The notes under the pieces were generated by a model, which worked only from the letters and a program-made list of their open reading frames with translations, did not search any database and was not told the DNA's origin. From Microthyrium microscopicum (lineage: Eukaryota): a stretch of DNA of 64,000 nucleotides. The stretch's first letter is position 1. Each line of letters opens with the position of its first letter. Where the stretch lies: the NCBI GenBank assembly GCA_010405405.1, contig MU004239.1, positions 434,001 to 498,000 on the forward strand. Reading direction: 5' to 3'. Of this stretch, positions 1 through 64,000 are shown piece by piece. Both the position numbers and the translations under genes were made by a program.

Positions 1-2
1 TC

Positions 3-497
3 GCCATCTCTACTCACCTTACGCATCAAACTCGCCTCTTTCAACAACTTACTGCCACTCTCCTCTCGCCTCTCGCACCCTCGCTTCCCCCAGATATAAT
101 CGATGAAATCATACCCGCGATAGACACTACGCTCGCCCTCCTTCCCTCATTAACACCAAATGCTGCAGCCTCGGCTGGCCTACATGCGCTTTCTGACAGC
201 ACAACTGCGCTGGTTGACGCCCTCTCAGCCATTGCAGACAGCCTACACATGATGCGCCAAACCTCCGGCTCAGCGACTCGACGATTGCGCGCCGTTCGTG
301 ATGCGCTACGCGAATGGCGCCTGGAAGACGGTGTACGGGAAGAAGGCGTACGATGGATTGAGCAGGGCAACTGGGACGGACGATTGAAAGAGCGGGAGTG
401 TGCGCGCGTCTGCCGTGAGGTATTAGGCGGATTTGAAGAGACGTGTGATTTATGGCGGCAACGACTACTGGCGAAGCAGGGCGCTGCAGTAGGATGA
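3..497 (+). CDS. 3' part of a hypothetical fungal protein (5' end outside the window)
   Basis: The frame of ORF 249-497 is open from position 3 (AISTHLTHQTRLFQQ...DLWRQRLLAKQGAAVG*). Helical, coding-like composition. No family recognised. Confidence 0.7.
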   Translation, partial: AISTHLTHQTRLFQQLTATLLSPLAPSLPPDIIDEIIPAIDTTLALLPSLTPNAAASAGLHALSDSTTALVDALSAIADSLHMMRQTSGSATRRLRAVRDALREWRLEDGVREEGVRWIEQGNWDGRLKERECARVCREVLGGFEETCDLWRQRLLAKQGAAVG

Positions 498-921
498 AAA
501 AAACCGCATCACATGGAGAGCGATATGCTCGAAATCGAAGTTGGATATATACTCCTAGACAGGTGCCATATATCCGCCTGGCCCTTGTGGTTATAACGAA
601 GACGACGCGATAGACATGATACGACCTATAAATACGTGTCTACGGATTATTGATAGACCTTATTACCAGCATATTTGTACACAGCAGCATACATAACTAG
701 ACGTCTTAATAGCGCTTGATTTTGGATATTTGATAGACGGAAGGACTCGCTAGCAGATTACCTCATAGATCATCATGAGATACATTATCCTACATCGTAC
801 CACCCTGTTTTACGGCTCTCATAGAATTAACTCTTTGATATCTCACGGAGACGTAGGTAAATCTGAAGATGTCTTGAACGGTTTCTCTCTAATATGATCT
901 TCTTAGCGGCTCTATATGGCG

Positions 922-2604
922 CTATATATCCAATACAATCTCTCCAATACCACGAGACACACAACTCAACATAGCATTCGACTTGTCCCAATCCTCCAAA
1001 CCAGTTCCTCGATGCTCAACACGACCTTTGAGAACACTGACCCGACAAGTCCCACAATTGCCAACCTCGCATGAACTAGGTACTTCGAATCCCGAGTCTC
1101 TCAGCACATCCAGCAGAGTCTGCGTACCTCTAACCTTGACCGTCTTTTGAGACTTTTGTAAGCACGCAGCGAACGGATCTCCAGACGCATCGACTTCGAA
1201 CGCTTCAAAGTGTAGATTTTCATCATTCATACCGTTTGCTTTTGCCTTTTGCTTCACATCGTCCATGAGGCGTTGGGAACCACAGCAGTATACGTGTGTT
1301 AGACTGTCTGTTTTCCGAAGGATCTTTTCCACGTCGCAGATCTGGTTGATGGATTTATCGTGTATTGTGCAGTTGTCGCCGAGTTCGCTTAGGTAGCGTT
1401 TGAAGGACATGTCGGCGGTGTTGCGGATGAGATAGTGCAGATGGTAGAGCCAGCCTTTCTCTTCACATTGCTTGGCTGCGGCGATGAATGCCGTTATTCC
1501 AATACCGCCGGCAATGAAAACGTGACGGTCTGCTGCTGGGTGTAGTGGGAAGGAAGAAGTGATGGTGCTGATGGATAGGTTATCGCCCACCTGTAGCGCA
1601 TCGTGGATGTAGGCGGAACCTCCCCTGCTTTTATCGCTCAGTGCTATGCCCAGTTCGAAGCGATTGTCGTTCCCAGAGACCACCGAATAGGCGCGAACCA
1701 AATCCCCTCCCAACTTCACACGAACATGCGAGCCAGGCAGTGCAGGTTCCGGCTCCTTCAACGGCTTCTTCGCTTCAAACACCACACAGAGAATCCGCGC
1801 ATTTTCATACGTCTTCTGAGCAACCACGTAATCCGCCCAAGCACCACTAAATTCTTCCTCTCCACCAACAAGCCGATCCGCAAAGTTTTCCATCTGCTTC
1901 CTCAACCGATTCGCAAACAACTTCTTAATCGCCTCTCCCAACCCATCAAGCACTACCAGCTCCTTCATCGCCTCCTCATTCTTCATGTCCTTGTATAAAT
2001 AGTGCTGCACCCGTCTTATCGACCAGTCTGGATTAGGTCGCGCCACCAAAACCATCTCATCACCAGCCTCAATATACCCTTCTCTCAATACGCGATAAAG
2101 CCATCCAGTGCGTCCACTCTCCTGGGCCCGTAGTGACATATCCTTACATTTGAACCGATGATTCAGCATATAGCAAGGCTGTCTCGGCTCCGTAACAGCC
2201 ACCAGCACCGTCCTACCAATTCTTACCACATCGCCGACGCAAACACTCGTCTCGTCCACAGCATCGCATACTAAATTCTCACCAAACCCACCCGGCCCGA
2301 TGAGTGATTTGCTCTCTGGAATTTCGCGCTCCCAGTCTTCGTAGTGGGCGGAACAGTATTGTAGAAGCGCTTTTTCGATTCCGCCGTGGTCTTTGAAGGA
2401 TTGTTGGTCGCCTTGGAGGCCGAGAGGGCCGACTTTTATGGGTCCGGAGACGGGGGTTTTGAAAATGGCGGTGGGGTTTGGGAGGTTGAAGGCGGGTTTT
2501 ATACGGCCGGTGCGGATTTCGCGAAGGGTGCCGTGGTGGATTGAGAGAGTGCTGGATTTTGATGTTTCTGAGCTTTGGTCGGAGGATTGGTCTGAGGTGG
2601 CCAT
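922..2604 (-). CDS. MOSC-domain (YiiM-like) protein fused to a PDR-like FAD/NAD-binding reductase and a 2Fe-2S ferredoxin
   Basis: 560-aa intronless ORF. MOSC motifs HGG-EKA, GGFGENL, EPRQPC, GRTGWLYRVL; FAD motif RAYS; NAD motif AGGIGIT; ferredoxin motif SCEVGNCGTC...LSC. Confidence 0.9.
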   Translation of the reverse strand: MATSDQSSDQSSETSKSSTLSIHHGTLREIRTGRIKPAFNLPNPTAIFKTPVSGPIKVGPLGLQGDQQSFKDHGGIEKALLQYCSAHYEDWEREIPESKSLIGPGGFGENLVCDAVDETSVCVGDVVRIGRTVLVAVTEPRQPCYMLNHRFKCKDMSLRAQESGRTGWLYRVLREGYIEAGDEMVLVARPNPDWSIRRVQHYLYKDMKNEEAMKELVVLDGLGEAIKKLFANRLRKQMENFADRLVGGEEEFSGAWADYVVAQKTYENARILCVVFEAKKPLKEPEPALPGSHVRVKLGGDLVRAYSVVSGNDNRFELGIALSDKSRGGSAYIHDALQVGDNLSISTITSSFPLHPAADRHVFIAGGIGITAFIAAAKQCEEKGWLYHLHYLIRNTADMSFKRYLSELGDNCTIHDKSINQICDVEKILRKTDSLTHVYCCGSQRLMDDVKQKAKANGMNDENLHFEAFEVDASGDPFAACLQKSQKTVKVRGTQTLLDVLRDSGFEVPSSCEVGNCGTCRVSVLKGRVEHRGTGLEDWDKSNAMLSCVSRGIGEIVLDI

Positions 2605-3284
2605 GGTTGATCTATTCAGTTGTAGTTGGAGGAGATAGTGTTATTTTAGATCTTGGAGTTGTACATAGTAAATATAGGAATAATTCTGCGAGGCATATTA
2701 GGTAGCAACTTGAAGTCAGCTGTGTCAAGTACAAGTGAAATGGTGGGATATGTAGGGCGTGAGAGCTGGCATATCAAGTACTGCCTGGTATGTAATTCCT
2801 ACTAGTAATGTACACTAGCGACATAGTATGTAAATCTTTTGGCATTTGGTGTGTACTCTGCCTTAACCTCCCTGTACATGTTGATGTACTGTTGATATCG
2901 GCCCTTTCCGAGGACGGATCAATACATCAGATAGATAGGTAGCTGCCCGTGGGACTCGACTCACTTCTACCGATCCCTCATAGGCGAAGCTGTAGAATGC
3001 CTTCAGAGCATGACAGGAAGATCAAGATCAATGATTGCTTAAGTTTATCTTCAGACTAACAAATCGAAGAAGGATCAAAGATGGATCATTTGAAGGATAG
3101 GGGTTCTAGCTTGTCGGGATACGGGCCGAAGCTCAATGCTTACATACCCTTGAAAGTTGAGCCTCGGTTCCAGCTTCTATAACGGAAGAAGTATCGAGCA
3201 TTTGATATCGACTCAACACCACATATACTTTTCCAACCACCATATTCCACCATGTCATAAACCGCATCAACACAACCTCCCATC

Positions 3285-6200
3285 ATGGCGCCCTCCTCCA
3301 AATCTCGATCCTCCACCCAAGCCGAACTCGTCCTCCTCCCCACTCTCAAATCCTGCCTCGTAAACCTACCCGCTTCCCTCGTCGCAATTCTCCAAAACGC
3401 AAACACCTTCGCCCAAGATGTCGTCGTCGAGCTCTCCTTCCGGCCTCCCCCACCGCCCGGCACCACCGATCGTCCTGCCGCCCGCTCAGTGTTCGTCGGC
3501 TGGACGGGCATGCCCGCTAAGCGCAAGCTAGCTCCCGTCGTCTCTCGTGACGGCCTCGCCGGGTCTCGAGGCAATGCGTTGCGCGAAACCGACGTGGCAA
3601 CTGTCGAAGTTGATCCTGTTTTCGCGCGCTTAGTCGGTCTGACTGATGGGGTGCGCTTGTCTGTTAGTCTGCATGTGGACCCTCCGCAGGCGCATACTAT
3701 CAACATTGAGCCGTTGACGGCTGCGGACTGGGAGATGATTGAGCTGCATGCACAGTTTCTGGAACTCAATTTTCTGTCGCAGGTGCGCGCGCTGCCAAAT
3801 CCTGCCGTGGAGGGCGTGCAGGCACATCCGATCACTTTACACTTGAGTCCAACGAGCACGGCTAGTGTGTTGGTTGTGAGCTTGCAACCGGCGCCTCCGG
3901 GCAAGTCGGCGTTTGTCAAAATTGCGCCTGATGCGGAGATTATAGTTGCACCAAAGGAGAGGCAGCGGGAACGCAGGGATGCTCGTGATGGGCGCAGCTC
4001 AGGGAGTAAGAAGAGTGTTGGTGGAAGGAGTGGTGCTAGTACCGTTCGCAAGAAGAGTGGTGGTCATCACTCAAGCAAAGGATCTTTGTTTCTCAGAGGA
4101 ATAGACCGGGGACTAGACGCTGACTGGTTCGATGAAGAAGATATGGTGAACGATGGGCTGAAAGTATGGGTTGATCGGGAGCTACTTCAGACGAAGCCTC
4201 TCAAAGGCGTTCAGTGGGTTGCAGTATCACTGGTAAAACCAAACGGTGTTATGGAGAAGGCCGATCCGCAGAAAGCGTCCGAAGAAACAGAAAAACCGGC
4301 TACCAAGATAGTAGCACGGTTAGGAGCCTGGGATGATGCTCCAGATATCCAGCATAGTGCTATGAGCTCTATGCTTTGCCAGTCTTTGTGCGCGGAAAAG
4401 ATGGTAGGAGGCTTGATAAAGATTGAGCCGGCACCAACAGCTTTAGATCCTGCATCTGTAAAGTCCAAAGATAGCAGTATGAAGGTTGCCCTCAAAGTGA
4501 TACCATTCATTGCGTCCGGCATAACATCTGCCAATACCGGGCTCAAATTTGGAGGCGAATCCAAACAAGAAAAGGACGAGTCCGCTCGAAATCTCAAAAA
4601 TATATTCGGGAAAGCTGAAGGAAATGGCTTACTGGATGGACCACTCAGTGAAGGCATGCTTCTACCAGAAATCAAGGACAAGAACTGGCACGGTGGAATC
4701 CTGCGCTTTCATCCTCCCATACCACAGTCTGAAAGCAACGACGGACCAGTTGCATGGCTTTTGGCACAAGACAAATCTTTCCCAATTGACTTTCAACCTG
4801 AAATCGCTCGACCGAACCAAGCGTTAAGAGGATGGTCTCCAGGCGACCCATTGCCCGAAAAGGAGCCTATACTAGTCGGAGTCGATAAAACACTTGATCA
4901 ACTCTTGTCCGACCTAGCTCACTCCTCGTCAACGCTTCTTACGGGTGGTTTGGGATCCGGCAAAACAAACGTCGCGCAGCTGATTGCGCATAGACTTCAG
5001 AAAGAATATCTCTTCCACTGCATATACTTCCCTTGCCGGACCAAGATGATGGGCGAATACAAAGTTTCCAACATCAAGGAAACTTTAGAAAGATTGTTCG
5101 CGGCAGCAGCATGGGGAGCACGCTCAGGCGGACGCTCTATCATCATACTCGATGATCTTGACAGTGTTTGTCTTGCAGAAACAGAGCTAGGCGAAGGAGG
5201 AGACAATGTGCGAAGTCGCCATGTCAGTGAAGCGCTCTGTGCGATAACACGACAATTCTGCACTTTGGACAGTGGAGTCGTGCTCCTCGCAACGGCGCAA
5301 AGCAAAGAATCGCTAAACAATATCATAATCGGCGGCCATGTTGTTCGAGAAATCACAAATCTCAGTGCGCCAAACAAGGACATGAGGCGCAAGGTTCTAG
5401 AATCGCTCGTCAAGGACTCACCAGATCCAATGGAACGGGAAGCAAAGACGACCTTTTATCGTACCTCATCGCAAAGCTCCAACCTTCATGACGGAGCATC
5501 AACTCCATCAGAGAACTCAAATAGCCGCCCCAGCACATCCGAAGGCCCGTCGGGTTTCACTATTGATCCTTCCACAGACTTCCTTGACCTCGCAGGTCAG
5601 ACGGACGGTTATATGCCTGGAGATCTTGTACTTCTTACTTCCCGCGCTCGCTCCGAGTGCTTGATCCGCACTATTGCTGCATCTCCAACCAGCACATCCA
5701 CACACCTCACCCTTACACCGGATGACTTCTCATCCGCCCTCAAAGGCTTCACGCCCGCCTCACTCCGGAACGTCACCCTCCAAACCTCAACCGTCAAGTG
5801 GTCCGCCATCGGCGGTCTACACGCAACGCGCCAGATCCTTCTCGAGACTCTCCAATATCCAACAACCTATGCACCAATCTTCAGCCAATGTCCCCTCCGT
5901 CTCCGCTCCGGCATTCTCCTCTACGGCTTCCCAGGATGCGGCAAAACACTCCTAGCCTCCGCCATCTCCTCCGAATGCGGCCTCAATTTTATCAGCGTAA
6001 AAGGCCCTGAGATCCTCAACAAATACATCGGCGCCTCCGAAAAGAGCGTCCGGGATCTCTTTGAGCGCGCACAAGCTGCGCGGCCTTGCGTTCTCTTCTT
6101 TGACGAATTTGACGCCATTGCCCCGAAACGTGGGCACGATAGCACAGGCGTGACTGATCGCGTCGTCAACCAATTGCTCACGCAAATGGATGGTGCGGAG

Positions 6201-6980
6201 GGCCTCGAGGGCGTATATGTGCTTGCCGCAACCTCCCGTCCCGATCTCATCGATCCGGCGCTGCTACGACCAGGCCGTCTGGATAAAAGCATCATCTGCG
6301 GCATGCCTGATGCCGGCGAACGCCAAGACATCCTCAAAGCCGTCGCAAGAGGTCTACGTGTCGACGAAGAAGTCCACGCTCGCTGGGCAGAAGTCGCAGA
6401 CCGTACTTCCGGTCTCAGCGGCGCAGACCTACAAGCACTCGTATACAACGCCCAGCTCGAAGCCGTCCACGACGTCCTAGGCGACACAGACCCATCAGCC
6501 GGCAAAAACAGCACCAACGGCTCAACCAAGCGCGCACCAGATTTCGACATCGTACGTCTAGGTGATCCAGCAGATCTAGACACGCATTCGCCAAAAATGC
6601 TCGCCGAGCGCGCCCTCACAGCAGCCAAACTACGCGACATGGCAGCTTTAAAACGCAAACAGCGAGCCGCGTCAGAACAGCGGTCGAAGACGCAGCATCA
6701 GCGCACGGGCAGTGGAGCTGTGGACAGCGCGGATGAGATGTTTGATGCGGCGAGTCCAGCACGCGGCAAGGGGAAAGAGAAGGAGGAAAGTGAGGATACG
6801 GAGCCGGTGATTATGTGGACGCATTTGCAGAAGAGTCTTGGTAGTACGAGAGCGTCGATTAGTGCACAGGAGAGACGGCGGCTGGAGCGGATTTATCGTG
6901 AGTTTGTGGATGGGAGGAGTGGGGATTTGCCGAGTGGGCAGGGTGGGAATGAGATTGGGGGGAGGACTAGTTTGATGTAG
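3285..6980 (+). CDS. PEX1: Peroxin-1, peroxisome biogenesis AAA+ ATPase
   Basis: 1231 aa. PEX-1N motif EPLTAADWEMIELHA; degenerate D1 (GGLGSGKT, ILDDLD); canonical D2 (GFPGCGKT, FFDEFD, RPDLIDPALLRPGRLD); typical C-terminus EIGGRTSLM. Confidence 0.96.
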   Translation: MAPSSKSRSSTQAELVLLPTLKSCLVNLPASLVAILQNANTFAQDVVVELSFRPPPPPGTTDRPAARSVFVGWTGMPAKRKLAPVVSRDGLAGSRGNALRETDVATVEVDPVFARLVGLTDGVRLSVSLHVDPPQAHTINIEPLTAADWEMIELHAQFLELNFLSQVRALPNPAVEGVQAHPITLHLSPTSTASVLVVSLQPAPPGKSAFVKIAPDAEIIVAPKERQRERRDARDGRSSGSKKSVGGRSGASTVRKKSGGHHSSKGSLFLRGIDRGLDADWFDEEDMVNDGLKVWVDRELLQTKPLKGVQWVAVSLVKPNGVMEKADPQKASEETEKPATKIVARLGAWDDAPDIQHSAMSSMLCQSLCAEKMVGGLIKIEPAPTALDPASVKSKDSSMKVALKVIPFIASGITSANTGLKFGGESKQEKDESARNLKNIFGKAEGNGLLDGPLSEGMLLPEIKDKNWHGGILRFHPPIPQSESNDGPVAWLLAQDKSFPIDFQPEIARPNQALRGWSPGDPLPEKEPILVGVDKTLDQLLSDLAHSSSTLLTGGLGSGKTNVAQLIAHRLQKEYLFHCIYFPCRTKMMGEYKVSNIKETLERLFAAAAWGARSGGRSIIILDDLDSVCLAETELGEGGDNVRSRHVSEALCAITRQFCTLDSGVVLLATAQSKESLNNIIIGGHVVREITNLSAPNKDMRRKVLESLVKDSPDPMEREAKTTFYRTSSQSSNLHDGASTPSENSNSRPSTSEGPSGFTIDPSTDFLDLAGQTDGYMPGDLVLLTSRARSECLIRTIAASPTSTSTHLTLTPDDFSSALKGFTPASLRNVTLQTSTVKWSAIGGLHATRQILLETLQYPTTYAPIFSQCPLRLRSGILLYGFPGCGKTLLASAISSECGLNFISVKGPEILNKYIGASEKSVRDLFERAQAARPCVLFFDEFDAIAPKRGHDSTGVTDRVVNQLLTQMDGAEGLEGVYVLAATSRPDLIDPALLRPGRLDKSIICGMPDAGERQDILKAVARGLRVDEEVHARWAEVADRTSGLSGADLQALVYNAQLEAVHDVLGDTDPSAGKNSTNGSTKRAPDFDIVRLGDPADLDTHSPKMLAERALTAAKLRDMAALKRKQRAASEQRSKTQHQRTGSGAVDSADEMFDAASPARGKGKEKEESEDTEPVIMWTHLQKSLGSTRASISAQERRRLERIYREFVDGRSGDLPSGQGGNEIGGRTSLM

Positions 6981-7231
6981 GATGTAGCGTAATGCCATTT
7001 ATGAAGTACTCTCTACGACTGATATTGGCTTTGTGGCCATTGACTTCTGAATGACGGTTTCCGCTTTATGGTGTGTTTTGAAGTATATCTTTGACAAACG
7101 CAAAACATTACTTATAGACAGAAGCATATTGTAATAGCACAGCGATCTAGCCGCTACAAGAAAACGCCATTCACCAAAGTCAAGCAGACCTCAATCGTCC
7201 CATAGCGAGCAAACCCGCAAAGCCTCCCTCC

Positions 7232-7831
7232 TCATTTTCCGACCGCATTCTCAGCCGCTGCTTTTGCATCTTTAACCTTCTCCACAATCGTATCCTTCGC
7301 ACCCTCCAGCCCACCCTTCGCCTTATCCGCCAACGCCATCTCCCGTCCGCCCCAATTCCAGTAATTCATATACCGATAACCTTGGAAAAGCTGCGACGAG
7401 CAGTTGATTACGTGGCAGCCGAACAGGAGGTAGTTCTTTGGTGTGATGGCCATTGAGTAGCGTGCGAATACGGCGGAGTAGAGAGCGAGTGCGCCTGTCA
7501 TGCGGCCGGATATGCTGTGGATTTGTATGTCAGAAATGGACCTGTGATCAAGGAGAGGCGGATTGGTGAATATACATTTCAGGATCTTTCTTCATGTCTG
7601 TGACGGCGGCAATTGGAATGCCAAAGTTGGAGGCTGGGCCCCAGAAGTCTGGTGGTTTTGTTAGTATTGTTGATATGGGGGTTTTTGGTGTATGGAGTCA
7701 TAGCTCCTTTGCTTCGGAGGTTTGTCTCGGGGTCCGGGAAGTAAGAGGATAGACGTACGGGTGGAGCAGAAGTAGTCGAGCCATGGGTTGGAACGTATAC
7801 GGGCATTGAGAGCTTTGACTGCGGCGGCCAT
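7232..7831 (-). CDS. MPC1: Mitochondrial pyruvate carrier subunit 1 (3 exons: 7831-7759, 7648-7576, 7514-7232)
   Basis: GT-AG splicing gives [83 protein letters not shown], the MPC1 signature. Confidence 0.93.
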
Positions 7832-8252
7832 TGTGGAAGGGGTTTGAGGGGAGATTTTTTGGAGATGGAGGGTCAATGGATGTTGAAAGTTCAAGGTTCA
7901 GATGTTGGAGGGAACCAACGGAACGGGTGAAGTGATGCACACGCCAAGCCGGCGATTGTTGGTGGCTGCCCAGCTATTTCCGGATCGATATACTGAAGCT
8001 CCATGATTGAAGTATCAAAGTCCTTTGAGATAGAACCAATGGTGACATTTAGCCACAAGTTAGAGTATGGAATATGCAATTCCAGAATATGAGATATGTT
8101 TGTATCAATAATTGAGTGTTTCAAACGGCATTGGTCTACTAAAACCTCTAAACGTCGTAAAATCAGATCCCATCCGCTTGTAACCATGATATGCTACCAA
8201 ACGCCTTGCAGCAAGTATTCCAGACTATCAGTGCCCCTTTTATACAAGGTCA

Positions 8253-10381
8253 TTATGCAAAGTTACCAGCCATGCCCACAAAAAGCGCTTGAGCTGCTAG
8301 TTGTAGTGTCCAGATCCCAACCTTTTTGATCCGACGTCGTCGAGCATGTACATTCTCAAGAACATCGCGAACAAATGCTTCATAGACCTGATGACATGTT
8401 AGTAAAGCAACATCAAATGGAAGACCTGGTAGCTTACCTCTTTATTGAGATCGTCGAGTAGCCCCGAGTCAAACAACGTCCAACTTCCGTCAAATTCATC
8501 ACGTTCCTTGATGACTCTCATATTGATTGGGATAAAAGTCCGCTGGGTGTTGATATAGGCGACAATTGGCCGGATCAACGCATTATTGACATACGATATG
8601 TCCTTTGTGAAAAGAGGAACTGCAGCACGAACGCCATTGAGATGAACCTTGATATCCATTACAAGGTGTCGTCCGTCTTCCTGTGGTTGCGCTGGAATGA
8701 GCTGGTCCGGAACAGGCGAGCCACCTTCTGAAATGGATTGCATTGCCTGTAGCGCATTTGGTTCAGGCTCCGGCTTTTTGATAGGAGGAATGGAGTTCGT
8801 TGTAACTGTAGCCTCTACCCGATCGATCACATCCGATAGGACTTTTGCGACACTTTCGTCGTCTTCATTTGGAAACATTACGTCAGCGATAATGTCTACA
8901 TTTCCTTCTCGTATCCATGAGAATGGGCCTTCGACTCCCCGGTTGAGGTGGTCGATGTTCAGGCCGTCAATTCGAAGTCGACTTTGCTTTTTCCAATCTC
9001 TGTCTCCTTCCGATGTGATAGTTCCCAGTTTAGCATCGGTATAATTCTGCATTTGCCGGGGATGTAAAGTGAATAGAGAATTGTCAATCGAGCCTGAAAT
9101 ATTGTTTGCCGACATGAAATCGTAAAACAGCCATTGCTGCCTTAACCGCGGCATATCGCAGGCAAATATGCTGATTTGAAATGGTCGAAAGTCATGTGGC
9201 TGGTATATGGTAACCAAGACGTCTTCCATTTTGAAAGAGTCAAGCTCAAAATCTCCAGTATTGTGCTCATGTTTGTAACTCTTGGGATCAATGTACTCGG
9301 TAGCATCTTGAACATGGGTCCGATCAATTACTCCTCGTATTCCTTTTACTTCGACGTTTTGAAGCAGGCCTTTGCCATTGAACCATTTAGCAAATGAGAG
9401 GGTGACATTGACAGTATCAATTGTGACATCGAATTGAGTATAGTTGCCGTCGTCTTTGGTACTGATCACTTCTTCCGGTCGCTCGACATTGGCTGCAGCT
9501 GCAGCTTGTGCTTGAGATCCTTTTTGAACTTTTGCCTGCCCCTGGCCTGGACGCCTTGATACGAAAACGTTGCCAAATGAAAGCACACCATCATTCCACT
9601 TCGGTACGATAGCTGACTCGAAGACAACTTGAAGGCCAGATGATTTGGTGAGATATGATCCAATCCATTTTCCGAGTGCTTCTTGGGCAATTACAGTGTT
9701 GATAAAGAACACTACCAGAGAGAAGAAGGTCGTGGTTCCGATAATGAGCCAGACAAAATGACCTAGAAAAATCCATGAAGCAAATCCCAGGATCTCGTCC
9801 ATACTGTATGGCCTGACACTACGTATCGAGAACCATTTGAACCGAACGCCAAGTCGTGACCAGAATCCACTGGCCGCGGCAAGCAATTCTTCTTTGGTAG
9901 GACGGTGTATATGTGAGAGGCGCTCTAGGATCGGGGCGGAAGCTGTAGTCTTGGTTGTGGTCTTGACATTCTCTGTCAATGGTTTTATTTGGGTAGATGC
10001 GATTGGCTTGCTGGGTCCAGGACCAGAACTTTTCCCTCCTTGGCTGACTGAACTCTTATTCCTCATGCCTCGTCTTATGCCACCCGTGGACGCGAACCGC
10101 TGCCAGGAGATGAATGCATCTAGTATTTTCCTCTTTGGGTATACTACATTGTTTGCGAATAAGCCAAGCGTTGACGGCAACGGTAGTCTTGTAAAGCGCT
10201 GTAACCGCGGAGGGACATGGTATGTTCTCCTCGCAAGTAAGGCGATGGTCTGTTGTGGAATCGCTCCTCCTCTGGAAACTTTAGTCGTGCCATTGACTGC
10301 ATCTTGCCACAGAGCGCCTCGTCGTAGCAACGGGCCTCCTAATCTTAAGCCTGCCACCTCCAGGCCTACATTTCTCAACAT
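8253..10381 (-). CDS. MDM31: Mitochondrial distribution and morphology protein 31 (2 exons; intron 8437-8388)
   Basis: Motifs RFKWFSIRSVRP, VFESAIVPKW, DGNYTQFDVTI, YVNNALIRPIVAYIN, FDGSWT. Exon 2 encodes VYEAFVRDV...RIKKVGIWTLQLAAQALF...NFA*. Confidence 0.92.
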
Positions 10382-10747
10382 TATCTGGCAACCGCGATCA
10401 TGGCGACCGTGGTATCTCCGTGAGACTAAATGCGAATTTCGTAAGGATGAGTTGTAGAGTCGAATAAAGGTGAGGTTTGAGTGTCAAACAGAGGCTGTTG
10501 CTGTTGTACAGGGCGGCGGAAGGTGTTGAAGGTTGGTAGAAATCAAGGAACCAAGCTTTGATAAAGTTGAAGAATCACGATTGCATTTCATGGGTGTCGG
10601 TCGGATGACATGGGGGGTCTCGGCATGCCGAATCTGCAATTAGATCTTCGAACCCGAGAATTGCAGGGGTCCAGTTACTCCACCAAGAAATTCTATATCC
10701 AAAAAAGTCAAGACCCCACGTTCACTGTTCATCCAAATCTGAAAACC

Positions 10748-11985
10748 ATGCCCGCCCCAACAGCGCTTTTGCGCAAATCCGACGATATCCTCCAGGACGC
10801 CATTCAAGTCCCGTTACCAGGCAAGTAATCGTCTCTGCCTCAAAAGCGCATAGTTCTAACCATCCGATTCGCAGGCGATGATCAAGACACAATCCTCATT
10901 GAGCCCACAGCCGCAGCGGAGCCTCTACAAACCCCTATGACACAAATTCAAGAATCAGATTCGTCACAAATGCAAATAGACAGCGAAGGAGCACCTCTCT
11001 TTCCACCATCCACCGACTCACCAAAGATCCTACGAGTCGAAACTCGCAAAGTGCCTATACCTCCTCATCGCTTCACACGTATGTGCTTGTACGCCTATCA
11101 AATGCATTACTCATAAAATTGTAGCTCTCAAATCCGTCTGGCCTAAGCTTTATCCTCCGCTAGGTAAGCTGATCAAAGCCTCATAAAGACATAAAGAGGA
11201 TATTGCTGATACTGGCTTAGTGAATCATCTCCATCTTCAAGTGCGCATGAATACAAAGAACAAAGCCGTCGAATTACGAACATCAAAAACTACTGAAAAC
11301 GGCGCTCTTCAAAAAGGCGAGGACTTTGTACGGGCCTTTGCTCTTGGCTTCGACATTGACGATGCTATCGCTCTTCTCAGACTCGATGGTAAGGATTGCT
11401 CGTATAATCACAATCTTGCGGCGGCTGTGCTTGGTCAATTGGCATATTTTTATGTTGGCATCTTATGAATTGTCAGCGCGGTGCAACGGGCCCAACACTA
11501 CTTACACTTCGCCTCTTAGATATCATGCGGAGCAAACATCAGTCTTTGGCGAATCAGGCTAACATATTACAGATCTCTATATACAGACATTCGAGGTCAA
11601 GGATGTCAAGACCTTACAAGGAGATCATCTTGGGCGTGCAATAGGTAAGCCTCCCCAAGCATAATCATCTCGAGTGCTTTGTTTTCGATACGAACGCCAG
11701 CAAGCACTGAACGACAACGAAATCCTGCCAGAATCATTCATCCTAGAAACTTGCTGACAATTTCCAGGCCGCATTGCTGGCAAAGACGGAAAGACAAAGT
11801 TCGCCATCGAATCAGCTAGCAAGACACGCATAGTACTCGCAGACAGCAAGATTCACATCCTGGGCGGATTCCAAAACATTTCAATAGCGAGAGAAAGTGT
11901 TGTCAGCTTGATTCTAGGTCGTCCACCAGGCAAAGTGTACCACGATCTTCGCACCGTGTCGGCGCGAATGAAGGAGCGGTTCTAG
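10748..11985 (+). CDS. PNO1: Pre-rRNA processing KH-domain protein Pno1/Dim2 (6 exons; introns approx. 10821-10874, 11079-11124, 11164-11220, 11389-11572, 11645-11767)
   Basis: Spliced product contains [67 protein letters not shown] and ends SARMKERF*. Confidence 0.93.
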
Positions 11986-12939
11986 GATCATTAGACATAG
12001 CATTCACGGCGTTTAATGATGGTTGAAGCATTTCACGGACAATGTACAGCAGCCGGTTTCATGATATTACGATTTGATTTAGTTAACTTTGGCTCGACTT
12101 GAATCTACTGAATATAAGCAGGGCAAACACAAGCATTCTTAACTCGCATAGGTACTCTACTCTAAAGTAGGCCTGATGGCTCTCTTCACTGCTACATTTA
12201 GCCAGCGAATGAATTGTTTGTTCCCATTTCTATTTTGAACGCTACGTACTTGGGATGACACGAAGACAAGCAATTATCTAATCCATCTCTTATTTCAGAG
12301 GATTTCACTCAATGCAGAGTATCCCTTGGACCGGAGAGGGGTCAGCGCTAATCCCAGAGTTAAGCAACACAGTCAGAATGATATGCAAATCATCAAATCC
12401 CAAGAATCAAACCATTTTCGAAAGCAGGAAATTCTTGACGTAACTATTGATCGGTCTTGGATCTCGAACCAAATATATACTGATAAGTGCCTGAGTAAGT
12501 TAGATACTTACCTAGAGTACTTATTTGATACATTATTCTAGTTTCGTTCTAGATCAGCTTCGAACGGCAACCCCGACAGAATAAGAAGACCGCGGCACTT
12601 GCCGAACAGAACTGAGAATGGCAAGGTACTTTCTTCGACCCTGGAAAAACAGGCTGAGCATTGTGAGATGGATGCAGGTGCAAGCTGACGATCGCTAAAG
12701 ATCAACAATGAACTGTGACGAAGCGATATTTTGGTGTCCATTCAGCCGAACAAACTATTTAAGCTTTGGTTCCGGTATTGGAATCGGGAGTTGTAACCAC
12801 AATTGATCAAGCTCTTTCGCAGCTTTCGAGCTCCTCTTCAGTAAGGGAGATTATTCATACAATCTTCTATATCCTCTTTCACCATTATTCGACTTGCGCG
12901 CTTCAATAAACTTGATACCTCGTTTAGGTTCGTCGCATC

Positions 12940-14649
12940 ATGAGTTCCACAACGTACGACTTCATCATCGTTGGAGCAGGAGCCGCTGGCTGTGCATTGG
13001 CCTGGCGTCTAGCACAAACTCCAAGTCGACCTAGAATTCTCCTACTAGAAGCAGGAGGCGAAAACAAGAACCCGCATTTTCGAATCGATGGCGACCGCTG
13101 GACCATCCGCATGAACCCCGAACTGGCATGGGGATATCATACAGAACCACAAGAAGCTCTATCCGGACGCAAAATCGAATACGACCGCGGTAAAGGCCTA
13201 GGAGGCAGCACAGCAATCAACTTTGGGGTCTGGAACTTACCGCCTCGCGATGACTTTTCAGAGATTGCGCGGTTGAGCGGTGATGCAAGTTGGGAGTGGG
13301 AGTCTGTGAGACCGTTGCTGAATAGCATGGTGGATTATCGTGCCGTTGATGTTCCTAAAGGTGTTGAAACGTACCTTGATCCAGATCCGGCGATTCATGG
13401 GAAGGGGGGACCGTTAAAGGTTGGGTTTGCAAAGATCTGGGAGAAAAGTATGGTTGATGTGATCAAGGTTTTTGAGAAGAACGGGTATCCTGTCAACAAA
13501 GATCATGGGACGGGCGATCATATGGGAATATGGATTGCGCCGAACACCATGTTCAAGGGTATACGGTCAACAGCTGCGGATTTACTTGAAGATTTGCCTG
13601 AGAATCTGACGATTCTGACCAATTCTCATATCTCAAAGGTCGTTTTCAAGGATAGAAAAGCTGTGGGCGTGGAGACAAGCGACGGCAAAACTTATGCCGC
13701 CGAAAAGGAAGTTATACTTTCTGCGGGAGCTCTAGACACACCCAAGATCCTTATGCTTTCCGGAATTGGAGACAAAGATCAACTTTCCAGTTTTGGCATT
13801 CCCGTCATACATGACAACAAGAGCGTTGGCAGGAATCTCAGTGACCACGTCCATGTTGGATTGACCTGGGTCCGCAAAGACCATTCAAGCATTCGAAGAG
13901 CGTACTTCAACAAGCCGGAGCTCCGAGAAGCAGCCATCAAGCAATGGGAGGAGACCGGAGACGGACCACTGGCAGACTTGATGACCCAGTTGGCGATAGT
14001 ATTCTCAAAAAACAAGACAGTCTTGTCAAGTCCTGAGTTCAAGGCTCTACCAGAACATCGACAAAAACATCTTCTCGCTCCAACGACGCCGACATATGAG
14101 ATTGCGTTGAACCCGCCCAGCGCAGAATACTTTGTGGATCCAGTCAATGCTCAAGCTCTAGAATCAATACTCGTCTTTGTGCAAAACAACGAATCTAGGG
14201 GCTCCGTCACATTACAATCTGCGGATCCAACACTGCCTGCCTTGTTCGACCCCAAGTTCTTGACTCATGAGTATGATCAAAGAGTCGCCATAGAAGTCAT
14301 GAGGGACGTCCTGAACGTTTCCGATAGCCCGGAGTTTCAAGCAGACACTATTTCCATGTTGCACGGTCCAAAAAGTAGGAGCGATGAGGATATCCTGGCA
14401 TATTGGAAAGAAAATCTCGTCAGCACATGGCATATGACTGGAACCGCAAAGATGGGACAGAGCGAAGTGGAAGACAACGCTGTGGTGGATTCTCAGAATC
14501 GTGTCTTTGGAGTCGATGGTCTGAGGGTTGCGGACATGTCGATTGTGCCGATTATGGCAAATTCTCATGTACAAACGGTGGCCTACATTACGGGATTGCT
14601 TGCGGCTGAGAAGATTATACGGGAGTATAAGCTTACATCCAAACTTTAG
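12940..14649 (+). CDS. GMC (glucose-methanol-choline) oxidoreductase, probably intracellular
   Basis: 569 aa. YDFIIVGAGAAG, RGKGLGGSTAIN, EVILSAGALDTPKILMLSGIG, STWHMTGTAKMG, GLRVADMS. No signal peptide evident. Confidence 0.93.
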   Translation: MSSTTYDFIIVGAGAAGCALAWRLAQTPSRPRILLLEAGGENKNPHFRIDGDRWTIRMNPELAWGYHTEPQEALSGRKIEYDRGKGLGGSTAINFGVWNLPPRDDFSEIARLSGDASWEWESVRPLLNSMVDYRAVDVPKGVETYLDPDPAIHGKGGPLKVGFAKIWEKSMVDVIKVFEKNGYPVNKDHGTGDHMGIWIAPNTMFKGIRSTAADLLEDLPENLTILTNSHISKVVFKDRKAVGVETSDGKTYAAEKEVILSAGALDTPKILMLSGIGDKDQLSSFGIPVIHDNKSVGRNLSDHVHVGLTWVRKDHSSIRRAYFNKPELREAAIKQWEETGDGPLADLMTQLAIVFSKNKTVLSSPEFKALPEHRQKHLLAPTTPTYEIALNPPSAEYFVDPVNAQALESILVFVQNNESRGSVTLQSADPTLPALFDPKFLTHEYDQRVAIEVMRDVLNVSDSPEFQADTISMLHGPKSRSDEDILAYWKENLVSTWHMTGTAKMGQSEVEDNAVVDSQNRVFGVDGLRVADMSIVPIMANSHVQTVAYITGLLAAEKIIREYKLTSKL

Positions 14650-14734
14650 GTTGATATGCCATAAGCAAGACCTGTACCGTTGAGCGGTTTCAAGGTAGTT
14701 GATTATCTAACAGCTAATGCCGAGCTAATGGAAA

Positions 14735-15844
14735 TTACTTGACACTACATTTGACGCCAGCTCTCGAGAAATCATCGAGTAATTGCTGCTGCTCTTCTGC
14801 ATTGTCACTCCAATTCTCCAGTATAAGAACATCCAAAGTTGGTATGTCCGCTTCGCATACCTGAGCAAATGCTTTGACTTGATCTAAAAGCCGCTCAGCC
14901 CTCCCAAGTATCTTCAGATCCTTGAGGGTAGACGGGAGAATGTCTGTAAGTTCAGGAGGATCATAGTCCTCGTTGTCATCACTGCCCGATAGAAACACCG
15001 ACGATAAAGTTAAACTGGCGAGCTTCTCGAAGTCTTTGAGGGAGCCGATAGCCTCGAACTCTTCCTCTGCCGTCTCGATCGCAAACGCCTCTCGTGCGTC
15101 CAAAGTAAGTTGTTCCAATGAATGTTTTTGTGATCGTAACGCATCCGCAATGCCAGGAATAGTGAATTCGGATGCGCCGACGGTCGCCGGACCCCACTGG
15201 CAAGAGAACGACTTGAGAGCTTTGCAAGAGGCGACTATTGCGCCAATGGATGATTCATCCATATCAGAGAATTCGAATGACAGAGTGTCTACCTCTGAGA
15301 ATTTCTCCGGCCAGTCCCCTTCATCGATTTCATTTTCGCTTGAACAAGCGAAGGCTTCTACTTTACGTAGTGATGGAAGTCGAAAACAGACCGCAAGTAC
15401 ACCCATATCAAACCCGTCTTCAGTGTCCCAATGCTGGCCTTTTATGATTTCGAGGGACGAGAAGTTGTGGAACTCAGATGACGAGCCTGCCTGTCCGGCC
15501 ACGTTAAAGAGTTTCCAGACGAGTGACTTGGTTTTCTCTTCCATGTACGGAATTACAAGGCTCAATTCTTGAAGATTGGGCGTGAGGTAAAGAATAAGGG
15601 CGAGTATGGCATCTGTTGTGCCATTTTCTAACGCCTTTATCCATGTTTCTTTCTCTGGCAAGTCCAGACTCTTTGCAGCTTCGACGATGGCTTCGAGTCC
15701 ATCGGGTTCCAGCTCTGATTGATCAAGGCTCCAAGATTGGTCAGTGATAGACAAGATTGTATCAGCAAGACTTCGACGTTCAATCAAGCTTCGCAAGAAA
15801 TCCGCACTCGATGATGCATCCCAAAGAGAAATTGTATCGGCCAT
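14735..15844 (-). CDS. Acidic leucine-rich-repeat (RNI-like) protein of the kind usually associated with F-box domains
   Basis: 369-aa ORF with LxxLxL repeats (PNLQELSL, LPSLRKV, SLEQLTLD, SLKDFEKLASLTL, LPSTLKDLKI). No F-box is visible in the ORF; an upstream exon is possible. Confidence 0.7.
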   Translation of the reverse strand: MADTISLWDASSSADFLRSLIERRSLADTILSITDQSWSLDQSELEPDGLEAIVEAAKSLDLPEKETWIKALENGTTDAILALILYLTPNLQELSLVIPYMEEKTKSLVWKLFNVAGQAGSSSEFHNFSSLEIIKGQHWDTEDGFDMGVLAVCFRLPSLRKVEAFACSSENEIDEGDWPEKFSEVDTLSFEFSDMDESSIGAIVASCKALKSFSCQWGPATVGASEFTIPGIADALRSQKHSLEQLTLDAREAFAIETAEEEFEAIGSLKDFEKLASLTLSSVFLSGSDDNEDYDPPELTDILPSTLKDLKILGRAERLLDQVKAFAQVCEADIPTLDVLILENWSDNAEEQQQLLDDFSRAGVKCSVK

Positions 15845-16446
15845 GCCGTAGAACGATATCTACCTATGTCGTGCTGTCAGTGTTTCAGGGCGAAGAGTTG
15901 ATGGAGTTGAAGAGGCTCGATGACGGTAATTAAACTATAAAGTACGAAGTATCAATATTTTACGACAAGCTTGATGCGCTAGTACTTCCCTGACTTCGGT
16001 ACTTGTCATAAAAAGCGGAACAACTCATGGATATCTCTTCGCCCTATCTCAAAAGCAACGGACAACAAGACCTGCAAGGCTGCAAAGCTGCAAACATGTT
16101 GAACTTAAGTGTAATCTTTACCGGACTAATAGAAGTCAAAATGATTATCAGCTGCGGTCTAATAGCCGCACAAAACAAACTTCCAATCAGAAGCTTCAAT
16201 AATATATGCAGGCGACTCCGCCACTTCGAGGCAGACTGGCAGGCCACGATGCAGGCCTCCTCGGCGCCTAGAGCAATTGAGATATCGAAACCCTTCCTAC
16301 GACGAACATCATCAAACAATAAACCGCAAATTGGCACGTTCTGGCCTGACTGACGAGAATCTTGGATCACCTTGAGCTCCTCAAAGCAGTACACTTTACA
16401 CCACAAGCCGGAACTTTCTGTTCGGCCCAACGCTACGTTGATCACG

Positions 16447-19400
16447 ATGCGCCTCCTAAAACGCAAGCCGAACGGCGACTTCGATTTAGCAACCTTCAAT
16501 AACACTAACATTCCTTCGTATGCGATCCTCTCTCATACCTGGGGCGACGAAGAAGTCACATATGATGAATTGGTGACCGGGGCTGGCAAAAACAAGCCTG
16601 GCTATGACAAGATCCGCTTTTGCGGCGAAAGAGCTGCTGCTGACAAACTGGAGTATTTCTGGGTAGACACTTGTTGCATCAAGAAGACCGATCAGCAGGA
16701 GCTTCAAACAGCCATCAATTCCATGTTCCGGTGGTATCAGCAGGCATCGAAGTGCTACGTGTACTTAACGGACGTTCATGTTCCAGACGACGTTATTGAT
16801 CCTCAGACCCACCGCATAACGTGGGAAGGTGCGTTTCGACGAAGTCGGTGGTTCACAAGAGGGTGGACACTACAAGAACTTATAGCACCGGCCACGGTTG
16901 AATTCTTTTCCGGAAATGGTAAATCGCTAGGCACCAAGGTCTCGTTGGAGCTGGAAGTTCAGGAGATCACCAAGGTGCCCGTCGAAGCACTTAGAGGACA
17001 GCAAACTCTCTCTCAGTTCAGCGAAGAAGAACGCATGAAGTGGGCAGCAAATCGCCAAACCACGTACCCAGAGGACAAAGTTTACTGCTTATTGGGCATT
17101 TTTGATGTCTTTTTACCACTCATATATGGGGAGGGAGAAGAATATGCAGCTCAACGACTGAGGCGCGAGATACAACTTCGATCAAGGCAGAACGGAGAGC
17201 AAGTTGGAGAAGGTTCGCAGAAATTGTCTGGTGTGTGTTATCGAACTTTCCATCAGGAGTCCATTTTTTGTACTGACAATGTGTAGCGTCCTCGCTGTTG
17301 CCTTTCTCCAGGAACAAAGGTTTTGTCGGTCGGGAAGATCAACTTCGGACACTCGGCAATTTACTTGTAGGCCAGGACTCTCACCAACGCATGGCCATAT
17401 TTGGTCTGGGAGGCTGCGGAAAGTCGGCGCTAGCCATAGAGTTCGCTTATCGTGTGATGGCGAGATATTCCGCGTATCTGGTCTTCTGGGTCCCTGCGAT
17501 CAGCCGAGAGACCTTTGAGCTTGCATATCGCGATATAGGCGTCTGTCTCCAAATACCGGGAATTACAGATGATAACGCAGATGTTTTGCAGCTTGTCAAG
17601 AGAAAACTGGAATCAGGCGGCTCGGGCAACTGGCTGATGATAGTGGATAACGCCGATGATGCGGAAACTCTTTTGCGCGAGTCCGGCTCAGATTCACGCC
17701 GACTCAATGACTATCTTCCACGCAGTGATAGAGGCACAATCGTCTTCACCACACGAAGCAGGAAAGCTGCCGTAAGCCTAGCACAGAACAACATCATTAA
17801 GCTTGGTGATATGGATCAGACCGAAGGCAGGCAGCTAATGGCGCAGCGTCTATCGGACAACAGCTTACTGGAAGACGAAGCAGCTGTTGACGACCTACTC
17901 AAAATCCTCGAGTATCTACCGCTTGCTGTGGTTCAGGCCACCGCTTTCATCAACAGCAATGATATTTCAATAGCAGACTACATCTCGTTGTTCAAAGAAC
18001 CTAGCGCGGAGGCCAGCCTATTCAGCAAACATTTCGAAGATCCCAGCAGATATCGAGAAATGGAAAGTACTATTGCTAAGACTTGGTACATTTCCTTTGG
18101 TCAAATTGTCAAGAAAGATCGGCTCGCAGCGGACTATCTATGCTTCATGGCATGTATCGATCGTGTGAACATTCCGCAATCGCTACTTGCATTCGAGGAT
18201 CTATTACATCAAATTGAAGCAATAGGAACACTGAAAGGCTATGCTTTTATCACAGAGCGTCAGAAAATTGCACCACGGCCAGGAGAAGACAAATTTTATG
18301 ATATGCACCGACTCGTTCAGATGGCCTCGATGTGGTGGCTTCGGGAACATGGCGAGTGGACGAAGTGGACGAGTGAGGCAGCAGCCCGACTTAAAAAGCT
18401 AATACCTTTTGGCGAACATGAGGGAAGAGGGACATGGACTGCTTATCTCTCTCACGCGATTCATCTGACTGGCTTGCATGACGCTTTGGACGACATCACA
18501 AAAGCTTCGCTTCTATACTGCGTAGGGGCATGCCAGAAAGAATTAGGACAATATCAAGCAGCAGAAACGTCATTTCGACATACTCTTGCAATTTCTACGA
18601 GGAGTTGCGGCCCAGAGCATATTAATACACTCAATAGTAGAGATCGCTTGGGAGCAGTATTACGGGAACGGGGCAAGTACGAAGAGGCCGAAACGATGAC
18701 CAGAGAGACGCTGGCGATTAGAGAGAAGGTGTATGGTCTTGAGGATCCTTCTACGCTGGTCACTATGAACAACTTAGCGGCTGTCTTCAGTCAGCGCGGG
18801 AAGTATGGGGAAGCGGAAGTAATGTATAGGCAAATATTGGCGATTCAGGAGACGCTTAGCCACGAGCAAGACCATTTGCTAAGGACTAAGGAAAACTTGG
18901 CGGCTGTATTGATGAATCAGGGCAGTTATGAGGCGGCAGAAGTGATGTTCAAGCTGACGTTGGAGATCAGACAGAAGAATAACGGCCTCGAACATCCTTC
19001 CACGCTGCCAACCATGAGTAACCTGAGCTCTGTATTGCGATTCCGGGGCAAATATGAGGAAGCGGAAGTGATGTTTAGACAGTTATTGGTGATGTCAGAG
19101 AAATTGCTCGGAAATGAGCATCCGAAAACTATATACCGTATGCGCGGCTTGGCTGCGGTACTTAAAGACCAATATAGATATGAGCAGGCGGAGGTGATAC
19201 TTAGACAGACGCTTGAGATACAGGTGAAAGTGCTTGGAATGGAGCATCCGGATACATTGTCGAGTATGAACTCATTAGCGTTGGTGTTGTGTGATCAACG
19301 TCAATATAGGGAAGCAGAAGCAATGCAAAGGCAGGCACTAGAAGGACGGGAGAAAGTGCTTGGAGTCGACCATCCTGATACATTAACAAGCATGGGAATC

Positions 19401-19727
19401 TTGGCTTTGATATTAGGGGGACAAGGCAAGTACGATGAGGCAGAAGAGATGAATAGGCGGTGTCTGGCGAAATCCGAGCAGGTGCGCGGGAAGGATCATC
19501 CAGACACACTGACGTATGTTTCCAACCTGGCTATACTCATGGCAGATCAGCATCGCTACGAGGAATCCGCTTCACTATATGAACGAGCATGCGCTGGGCG
19601 CGATGCCGTGCTGGGCCCAGATCATCCCAAAACACAAGCGTGTCGCCGAAATTACGCTACTATGCTTGAAAACCAGAAGCAGCATATGCTTGCAAATCAG
19701 TCCCGAACACCACAAAACGATAGCTAG
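16447..19727 (+). CDS. NLR-like protein HET - NB-ARC - TPR (2 exons; intron 17231-17286)
   Basis: HET motifs YAILSHTWG, YFWVDTCCI, AINSMFRWY, SRWFTRGWTLQELIAP. The GT...CTGAC...TAG intron joins in frame to LPFSRNKGFVGRE. P-loop GLGGCGKS, Walker B WLMIVDNADD, FTTR, LPLAVVQA, MHRLVQ, then about 8 kinesin-light-chain-type 42-aa TPRs (HPDTLxSM). Confidence 0.92.
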
Positions 19728-20312
19728 GAGATGCCTTCGCACGCCACAGCACGCGCCACATCTAGGGGAAACGGCTTTTTCCACAAAGTCTTCAGATCTC
19801 TGGACTCATTGTCCAAGAGACCGCGCGTATCCCACACGAAAGAGCCAAGGATCACAGGCTCAAATGAAATACAGTCTACAGAATGAAACACACAGCAGCT
19901 AACAAGGCCGAAACTTTGATACATCAGCTTCACATCATTCAGCAAGAGGAAGCAACTTATTCCTTTGGCGAAACTAGCGAGGCACCCGCATTGCTTGCTA
20001 GCACACAAGGCAGGCCTCGATACCGGGGAAGAGGATTTGAATCAAGAGTTGAAGGAGCGATATCTCGCCTTACGAAAGCAGATCAAAGATCTTCAACTCA
20101 TGATAATCATCCGGCGAGAACGACCACAAGGCGCCAAAGCTTCACCCAAGTCACTAAAGTGTCACCAAAGAGTCACCCGCCCAAAGATGCCTACGCATGT
20201 CATACACTTGCAATTCGAAAGCAGATCCAAAACCGTCAACTCATGATGATCATTCACATCAACGACCACAAGGAACGGAAGCTTCACCAGAGGGTCATTC
20301 AATCCGACCAAT

Positions 20313-20412
20313 GTCACCCTCGTCAGCCAGCAAACCTCGCATCACAGTCACCCTCGTCAGCCAGCAAACCTCGCATCACAGTCACCCTCGTCAGCCAGCA
20401 AACCTCGCATCA
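20313..20412 (+). repeat. Tandem repeat, about 3 copies of a 34-bp unit
   Basis: GTCACCCTCGTCAGCCAGCAAACCTCGCATCACA starting at 20313, 20347 and 20381 (third copy 2 nt short). Confidence 0.95.
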
Positions 20413-21076
20413 GTCACAAACAAACAAACACACAATTCATGCAAAAGCCAAGTCGTAATTCAATTCATCCTTACAGCAATGATCGCTGTATGAGTAGCAT
20501 AAAGAACAAAAATAATGATACAAAAACGAAGTTTTCGCCATGAGCAGCTCATCCAAAACCCGTCTTGCCCGTGCTCAAACAGCCAAAAAAGCAAACCACC
20601 CGACGCAAAAAAACACACCACATGGAATTCATGTGTTCATTCCCAACTGCTATACATTCAAACGCTATACGGTGTAATTCCTAAAGCTCTGTCTAGGCCA
20701 ATTCCGACCCAAAGGAAAAGCCAAATCATGGTATTCTGCTGTATGGTGTAGTGAGTGTGCTTTGGGCACAGAAGTATGTATGATCGAAGGAAGAAACGGA
20801 AGAACAAAAGCAAGCAAGCAATCTGTGGTATCAACAGTATTTAACCAGGTAGTCAAATGAACAAGGTGGTGTAGTAACGCCGGGTATCTCTCGTATGTAC
20901 ACAGACGTTTGGCAGATCAACAATAAGGGTATTAATGATACTCGTAGTCGACTAGGGTATGTGAAAAGCATGTGGGGTATAGTTGTTTTAAAAAGTCAAG
21001 TTTTTATGATGGGTATTGCTCGTGGGAGCTTGGTAGTTCGTCTCGCGTTCCGTGGAAATGTACAGTTGTAAGCTTT

Positions 21077-24000
21077 CTAAGATTCTGATAGCCGCGATCG
21101 TGGCAGCGAAGGTTTTACGCTGACGCCGCTGTCAACACGATGTTGCGTGCCGCTGGTACTGCGTTGGTGTACTCGTTCGGTGATCATCTCGTCTAGCATC
21201 TTCGTCATCTCGTCCATCTTGGGTCGAGTTACGCTGTCTTTGCTGCCGCGCTTCATGGGGCTTAAGGTGCTCGGTACGGGTGATCGTGTACCGATAACTG
21301 GTGATGTTGCGGTGCTTTTGCCGCTGGATTTGGCGTTTGAGAATACACCAGACGAGGTGTTGCTTCCGCTGCCACTTGATGTTCGTTGGCTGATCCGTTG
21401 AGAACTGCGTAGTGTTGCGCTGTTGTGTGCACCAGATCCGGTGTCTAGGCTGAGATCTGCGACTTCGCGTCTACGACCTGCACTGCGTAGAGCTGAGAGC
21501 ATCCGTTCCTTGTCATCAAGCCTTGCGCGAAGCTCGGAAATTTCTGCATCCTTTTCTCTAATCACAGCTTCTGAACTTCCTTCTTCGCCGGGACTGGTTG
21601 GTTGCGTACCGAAACGCGGGCTAAAGGACATTGAAACACGAGAGTGCGAAGAGCGACGAGCCTGGAGTAGTCGTTTTTCGAGAGTTTGGATGTATCGATT
21701 TTTGTCTGCAAGGTCCGCTTGCAGTGCTCGCACTTGCACGGCAGAAGTTGCCGTACCATCACCGTTTTCGCCAAGCGAGTCTTCCTCTTCGGGTTCTGGT
21801 CCTTCGTGGCCCTCGGCAATAATCAGGTTTGTTGATGCGGCAGACGCCCGGGAAAATCTTAGAGATGATGCAGACGAAGTCCTGTTAAGATGAGACGCAT
21901 CTATTGTGGCAGTCGACGACCTCGCAGATCTGGGAGCAGTAAGTTCTCCATTCCGCATGCTTAGCGAGGAGAAACTACGATTAGCATTAACACCGAGCGA
22001 TCTTGAGCTGAGAATCAATCTGTTCAGATGCTCAATACGCTCTTTAAGTGCTGTTCTTGCAAGCTGCATTTCAAGCATCTGTTCTTCGTGACGCTGCTCT
22101 TGTTGGACTTCCCGTGCCTTTTCAACCTGCTCATTCTCCTCTTTCACTTCGACAACTTCCTTCTCTTTGGTTGTTTTTGATTGAGACTCGAGCTGCTTGC
22201 GCAAGTCTAAAATTTCCAAGCGATATCTATCCAAAAGAGCGCGTGATCCAGGGTCGCCCAGTGCTTCATCAGCTTTTTTTGCATGACTGACAATGTTGTT
22301 CTTTGCTCTGGAGGCAAATTTCATCGTGTTTAGTGTCTCCATCGTATGGTTCTGTGCAGTTGCTATGCTACCAGCAGAACCTATCTGGATAGTACATAGA
22401 ATACTGATCAAAGAATTGCCTTGCAGCGCCGGTTGAAGTAATCTAGTCAGCTTGCTGTCTCGATAAGGAAGATGCTTGTCGCTATTGGGACCGCCCTTTT
22501 CCTTGTCCTTTTCGAAAGAGAGTTTTGATATAACGGTTCCAAGGGTCAAGAGTGATTTGTTGATGTGCGCACCCTCTGTTCTCCGTTCTTTGCTTTCGGC
22601 AGCGCGTTCACTGCCAGCTAGATCGATCAAACTAAGAGTGCTTACTCGCACACCTCCGGGGGGTAGCGGAGCCCGATTATTTGGACCAGCACGTTCGCGA
22701 CTTTCAACGACAATTTGAACGACGGCATGGGATCGCGAACTACGCGCATTGAATTGAGTTCCAGCAACACGACGGTTGTTGTCTCCTCGGGCAATGACAC
22801 GCAAAAGCTGAGTTGGTGACTGGACGATTTCCTCCTTCAAAGGTGTAGCGTAGACTCCTCGTTTGCTATCTTCGCGAAGTTTGATCTCTTCCTGTTGCGT
22901 AGGTTGGCCGTTCGGTCCGGCAACAGGCGTTGTGAGAAGATCGTGAATTTTCTCATTGTAAATTTCCAGATATGAGACTCTCAGCAAGAATTCTCGCTGG
23001 GGTGTTTCGCGAATGAAAGAAAAAATATCAGTAATGGCAAGAGGAATGACACCAGGTGATGAAGCAGTTCCTTGCATCGAAAAAGTCTTTCCGGTTCCGG
23101 TCATACCATAAGCAAAAACCGTACCATGATAACCCTCCATAACACGCCGTACCAGGCGCTTGGCAGCTGAGTCGTACACTTTAGAGTTGTTGTCATGCGC
23201 AGCAAAAACGTTGTCTGTCCCCATAAGTTAGTTTTAATATATCGTTGACCAATTATAAGAGCATACCATATATATATTCTCCACCTTCCCGCCCTCGATA
23301 TGAAATGAGGGAACGTCTTCCATCTACCATCCACTCCAGATCCGATTTTGATGATTCGTTCCCTGGAGCATCAGGTCTCACACGAACACTGACAATCACA
23401 TTGCCAGTTTTGTCTTTGCCGCCTTTGCTAGTTTCACTTTTTGCATCATCCATTGATCTATGTCGACCCCTGCGATCTTCTTCGTCATCAAATGGAGAAT
23501 ATGAACCGTGGGCAGATGAAGCTCGACTGGCGGGTAGTGACGGGAGATCTAGCAGCGATACTGATGGTGCACCTGCGCCGTTGAGCAGACTTGGAGTTCC
23601 ACTACCAGTGAAACTTCGTAACTGGTTAGCTCGACTTGATGTACGCGGAGGGCGTTTCAAGGTGCCGCCGTGAGATGCGCTTCTTCGTTGAGTATTTGGT
23701 GTTTTCGGGATGGAGGTTTCGAGAGCTGGAGAGGTTGAAGGATTGGAAATGGGGCTGTTGGAACTCGTGCTGCCGGGTCGTGTGGGAATTTTGGGCGGTT
23801 GTGGAAAAGATCCGATACTAATGGTCTTTCTTAGGGCCCGAGGAGTATTGGCACCAACAGCAGGCTGAGGTACTCTTGGTAGACTAGAGGTCGCCACATG
23901 TTGTATCTTGCTCGGAGCTGTTGGAGGCCGGGACGGTACTCCAGAAGGAGATCTTGAAGGTAAAGGAAGTCCTGTGGATGATGATGGAGTTGTGGGGGTC

Positions 24001-24101
24001 GAAAGAGACGCAACAGACGATTTTCTGGTTTTTGGAATTGGTAAGGAGGGTAGAGGACCAGATGGCGGTAAGGAGGGACGAGGAAGAGTAGTGGTGGCCA
24101 T
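21077..24101 (-). CDS. KIP2: Kinesin-7 family motor (Kip2/KipA-like); intron 23266-23215
   Basis: Pro/Ser-rich N-terminus, then NVIVSVRVRP, YGMTGTGKT, SYLEIYNE, NARSSRSH, LIDLAGSE, HLPYRDSKLTRLL and a coiled-coil tail. The intron joins EYIY-DNVF in frame. Confidence 0.9.
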
Positions 24102-26739
24102 TTTTGGCGCGATTGTGACGAGGAGAGGTCAACGAATGCTCGTCGGACTACTCAGCCATGTATCACTCGATGACTGGCCCAGATCAAGTGTGGTGAAATA
24201 GAAGTTCGGGGGATTGATTGTAAACGGGAGGGGTTCGAAGGGTTGTCGGGTACTTTAACAGCTGTTAATGGCTGGGATGGACTCGAAATTGACCAGGTCA
24301 AGTATTGCTGGGTGTGAAAGTGAAGTGCTACGGGATAAGCACAAGGGTTACAAGGCAAGGTATATGTCGCGCGGCGCAAGCGTTCCTGGTGTAACTAGGA
24401 GGTGATGGAAACGTGGGTTCGCGCAAGAAGAAGGACAGGTAGGAAAGTATAAGTATCAAAAGGAAAGCAGCATGGATGGTGGTTGCGCTGGTGGTTGGTT
24501 GGGTGTGTCGAATGTTTTGTTGATGTCAGGGTCAAGACGCGGGTGGCAGGGTGTTTTTCAGACAAAGAGAAGGGATAGCCAACAGATTAGACAGCAGCAA
24601 CTCCCGGCGAGTATATTTCGGAGTTGAATATGTATGAAAGATGTTGAGAAAAGAAGAAAAGAAGGTGTAGATAGAATATGGAGTAACACGAGAAGAGTAT
24701 GGAGTTGTGGTTGTTGCTGCTGGGGGAGAGAATAGAATTGGGAAGGCACGCCGCAAGGGATGGAATTGGCTGGAGTGGGAAATTCGGAAGAGCAAGAGCG
24801 ACCCAAACCACGCCTGTGCGCACTGTCCCTTGACCTGCACTGCTGCAGAGAGAGAAGGTGCAGAACACTTTCTTCAACAGCCAAAGCAGGTGCAGATGAG
24901 CAGATGCGGAATTGGGGAAGGAACGAACCACTCAGCCGGTTGCACTTGCTCTGCCACCACACATTATTGGGCTGCCACTTCCTTCTTCAATCCATACAGT
25001 AACCCTTCCTTGATCTACAAAAGATGTGATATAAATCTCAACACCATATAAACATCAGGCAAAGTACACTCTTGTCTCGGACTTGCCTTGTTCTATCTAT
25101 TCATCAATGCCCATATCTACTACTCCTCATTGCATAACAGTCCATAGAAAATGCCCATTTCAATATTCAAAAGTGGCATGGTCTCCTGCGAGCCTCCAAA
25201 GCTTCCAGGGGCTATCACCAGCTAAAATACACTTCATGTCGCTAGATATCTATCCGGCCACACTCCCCTATATCGCTTCAACTTTACCGACTCTCTTCCC
25301 CTTCCCCGATGCAACCACAACAGTAACTCGCCAACTTCCAAGCATGAACATCAACAGCCATCAATCTCGTAAAGAGTTGCAAAACTGATCTTCAAAGGTT
25401 CGGCCGAAGGTAGGCCGCTGAACACTGTGTGAAAACCCCTGAAGGCGTTTTTGAACAGACCTTGGACTTGATCGAGCTTAGCTGGACGCCCATTATTGAC
25501 ACGCCAAAATGCGCGCCTCAACTGGCTAGCCACTAAAATCGCCGTCGCATGGTGATTGGCTACGCGCTTCGCCATCAGATTCCATTCGAAATGCTCACGA
25601 CTTGAATCAACCCAACTTTCCATCATTTTGCATGAATTTCGATGAAGCATCCATGATCCGCTAAAACCTCTTAAGCACACGCAACTCTCTCCGCTCCCAA
25701 AGAGCTCAATGCTTGCGTTGCTTGGTAACGTCCAGAGCTTTTATGCTGCAAAAGGTAGGGGTTCGCTATCAAAAAAACATATGGAATATATGCAAACCAA
25801 ATCAATGCTTGACATGCAGTGACAACGACAAGCCACGAGGTACTTTTATACCTGGCCGTCCATAGATATATACTTCCCGCCTGCCCGGTCAATAATCCTT
25901 CACGTTTATTGTTCCTTCGGGCACCTCATGGCCGCCATGAATCCTTCAGAAAGTCGTCACTTCTCGTGTACGATATGATTTATTGAATGATAGGCGCCCT
26001 AAGACCTTTTTAAAAATGATCCGTCTGTGCCACGCAACCACAGAATCGTGTGTGAGGCTTTTCAAAGTTGCGAAAGACGAATCAGGAGATTGTGGATAAG
26101 CCAACAATTTCCTATTTTGATCGGTGTTTGTCCATTTGGGGAACGGGTTCAAGGAGCCGATGATCGGTCCCGCTTTCTGTTCATGATTGACAGCGGCTCA
26201 AAGCGAGGAAAGTTAAACTTCGGCGGACCCTGTAAACACTGAAGATCGCATTGATTTAGTAAATGCGACAGCGTGGTCGAATACATTTGTTACTTTTATG
26301 GACAAGCTTGTCTTCATAAGAACAAGTTCAACGGCCAAAATCTGCTGGGTTCGAAAGCAACGGCTCATTACTCCGCAATATATGAGACAATTGAAATTAT
26401 GAATTGAATTCTTTTGTATTTGCCGAGTCGTCTCGTCTCGAATTTTCAAGCTTGGTAACCACAATTTGAAGCCTGGCAAGAACTGCGGTTGCACATGCCT
26501 TGACTGAGACTTTTGACTCGAAACGACATTCGTCAAAATAGCCGTATCCATTTTAAAAACAAGCATTCGTATGCTTTTGAATGGAAGTTCAAAATGTATT
26601 CCGCCATCTATGAGAAGCTCTCCGATTATTGATCGTACAAAAGGTAAAAACCCCTTCTACATTGCTACAACATCAATGTACGAGTTTTGACGAGGCCGCA
26701 AACACATGACACATGAACATCAAAACCTGATTCTGGTAG

Positions 26740-26960
26740 CAGGGTTAGTAAACTACTTAGTATAAACTACTCTATTATTAGTCTAGTCTACTCTATTCTA
26801 ATACTAGTACGAGAAAATTTTAGCGCTATTCTACTATACTACTATCTAGTATACTCTAAAATTACTTTATTCTAATACTAGTATTTAATAATACTACTCT
26901 AGTAAAAACTATTATAATTACTATTATAATAGTATAATAGTAAATACTAGTTTTTATACT
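26740..26960 (+). repeat. Left TIR and subterminal repeats of the hAT element
   Basis: 22-bp TIR with one mismatch to the right TIR, extending through CTACTCTATTA; multiple AATACTAG(T) motifs follow. Confidence 0.85.
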
Positions 26961-27729
26961 AAACTTAATTATTTTTTAATAAAAACTATAGCATTCAATA
27001 GCCCTAGACTAGGAGAATCTAAATCTTGTCTTAGTTTTTCTTATATACTATTATTTATAGAGATATAAATAGATTTATAAAATAATATTATAAATAAATA
27101 AACTTCTTATTTATTTATTATAGCTATAACTATAAGAGAATAAGATAATATTTATACTATATTATACTAATAAATATAGCTATTATAAGCTAGTAAGTTA
27201 GTTTTAGTTTATAATTAACTATTTATAGTAGTTATATATCTTTTTATAATATTTATTACTTAAAAGTAACTATATATTATTTTATAGTAGTAGTAAAGAG
27301 GTTATAAAGATATAATGTACTTTAGTATAGCTAGTTCTATATATAAGTAGTTATATTTAGTATAAATAATAGTTATAACTATTATAAATATTTAATATAA
27401 AAATCTATATTCTTAATTATTTATTAATACTAGTAAATACTTAGAATTTTAATTCAATAAACTTAGTATACTATAGAGAATACTAGGCTCTATAAAATAG
27501 CGTATTTAGTTTCTCTTATCTAAATTTAATTTTAATAATATAAATTCTTAGAATAATATTATACTTTAATAGTTATTATAGTTATAACTAAAAGATAAGA
27601 TATAAAAAAATATACGTTATAATAAGAAGAAAATACTATATTTTCTAGGCTAGTTTTCGTTAGTTTTCTAGTACAAAAGAAAAACTAAATAAGTATAGAC
27701 GTAAAAACAAGAACTAAAAACAAGAACTA

Positions 27730-29061
27730 CTAATCTATAATATCTAAATCTTCCTATTTAAAGTTTACTTCATCTTTAGCATTAGCGGCAGTAATAAAAC
27801 TAGCGCTAAGATAAGAAGTATTTCCTAATTTAGAAATATAACTGTCTAAAGCCGTTTTAAAAGCTACTAGTTTAGGCTTTGCTAAAGCCTATTTTTCTAC
27901 CTAAAAAAAATTAGTTAAAGTATTAAAATTAATAATAATTAGTAACTTACAATATAAGCTGCATACTTAATAGCGTTAGCTACTATTTTAGCTTTTTTAA
28001 CAGCCTAATCGTTTACTACTTTAGCCAAGTGCTTTTATTATAATTTAGCTCTAAAAGCTACTCTTTTAGCTTTTATAGCTTCTTTTTTAGTAGCTTTTTA
28101 GTCAGAATGCTTTTTAGTAAGCATACGAAGAGCTTTCTAAACAGTTAGTTCTTAGGGTCCAAAAACAAGGCTTTTAGGACGTCTATTATTTATTAGATAT
28201 TAATTAATAAAATAATAGAATATAACTTACCTTTGGGGCCCAAAATAAGCACTCGTAGGAGGAGAAGATAGTTCGTAACTAGGGCTTAGAGGAGATCTAT
28301 TTAATAATTAGTTATTAATTAATTAATTAATAAAATAAAGGAATATTACTTACTTTGTAGCTTCCAAATACCTTTCAAGTTGCTTTTTAAAGGCTAATTT
28401 TAGCCCTAACTAATCCGTACTTAATACTAGTATATTAATTATTTATTAACGACCTATACTAGTCTAAATCTAGATAGTAGTAGACAAAATAAGTATAGTA
28501 GTATCTACTTAATTATATAGGAAGGTATAATTTATATTAATCTTATATACTTCTAGAGCGTAATATATAGTAAAAGTATAATTAAGATTAATTCCTTAGT
28601 AAAGTAGGTTATTTTTAATACTAAAATAGGTATATTTAAGTTTCTATTCATCTATAAAGAAGACTATATAGCCTAAATAAGGGCTATTAATAGCGCTATC
28701 CCTTTTTAGGATAAAGATTTTAAGATTAGACATTCTTTCGTTTAAAATTAAGGCATTTTAGTAGCCTAAAAACTCTACTTAAAATCTCTAAGCTTTAGTA
28801 AGCTGCTTACTTAAGAAAGAACGCCCTATTAATATTAGTTATAGTTATATAAAGGGTTTAGTTACTTACTAATAGATTCTATCGCGTAGGGGTCTAGCTA
28901 AGGCATTCTAATTAAAAAAGTTAATAAAAATAAAAAATAAAAAATTCTTTATAAAAATTAGAATAACTTACGAACTAGGCTAAGATAGGCTAAATGAAGA
29001 CCGTAGCTAGAAAGAGAAGGAAAAAAGGATATAAAAATAATATCTTTTAGATACTAGCCAT
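27730..29061 (-). pseudogene. RIP-mutated 6-exon passenger gene of unknown function inside the hAT element
   Basis: Five short GTAAGT...AG introns on the minus strand. Splice phases stay consistent and give e.g. KSPLSPSYELSSPPTSAYFGPQRRPKSLVFGP*ELTV*KALRMLTKKHSD...VEK*ALAKPKLVAFKTALDSYISKLG. Stops are RIP-type. Confidence 0.7.
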
Positions 29062-29091
29062 AGCTAAAAACTAAAAAGATAAAACTTTAAT

Positions 29092-29266
29092 AATTTAAGA
29101 AAGAAGAATTAAAAGAGAGAGAAGGGCAACTTATATAGATATTTTAGATTAGACTAACTATATTCTAATCAGCTTAACTATACTCTAAGCTAGATTATAG
29201 TTAATCTAATCTAAAATGTCTATATAAGGTGCCCTTCTCTCTCTTTTAATTCTTCTTTCTTAAATT
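29092..29266. promoter_or_regulatory. 175-bp palindrome; putative bidirectional core promoter
   Basis: Arms of about 71 bp with 3 mismatches. Each arm read outward gives CTATATAAG followed by a CT-rich tract. The palindrome is directly visible; promoter function is inferred. Confidence 0.65.
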
Positions 29267-29726
29267 TTATAAAAAATTTACTTTTTAAAGTTTACTTTAA
29301 GTACTATTATTCTCTAGTAGTATATATATTATTACCCTTTTAGGCTATATATTCCTACTTTTTTATAGGTTTTTCTAGTAAGTTTTTTTTTACTTTTTTT
29401 ACTATTTTTTTACTAACTTTTTTTTAGTTAATTAGTATCTTACTAAGTAATCTCTACTTTTTATTTCTATTTTTAGAAGTATAAAAACCTTTTTTCTAAA
29501 GTATTTTTATAGCTTTTTTTAGTACGTTTATTTTTACTTTTTTTTACTTTTTATTTACTATTTATTTACTTTTTATTAACTTTATATTAGGCTTTTATTA
29601 TAGTAGTATTTCTACTTAGTATTATACTATTAGTATACATTCTAGTAAGTTTTTTCTTTATATTTTATTTATATTTAATTAACTTTTTTATTTAGTTTAT
29701 TACTTTTCTTATTAAAGATTATATTT

Positions 29727-31631
29727 ATCGACCTTCTTTGGCCCCTACACGGCTCGATTCGCACTACTTCATCGATTTAATTTAAATAAACTATTGGAAT
29801 TCCTTCGCTAAGGCTTAGAGATTATATTTATAAATTTTTAGTAAGACGCCTACACGCGCTATAGTATTATTATAGCTAGAAGTATGGTGGAACTAAATAA
29901 CTAAAATATAGAAGAACGAGACTCTAATTTTAAGAACTATAAGAACTTGCTTAATAGTAGCTCTTCAGAACTATTTAATATAGTTAACGTAGTAGGGATA
30001 TCTCTATCTAGAATATAAAAAGGTATATAAAAAGAATTAGAAATAATTATCTTAAAACAAGTCCTCTATAATATTATAGAGGAGCTTATTAAGCTAAAGG
30101 ACTACGTCCTCTACTAAGAGGAAGAGCCTTTAATGGCTAAATACTTTACCCCTAAACTTACTTTCCTTAAAACTATCCTTAATTAGCTTAATAAGATTAA
30201 AATAGTAATTTGACGTCGTTTTACCGCATTAGCTCTAAAGCTACACTCTTAGGTAGTAATTGCCTCCTATACTAAATTATATATAAGTAAACCAAAAGGT
30301 TGTTCTATTGTCTTATAACCTAAGGTAGGATAATATATAGGGACTTCTTTAGAGGTCTTTAAGGAACTTAAAAAAATATTTATAGGTACTATAGGCGTAC
30401 GCTTTTTATAGAGTAGTAATCTTTAAGTCGTCTTTAAAGACGCTAAATAGAAGGATTAGGCCTAGTACCTAACTATTAAAGGTACGTAGATGCTTTAGTA
30501 GAATTATTTTATTAAAGTAGTTAATATACCCTTAAAGAATATTAGTAATAAGGTTCGTTATAGTAAGAGAGTAGATAATTATAACTTAGGGTTTATTAAG
30601 GCCCTAAATAAGGATAACTAGTACGTTCCTACTATTATTAGGGTGAGTTAGATTTATAGTAATAAAATATTAATCTTAAAAAAGAAGAGATTATCCTTTA
30701 TCGTATATTTCCTAATAGAGAGTTTTTAGAAGATTGCCGTAGCCTAAAGGCTAATAATTAAAGGCGTATAATATAGTTATAAACTTTAAGCTATAACGCT
30801 AGCTAGTATTTATTATTACTAATATAGTACCTAAGAATATATATAGTCTTCCTATTTAGTAGAAGCTTGCTATAGATACTATATAGATAAGTACGATATA
30901 TAAGATTATAAAATAAAAGGTAAAAATAAATAGTACTTAAATTATAGTTATAAATACAACTATTGAGATAAATCCTATAGTATTTATAAAAGTATTATTT
31001 TAGTAGCAAATACTTTTTAGATAACCCTATTTAAACGTATTGTTAACTTATAAAATAGCGTAGCTTAATAGAATTATAGTAATATAAACCTACTATTAAA
31101 GAATAAATATATACCTATTACTATACTAAAAGCTAGCCCTATAAAAGGCCTTAAAAGGCCTTCAGCCTTAGCTGTAATAAGATTCGCTTCAAAATAACGA
31201 TTTCTTAACTTTATGTCTACTTATCTAAGACCTTTAGACGCGGCTACGCTTATAGTAGCGTTAAGAGGGAAAATTGCTATAGCTATTTTAGTAAGTGTTT
31301 ATAAGGCTACTAAAGTAGTTTCAGCGACCTTAGTAAAGTTTAAGAAAGTAGACGAAAAGGTTTAGATAGAATTAGATAGATAGAAAGAAGATTAAACAAA
31401 GCAGAAGCGTTTTATAGAACGGCCTATTAATAGCCGCGAGGTTAACGTTCTACAACGAATAAATAAACGCTAAAGTACCTACAACGCCCTACTAAGGTAA
31501 ATAGTATAGTTTTATTTCCCTAAGAGTTTCTACTATAAATAGCTGATATAGTCTATATATGCCTATTAGAGTAGCGTATTCAGAACCCCTACGGGGACCA
31601 AACGAACTAGACAATAAAGAGATTTATTATT
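29727..31631 (+). mobile_element. ORF1(gag-like)-only LINE-related insertion, RIP-mutated
   Basis: One reading frame 29884-31500 with GVRFL*SSNL*VVF and, after reversing RIP changes, three Cys/His knuckles at about 30810-30985. It ends AATAAAGAGAT(TTA)n, with a candidate TSD ATTATATTT (29718-29726, 31632-31640). No RT follows. Confidence 0.6.
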
Positions 31632-32109
31632 ATTATATTTTCTTTAATATTTCTTTATATTATTTAAGATTTATCTTTATAGTATATACGCTATTCTTTA
31701 TTATTTAGCTAAAACCTAGTCTAAAAGCTATTATTATTTATAATTTAGTTTTTATTTCTTAGTTTTTACTTAAGTTTTCTATAACTTAGTTATTTATTAG
31801 CTATTTTATAAAGTCTTTATATTCTTAATCTATCTTTATAGTATTCTCTAGTTTACTAGAGTTATTATAGTATATCTTTCTATTTTCTATATAGATTTAT
31901 ATTAAAAAATATAAAAATAAAAAATAGTAGAAAAATATTTTTCTTCTCTTTTTATTTACTTTCTTATTTAGTTATACTATTTAAGACTAGTAAATTTCAT
32001 ACTATATACTTTTGCATATTTCTAATAGATCTACTAATTTAGAATTTCTTATTTAGCTCTAGATTTTAATCTAGAAATAAAAGAGATACTTATTATTATA
32101 TTTCTATTC

Positions 32110-34535
32110 TTATTTATAAAATAAGTTCTATAATTAATATTAAGATAAATAACACTAATTCTAATCTTAATTTACCTAATACTTAACCTGCTAGCTAACT
32201 ATCTAATTTAGATACTAGTATAGGTCCTAGTAATAGTGCTTCTTAAATTACTATTAAATTAAATTAATATAAAAGAGATAAACGAAACTAAACTATATAT
32301 ACTTTTCCTAATAATAATACTCATAGAACGGCCTATATTTTTAAATATGGTCTTTTTACTAAAGAACTACTACCTATAGATTAGAATAAAGAAAAGCAAT
32401 TTAAATTAACTTATGTTATTTATAGTTATAATAAAATTAAAGATATAAAAGACTTTTTAAGCTCTAACTTCACTAAATATTATACTAGCCAATATCCTTT
32501 AATAGCTACTAATAAAAAAGATTATAAAAAGAAAGATACTTTAGAAGAATATTTAATTAAACAAGCAGAAAATACTAGCTCTTTAGATCCTCTTTCTAAT
32601 AATCCTTTTACGTAAGCAGCTAGTAGTAGTAATACTATTAATAAGAAAAGAATATATTCTAGTACTAATTATAAGTTTATAGAATAAGAAGCTTTATACT
32701 TAGTATTAGCTTTTATTATAGATAATAATTTATCTTTTAATACTATAGATTCTTAATCGTTTAGAGATCTTTTAGAATATTATAACGTTACTAGACCTAT
32801 ATTAAATTATTATAATATTCAAAACCTATTAGAAACTATATATTCTAATAGTTTAAAAGTATTAAAATATAAAATTTAACTAATAGTAAATAGTAGAAAT
32901 TACTTTTTAATAACTCTAGATAGTTAGATAGCTTATAATTAAATAGCCTTTTTAGGTATTATATTAATTTATATTAATAATAATATTAAAGTATAATATA
33001 AGTTAATAGGCTTTAAAGAATTAACTAAAAGCTATATAGGCGTTTATCTTTCTAAAGTTTTTAATAATTGTTTAAAAAGTTATAGCTTATCTATATTAAA
33101 TATTATTAATTTTACTAAAGATAATGTAAGTAATAATAATACTTTAGTAAAGCAATTAATATATAAAAATCATATAGCTAGAAATACTACTAATTTTTAT
33201 AATATTTATTATATAGCTTATATTATTAATTTAGTAGCTAAAGATATTTTAAAATACTTTTTAGCATCTTATAATACTAAAGTTAGTTTAACTAGATATA
33301 CTAATAGTATACTAGAATTAACTAACGACAATAATAAAGAAGAAGATAAAGAAGATAAAGATCCTACTAAACCTTTAGGATTAATAATTAAAGTAAGAAG
33401 AATTATTACTTCTATTAAATACGTTAGATTATATTAACGATTATTTGCTACTAGTTTAAAAGTATTAAGAGAAGATAGTAATATTCCTAAATCTATTAAA
33501 ATTAATAGAATATCGCCTAATAATAATACTAGATAGAATTCTACTTTTAATTATATTTCTAGCTTTTTATAGCTTAAAAAGGCAGTTTTATATGTTTTTA
33601 TAAATATATCTAAAAATAAGTTTAAGAATTAATTAGCTTTAAATAGTATTAATTTTTATGCTTTAGAAAATCTAAGAGATATATTAGAATATTTCTCTTA
33701 TCCTTTTATTAGATTATAAGGTTAAGTTTATACTACTATTAACTAGACTTTATTATATATTTATAGATTATTTAAACAACTAGATGCTAAAAGACTAGCT
33801 ATAGATAAAGAATATAATCCTATAAATAAGCATTTAGAAAAACATTATTTTATTAATACTATTTATAAAAGTATTTCTAAATTAGAAAAATATTATAGGA
33901 AAGATATTCCTAATTTACGAGAATTATAGAAAATTAAGCCTTATATACTAGGAATTATACTAGATCCTAGACATAAAATAGCTTATTTTAAATAAGCTAC
34001 TAATAGGTCTTTATGTTTTTATAATAGTATATTAATTAATACTACTAAGCTTCTTAAAAATGAATATAATTCTGCTATTAAAAGATTAAATAGTTTTAGT
34101 CTTTTAACTAGAAATACTACTATTATAAATCCAGAATCTAATTCTAATACTAATTTAGATAACTCTATTAATAGAGGTCTCTTTATTAGTAGTACTCCTA
34201 GTATTAGTTTACCTAGTAGAGATAGTAATACTAAATATATTTAGTATTTAAAAGAAGATAATATAGATTCTAAAATCTATCCTTTAGATTATTAGAAAGA
34301 TAATAGAACTAAATATCCTATTCTATTTTACTTAGCGTGTAAGTTCCTAGTTATACCTACTACTTCTGCTAGTATTAAAAGTGTATTTAGTGTAGGATCT
34401 AATATAATATTAAAAACTAGAAATAAGCTAGAAGCTAAAACTAGTAAAAAGATTCTATTACTAAAAAGTTGGTATATTAAAGGCTGGGAAGAATTACGTA
34501 ATAAATTAACTAAATTAGAGTTAATAATTACTTAG
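32110..34535 (+). pseudogene. hAT transposase relic (start approximate)
   Basis: IGPSNSAS* N-terminal motif, BED-finger remnant, ITLDS*, TKDNVSNNN, YIAYIINLVA (CxxH), NTR*NST, and the dimerisation domain PLDY*KDNRTKYPILFYLACKFLVIPTTSASIKSVFS...RNKL...LLLKSW. Confidence 0.9.
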
Positions 34536-37500
34536 TAGTAGTTAAATAGATTAGTTTTATTAATAAAAAGTAATTAAAAGTAATATATTTATTATATAAG
34601 TTTATAGTAATAGTAAAAGTAAGTAGTAAAGTAGTTAATAGATTATAGAGTATAAATAAAGTAGTAGTAAAATATAGAAAGTAGAATATAAATAACAATA
34701 TAATATTAAGTAGAAATATAATATAAAAGTAAGTAAATCTTTTAAAAAGATAATTATAAAATATAATTTTAGATTTATTAATTATTAATAATTAGAATTA
34801 GGTGTTTTAATTAGTTTATATATATTTAAAATAGTATAGATATATAGTAAGTAGATAAAAGGAATACTATCTAATAGTTTATAACTTATAAGTTATAATT
34901 AAGTAAATTAAGCTAGCTTTTAAAACTTTAATATAATAAGATTTATAATTTATAAAACTAGACTTAGATAAGAATAAGGCTAGTAGCTAGTATAGCTATA
35001 TAGGTCTAGTATTATAAGCCCTAGTAATATAGTTTTTATTATAGAATTAATACTATACTATTAAGTAATCTAATATAATCTATTTATAAACTATTTTAAA
35101 GTAAAGTTTAAAAGTAAAGATTTAAAAGTAAAGAAAACTAATCAAAAAATTATTATAAGGTAAATATTAAATTCCTAAAATAGATTTATATATATATAAA
35201 TCTTATTTATTATCTTTTAGCTACGCTAATGGGCTATATAGACACTACTCTTACTTTTAGAAAAACCCTTATAGAGAAACCTATAGTATTCCTTTAGTTA
35301 CCTTCTAATAGCTTTATTCTATTATTATTATAATACCCTCTTAGTCTACTACTTCTAAATAAAAGGACTTATATTATTTCTCTATAAACTATAAGCCTAC
35401 TAAAGGAATTCTAGTTAGTAGGTTAATATAGTAAGTAATTAGTAATTACTAACTACTAAGGGCCCTATATAGCTTAAGTATATTATATATTATATAGATC
35501 TTATACTACGCGCTAGGATCTTAATCCTTAATATTATTCTTATTACTAGTTTTTTTTTTAGGACTTATCTATTACTTAATTGCTTAAGGCTATAGTATCT
35601 CTTAGGATAGGTTAGATCTAGCTTCTTAGTACTTATTTCTATTTAGTATTACCTTATTATTAAGTTTTACTATTATAGTTTAATAAGTCCCTATTAATCC
35701 TTCTTTTCCTAAGAGTTTATGGCTATTATCTTTATATAGTTAACTTTCTATATAGTTTTATAATAGGCATATATAATATATATTTCTAAGTTTTCGTAAT
35801 TAATTTTTGCCCTTAATAGGCTTTAGTATTATTATAGCTCTTAGCTATATTAAGCCCTCTCTTTTAATGCCTATTAAGTAGAGTATTTATAATATCTCTT
35901 AGCTAAGTTTTCTTTATTAATCTATACTCTTTAATACTATATAATAAGCTACTAAATAGCTACCTCTAAGTTTTTAGTAGTCTATATAGTCTATCTCTAG
36001 AGTATAAAGTATTTTAAATTTACGTAGTTTTAGTTACTTCTTTCTTTTTAAGTTTTTATTATACTTCTTACTCTCTTTAATTCCTCTTCTAAGGGTAAGT
36101 CCTTTATAGGCTTCTCTTTCTCCTCTCTTTCTTACCTTTAGGTACTTAGTAAACGTCTTATACTTATAAGTACTCTTTTTTTATTATTTTTAAAGAAGGT
36201 AAAAACTACTCTATCTATAGACGTTAAAAATACTACTTTATCTTTAAATATAAAATTAGCTAGTTCTATCTTAGCTTCTATTATAAGTCTTTTAGTATTT
36301 TTTTATATATAGTATTAACTATTATAATATAGACTATATACGTTTCTAATATAAGAATCTATCTATACTATCTCTAAATGTTATATTATTATATAGAGTT
36401 ACTTAATAGTAAGTACCTAGTTAGTCTTAATATATTTACTATAATAATTACCTATATTTATAGTTAAGCTAGCCTTAGTTAATATTCTTACTCTTATTAT
36501 AAAGAGTAATATTCTAAGTATAAGGCTATAAGTATATCCTTACTTTTAATCTTCTACCTTTTCTAATATTATAGTAAAGTACTAGTAGAGTTAAAAAAAT
36601 AGGGTAAGTACCTTTAATATACCTTTAATAAAGTAATAGCTAACCTAGTTAACTCTTATTAAGATATTAAGGAGTACGTATTATTAGGTATAAATAAAAA
36701 GGCTACTAAGTAAGTAGAAGTTATAAAGAGTTTAGTAAGTAAGTTTATTAGCTATAGAGCCTAGTTTGCTTTTACTATAGCTTTACTAGTATAGTAAAAG
36801 AAGAAGAAGCTAAAGATTAATATAGCTATACTAGCTACTAATTTAGCTTACCTATAAGCTATCTTACTAAAGCTTTATACTTAAAGCATAAAGATAGATT
36901 TATTAGTAGAAATATCCTAGTTATTAAGTAGAGTAGTAGTATTATTTAATAAAGAGTAATAAATAGATATAGAATAAAATTAATTACGTTTCTAGACTTA
37001 GCTATTTCTTTTATAATTATATATTACTAGCCTATTAGTACTATAGTATTATAGTTAGTTATTTATAAGATCCTTAAGTCTTAGTAGTTCTCTATACGCC
37101 TTAAGGTCTATTTTTATAATCTTTTTAGTTAGCCTAAATTACTAAAAAGCTCTACTTTTTAGTAGTTATCTAGCTACTACCTAAGTATTTCTTAGATTAA
37201 AGAATATATAAGCCTTATTTAGTATTATTACTTATTTTAGTAATTTTTCTTTATAATATTATAGATAGTTTAATAGTATATAGTAAATTATTTATTACTA
37301 GTAACTATATAGGTACTATAGTAAGAAGATTATTAGTACTTATATATTATATAGCTAGTTATTAAGTTTAATAACTTCTAATTATATAAGGAAGAGCGCT
37401 ATTACTTATACTTTATTAAGACTATTATAAAGCTTAATTAGTTAGTTACTTTATAATATTCTTTACGCTATAGTAATATATTACTATATCCTTATAAGCT

Positions 37501-40500
37501 ATACTTAAGTATTTATTTAGAGCTTATAGTAATATACCTTAATTAGAAATATCTCTAGCTCTAGTTTAGTTTTTACTTCTTTCTTCTTTTATAGTATACT
37601 ATCTATTAATTATATTACTTACTTATAATTAGTATCTTACTTTTACTTCGTCTTTAATCTCTTTTTTTATTACTTTAATATATTAACTCTTTAAGCTATG
37701 ATCTTAGTTATATATATCTATACTAGTTTAAGTATTACTAGGCTTTTTAGTTATTACTACTAAGGAAGTATTCTCTAGTTCTTTAGGAGGTTTACTTAGT
37801 ATACTTTAGTAATAATTTTATTTATCTTTTATATTACTATTAAGTCTTTATTCTTATTAGTATATTCCTCTACTAAAACTATAATATTTATCTAGAGTAG
37901 TTTAACTTTTGTTTCCTTATTTAATAAAGTAATAGGAGTTCTTTAGTACTCTCTTATTATCTTATAAAGTATATTATTCTAAACTACTACTAATAGTTTA
38001 TAATAATCTTTTAGTACTTTAAGGAATAATAATTCTAGACTTTATACTTATACTTTATATATAAGGGTTAGCTTAATAACTATTATATAAAGGAGCTTTA
38101 TTTTTCTAAAGACTAGTTCTTATTTTAACTATACTATTTTTAAAAGTATTACTATTTACTTAAATCCTTTAATTCTAGTCTTTTTAATATAGTTTTTCTA
38201 GTTTATTCTTTTATCTATCTATATACCTAGTACCCTAATACTCTTTAGTATAAGCTTAGTAAATATACTATCTACTATTATTATAGATTATAAGTCTACT
38301 TCTAAATAGTAGATATTCTAAGTAAAGTATATTACTTAATACTTATTAGAAGCAAACTTTACACTATATCTATTTATCTAGTTAGTATACTTCTAGTAGG
38401 CTTCTTCTAGTCTTATATAGTTCTTTTAGGTAGTATTGCCTTATATAACTAATATAGTATTATCTATAAACCTAAATCTAAAGATATTATTACTTACGTC
38501 CTAGAAGTATTCTAGTAGTTTTAATATAAAAAAGAGAAAGAGAATAAGTAAAAGAAAGGATCCTTAAAGAATTCTTATATTAGTTATTATTACTAGGCTC
38601 TAGTGCCTAGCAAATATAATTTAGGTTATATAATTAGTAGCAAAGCTTACTACTATATTAATTAGCTACTAAGGAACTCTCTTTATCTCTAGGATATAAA
38701 GAAGTCTCCTTAGATTAATATTATTATACGCTTCTTAAAGGTTAAAGCTAAGTACTAATACTATAGCTTTTACGTTTCTTTTCTATACTACCTTAATAGT
38801 ACTCCTTAGAAGCTATATTACTATTAGTATTAACTACTCTACTCTAGCCTTTATTTAGTTCTAGGGTAGTAGGTTATTATCTTCTATAAGTTAAGTAAGT
38901 CTATTAATAATAATCTTTTTAACTAACTTTATTATAGTATTCTTAAGGATAATTAGCTAATAGGCTAATAATAGTAAGTAGTCTTTCTTACTTAGCTTTT
39001 TTAGTACTAGTATATAGGATTACTTTAAGCATTTTAAGATTATACTACTTATTAGTATTTTACTAATTATAAGTACTAGTTTTTTACTAAATTTTATTAG
39101 TTTTAGATTATTACCCTCCTTTTTAAGCTACGCCTTAAGCTTAAGAGCCTTTAAAACCTCGTTTAGTATATTAATAAGTCTTATTGCCTTATAATTTAGG
39201 AGGCTACTAATTATATAATTTATCTCTTTTACTATTACTTTATAGTCTATCTTTAGTTCTAAAAATAAGATAGTATTCTCTATATTACTTAGGTCTACTA
39301 TTCTAGTTTAGAGAAAGAACTTTATAAATAGTATATTTACTTTACTTTAGTTATTATAGGTATAGTTATTATTAGTTATCTATCTAAGTACTAGTAAGTA
39401 TAAGTCTTCTTTTAGTTTACTAGCTTTAGCTTTTATCTACTTACTTATTCTCTATAAGCCTTAGTTCTTATAGCGCTTATAATCCTTTATAATCTCTTCT
39501 ATAAAAGTCTACTAAGATATTACTTTATTTTAGCGTAGAGATTTCCTTAGCTAGGTTGTAATTAATTTATATATATACTTATTTTAGTTATTTTCTATTT
39601 AAAGGTATCTTCTCTTTATATAGCGTTTTCTTTATATTAGTAAAGTAGTTATAAGTAACTATTTATATAAAGCTTATTTTAAGGGTTTTACTTTTAGGTA
39701 GTAAATCTTTAGTGCTTCTATTATTATTTTATATAGAGCCTCTATTAATATATTCTTAGTATTCTATAAGCTATTATTTATATATTTAATAAATTGTTCT
39801 ATATTTAGTTTTTATATATTATATTATACTTTTAGTATATATTTCTCTTATTCTAAAGTAAGCTAAATTAGTACTAGGATATAATCTTCTATTAGTACCT
39901 AGGTATTAATTAGGCTATAGAACTCTAGTCTTTCTTAAAAGAATTAAGATATAAACGTAAGGTTAATTATTATCTTTATTACTTTTACTCTTCTTTCTTT
40001 ACGTAACCTATAGGTTAGCTCTCTTTTTAGTATATTTAGGTAAAATTCTTATTAGATTATATTATAGAGTAAGGTATTTACTTAGGGTTTAGTAGCTAAT
40101 ACTACGCCTTTTTATTAATAGTAGTAGTAGTTAAAGTCTTCTACTAATAAGATCTCTTCTTTTATTTTATTAATTACCTTTATTAATATTAAGCGTTTAG
40201 TAATATAGTTATAGTTACTTACTACTAGGCCTTTGCTATATATATTAACGATTATTAGTATTATATATCTATATTAGAGGCGTAGTATTAAGATAAATTA
40301 ATTATAATATCTTACTTACTAGTCTTTTATATTAAGCGCCTTACTTATTATAAAGTATACTTTTAATTAATTATCTTAGTTATATACTAGAACGTAGCTA
40401 AGAAGGTAGTACGTCTTTCTTAGCTTTATAATTCCTTTAAGGTCTTAGACTACTATAATTAGTTACTTAGTATTATTTAGTAAATTAAAGAATAGTCTTG

Positions 40501-41138
40501 CTTCTCTTTTATTTAACCTCTTATAGTTATATTATATAATATTAATACTATTTATCTAAGTCTATTATTTAGATTTTACTTATTTTATTATTAGAGATTA
40601 GCTTAGAGTTATCTATAGCTTATCCTACTTTTTTATAGTTATTTTTTTATTAGTCTTTTAGGGCGCTATCTCTTATAGTTTATAAGCTATTATTATCTCT
40701 ATTAAAGTTAAATATACTTATAATTAATCTCTAAGTGCCTTAGACTAGGTTATTACGTACCTTATTCTCTATTTCTTATAATGCTAATAGTTTTTTAAGG
40801 TTCTTAGTCTCTACTTTTCTTTTCTTTATACTATTTACTATAATATATTTATTNNNNNNNNNNNNNNNNNNNNNNNNNNNNNNNNNNNNNNNNNNNNNNN
40901 NNNNNNNNNNNNNNNNNNNNNNNNNNNNNNNNNNNNNNNNNNNNNNNNNNNNNNNNNNNNNNNNNNNNNNNNNNNNNNNNNNNNNNNNNNNNNNNNNNNN
41001 NNNNNNNNNNNNNNNNNNNNNNNNNNNNNNNNNNNNNNNNNNNNNNNNNNNNNNNNNNNNNNNNNNNNNNNNNNNNNNNNNNNNNNNNNNNNNNNNNNNN
41101 NNNNNNNNNNNNNNNNNNNNNNNNNNNNNNNNNNNNNN

Positions 41139-44100
41139 ACTCTTCTTTCTCTCTAAGTTACCTTCCTATTTAGTAAGCTTATAATATAACTTATTTCTTT
41201 ATTATTTAACCTATAATATTAGGTAACTTTAAAACTAATTCCTCTTTTTACCTACTTCCTCTTCATTCGTTAATAAATAGCTAGAATAGTAGACTAAGAT
41301 TTCTCTTGCCTAATAACTACTAAACAAGATAGAAAAACGTTCTCTAAGGGCTTTACTCGTAAGAACGTAGAAGTATACTTTACGTATATTAACTAATAAT
41401 AGATAGAGCTATAGAACTACTTAGATATATCCTAGGAGGTAACTAATAATAGCTTATAATAAGTAATAGATAGCATTTTACTACTTAATAATACGCTTAA
41501 TTTATTTATCTTATAATTATATATAACTACTACTAGTTATAAATAAGCTCTATAATAACTAAATAAGTTAATTAGCAAAATTTATATACGATTAAATAAG
41601 AATACGTAATAGATTATAATAGTTTACGCTAAACTCTAAGCTTAAGTTAATAGCTAAAATAAATAGCTTACTAATATTTATACTAATAATAAGATCCTTA
41701 TATAATAAGTAAATAATACTATTTATAAGACGCTAACTTAGTAGTAGTAGTAAGAATAGAAATAACTTTAAAGAAAATTTATAACGCTTAATATAACTCT
41801 TTTTTTAATACTAGCTATACTCTTTACTAAAGAAACTTTTAACTATAGCTACTATCCTCTTTTAATTCTATAAGCTAATTCTCCTTAAACTCTAATTATA
41901 ATAGCTAGATTAGTAGCTCCTCCTTTACCTTCTCTAATAAATTCTTTAACTACCTAATATAAGCTACTTTAACTACTATTATAAAACCTCTAACTAGCTC
42001 TCCTAAACCTAGAATAATATTTATATAAGGACTTAACCCTTTATCCTAGTTTTTACTAAATAATTAAAGCGAAATTATATATTAATAAATAGATTTATAT
42101 AAATAACTATACCTAAATTTACTATATATTTAGCTAACTTATAGAAAACGCTACCTAATAAGTCCTTCCCTAGATTTAGAATTTTACTAGCTATAGTATT
42201 ATAAGTTTTAGTAAGTTTATAGAATAAATAGACCTTCTCTTTCGTAACTTATATAAAGAAATAAGAGCTTTAGCAAACCTTTAAGGAATCTAATAAGGAG
42301 GTAGAGAATAAAGAATCTTTTAGGCTAAGTTTTAGTAGTATCTTATCTATACTAGAGCATAATTTTAGGCCGCTCTTATTTAGATATAGTTCTTAGAAAA
42401 CGCTATAGATTCTAGTCTTAGGATAGCTCTAATTACTTATTTTTAATTTAATAATTTAGATACCTTTGCCTAAGAAGCTTTAAAGACCTAGAATTAAATA
42501 GTTTAAGCTTATATAAGCTATTATAACTTAAGAAGCCTAAGCGCTAAAATAAGTACTTAGTAGAGTTAATTGTCTAGAAATTAAGACCTAGACGCAATAA
42601 AAGGCGTCTAAGTTAGAGCTAGCTAAGCCTAGCGTAACTACTATAAACAAAATAATCTTTATTTTTGCTATAGCTTAGCTAATTATAAGATTTAAGATTA
42701 TAAATAAGCGCTCTAAATATTATTTAAAAGTTAGAATTCCTTTTGTAGCTAAGTTAGCTATAAACGAAAATAAGGTAGAGGAGGTACTACTAAAGGTAAA
42801 CGTCTATAGAATAATACTAGTAGATTCTAAGCTAGTACTACTAATGCTCTAGATATTCCTTAGAGTAGCTAGCTAGTAAAAGCTACTACTACTTAGCTAA
42901 GAAATAATAATCCTTATAATAATCTATATAATATTACTAATATAGAATTAGAAAACTAATAAGCTTAGATTAAAAACATAATACTAAGCTAGAAAATTAT
43001 AAAAATATTATTTTAGGATAGCATTAGAAATTCTTTACTTAAAATATAGTTATAAAACCCTTTTTAATATTTTTAATAGTAAATTAACTTTTTTTATATA
43101 TAAGCTTTATTAATAGTAGCTACTTAACTTATTCTCTTATAAGTCTTTGCTTTGTCTAAAGATGTAAACTTAAACGCATATTACTACCTTAGGTAATTCC
43201 TATTAAAGAGATAAATAGTAAAGCTAGAGAAATTTATAAAATAGTAATTATAAAGATTAATATTAAAGGCTATAAAGAAACTATTTAAGCCTTTATAGTA
43301 AAAGAGACCTTAGGCTATAATATAATCTTTAGCTTACCTTAAATAAAGAAATAGGATATTATTCTCTATATAAAACCTAAGAAGCTAGTCTTTAATAAAA
43401 TAGATTATATAGTTATAAGTCTAAAGACTCCTTAAAAGAAGTATAATTATATAGCAATTAAAGCTATAGTATTTAGGATACTTGCTTAATAAGCTAGAAA
43501 ATAGGCAAAATAGTCTTAAAAAAGCTTAATACTAATTGTATAAGTCTTTACTATAAGTCTTTACGACTTATAAAAAGCCTTTACTCTAAAGAAGTATATT
43601 AATCTTTATAGAAAGCTTTCTAAATAGTATTTAAATTACCTTAACCTCTTTTAAAGAGAGCTAGCTAATAAATAGCTACTTATCTAAGACTTTTTTATAG
43701 ACTATAAGATTAACTTAATTCTAAACGCTAATAGAAAGAAACCTTAGTTACCTTAGTAGGTATTATACTCTATAAATTAGGATAAATTACTAGCCCTTAG
43801 AAAAATTCTTAATAATCTACTAGAAAGTAGATTTATTTAAGTAAGTAACTTACTTACTAGAGCACTAGTTCTCTTCGTTTATAAAGTAGATAAATTAATT
43901 TAGTTTTATTATAACTACTACGTGTTAAATAAGTTAACTATAAAGAATTATTACCTCTTACTACTTATTTATAAGATACTAAACGCCTTAAGAAAGGTAT
44001 AATAGTTTACTAAGCTAGACGTATCTTAAGTATTCTATAAGATTTAAATATATAAAAGTAATAAGTAGAAGATAGCCTTTTAGATATAATATAGCCTATT

Positions 44101-47100
44101 TAAATAGATAGTAATACTATTTAAGTTATTAAATATTCTAAGCACCTTTTAAAGGTTTATTAACTCTACTCTTTAGAATATCTTAGATAACTACGTTTTT
44201 ATATACTTAGATAACGTCTTAATTTTTAGCTTAAGTACTAGGAAGCAATATAAAGCTTACGTTTATAAAGTCCTTAAATAGCTATAAAAAGTAGAACTCT
44301 ACCTTAATATCTAAAAGTATAAATTTATAACTACTTAGATAATATACTTAGATTATATTATTAAGGCTAGATAAGGAATCTTAATAAATTTAGTTAAAGT
44401 TAAAGTAATCTAAGAATAGAAGACTTCTAAGAATATTTATAGAGTTTAAGCTTTCTTTAGCTTTACTAACTTCTATTATAAGTTTATACTAAACTTTTAA
44501 ATAATTATAGAACCTCTTATTTAACTTACCTAGAAGGATGTTCTCTTCTTATTTAAAGACCTAAAGAGAGCTATATTTAAGGAGCTAAAATAGCTCTTTA
44601 TTACTAACTAAATACTAGCCCTATTTAACTATAATAAAGAAACTCTTATCTATACTAACTTTTCTAGTTACTCTTTAGGAGCTATACTAGTATAAAAAAA
44701 TAAGATAAGTAAGTTTTAACTAATAGCCTATTTCTTTAAAAAGTATAACTCTACTTAAAGTAACTATTTAATTTATAATAAAGAGATGCTTATAATTATA
44801 CTTACTTTAGAAGAATAGGACTTAAAGCTATAAGTAGTAAAGAAGTTTAAAGTAATATCTAATTATAAGAACTTAAAGTATTTTATAAAACTATAGAAGT
44901 TTATAGAAAGGCATATCTAATAGTTAATTAAACTTATAAAGTATAATATAATAATTAAGTATTAACTAGGTCTATAGAATAGCGTAGTAGATAGTCTCTC
45001 TTATTATAAATAAAATATGCCCTAGGACGTAGTTAATAAAAGAATTTAGGCTAAAACTTTCTAACTACTTTATACCTAAGAGAATTAATTACTTAAACTA
45101 TTATAAGCTTTACTTATCTATATTATTACTCTTTCTATAATAGTTAAAGATAAATTAGTAGAAACTTTACTAGCTAATAAAGCTCTAATTCCTAGTTTAC
45201 TACTATTAATACTAAACGTTTCTAAACTATTAATAACCTAATAGAATAAAGTAGTATAAGCTAATAATACTTATTAAGTAGCCTATTAAATAATTAAAGC
45301 TAATAGATAAAAGTTTCCTCTATTAATTATAAGTATTAAGATCTCTATTCTTAACTACTTAATTAATAGTAAGGATTACCTTTACTAGAAAGGATAACTA
45401 TAGATCCTAAATCTAGAACCTTTATAGATAGTAATACTATAAATAGCTTATATATTCTTAACCTAAGGCTATTCTAGCTATAAAGGTACTTACTAAGCTC
45501 TATAGCTATACTTCTTCTAGCCTAGAATTATAGCTAATATAAAGCATTTCGTAAAGAATTATAGTATATATAACTAATTAAAGGTTAGTTATAAGTAAAA
45601 AAGAAACTTCCTAAAGCCTTTACCTATCCTAAGCTAATAATAATAAGAACTATCTATAGATTTTATAATGAACCTTCCTCTATTAAATAAATATATAATC
45701 TTAATAGTTATTACTAATTAGCTAAATAAAAGAGTAATTTTAATCCCTCTTGCTTAAAAAAAAGCTAAAGACGTTATAGCTATTTTCTTATAATACGTCT
45801 ATTTCCTTTATAATATTCTTAACGTAATTATCTATAATTATAACTTAGTATTTATAAAAAACTTTTAAATAAAGTTCTACGCGCTACTATAGATAGAGCT
45901 ATAGCTATTAACTATATTTTACTCCTAAATAAATAGCTCTATAAAATAATAGAACTTAGATATTAAAGCTAAAGTATAAATATATATAAATTATATATAA
46001 TTAAACTAGTTCTTACTAATACTAATACTTTAACTTATACTTAACTTATAACGCTTATCTATAATAAAACTCTTATCCTTCTTTTTATTCTATAGCTTTA
46101 AAAACTTTACCTTCCTAAACTTTCCTAAGTAAGCTCCCTTATCTAAATAGAAGGATACTCTAAAAAAGAGGAAAAAAAAAGCTACTTGTATAATTTTAAA
46201 AGCTACGAAATAAGCTTAAAATACTATAACCCTTACCTAAGAAAGAATATAAAAATAAGCTAACTAAATAAGGATCTAAATACCTAAATATAAAGTTAGT
46301 AATTAGGTTTAGCTAGACTTAAAGAATACTAAGACTAAATAAGCAAAGAAAAAGTTTAATTACTATTACTCTAAGTTCTAAGTTATAAAAGTAGTAAGCT
46401 TATATATAATTATACTAAATACGCTATAAAGAACTAAGAAATTCTATATTAACCTACTTAGACTAGTAACGAATAACCTATTTCTAAGTTAAGACGCTAA
46501 TAATTCTTATCTACTACTAATCTTAGTTAAGAACTTAAATAGAGAGGAATAAGAGAAGTAGCTAGTAGAGAAGATTATAGCTAAAAAATATAAAAAAATA
46601 ATAAAGAATAAACTTTGTATAGTCTACGTTATTAAATAGGTAGGTTATTTAGATATAATAAAAGAATTAATTAATTTTATTAAATAGTTAGAAGCCTATA
46701 TAAAGTAGATAAAGAAGATAAAGTACGTATAAGATAATTATAGAAGATTAGTACTAAACTAGTCTATTCTTTAAGTATAACTAAGATTAAAAACTAGCCC
46801 TCCTATTATAGTAATTAACTCTATAGAGATATAATTAAAAGTGCTATTTATAACCTATATATAGAAACACTTTTCTTTTATCTATACTAAGACCCTCTTT
46901 CCTACTAAATAAAACTAGAAAATTATAAAAATATAAAAAAACTAAAGAAATAAGATACGCTTAATAAACCCTTACTATTAAAGAAGATAAACTTAAGTAG
47001 TACTTTAAGATATAAGAAAACTAAAGTAGATAATTAATAGTAAAGAATTCTTATTCTCTTTAGTAACCTCCTCTTTATTATTATAAGGATACTTCTTACC

Positions 47101-48612
47101 TAAGCTAATATTATTATTATAGACGTAGTTTAAATATATATTATTACGAAATCCTAAAAGCTAAACGTAACTTATATATTATAGCTAATTCTTTAAATTA
47201 GAATAGCTAACGTAATAAATATAATACTACTCTTTATAAGTCTTATTCTACTTATTTTTAGTAGAAAATTATAAAATACCTATATAATAAATACCTAAGA
47301 CTTTAAGATAACTAGCCTAGCTACTAGTTAACTAAATTGTACTAAGAAAGCTCTAACGAATTATAATACTATAAATATTAAGTTATAAATTATTAGTAAA
47401 CCCCTTAGAGGAGGCGTTTAATAAGTTAAAACGCTTATTAGAGGAGTTAAGAAGATAGTTAGTTATAATATAAAGGACCTTACTCTATAAACACTTTAGT
47501 ATAAATTAAGAAAGGCTAGAAAAATATATATAGTCTAGTTAATATAAAGTGCCTTAAATAAAGCATAGTTTTATAAATTATAGTAATTAATAACTATATA
47601 TACCTTCTTATATTAGAGAGTAGTTAATAAATAGGAACAAGAATTATAAATAATATTATTCTAATAATAAAGTAGAACTTAGTTAAGAAAGTAAAGACTT
47701 TTATTTACATTATTCTAGTAGGCCTTACGTATAGCTATCTCGTACGTAGTAGGCAAATAAGGTTAAGAAGCATTATAATTAGTAACGTATATATAAGAAG
47801 AAGTAATAGTAATAAGAATATAACTATTAAAGTTAATAGTATTATTAAAAGTATTAATAATTAGGGTAGCTATCTCTATATAGTTAGTAAAGCTATAGCT
47901 ACTATAATAAATAGCTTACTTAATTAATTAATTAATTAGGTAAGAAAGAAGAAACTTAATAAGGACTAATTAGAAGAGAAGAAGCTTATTTAAAGTATAA
48001 TAAAGAAAGAATAATTAACTCTATAAAATAATATTACTTTATATCTTCTAAATATATAGATAGAAGCATAGTAACTTAACTATAGTTATATTCTTCTAAT
48101 CTTATTCTTTAATATCATAATAGAGCTTTAACTAAGTATAAATAAGACGACCTACTAATTAAGTAACCTTTATAGAATTATAACTAAAAAGAACTAACAT
48201 TATATACTAAGAAAGGGGCCTTATACTTAGAATTTAGTCTAAAATAGGCAAAACACTAGTATGGAACTAATAGTTAACGACCTAAGCTTTATATTTCATA
48301 CTTAAAAGTAAATATATAGATTTATATATTATAAATAAAAGCTTTGTTATAAAACGTAAGAATAGTAAGCGTTAAATATAGCTAGATAAGATTAAGATCT
48401 TATAATTAACTTAGTATTTTAGCTAGAATTTTTTTAGATAGGGAGAGTAATATTAGGAGTTAAACCTCCTAAAGCTATACTTATTTAAGCTACTCCTATT
48501 ATATATAAATACCTTAATTAAAGAGTCTCTTAACTTTTCTTTCTCTCTAAGTTACCTTCCTATTTAGTAGGCTTACAATATAACTTATCTCTTTATTATC
48601 TAACCTATAATA
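41139..48612 (+). mobile_element. Ty3/Gypsy chromovirus LTR retrotransposon, RIP-degraded (start of the 5' LTR lies in the N gap)
   Basis: 5' LTR remnant 41139-41218 matches the 3' LTR. Domain order: gag zinc knuckle (~42660), protease (~43105), RT YLDNVLIFS (~44204), RNase H (YNKEML), integrase (H..HP, ELSIDF), chromodomain EK*LVEKIIA...YVIK*VGY (~46555-46650). PPT AGGGAGAG precedes the 3' LTR. Confidence 0.92.
48451..48612 (+). repeat. 3' LTR (162 bp) of the Gypsy element
   Basis: TATTAGG...CCTATAATA (RIPped TG...CA termini). Its last ~80 bp are nearly identical to 41139-41218. Contains TATATAAA at 48502. Confidence 0.85.
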
Positions 48613-50712
48613 CTATATCTAGTTTAAGTAGAGCTCTTAGAATCTTTACTAGATAGTCTTATTATAAGATCTAGACTTTATTTAAGCCTACCTAGCGTAG
48701 TCTATTTTAGATATAGTCCTTATCTAATTATATATTAACTATAATGTTAATATTCTTACTAGATAGTAGCTTAATAGCTATTACCTATAGGATAGTTTCC
48801 TTAATCTTTTTAAATAGCTTTACTCTATCTTACTTATCTTTCTTTAATATATTTTTAACTACTTTTATAATATTAATTTAGACTATTAAGCTTATAAAGG
48901 AGGCTCTTTAGTTAGGGATTAGTAGGTTAGGTTCTTTTGTAACCTTTGTCTAGGAGTTAGGAATTATTTTAATTTTAGTAATCTGCTTTATAATCGTATT
49001 AAGTTTTTAGTTAAGACGCGTTTTAAGGCGTGTTAGTAGAAAGGCCTTATTTATAATTAGAGCTAGATAGAATACTAGTTATTTAACGTAGTTTTATACT
49101 ATAATAAAGGATATATAGTATTATATAAAATTAGCTATTAGCTAGTTAAGGAATAGTTATATTAGATCCCTCTCTTTAGATATAAGTCCTTCTAATAGTA
49201 CTTTAATTCCTCTCTATATTTCTATAAGTAGTAGTTTTAGGTTATCTTTTTATTTCTATATTGCCTTATTTTTAATATAGGTAGCCTCTATAGTAATAAC
49301 GGCTATCTACTACGAATCTTTATTTATCTCTATAGCGCTAGCTATTATTTGCGTCTAGTTAAAAGTTATATTATTATAATAGTCTTAATAAGACGAATCT
49401 AATAATAATAGTTTTATAGAATAATTCTAAGAAATTAATCTTTTAGTATGATAATACTTTTCCTAAAATAGATTTAAATAGTATATTAATATTACTATAC
49501 TCTTTAATAAAGTAATATAATATAATTTACTTAGTTTAAAAGTAAAGTCTAAAAATAAAGTTTAAAATTAAAGAAAACTAATTAACTAATAGTTAAAAAA
49601 GAACTATTAAAGTAGACTTAGATAGTATAAATAAGCTTTAGTATACTTATATAAGTTTTATATCTTAACTAGGTTATAATACTATATAGATTAATTAGTT
49701 ATTAATTATTATAATAATTTAAACTAGATTTAGTTTAGAATAAGAATAATAATTAGTACTACTAGAANNNNNNNNNNNNNNNNNNNNNNNNNNNNNNNNN
49801 NNNNNNNNNNNNNNNNNNNNNNNNNNNNNNNNNNNNNNNNNNNNNNNNNNNNNNNNNNNNNNNNNNNNNNNNNNNNNNNNNNNNNNNNNNNNNNNNNNNN
49901 NNNNNNNNNNNNNNNNNNNNNNNNNNNNNNNNNNNNNNNNNNNNNNNNNNNNNNNNNNNNNNNNNNNNNNNNNNNNNNNNNNNNNNNNNNNNNNNNNNNN
50001 NNNNNNNNNNNNNNNNNNNNNNNNNNNNNNNNNNNNNNNNNNNNNNNNNNNNNNNNNNNNNNNNNNNNNNNNNNNNNNNNNNNNNNNNNNNNNNNNNNNN
50101 NNNNNNNNNNNNNNNNNNNNNNNNNNNNNNNNNNNNNNNNNNNNNNNNNNNNNNNNNNNNNNNNNNNNNNNNNNNNNNNNNNNNNNNNNNNNNNNNNNNN
50201 NNNNNNNNNNNNNNNNNNNNNNNNNNNNNNNNNNNNNNNNNNNNNNNNNNNNNNNNNNNNNNNNNNNNNNNNNNNNNNNNNNNNNNNNNNNNNNNNNNNN
50301 NNNNNNNNNNNNNNNNNNNNNNNNNNNNNNNNNNNNNNNNNNNNNNNNNNNNNNNNNNNNNNNNNNNNNNNNNNNNNNNNNNNNNNNNNNNNNNNNNNNN
50401 NNNNNNNNNNNNNNNNNNNNNNNNNNNNNNNNNNNNNNNNNNNNNNNNNNNNNNNNNNNNNNNNNNNNNNNNNNNNNNNNNNNNNNNNNNNNNNNNNNNN
50501 NNNNNNNNNNNNNNNNNNNNNNNNNNNNNNNNNNNNNNNNNNNNNNNNNNNNNNNNNNNNNNNNNNNNNNNNNNNNNNNNNNNNNNNNNNNNNNNNNNNN
50601 NNNNNNNNNNNNNNNNNNNNNNNNNNNNNNNNNNNNNNNNNNNNNNNNNNNNNNNNNNNNNNNNNNNNNNNNNNNNNNNNNNNNNNNNNNNNNNNNNNNN
50701 NNNNNNNNNNNN

Positions 50713-51086
50713 TATTTTACTTAATACTAGACTATATAATTAACTTTAATACTAAAATAATATTAAAAAAATACTAAATTTAAACTTTATCCTAGAATGG
50801 TTAGTCTAAGAAGAAAACTAAGACTAGTATTAGAATCTACGTAACTAGCTAATTCAAATGCTATAGTTTTTATTAGATTTAAAAAACTAGTATTAAATAA
50901 TAGTAAATACTAGTTATTATAATAATATTATTACTAGTTAGTAACTAGTATTAGAAAATACTAGTCTATTAATTAACTATTCCTAGAGTATACTAATACT
51001 ATTTAGTACTAGTATTGAAAATAAAAAACTAGTCTAGTACTAGTATTGGCTGATAATAGAGTAGACTAAATAGTTTACTAACCCTG
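50713..51086 (-). repeat. Right subterminal repeats and TIR of the hAT element
   Basis: Many ACTAGTATT/AATACTAG motifs, ending ACTAAATAGTTTACTAACCCTG. Confidence 0.85.
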
Positions 51087-53080
51087 TCTGGTAGTGTGCA
51101 TGTTTCGGGCCTTTTCGCATTCAACACAAGAAAGAGTCACATTCAATCACAATCACATTACAATCACATTTCACATAAAAGCAAAGAAAGATATTCTTCA
51201 AGTTAAGGCTCAAACAGCCTACCTTGAGTCACAATTCACATAAAAGTCATATCTCCTCATTCTCAATCGCTTTAAACCGCAACACCCATTCAGATACATC
51301 CTTATCGCCAATCAATTTTAATATCGATAATCGACATCATGGATTCAGATTCCACGTTACACAACTTAGAAGAGTTCATGTCCTTCCGTGCAGACCACCT
51401 TGTCAGGCACCACAAATAATCCTTGTGAAAAGCTCAACGTGTGGAAATACTCCGAGCCAACTATTATTGATTCAAGCCAGCATATTGTGTCATGTTGCAT
51501 ACATTCTTTGCAAGGTTGGTATAATAACAAGGTCTACATGGTTCGTCCTGAAAGGTTAGACTTGGCTTATGTTTGATGTTCCTTACGAATTCTTTCTGTT
51601 CTTCGTGTCTAAAGCTTGGAAGTATCTTTTAGCATTTTTATACCAAGTAGCGTCGTTCTCTAATGCAACATAAAAAAAGCAACGACCGTGCTATCCATTG
51701 ATATCTGCAGCCCAAGCGTGCATACATGAAGATTTACTGCACTCTGCATGCACATTCGAGGGGGTCTTGCTCCCAATCTTCCATCTTTCCCCTTTTTATA
51801 CCCTCTCTCCACATCAAATGCAAGCTCCATCCAACGGTTCGCATAACATCTGCATACCTTCACAACCAACAAATCCCACGAAGCCTATGCAGTAATCCAT
51901 CTCAAGTAACACAAGAATCAATATCACATTCAAGGCGATATCCATCTCCGCAATCATGTGCAACGCGCCTCACTGGCCCGCCCCACGTCTTCATCTGTGC
52001 TCTGCAGGCTCTGAACCCGTCACTCGGATCCGGAGAATAAAAATGATATTTCCCGCGCGGCCAATAGTTTGCGTTGCGCGTTCGAACGATAGCGCCGCAC
52101 GTTCCATCATCTCGCATCGTCTTCACCACTTGTATCGTATGTTGTCACAACTGTCAGCAACCATATTTGTTGATGGTTGTTCTACCGTTTTCTTCACTAC
52201 CTGGAGAGCGGCTCGTCATCTGATGTAACGTCCCGCTCCACTTAGCATCCAACAGACCGATGACGGTTCATCATTGGATGCGGTGTTTTCTAGAAGAATT
52301 AAGAATGTTGCAGGTGCGGATAAGGGGAGAACGGCGCGGCTGGCGCGGCGCGGAATTATAGATTGCGCGATCTTGGCTGCATGTAGGTTAGATGGGAGAT
52401 CTGATGTGTGCTTATTCCTCCTAAGGTTTTTTAGGTTACGCTGGTGCGAGGCAAGGGATGATGTTGGGGTTGAAGGTTGGGGGTCGCGGTGGTGGTTTAA
52501 CGCGTGTGTGTTATCTTATCTCTCTGGTGGTCTGTCTCCGGTGGGGATGGAAGACGGTTTAATGGCTGAGATATAGGTAGCGTGAAAAGGTATCTGTGTA
52601 GATTTGAGTACAAGGCTGATGGACATATGATGGGATTCGCGGTGGTCGTTTTGCTTGTTTTCTGCTTGATGTCGTTTGGATCAAGTCCACATGTTGCCAG
52701 ACTATACTTCGCTTATGGAGCATTAGGTGGCATATTCTAGGCGTGGACTCCTAGCCTCTCATCGACTTGACTATTAGAGGTCGTGTGTATATTAGAGCGT
52801 AGTGACACGACTGGCCATTTATGGTGCTAGCCGGAATCTATACGGTCAATGGGTTGCAAGAAGTGACTGTGCGAACTATCACAACTACGGGCGTTAAAAA
52901 GGATACCCAGGATTGAACAAATGTAATGTAATATAACAATAAGGGTAGAAACGGACAATCTATGCCTGTCTTCAAATACCAATACCATATGTCTCGCTTT
53001 CATGGTAAAATATGCAGGCTGAAATACTCAAAAGCCAATAGCGTTGCTACTGTTTAGATATAGAATATGCCATTCCACGT

Positions 53081-55816
53081 TCATAAAGGAGGGTCATACG
53101 TCCATATCATCTCATGGCTATGATCAACATCCTCGCTGCTGGTCGCATATCGTCCTTGCTCGACGTATGTACTAAATGTATTGCTCATGTGGAGAGACTG
53201 GCCAGCTTCATCTTTCTTTCCATAAACTTGCTCCCGAAGATGATTGAGCCTAGCTTCAGCTCGCTGTACTGTGTCCTTCACCTTCATACGTCGCAGCGTG
53301 CGCCGCAGCAAAATAGATTCCTCGCCAGTCTGAATATACTGCAAAATATCTGGCAAGTGCACAACGGTTGCGTTTGAATAGACGTCGGTTCCCTGATTCA
53401 TCTCTTTCTGGAGCGTTGCTTCCTGGGAGGGCGCTTCTCTCGTCGTCTTTGCCATCTCTGCCATCTCCTGGGCAAGATATTCCCATGCAATCATGTCTAT
53501 CGCCATTCGGTCTTTTGCCATCTGCTCTATTTCCATCTGTTCCTCTGCCAATTGTCTCTGAGCCATAGGCCCTTCTGCTGTTTGTCCCGCAAACACCAGA
53601 TCGCGTTCTAGTAAATCCTCTTCAATCCATTCCAGATCAGTTGACTCCTCATCTGACAAGTCTTCGTCGAAGGGTTCCTGCGCCAGTTGGTCCTGCTCCA
53701 TCTGTTGTTGCTCTTGGGCCTGCTCCATCTGTTGCTTTGATTGATCTTGCTCCATTTGTTGTTTTATTTGATCCTGCTCTATCTGTGCTTTAAGTTGGTC
53801 CTGCTCGATCTGTTGTTTAAGTTGATCCTGCTCAACCTGTTGTCTTATACGGTCCTGTTCTATCTGTTGCTTTCTTTGTTCCTGCTCCATCTGCTCACCC
53901 TCGATCTTTTCTTTCCCCACAAGCACTAGCTGGAGTAGCTGGTCTTGTTTCTGCAGTCTTCTCTGTCTGCGCTCGAATCTCTGAGCCTCCGCAGTCTGCA
54001 TGTGCGGAGACAACGACTTCGTCATATCTTCCAATATCTCGTTTGACTCTCGCATCGTTATTCCTTGTTGCTGATCAAGAATCCTGTCGATAAGTCTGTC
54101 TGCCTGAACATTATCTGAGTTTGTGACCAGTCGCATTGTAACGGCGCCAAGTTCCGGTGAGCATCCCAGGTTTGCTGCCCTTTGAATCAGGTCTCGGTTT
54201 GCGATTAGATCTATCGTAAAGTTATCCCAGCTATTGGTCAATGCCCTCGCTTTCCAGTCTTTCCAATACTTGGCAACGTATTCAGAACTCGACAGTATGA
54301 GTGTCTGAGATGCGCGATCTAACGATGATTCTTTCCGGCAAAATTCGATTGCGAGCTCAAGGCCTAAAACCAGAGCTTCAATTTTGGCACGTATGGTTGT
54401 GAGCCCCGAGTGGTTGGGAAGAACTCGTACAGATCCAAAGGGATTTGAGCCTTGAGATTTGAGAATAGCCGCAGCGGCTCCTATCTTTTGGCCATCGTCA
54501 GTGTTCCTACAGTCTCCATTGATATGAAGGACTAAGGGACCAATCGGTTTTGCCGCTTTCTGCGCAAGTTGGGTAAGTTGCTCTTTTGCTCTTTGTTCTT
54601 TCACTCGCTTCTCTTCTGCTATCCTTTTTCTAGCCATCTGCACTTGAATCTTTAGCTTCTTAGCCACTTCGTCTTGTCCCGGCAACGGTGATTCCTTCAA
54701 CTTGGGCTCGGTCAAATTCTTTCTTGGTATTTCGTCTTCGGACGGTTCATCTTCAGATGATTCATCCTCAGTCAAATCAACCTCCGTCGAATCACTTTCT
54801 ATCAATCCACCTGTTGGTTTCCCCTCTGTCGATTTACCCGTCACAGGTTCAACCTCTGTCATTTCACCCTCGGTCGATTCACTTGCTGTCGACTCGTCAT
54901 CTGTTGATTCATCGTCTGTCGATTCACTTTCCGTGGATACATCGTCCATGTGATCTGGTCGTCTCCGTTCTTGATCCAGGCGCTCTTGCTCTAGTCGCTC
55001 TTGTTCAAGTCGCTCTTGTTCAAGCCGCTCCTGCTTAAGTCGCTCCTGTTCCAGTTCCTCTCGCTCCCGTTCTCGCTCCATCTTTTTCATTAGCTTACGT
55101 TGCCGTTTGCTCTGCCTTTTGCTTTCGGGGCGATCTATCTGTTCTTGACACATTTCCTCCACATTCTCCATCTGTTCCGCCAGCTTACGTTTTCTCTGTC
55201 TATTGCTCTCCGGCTCCTTCGTCTTCTCTGGCTTCTTTCCTCCATTCTGGTCTTTGAGCTTACGGTTTCTTTCCCCTTTTGTTTGCTTAACTGTGACCAT
55301 GATCGTCTCTAGTGTCTCCAAGGGCATCCTGTTTTTTCTCCGAAGGTTACGCGCTTTTCGCAGCTGTGTCTGGTAAATTATAGTCGCCCTCATCACCGCC
55401 CTTTCTGAGGTGCATCGGAGCTCCAGCTCGCCAAGTTCTTCAGAGCGTGCAAGAGTTGCAGCCTTTTCAAGAAGATCCTGATCTTCAAATGGACCTTTCG
55501 TTGAACTTGACGGTTGTCTTAGCCAGGAAATCAAGTCTTTTATCACATCGCCATCGGCTGAGTAAAGGTTGGTTCCAGAAGTCTGATCCGGAGATTGTTT
55601 TTTGTAGTAGTCCAGCGCGAATTCTAGGCCGAGAATGATAGCTTCAAGTTCAGCACGACGGGCCGTAAGCTCTGGATGCTGGCCTAGCAATCGCATGCAG
55701 CCCGTTGAACCTTGTTTAGAGGGTGCTCGCAGATGAGCCGCAGCAGCTCCTGATGCAATGGGATGACGATCATTAAGGCAGGAACCGCTGACCCGAACGG
55801 CGACGTTCCCTATCAT
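53081..55816 (-). CDS. 911-aa protein with two degenerate RNase H-like domains plus coiled-coil and acidic repeats
   Basis: Domain 1 VRVSGSC...GAAAA...TARRAELEAIILGLE...DQDLLEKA. Domain 2 LHINGDCRN...IGAAAA...TTIRAKIEALVLGLE...SSSEYVA...IANRDLIQRA...NVQADRL. Repeats (EQERL)n, (DDEST)-like and (QQIEQDQLK)n. Confidence 0.8.
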   Translation of the reverse strand: MIGNVAVRVSGSCLNDRHPIASGAAAAHLRAPSKQGSTGCMRLLGQHPELTARRAELEAIILGLEFALDYYKKQSPDQTSGTNLYSADGDVIKDLISWLRQPSSSTKGPFEDQDLLEKAATLARSEELGELELRCTSERAVMRATIIYQTQLRKARNLRRKNRMPLETLETIMVTVKQTKGERNRKLKDQNGGKKPEKTKEPESNRQRKRKLAEQMENVEEMCQEQIDRPESKRQSKRQRKLMKKMEREREREELEQERLKQERLEQERLEQERLEQERLDQERRRPDHMDDVSTESESTDDESTDDESTASESTEGEMTEVEPVTGKSTEGKPTGGLIESDSTEVDLTEDESSEDEPSEDEIPRKNLTEPKLKESPLPGQDEVAKKLKIQVQMARKRIAEEKRVKEQRAKEQLTQLAQKAAKPIGPLVLHINGDCRNTDDGQKIGAAAAILKSQGSNPFGSVRVLPNHSGLTTIRAKIEALVLGLELAIEFCRKESSLDRASQTLILSSSEYVAKYWKDWKARALTNSWDNFTIDLIANRDLIQRAANLGCSPELGAVTMRLVTNSDNVQADRLIDRILDQQQGITMRESNEILEDMTKSLSPHMQTAEAQRFERRQRRLQKQDQLLQLVLVGKEKIEGEQMEQEQRKQQIEQDRIRQQVEQDQLKQQIEQDQLKAQIEQDQIKQQMEQDQSKQQMEQAQEQQQMEQDQLAQEPFDEDLSDEESTDLEWIEEDLLERDLVFAGQTAEGPMAQRQLAEEQMEIEQMAKDRMAIDMIAWEYLAQEMAEMAKTTREAPSQEATLQKEMNQGTDVYSNATVVHLPDILQYIQTGEESILLRRTLRRMKVKDTVQRAEARLNHLREQVYGKKDEAGQSLHMSNTFSTYVEQGRYATSSEDVDHSHEMIWTYDPPL

Positions 55817-56572
55817 CTTGGCCGGGATAGATGATGCGAAGGTGATGGCTGAAGTTCAAGGTATCAGTCGAAGTGGAATATGATCGGATCCATGTGCTTC
55901 ATCTCCGGTGATGCTTGGAAAGTGGCTTGGATTGTCTCACACCCCCTGGATAGAAAGGAAAAGATATTGTCTGAACTCTCGGACATTAAAGCTCTGCCCT
56001 ATGTCTACTGGCAAGAAGTCAGAACGATGGGAAGCTACGCGAACAGTGAGGTTGAACCACGCGATGATATATGCACGGGCTAGTACGAATCGGGATTGGT
56101 GGCTGAAGGAGCAAGGCCTCAACGAAGCATGGAGATTGAGGATATATAACGGAGAGTTGAAATGTTGAGACATCTCATGAATTTCAGAGATGTCAGCGTA
56201 ACCGAAAGTTCCAAATATGTATTAGAGCTAAAATTGAAAGGCAGTTCTGGTACACACCACAGTGTGGTCGATCTTATCACCACCTCATTCTCGGGAAGCA
56301 ACAAGGCAGGGAGATTGGCTACTTTCTCTATAACGATACTGTCTACTTCAACGTAGAGCGCAGATGAGGATATGACTTAGCTTTTATTAGTCTTGAGATA
56401 GCTGATCTCAACTATTTGGTTGGAATTAACCATATTTCCAAGCTGACAGGTATCACATTCGCTTGAAGACGCAAATCAAGATCAAAAGATTGAATCCACA
56501 TTGACTAGTACCAACATCAATAACAATACAGATGACTCCGGTAGTCAAGTAGCGAACCCGAGCTCTCCATGT

Positions 56573-57061
56573 CTATCCCTGTTCATTCAAAGCGCAGCTG
56601 CAATATTCGTAGGCGCGGCCATTGTACAATGGTAATATGAAGATATATCGCACCTTCCCAAGGCTACACATCTTGTCATGAAGAACCTTTGCATATCGAA
56701 GCAGATCATGGTTTGCCATCGGCAGGCCAGAAGAATCGACCCAGCCGTCACGGTGCCACGTGTGAATACCTCTCTTCATGCAGTGGATTGCGTCCTGAGA
56801 GGACGAGTATATGGAAAGATCGAGCGGAGGGCCCCATTTCAACTTATGCTATTTGGTCCAGGCGGCTTCCAGCGCCATGATGATCGCCGCGAGTTCGGCT
56901 CGAATTTTTGTAGGCCTTGAAAGTTTTGGTAAGTGACCCGTCCAAACTACATGGTCCCTAGTTGAGCGCAAGTCTTGCACAACCGCTGCTGCACCGGCCC
57001 ATGGAGTACGTCCGTTGTTTCTGCAGAGACCATAGACTTCAAAGCGCATAATGAACCCCAT
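56573..57061 (-). pseudogene. RNase H-like gene with a single in-frame TAG (56851-56849) and a degenerate active site
   Basis: ORFs 56849-57097 and 56573-56842 share one frame: MGFIMRFEVYGLCRNNG...IRAELAAIIMALEAAWTK*HKLKWGPPLDLSIYSSSQDAIHCM...GWVDSSGLPMANHDLL. The first ATG is at 57061; the ORF-track start at 57097 is GTG. Confidence 0.8.
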
Positions 57062-58199
57062 TGTTGACTCTGGATGTAGATACAGGAGTGGTGTCACAAC
57101 AACTCGTGTCTGTCATGAGTTTATCGAGTCAGCTTCTTGGCTATCATGAGCGTGGAACATCCTTCTTACAATGCAAGTAGCTCAGTACTATTTCGCCAAC
57201 CGGAGAATGAGTTCGGATACTGTCTGACGGGGGATGGAGATAAGTGATGCATAAGACGATGGCGGCCAGTGAAAGGTGAGGTGTTTGGAGCAATGATGGT
57301 TTACGCTGTGAGTATAGCATATGACGAGAGATAGAGAAGCGAGGAGAAGTCCAGGTCGGAGACACTTTGAGTGCTGTGCGTCCGGTCCTGTCAACAATAA
57401 GAAAGCTGAAGGAAGCGACGTCCACGACTCGACATCTGGGCCTCCACCCGAAGGATAGAGGCAAGTGTAATGGATAGAGTCCGTAGCTTCCGTGAAACAA
57501 AAATGGGTCTTGGACATCTGCAAAGACTCACAAGAAGGACCATGCCGGAGCAATTCGACCTATTCTGAGCCTATGTGTTCCTTCTTGTATCCTTAAGTTC
57601 TTGGCCAGTGAGGTATTCCGGAATTGCCATCATCGTTGCTTGTTGAAATGATCAGGTCTCGAGAAGAATCCAATACAATTATCCAGATGGAACAATCAGA
57701 CGAGGGAGATATGTACCTGGGTAAGTAGTGAGTAGTTCCCAAGGGTCAAAGCCCCACAATCAGTAGGTACTTGACCAATTACCGTGCATAAGGCTGAAAG
57801 TGTCAATCAGCCTTATCTTATCCTCGCCTTTCTAAGCGATCAAAGAGAGGCATTTCCCGCCCAAGTTTTGTGCAAACATGCTGGCTGCACCTGAGGATTC
57901 GGGTTTTTTGAATGATGTTCTTTCATGCTGAGTTTCGAAATGCTCAAATCATTGCACAAGCACAGCCCAAGCTTCGCTTAAGAGCACAAGTACGAGGGCA
58001 GAACAAAGGAAGAGAGATATTAAGCTGTCATCCGAGGAGAGGTCCAAGATTATAGAAGAGCACTCGGCAAATATTCGAGAATACCAGACTGTCAGACAGC
58101 TCATCATGAGAAGGCTGGATTGAGTACTTCCAAGTTCGCAGCAACAAGCAATTCCCTAGAAGTAATCCATATATCTAATTCCAATCACTGAATTTGGAG

Positions 58200-59174
58200 T
58201 TAGCGTATGCCTTGGTAATTACAGAGCACCACATTTGGCCAGTTGGGAGCTTGATGTAGATCTTGCTGACACTTACGTGTATTGGTTCGCTCGGGGGATC
58301 TTAACCCCATTGCTCGCTCAGCTTTAAGCTGACTGGTTTTAATAGCTTCTTGACGCAGCTTTTCCTGGTTCGATTTATCTCTTTCCATGAGACGGCGGAG
58401 CACCGTAGCTTCCTCCTGCGACTGGATGTCCTGGATTATTCGAAGGACGAGAGTGCCTTCTTTGCTGGGTTTGTAGGTGTTCCACTCTGGTCGCTCCCCA
58501 TACTCCTTACATGCGAGCTCCACCCACAAAGTCTTCGTAGCTGATATTTGCCTTTGCCGAGCTTCTTCTTGCTTCATTCTTTGCACTCTAGCTATTTGCT
58601 CGGCCTGCTCCTTCGCCCTCTGCTTTTCTCTTTCCAGTTCTTGTTCTGCCCTTTGTCGTTCTAATATACGGTTTTGCTTATTCCTCGCGTTCCGTTCTTG
58701 TCGATCTAGCTGATCATTGCAAAGTGCGTCCGCTTCTACGTTCCTCTCTCGTGGGATCCAAATGACTTCGAGACCTCCTTGTGCTCTCAACTGGTCCCTG
58801 AGCTGTGCAGCTTCAAATATGAGATCCCTGTTGACAACAAGTTCCCCCTTTGCATTAAGCCAGCCGCACTGAGACCATTTGTCACACCAGAGGTTCATGC
58901 AGTCAACTGCATATCGAGAATCGGCATGTATCTTCGTTCTGCGAGGCCTGCCTACCCGTACCCTAGTGTATATCTCGCGTGTTCGCTTCAAGGCAAGAAT
59001 GGTAGCTTCTAGTTCAGCGCGTTGACTGGTGGGCTTGCGGGAAGGGGGGATTGCCTGCTTGAGACACAAATGTTCGCGGCCAGAGGAAAGCACGACTCCT
59101 ATGGCTCCTATGGCCTGAGGAGTGCCATTGCCTCTACAGCCACCATCTACAAAGATGGACAAGCTGTATTCCAT
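58200..59174 (-). CDS. Dikarya-type RNase H1-like protein with a coiled-coil C-terminal extension
   Basis: All four acidic catalytic positions are present: FVDGGCRGNG, SQRAEL, IHADSRYA, WIPRERNVEADALC. Also GWLNAKGELVVNRDLI. Confidence 0.9.
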   Translation of the reverse strand: MEYSLSIFVDGGCRGNGTPQAIGAIGVVLSSGREHLCLKQAIPPSRKPTSQRAELEATILALKRTREIYTRVRVGRPRRTKIHADSRYAVDCMNLWCDKWSQCGWLNAKGELVVNRDLIFEAAQLRDQLRAQGGLEVIWIPRERNVEADALCNDQLDRQERNARNKQNRILERQRAEQELEREKQRAKEQAEQIARVQRMKQEEARQRQISATKTLWVELACKEYGERPEWNTYKPSKEGTLVLRIIQDIQSQEEATVLRRLMERDKSNQEKLRQEAIKTSQLKAERAMGLRSPERTNTRKCQQDLHQAPNWPNVVLCNYQGIR

Positions 59175-59984
59175 TATGCGACGTAATTGATGGCAAACGA
59201 CTAGTGCTTTGCGTTAGAGGCTAAGTGTTGTGCTGGACTGTGCAGTTTCGCGTCCTCACAGTAAATAGAAGTCGGGTACTTCGAGGTCAACGTGAATGAA
59301 GCAACGTGTGATTGTTTAATGTTGAGGTTGGTAGGTAGCAGTACTCTATGAGAACGGAAGTGGATAGAGAAGCACCTCAAAGGTACGAATTCAGTGGTAG
59401 CGAATGGGTGCACATTGAAAAGATGCTGACGTGAAGGCGATGATGATTGCTCACTTCTAGGCGTCTGCATGCATGATAAAGCCAAACACGATCATTGGTA
59501 GACCATTGGTGTTCTAGATCAGCAATCGAAAGTAACTATCCAATCGGAGGATTTCCATACTGCGCAAGGACTTAAGGAGACATGGTGGTGGATCTTACCC
59601 CAGTTCTAGCAAGGATTTGAGATGATGTGAACACGGCAATTATTGCTGCCGTTTAGCTTTCAACTCCTTGTCGAGTCCTCCCGTTACAGTCATTCCGAAA
59701 GACTATTTTGAAATGGTCATATATAAAACTTTCAGCGACTTGAACAGCAAGGAATCTTGATTTATGACTCTTTGAATTTCGCCAGAAGAACTGATCAAGA
59801 TGGCTCAAACAGGTGTTGTTAAAGCAAGCTCTTAAACTTTAAGGTGATAGGAGAAACCTGCTTCAATTTGCTATCAAGAAGATCTTGCTACGCACACCAC
59901 ATTAGAGCGTATACAAAACGACACCAAAGATAAGATCGATCGTGTTATACAGTCAAAATCTGTGTAAAAAATCCAAAGATGAAA

Positions 59985-60429
59985 TCAAGTCTCCTCGAAA
60001 GGGTTCATTCCTGCACTTGAACAGGCAGAACAGGCGGGTAGATCATTGACATTCAATTTCGAAAAGTCGACGTCCATGCCAGTCGAATGTTGTGGCAATT
60101 CCTTCACGGCATGATAATTCATGTGTCCCATTCTTCGGTGCCATAGCATCGCCGCTTCAATAACCTTGGGATCGGTGGTATTTCTCTCTAGAGCAAATAT
60201 GTTAGTCATTAATAACGAATATGATGAACGTGGCATTACTGTATTTAGCTTCAAATTCAGCTTGCTGTTCTTCGCGGAACCCATCAATCAGTTTCTTGGC
60301 TTCATCAATGTCCTCAGGGAATTTCAGGCCGTAGGAAATCATGAATTGTGGCATGCCATCATAACCGGCGTCTTTCAACCATTTCGAATCGGACTTGTAT
60401 TTGGGTTCGATCACCTCTAGAACAACCAT
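59985..60429 (-). CDS. 130-aa protein: small helical domain fused to a GAG-pre-integrase-like Zn motif (intron 60239-60188)
   Basis: The GTAATG...GACTAAC...CTAG intron joins AEFEAKY-K-RNTTDPKV in frame. C-terminal LWHRRMGHMN...CSAC; N-terminal WLKDAGYDGMPQFMISYGLK. Confidence 0.8.
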
Positions 60430-60837
60430 GATGAGACACGAGAAGCGCTGCAGGAGAACTGTATAGTCTTGCTTGAGAAATAATTACAGAAATACGAAGG
60501 AGAGAGTATTGATTCTGAGAGGTGGAGTAGTGGGTATATAACTTCAAGTTAGTAAAGAAGATATCGAGCAATGCGGGGAAAGTTAAGTACAAGTACGGTA
60601 CATTTGCGTCAACTGCATTTCTACCCCTTACTCTCCCCTGTCCTGCCTTGTCAGCGGAAACAAATACCTTGCGCACGGTATGTATTATATGCCAGCAACG
60701 TAAACCCCTGACTTGTATACACTCGAATGCTGGCTCCACATTCAATATCGCACTTGTCATAGACTCATAGTCTGTGGTTTTGAGAAGTCGCTTTCATTTA
60801 CCTACCGTAAACTGCTATCGCTAAGGTCAACCTCCAA

Positions 60838-62650
60838 ATGGGATCCAGCAACTCGGTAGAAGAAACGCTGCAAGCTGAGCCCAGGCAAGCAGGGCCATTT
60901 GGCGTGGATCTTTCTGACCTTCCACCGGCAGCGCCTAGGACTCTTGACTGGGAAAAATGTGCTCATTTACACAACACGATTTTGGGAATGGCATGGGCCA
61001 CATTAGGTGAGAATAGAAAACCACGGTCGTGGTGGGACCACTATTTTGGCGTTCGAGATGCTGGTAAGCTTTCATATTCCAGGTGTAGGAGATCACCATC
61101 TATTAACATATTTAAAGGTAGTGCACCGTTGATGGATGATTATAATTCAGCCACCGCCAACGAACTGGAGGAGCGTTTGCCAGATGCTCTGATCTGTTTC
61201 TTGAAATCAGCTGGCCACGAGTACCCACAATCAAATGACGATTCACACTTCTTTTACTACCTTAAAGAACTTTGTAGTCCCACTACTATTTTGGCGTCTT
61301 TGAAAGGAGAATGGGAGCATTGTTGGGAGATAAAAGATCGCTACATATGCTTATACGATAACATTTATGAAGGCTTTGTCGTGTAAGTCATCCGTCAACT
61401 CACTAATACTCTAGGTGTATGCTCACGTTAAGGTATATTGAGTTTGGACATAATAGAGATGAAAGCACGGCAGTCAGATGATTATGACCACGAATACCGT
61501 GAGGTAGTGTTGGAAGAAATTGGAGAGGGAGCCGCGACATGGCCAACTTTCGAGTCGATGCTTGAAGCATTTGTCGATATGGTGGCTCAGGGTCGGATCA
61601 CAGCGCTCGACAAAGACCCTGAACTTCCAGCACAAGAACACCCTCAAGATGACTGGATAATGAATCTGCAAATGGACGTACCGTGGTATCTGGAAACAAT
61701 GCACGACGAGAAAGTTGTCGATAGAGCAGTCTCAGCATGGCACGACTTGCTATCAGTTATCAGCTCTCGTCTACCTACACCCGCCGTTATGACTGAACCT
61801 CAGTATTATGGTAAGCAGTGCATCAACGAATGCAACGTTCCAGGTCTGTTCATCAGAAAGTTCTTGCGAAGAATTGCTCTCCCTTCCTTCACATATATCG
61901 CCCCAGGGCTACGAGTGCCATCTCCCGACGAACTGTCCAAACAACCTTTCAAAGACAAAACTCACGCGGATTTCCCAAAATGTCCTGGCATCAAGTGGAG
62001 AAAACCTCGCCAGTTTTTATACTACCCGTTTATCTTGCTTCGCACGGGAAAAATGCTTTCGCAGGAGAAAAACCAACCTGTAAGTGTTCTAGGGAAGAAC
62101 ATCCTCCTATCGCCCTGTCACTGCTCAGCCCATTATGCCTTTGAAATATAGCTAGTGATCAGTTAGGTAGCACCGCTCCGGCTCTCTTGATCTTTCAAAT
62201 AACCATTTCTAGGTTAGCACTGACATCATACTCCATGGCGATCCATGGCAATACAGCTCAACGTTTGAAGCTGGGCTCTATCTTCTACCTTCTGCGGCAA
62301 TGGAGCGACCAGATGGCTGCAGACTATTGCTTCCATATCCACTCACGCCTCAAAAGTGGGTCAAGTACGGCTCTGGTGATTTGCTTCACAAAGAGGATAG
62401 ATTTGATGGTCTATATCAGGGCCAACGTCAAAGTCGAGGCATGCGGCACTACCTTCTTCTTGGTGAACCACAAGATCCGTGCTCGGAATGGTGCCTGCGT
62501 CTAGAGCTTTTGCTACAAAATTGGAAAGATATGGTTGAGAAGGGTCATTGGAAAGTTGATGCAGATGGAGTGGCAGGAGGAATCGATATGTTCAAAGAAG
62601 CTGATTCGGAAGACAAGTGGGACTTGTATCATGTCCCGAAAACTTGGTGA
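60838..62650 (+). CDS. Multi-exon hypothetical fungal protein
   Basis: Three consecutive ORFs linked by introns (61064-61117, 61383-~61442 with uncertain acceptor, 62080-62212). Motifs LDWEKCAHLHNTIL, DGCRLLLP, LLQNWKDMVEKGHWKVDADGVAGGID. Confidence 0.75.
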
Positions 62651-63614
62651 GCTAGTGCCTACAATGAGTGTACTCGATATGTTTCTGCTCAACCAGCAGT
62701 AACCTAAAGATATCAAAGAAACACAATCTGCTTGCCTGCTAAGATGTAGGTGTTGCTCTCGTCATTGCACACTAACTTGATATAATCTACCTGTCAAAGT
62801 CTTTGTCGAATTTGAACCATGTATTCTTTTGTGAATATCCCCATTACTTACGGATTATCATTCCAAGTTCATGAGAGCTGTTTACGTCTCTGGTGACATA
62901 GGTAATCTCCCAACCAGGTAAATAAAGAGTACAATGGTGCCCTATTTGAGCCTCTGATGATCGCGAGTACCGTTAGATTTACAGGACGTAACTGCACAGA
63001 TCTGTGAATTGTGGCGAGTCAAGAGAATATCAGGGTTGATGTTATATCATAGAGTGATGTGTTATATGATCAAGCTTTCGGATCAGTCCATGATCTACGA
63101 ACGATCTAACTAACACACATTTCTTAACATGACTTCCAAGCAAGTATTACACTTACACTATAGCATACATTGAAGGCATACGTCAAGGACATTCTAAAGT
63201 ACTGTTTATGAAAGCGGGCCAAATCACGCGGGCCGCGCAACGAGTCGGATGTTCCGATTGTAGGGGAATGGCAAGGTTAGGTTACGATCTCCAGATTTAT
63301 GAAGCGACTTTGTGCGGCTCAAATCTATAGGTCGACTTTATCCAAAACCAGAAAAATGGATTACATCGTCTAGCCAGCTAACCTGGCTCCCCCGCAATGT
63401 TCTTTATATGTTATTCAGTACTAATGACGGGTATCCCGAAACGAGAGGCCAACAGTAGTTCATGAAAGTAGTGAAATTAGTGAGAACAATATCAACCCTA
63501 GATGACCTTTAGAGATGACATATAATAGAGACAAAGACCCTTTCCGCCTTGTCTTTGAAAAGCTATCCCAACAACTAATCGCAAAGTCACTCCTTTTCAA
63601 AGTCAGATATCATC

Positions 63615-64000
63615 ATGCGTTCGTCAATTGCAGCAATTCAGGTCCTCGCGGCCGTCACAGCGGTTGTAGAAGCTCAAGCAGCTGGAGGAAGTGGAAAATA
63701 CAAGGCTACATATACCACGGTTCCCGGATTTGCGAAGCATACTATCTACGCACCAGCAACTCCTCCCGCTGAGAAGCTTCCTATGATCACTTGGGGTAAC
63801 TCTGGATGCGCCGGAGACGGAGTGGGATTCGCTACTTTCCTCACCGAGCTCGCTAGCCACGGATACGTTGTTGTCGTCAGTGGATCTGGAAGCAACTTCA
63901 ACTCTCAGTCAACGAATAAAGATATGCAAGACTCCATTACTTGGGCCTCATCGCCAGGTGCGGCCAAGTACAACATCGATACTTCCAAGATTGCCACTTC
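63615..64000 (+). CDS. Secreted alpha/beta hydrolase, 5' part (runs off the window)
   Basis: MRSSIAAIQVLAAVTAVVEAQ signal peptide, then GGSGKYKA, HTIYAP, LPMITWGNSGC, FLTELASHGYVVV, IDTSKIAT. The frame is open to the window end. Confidence 0.82.
   Translation, partial: MRSSIAAIQVLAAVTAVVEAQAAGGSGKYKATYTTVPGFAKHTIYAPATPPAEKLPMITWGNSGCAGDGVGFATFLTELASHGYVVVVSGSGSNFNSQSTNKDMQDSITWASSPGAAKYNIDTSKIAT

What the first reader, a model, noticed from the sequence alone, without database searches (positions are those of the whole stretch)
53081..59174. Tandem RNase H array: one active enzyme plus three pseudo-nuclease domains, next to a retroelement island
Seen: three co-oriented, intronless, un-RIPped genes with four RNase H-fold domains. 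Only 58200-59174 keeps D-E-D-D. The first Asp is Y in the 57-kb copy (third and fourth also lost), S in domain 1 and N in domain 2 (also E to K and D to S) of the 911-aa protein, while structural motifs (GAAAA, RAEL, NxDL) persist. A GAG-pre-integrase-motif gene follows on the same strand. Inference: a diversifying enzyme/pseudoenzyme module that could sense or degrade RNA:DNA hybrids (anti-retrotransposon or R-loop control) or act in a genetic conflict. Function is speculative.
Basis: partly seen in the sequence, partly recalled or inferred. Interest (0 to 1): 0.75.

Follow-up and report, generated by a model that had tools for sequence, protein, structure and literature searches.

The report
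Fungal live-and-dead RNase H gene cluster
Three neighbouring genes of the fungus Microthyrium microscopicum carry four copies of the RNase H fold: one looks like a working enzyme, one is a broken pseudogene, and one is a transcribed 911-residue protein made of two catalytically dead copies. This is an unusual local offshoot of a widespread but unstudied fungal gene family, and its role is unknown.

Summary
A family-specific HMM finds exactly four RNase H-family domains in the window, all on the minus strand, and only the 58.2-59.2 kb gene keeps D-E-D-D.

Corrections:
- The "57-kb copy" has an in-frame TAG at 56849-56851 that no splice in the RNA contig removes. It is a transcribed pseudogene.
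- The active gene is not intronless. It has a leader intron and a coding intron, and its product is 309 aa rather than 324 aa.
- Domain 1 of the 911-aa protein also lacks the third and fourth acidic residues and the basic protrusion.

Spliced contigs of one public run cover all three loci. The 911-aa ORF is an internal duplication of a [dead RNase H - basic - coiled-coil - acidic] unit. It has no full-length relatives, and its open frame is hard to explain by neutral decay.

The domain belongs to a large, uncharacterised fungal family closest to cellular RNase H1 but without a hybrid-binding domain. About a quarter of complete domains in that family carry active-site substitutions. The same genome holds other live/dead two-domain paralogs, and this scan noted such clusters earlier on other DNA of this genome. 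An anti-retroelement or hybrid-sensing role remains untested.

The parts
58156..59393 (-). Active RNase H gene (annotated 309-aa 'ribonuclease H-like protein' of Microthyrium microscopicum). The transcript 5' end lies near 59393. Leader intron 59201-59259; ATG at 59174; CDS 59174-58277 joined to 58187-58156; coding intron 58188-58276. The RNase H domain is 58677-59174 with D10/E54/D85/D149, followed by a charged coiled-coil-like tail that has no relatives.
   Evidence: PF00075, 4.4e-15; 100% match to P0001; best solved relative is the human RNase H1 catalytic domain, 8.5e-7.
56576..57061 (-). RNase H-family pseudogene (the '57-kb copy'). It spans 162 codons with an in-frame TAG at 56849-56851. 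The catalytic columns read Y/E/S/Y. It lies on the same RNA contig as the active gene, about 1.1 kb downstream of that gene's stop.
   Evidence: (7.1e-42 to the family HMM). The 70-aa ORF is not in the protein collection.
57110..57169 (-). A 60-nt GT-AG intron, 48 nt upstream of the pseudogene's ATG. It mirrors the leader intron of the active gene and suggests the pseudogene was once a separate spliced gene.
53081..55816 (-). Unspliced 911-aa ORF. Layout: dead RNase H domain 1, basic/coiled-coil/acidic linker, dead RNase H domain 2, Q/E-rich coiled-coil repeats, C-terminal tail. One colinear RNA contig spans 52314-55937.
55421..55807 (-). Dead RNase H domain 1 (residues 4-132 by HMM). Catalytic columns: S10 (AGC), E56, A87 (GCC), no fourth Asp. 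The basic protrusion is deleted.
   Evidence: 5.6e-12; AF2 pLDDT 89.5; Foldseek E. coli RNase HI, 2.3e-7.
54062..54529 (-). Dead RNase H domain 2 (residues 429-585). Catalytic columns: N433 (AAT), K478 (AAA), S510 (AGT), D573 kept.
   Evidence: 2e-14 against the active gene; 3.9e-25; pLDDT 89.3; Foldseek RNase HI/H1, 8e-9.
53687..53893 (-). Tandem repeat of 27 nt (7.7 copies) that encodes the Q/E-rich nonapeptide repeats after domain 2. A second 15-nt array at 54969-55055 encodes the EQERL repeats after domain 1.
   Evidence: translation.
59985..60429 (-). Neighbouring spliced gene (intron 60188-60239) whose best ORF is 130 aa. It carries a copia-type GAG-pre-integrase / integrase zinc-finger motif and no other retroelement domain.
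   Evidence: (PF13976, 1.7e-9).
26500..51000 (.). Flanking AT-rich, RIP-mutated transposon block (GC about 0.21, CRI +1.59) with Gypsy-type RT-RNaseH and hAT remnants and two runs of N.

Best explanation
The locus is a birth-and-death cluster of a fungal gene family. The family derives from the catalytic domain of cellular RNase H1, has no hybrid-binding domain, and is expanded in Microthyrium microscopicum.

- Gene 1 (309 aa, spliced) most likely is a working metal-dependent RNase H that cuts the RNA strand of RNA:DNA hybrids. It has all four acidic residues and the Trp-rich basic protrusion, plus a lineage-specific charged coiled-coil tail.
- Gene 2 is a dead duplicate: a premature stop and three of four catalytic residues lost. 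It is still covered by the RNA contig.
- Gene 3 (911 aa) arose by internal duplication of a whole [RNase H - basic - coiled-coil - acidic] unit. Neither domain can bind the catalytic metals, yet both keep a confidently predicted RNase H fold, and the long frame has stayed open while the halves diverged to about 27% identity. I read it as a non-catalytic protein kept by selection: a scaffold or binding protein built on the RNase H fold and on coiled coils. I do not read it as an enzyme or as junk.

Shown: domain identity, residue states, splicing, RNA cover, internal duplication.
Inferred: activity of gene 1, selection on gene 3, and any binding role.
For: - Four domains, no more, with family-HMM E-values from 5.6e-12 to 2.5e-70.
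- Catalytic columns.
- Closest solved relatives of the active domain are human RNase H1 (8.5e-7) and E. coli RNase HI (2e-6). Among the 50 listed hits, the unmodified HIV RT RNase H domain scores 0.0034, although an HIV-1 RNase H engineered with the E. coli loop (3hyf) reaches 1.3e-5.
- The all-library HMMER search gave 3622 hits at E<=1e-3 and 378 at E<=1e-10. All 150 listed are 88-660 aa. The 12 fetched and read, 234-660 aa, showed only RNase H domains, hybrid-binding-like or LRR-like extensions and unknown tails. No family scan for reverse transcriptase was run on the hits.
- AF2 models of both dead domains have pLDDT 89 and match RNase HI/H1 structures.
- The two halves of the 911-aa protein align colinearly over about 350 residues (1e-20), and their domains are sisters (97/95).
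- The ORF has 435 single-base routes to a stop. P(no stop) is 7e-4 at 5% neutral divergence. The other five frames hold 29-56 stops each.
- RNA contigs with seven canonical splice joints cover the loci, and none covers the AT block.
- Paralogs P0018 and P0053 in the same genome share derived T and R at catalytic columns 3 and 4 of their second domains, which are sisters (100/96). A dead domain therefore survived a gene duplication and later divergence to 37% identity.
- A tree that holds the four window domains together is not rejected and scores higher than the free tree (p-AU 0.73). This fits local duplication.
Against: - No orthologue of the 911-aa protein was found in any other species, so purifying selection could not be measured directly.
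- Much of the protein is low-complexity repeat that can expand quickly.
- RNA evidence comes from the contigs of a single run that the tool labels RNA only as a guess. For the unspliced 911 locus it gives neither strand nor proof of translation.
- A pseudogene sits next door, and 35 of 138 fully aligned family domains carry active-site substitutions, so decay is common in this family.
- The active gene lacks the His-containing loop of cellular RNase H1, and its activity is untested.
- The AF2 models were built on alignments of RNase H family members, so their fold is partly guided by those sequences.
Confidence: 0.6

Rival explanations
1. One reading: the three genes form one enzyme/pseudoenzyme module. 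The dead domains sense or hold RNA:DNA hybrids (R-loops or retroelement replication intermediates) and the live enzyme degrades them, as a defence against retrotransposons or as part of a genetic conflict.
For: - The cluster abuts a 25-kb RIPped transposon block that includes a Gypsy-type remnant.
- The family is expanded, clustered and fast-diverging in this genome.
- Tandem dead-domain proteins arose twice independently.
- A HET/NB-ARC/TPR immune-type gene lies in the same window.
- All three loci are covered by RNA contigs.
Against: - The dead domains have lost more than the catalytic residues. They have also replaced the Asn-Gln of the conserved T-N-Q-R-A-E motif, and domain 1 lacks the basic protrusion. 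By recall, these parts contact the substrate in human RNase H1.
- None of the proteins has a hybrid-binding domain.
- One of the three 'module' members is a pseudogene.
- The domains are only 24-33% identical, so this is not a recently co-amplified unit.
- No data link expression or function to retroelements.
Confidence: 0.15
2. The 911-aa ORF is a non-functional, decaying duplicate. It is transcribed only through leftover promoter activity, and its frame is still open by chance or because the loss of function is very recent.
For: - It is an orphan at full length.
- Pfam does not recognise it above threshold.
- It has large low-complexity tandem-repeat tracts.
- The adjacent family member is a clear pseudogene.
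- Active-site loss is frequent across the family.
Against: - Keeping 911 codons open, with 435 one-step routes to a stop, has P about 0.055 at 2% and 7e-4 at 5% neutral divergence.
- The two halves have diverged to 27% identity since their duplication without a single stop or frameshift.
- The fold-defining core motifs persist and give confident models.
- An RNA contig covers the whole ORF plus UTR-like flanks.
Confidence: 0.15
3. The genes are domesticated or captured retroelement RNase H modules (LINE- or LTR-type) rather than derivatives of the cellular RNase H1 gene.
For: - Pfam also gives a weaker RVT_3 match (1e-4) to the active gene.
- A copia-type integrase-motif gene and a RIPped Gypsy remnant lie nearby.
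I did not check that claim.
Against: - The best solved relatives are cellular RNase H1/HI.
- A yeast RNase H1 with hybrid-binding domains (P0015, Spathaspora) ranks third of 3622 hits at 42% identity and nests within the family in the tree, though without support.
- The family HMM does not detect the Gypsy RNase H remnant in the same window.
- No listed hit is longer than 660 aa.
- The genes have their own spliceosomal introns.
Confidence: 0.07

Closest known systems
Eukaryotic/bacterial type 1 RNase H (human RNase H1 catalytic domain, PDB 2QK9; E. coli RNase HI)
   Same: Same fold. The active gene has the same D-E-D-D tetrad, the same T-(N/S)-Q-R-A-E motif and a Trp-rich basic protrusion, aligned residue by residue. 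Foldseek puts the dead-domain models on RNase HI/H1 structures.
   Different: There is no N-terminal hybrid-binding domain (no PF01693 hit; the protein starts at strand 1). There is no Gly-His loop before the last Asp. The tail is a lineage-specific coiled coil. Three of the four domains in the window are catalytically dead.
Uncharacterised fungal single-domain 'ribonuclease H / RNase H-like' proteins of about 160-185 aa (e.g. P0002 Mollisiaceae, P0003 Penicillium manginii, P0004 Hypoxylon texense, P0017 Myotisia, P0022 Apiospora, P0061 Rutstroemia)
   Same: Same domain at 41-51% identity to the active gene, with the same D-G-G-C-R-G-N-G and P-R-E-x-N-x-x-A-D motifs. This family also shows scattered active-site loss: Xylariaceae, Mycena crocata and Orbilia oligospora.
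   Different: Those proteins consist of the domain alone. The window's genes add long charged coiled-coil tails. The 911-aa protein strings two dead domains together and has no full-length relative.
Paralogs P0018 (541 aa) and P0053 (480 aa) of the same genome, on another contig
   Same: Same layout: RNase H, charged or acidic linker, then a dead RNase H (second-domain tetrads E-E-T-R and D-R-T-R).
   Different: Their first domains are intact or nearly so (DEDD, DEDH). Their internal duplication is independent of the one in the 911-aa gene. They group with the single-domain paralog P0066 (95/93), while the two 911 domains are each other's sisters (97/95).
Retroviral reverse transcriptase 'connection/tether' domain next to the active RNase H domain (Malik and Eickbush 2001; recalled, not read here)
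   Same: A degenerate, non-catalytic RNase H fold is kept beside a live RNase H, which shows that dead RNase H folds can be retained as structural modules.
   Different: In the retroviral case both folds lie in one polyprotein together with reverse transcriptase. Here there is no reverse transcriptase, the live and dead folds are in separate genes, and the two-domain protein is dead in both folds.

Membership tests
Type 1 RNase H (Pfam PF00075; RNase HI/H1) | RNase H fold (five-stranded sheet with flanking helices) | tested here: met
   Active gene: PF00075 at 4.4e-15 and sequence hits to solved RNase H1/HI. 911 domains 1 and 2: AF2 pLDDT 89.5 and 89.3, with Foldseek top hits to RNase HI/H1 at 2.3e-7 and 8.1e-9. 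The models were guided by family alignments. Pseudogene: family HMM 7.1e-42.
Type 1 RNase H (Pfam PF00075; RNase HI/H1) | Catalytic D-E-D-D tetrad | tested here: met
   Met only for the 309-aa gene (D10/E54/D85/D149). Not met for the pseudogene (Y/E/S/Y), 911 domain 1 (S/E/A/none) or 911 domain 2 (N/K/S/D). These three are relatives of the family by descent and fold, not enzymes of it.
Type 1 RNase H (Pfam PF00075; RNase HI/H1) | Cleavage of the RNA strand of RNA:DNA hybrids | not testable with these tools
   This needs a biochemical assay of the recombinant 309-aa protein.
Eukaryotic cellular RNase H1 proper | N-terminal hybrid-binding domain (PF01693) joined by a linker to the catalytic domain | tested here: not met
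   No PF01693 hit in either protein at E<=0.1. The 309-aa protein begins directly with strand 1 of the catalytic domain, and the RNA contig shows no upstream coding exon.
Retroelement RNase H (reverse-transcriptase-linked) | RNase H domain joined to, or adjacent to, a reverse transcriptase in the same element | tested here: not met
   Pfam finds no RT domain in the two proteins. Transcript boundaries and introns define stand-alone genes. No listed family hit exceeds 660 aa. The intergenic DNA of the cluster was not scanned for RT with Pfam.
Pseudoenzyme (dead paralog kept by selection) | Loss of catalytic residues with the fold retained | tested here: met
Pseudoenzyme (dead paralog kept by selection) | Expression | tested here: inconclusive
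   A 3647-nt contig of one run spans 52314-55937 colinearly. That the run is RNA is inferred from seven canonical splice joints elsewhere on the stretch and the absence of cover over the AT block. The strand and translation of the 911 ORF are not shown.
Pseudoenzyme (dead paralog kept by selection) | Purifying selection or conservation across species | tested here: inconclusive
   No orthologues were found, so dN/dS could not be done. Indirect support comes from the open-frame argument, the colinear divergence of the two halves, and the dead second domain shared by paralogs P0018 and P0053.

The most novel reading that the evidence does not exclude
Microthyrium microscopicum has turned the RNase H1 catalytic fold into a family of selected, non-catalytic coiled-coil proteins. 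Tandem dead-domain architectures arose at least twice independently in one genome. These pseudo-RNases H would then act together with, or against, the live paralogs. They might read nucleic-acid structures, or act as decoys or inhibitors in a conflict with retroelements. That would be a fungal example of an enzyme/pseudoenzyme system built on RNase H.
Probability: 0.2. Interest if true: 0.7.

Novelty: new variant of a known kind. Interest (0 to 1): 0.4.

Why it matters
RNase H1 is usually a single-copy housekeeping enzyme that controls R-loops. Dead RNase H folds are known mainly inside retroviral polymerases and a few large complexes. Here a free-standing RNase H family multiplies in one fungal genome, loses its active site repeatedly, and still keeps long open, transcribed genes. 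If those proteins are functional, they would be a natural set of RNase H-fold binding proteins. They would also be a tractable case of how an enzyme fold is re-used after the chemistry is lost. If they are not functional, the cluster is a clean example of birth-and-death evolution beside a RIPped transposon block. Three full-text searches turned up no paper on such fungal RNase H pseudoenzymes.

Tried and rejected
- Whole-genome search of the window's own assembly: no genome is held. Paralog counts therefore rest on protein databases and earlier notes.
- Word-index homology search with the 911-aa protein: only itself and three low-complexity matches.
- Profile search for longer or fused forms: only itself. 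The tool warns that long proteins crowd out relatives, so this is weak evidence.
- ESM Atlas look-up of the 911-aa protein: feature scores of 0.82 or less, which count as leads only. It recognises only the RNase H parts and gives nothing for the linkers or tail.
- C-terminal similarity between the 309-aa and 911-aa proteins: BLASTP E = 0.061, too weak to claim.
- Sequencing runs: no RNA holder is listed as such. The single holder, X1, is labelled RNA only as a guess. I treat it as RNA because its contigs are spliced. Contig depths cannot rank genes.
- Enzyme-pseudoenzyme complex prediction (309-aa protein with residues 422-911 of the 911-aa protein): the job was not folded under a rule of the tool.
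- Pfam on nine ORFs of the AT block: only the hAT fragment. A twelve-frame read-through scan was too large for one call. A two-frame scan of 41.2-49.8 kb, plus strand, found the Gypsy-type remnant. The third plus-strand frame and the minus strand of that stretch, and 26.5-41.2 kb in read-through, were not scanned.
- dN/dS between paralogous domains was rejected, because 19-40% protein identity leaves synonymous sites saturated.
- Backbone of the family tree: 36 of 64 inner branches are below 80 support. The positions of the active gene and the pseudogene relative to other fungi are unresolved.
- Literature searches (listings and abstract openings only) gave nothing on this family.

Full report
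**Organism and setting**

The 324-codon ORF at 58200-59174 (minus strand) matches at 100% identity a 309-aa protein annotated as 'ribonuclease H-like protein' of Microthyrium microscopicum, a dothideomycete.

The window has three parts:
- Ordinary genes at 1-26 kb: MOSC, PEX1, MDM31, a GMC oxidoreductase, an LRR protein, a HET plus NB-ARC/TPR gene, and a kinesin.
- A 25-kb AT-rich block (GC about 0.21, composite RIP index +1.59).
- Normal-GC DNA from 51 kb onward, which holds the finding.

I built an HMM from 16 family members and ran it over all six frames of the window with stops read as X. It finds exactly four domains, all on the minus strand:

| Window coordinates | E-value |
|---|---|
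| 58677-59174 | 3.7e-69 |
| 56576-57061 | 3.4e-40 |
| 55421-55807 | 6.5e-12 |
| 54062-54529 | 6.0e-25 |

Pfam alone sees only the first one (RNase_H, 4.4e-15). It gives the 911-aa ORF a sub-threshold RVT_3 hit (0.016). BLASTP of the active gene against the 911-aa ORF gives 2e-14 for domain 2 and 5e-4 for domain 1.

The four catalytic columns, with codons where read, are as follows:

| Domain | Column 1 | Column 2 | Column 3 | Column 4 |
|---|---|---|---|---|
| Active gene | D10 | E54 | D85 | D149 |
| 57-kb copy | Y | E | S | Y |
| 911 domain 1 | S (AGC) | E | A (GCC) | no Asp |
| 911 domain 2 | N (AAT) | K (AAA) | S (AGT) | D |

Domain 1 also has a deletion of the Trp-rich basic protrusion. 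The genes are not RIP-mutated, with composite indices of -0.6 to -0.9. The core of the observation therefore stands.

**Corrections from the DNA and from RNA**

The 57-kb copy has an in-frame TAG at 56849-56851, in the middle of the fold, with no GT..AG pair placed to remove it.

One public run (coded X1) holds 91% of the sampled words of the stretch. The tool labels it RNA only as a guess. Its contigs show seven joints with canonical GT..AG or CT..AC ends and leave the AT block uncovered. I therefore treat it as RNA, from one run of one study.

The contigs show the following:
- One 3064-nt contig runs on the minus strand from about 59393 to 56146.
- It has three introns: 59201-59259, 58188-58276 and 57110-57169.
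- Translated, it reproduces the annotated 309-aa protein exactly. The 324-aa ORF is therefore cut short by a coding intron.
- The contig continues about 1.1 kb further, through the third intron and straight through the stop-containing 57-kb copy.

A contig across two genes does not prove a single transcript. The intron 48 nt before the pseudogene's ATG mirrors the leader intron 26 nt before the active gene's ATG, which suggests a former separate gene. The 70-aa ORF before the TAG is not in the protein collection.

A second contig of 3647 nt covers 52314-55937 colinearly. That is the whole 911-aa ORF with UTR-like flanks and no intron. Its strand cannot be told from contigs.

**Anatomy of the 911-aa protein**

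Its two halves align colinearly over about 350 residues (27% identity, 1e-20). The alignment covers the RNase H domain, then a basic stretch, then E/Q/R-L repeats, then an acidic Ser/Thr-rich stretch.

In a maximum-likelihood tree of 67 domain rows, domains 1 and 2 are sisters (ultrafast bootstrap 97, SH-aLRT 95). The rows were the eight M. microscopicum domains plus hits up to P0075 with at least 145 of 170 columns filled. The tool notes that the bootstrap had not fully settled. The gene is therefore an internal duplication of a unit with the same layout as the 309-aa protein.

Other features:
- The repeats are encoded by 27-nt and 15-nt tandem arrays.
- Basic clusters (RKRK, KRQRK, RRQRR) are present. 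A nuclear location is only an inference.
- AF2 models of both domains are confident (pLDDT 89.5 and 89.3) and match RNase HI/H1 structures. The alignments that guided them consisted of family members.

Besides the catalytic residues, both dead domains have replaced the Asn-Gln of the conserved T-N-Q-R-A-E motif: T-A-R-R-A-E in domain 1 and T-T-I-R-A-K in domain 2. By recall of the human RNase H1-hybrid structure, not checked here, that pair contacts the RNA strand. This argues against canonical hybrid recognition.

**Is the 911-aa gene decaying or kept?**

No orthologue was found:
- The word-index search gave only itself plus three low-complexity hits.
- A profile search for longer forms gave only itself (weak evidence, by the tool's own warning).
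- None of the 150 best hits of the full HMMER search extends beyond the RNase H domain of the query, apart from P0001, the window's own annotated protein.

dN/dS was therefore impossible. Indirect evidence favours retention:
- The ORF has 435 single-base routes to a stop codon. P(no stop) is 0.055 at 2% and 7e-4 at 5% neutral divergence. The other five frames hold 29-56 stops each.
- The two halves diverged to 27% identity without a stop or a frameshift.
- At catalytic column 1, Ser AGC (domain 1) and Asn AAT (domain 2) are most simply joined through an ancestral Asn. This hints that the unit was already dead when it duplicated. The saving is one step of parsimony, so the hint is weak.

**The family**

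HMMER against 1.84 billion representatives gives 3622 hits at E<=1e-3, 378 at E<=1e-10 and 13 at E<=1e-30. The 150 listed are 88-660 aa and mostly single-domain.

Named members come from a wide range of fungi:
- Leotiomycetes: Mollisiaceae, Rutstroemia.
- Eurotiomycetes: Penicillium, Talaromyces, Myotisia.
- Sordariomycetes: Hypoxylon, Hypomontagnella, Xylariaceae, Apiospora.
- Lecanoromycetes: Protoblastenia.
- Orbiliomycetes: Orbilia.
- Basidiomycota: Mycena, Phenoliferia, Punctularia.

The best solved relatives of the active domain are human RNase H1 (8.5e-7) and E. coli RNase HI (2e-6). The unmodified HIV RT RNase H domain is far weaker (0.0034), although an HIV-1 RNase H engineered with the E. 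coli loop reaches 1.3e-5. A Spathaspora RNase H with hybrid-binding domains ranks third overall. The window's proteins have no hybrid-binding domain and lack the Gly-His loop before the last Asp.

Active-site states across 177 domain rows from 161 proteins were as follows:

| State | Rows |
|---|---|
| D-E-D-D | 103 |
| Gap at one or more of the four columns (fragments or unaligned ends) | 39 |
| Complete, with at least one substitution | 35 (5 from M. microscopicum) |

I looked up ten substituted members. Five carry names: two Xylariaceae strains, Mycena crocata, and Orbilia oligospora, whose cluster has 9 members from several strains. The other five are unnamed. Active-site loss is thus a recurrent trait of the family.

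**Other copies in the same genome**

P0018 (541 aa) and P0053 (480 aa), on a 2.5-Mb contig, are RNase H - charged linker - RNase H proteins:

| Protein | First domain | Second domain |
|---|---|---|
| P0018 | DEDD | E-E-T-R |
| P0053 | DEDH | D-R-T-R |

Tree support for this group is as follows:
- The two second domains are sisters (100/96), and so are the two first domains (100/76).
- All four domains form a clade (97/93).
- The single-domain paralog P0066, which lies on the window's own contig, joins that clade (95/93).

A dead second domain, with shared T and R at columns 3 and 4, therefore predates that gene duplication and has persisted to 37% identity. The tandem architecture also arose independently of the 911-aa gene.

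An AU test does not reject a single clade of the four window domains. The constrained tree is in fact better by 16.4 log-likelihood units (p-AU 0.73). The tool warns that long branches can pull together, so local duplication is plausible but not shown.

Earlier notes of this scan describe two further clusters on other pieces of this genome: three genes with five domains mixing live and dead, and four stand-alone genes. I confirmed only the P0018/P0053 pair independently.

**Surroundings**

- The same-strand neighbour is a spliced gene (intron 60188-60239). Its best ORF, 130 aa, carries a copia-type GAG-pre-integrase zinc-finger motif and nothing else.
- On the plus strand, a three-intron gene at 60838-62750 has only a weak SUKH hit (0.036).
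- The AT block holds a hAT dimerisation remnant, a Gypsy-type RT-RNaseH remnant and runs of N.

It is a mixed transposon graveyard. Nothing links it functionally to the RNase H genes.

**Verdict**

The finding is a real cluster, only partly understood.
- Best reading (0.6): birth-and-death evolution of an RNase H1-derived family that lacks the hybrid-binding domain. It comprises one probable enzyme, one pseudogene, and one internally duplicated, doubly dead but retained coiled-coil protein of unknown binding role.
- The anti-retroelement or hybrid-sensing module (0.15), pure decay of the 911-aa gene (0.15) and a retroelement origin (0.07) remain open.

Three full-text searches found no description of fungal RNase H pseudoenzymes (listings and abstract openings only). 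A search on the species name found no genome-level study of this family.

Noticed in passing
window 16354-19727 (+): The window holds a HET domain ORF (PF06985, 4.1e-13) directly followed by an NB-ARC/NACHT plus TPR ORF (TPR_10, 3.1e-95). This looks like one fungal NLR-type incompatibility or immune gene split by an intron or a frame change.
   Followed up: no
window 59985-60429 (-), intron 60188-60239: A small spliced gene covered by RNA contigs has a best ORF of 130 aa. It keeps only the copia-type GAG-pre-integrase / integrase zinc-finger motif (PF13976, 1.7e-9). It may be a domesticated fragment or a transcribed relic.
   Followed up: partly
window 44564-44940 (+) and 34296-34535 (+): Inside the RIPped AT block, stop-read-through translation still detects a Gypsy-type RT-RNaseH remnant (PF17919, 6.4e-14; PF17917, 2.3e-11). 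An open 79-aa ORF keeps a hAT dimerisation domain (7.4e-14).
   Followed up: partly
window 49769-c.50720 and c.40800-41150: Runs of N (assembly gaps) lie inside the AT block. They show up as spurious ORFs open in all six frames.
   Followed up: yes
window 60838-62750 (+): A three-intron gene (introns 61063-61116, 61383-61442, 62162-62212 in the RNA contigs) has only a weak SMI1/KNR4 (SUKH) hit at 0.036 and no other family.
   Followed up: no
window 54062-54529 (-), codons 433 and 478: Two of the three catalytic losses in domain 2 of the 911-aa ORF (Asp to Asn AAT, Glu to Lys AAA) are G-to-A transitions. RIP makes this type of change, so mild RIP after duplication could have caused them. The gene as a whole shows no RIP signature.
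   Followed up: no
protein P0035 (626 aa, unnamed): One family member carries a long N-terminal extension before an intact C-terminal RNase H domain. By eye the extension looks leucine-rich-repeat-like. Fusions of this domain to other modules therefore exist.
   Followed up: no
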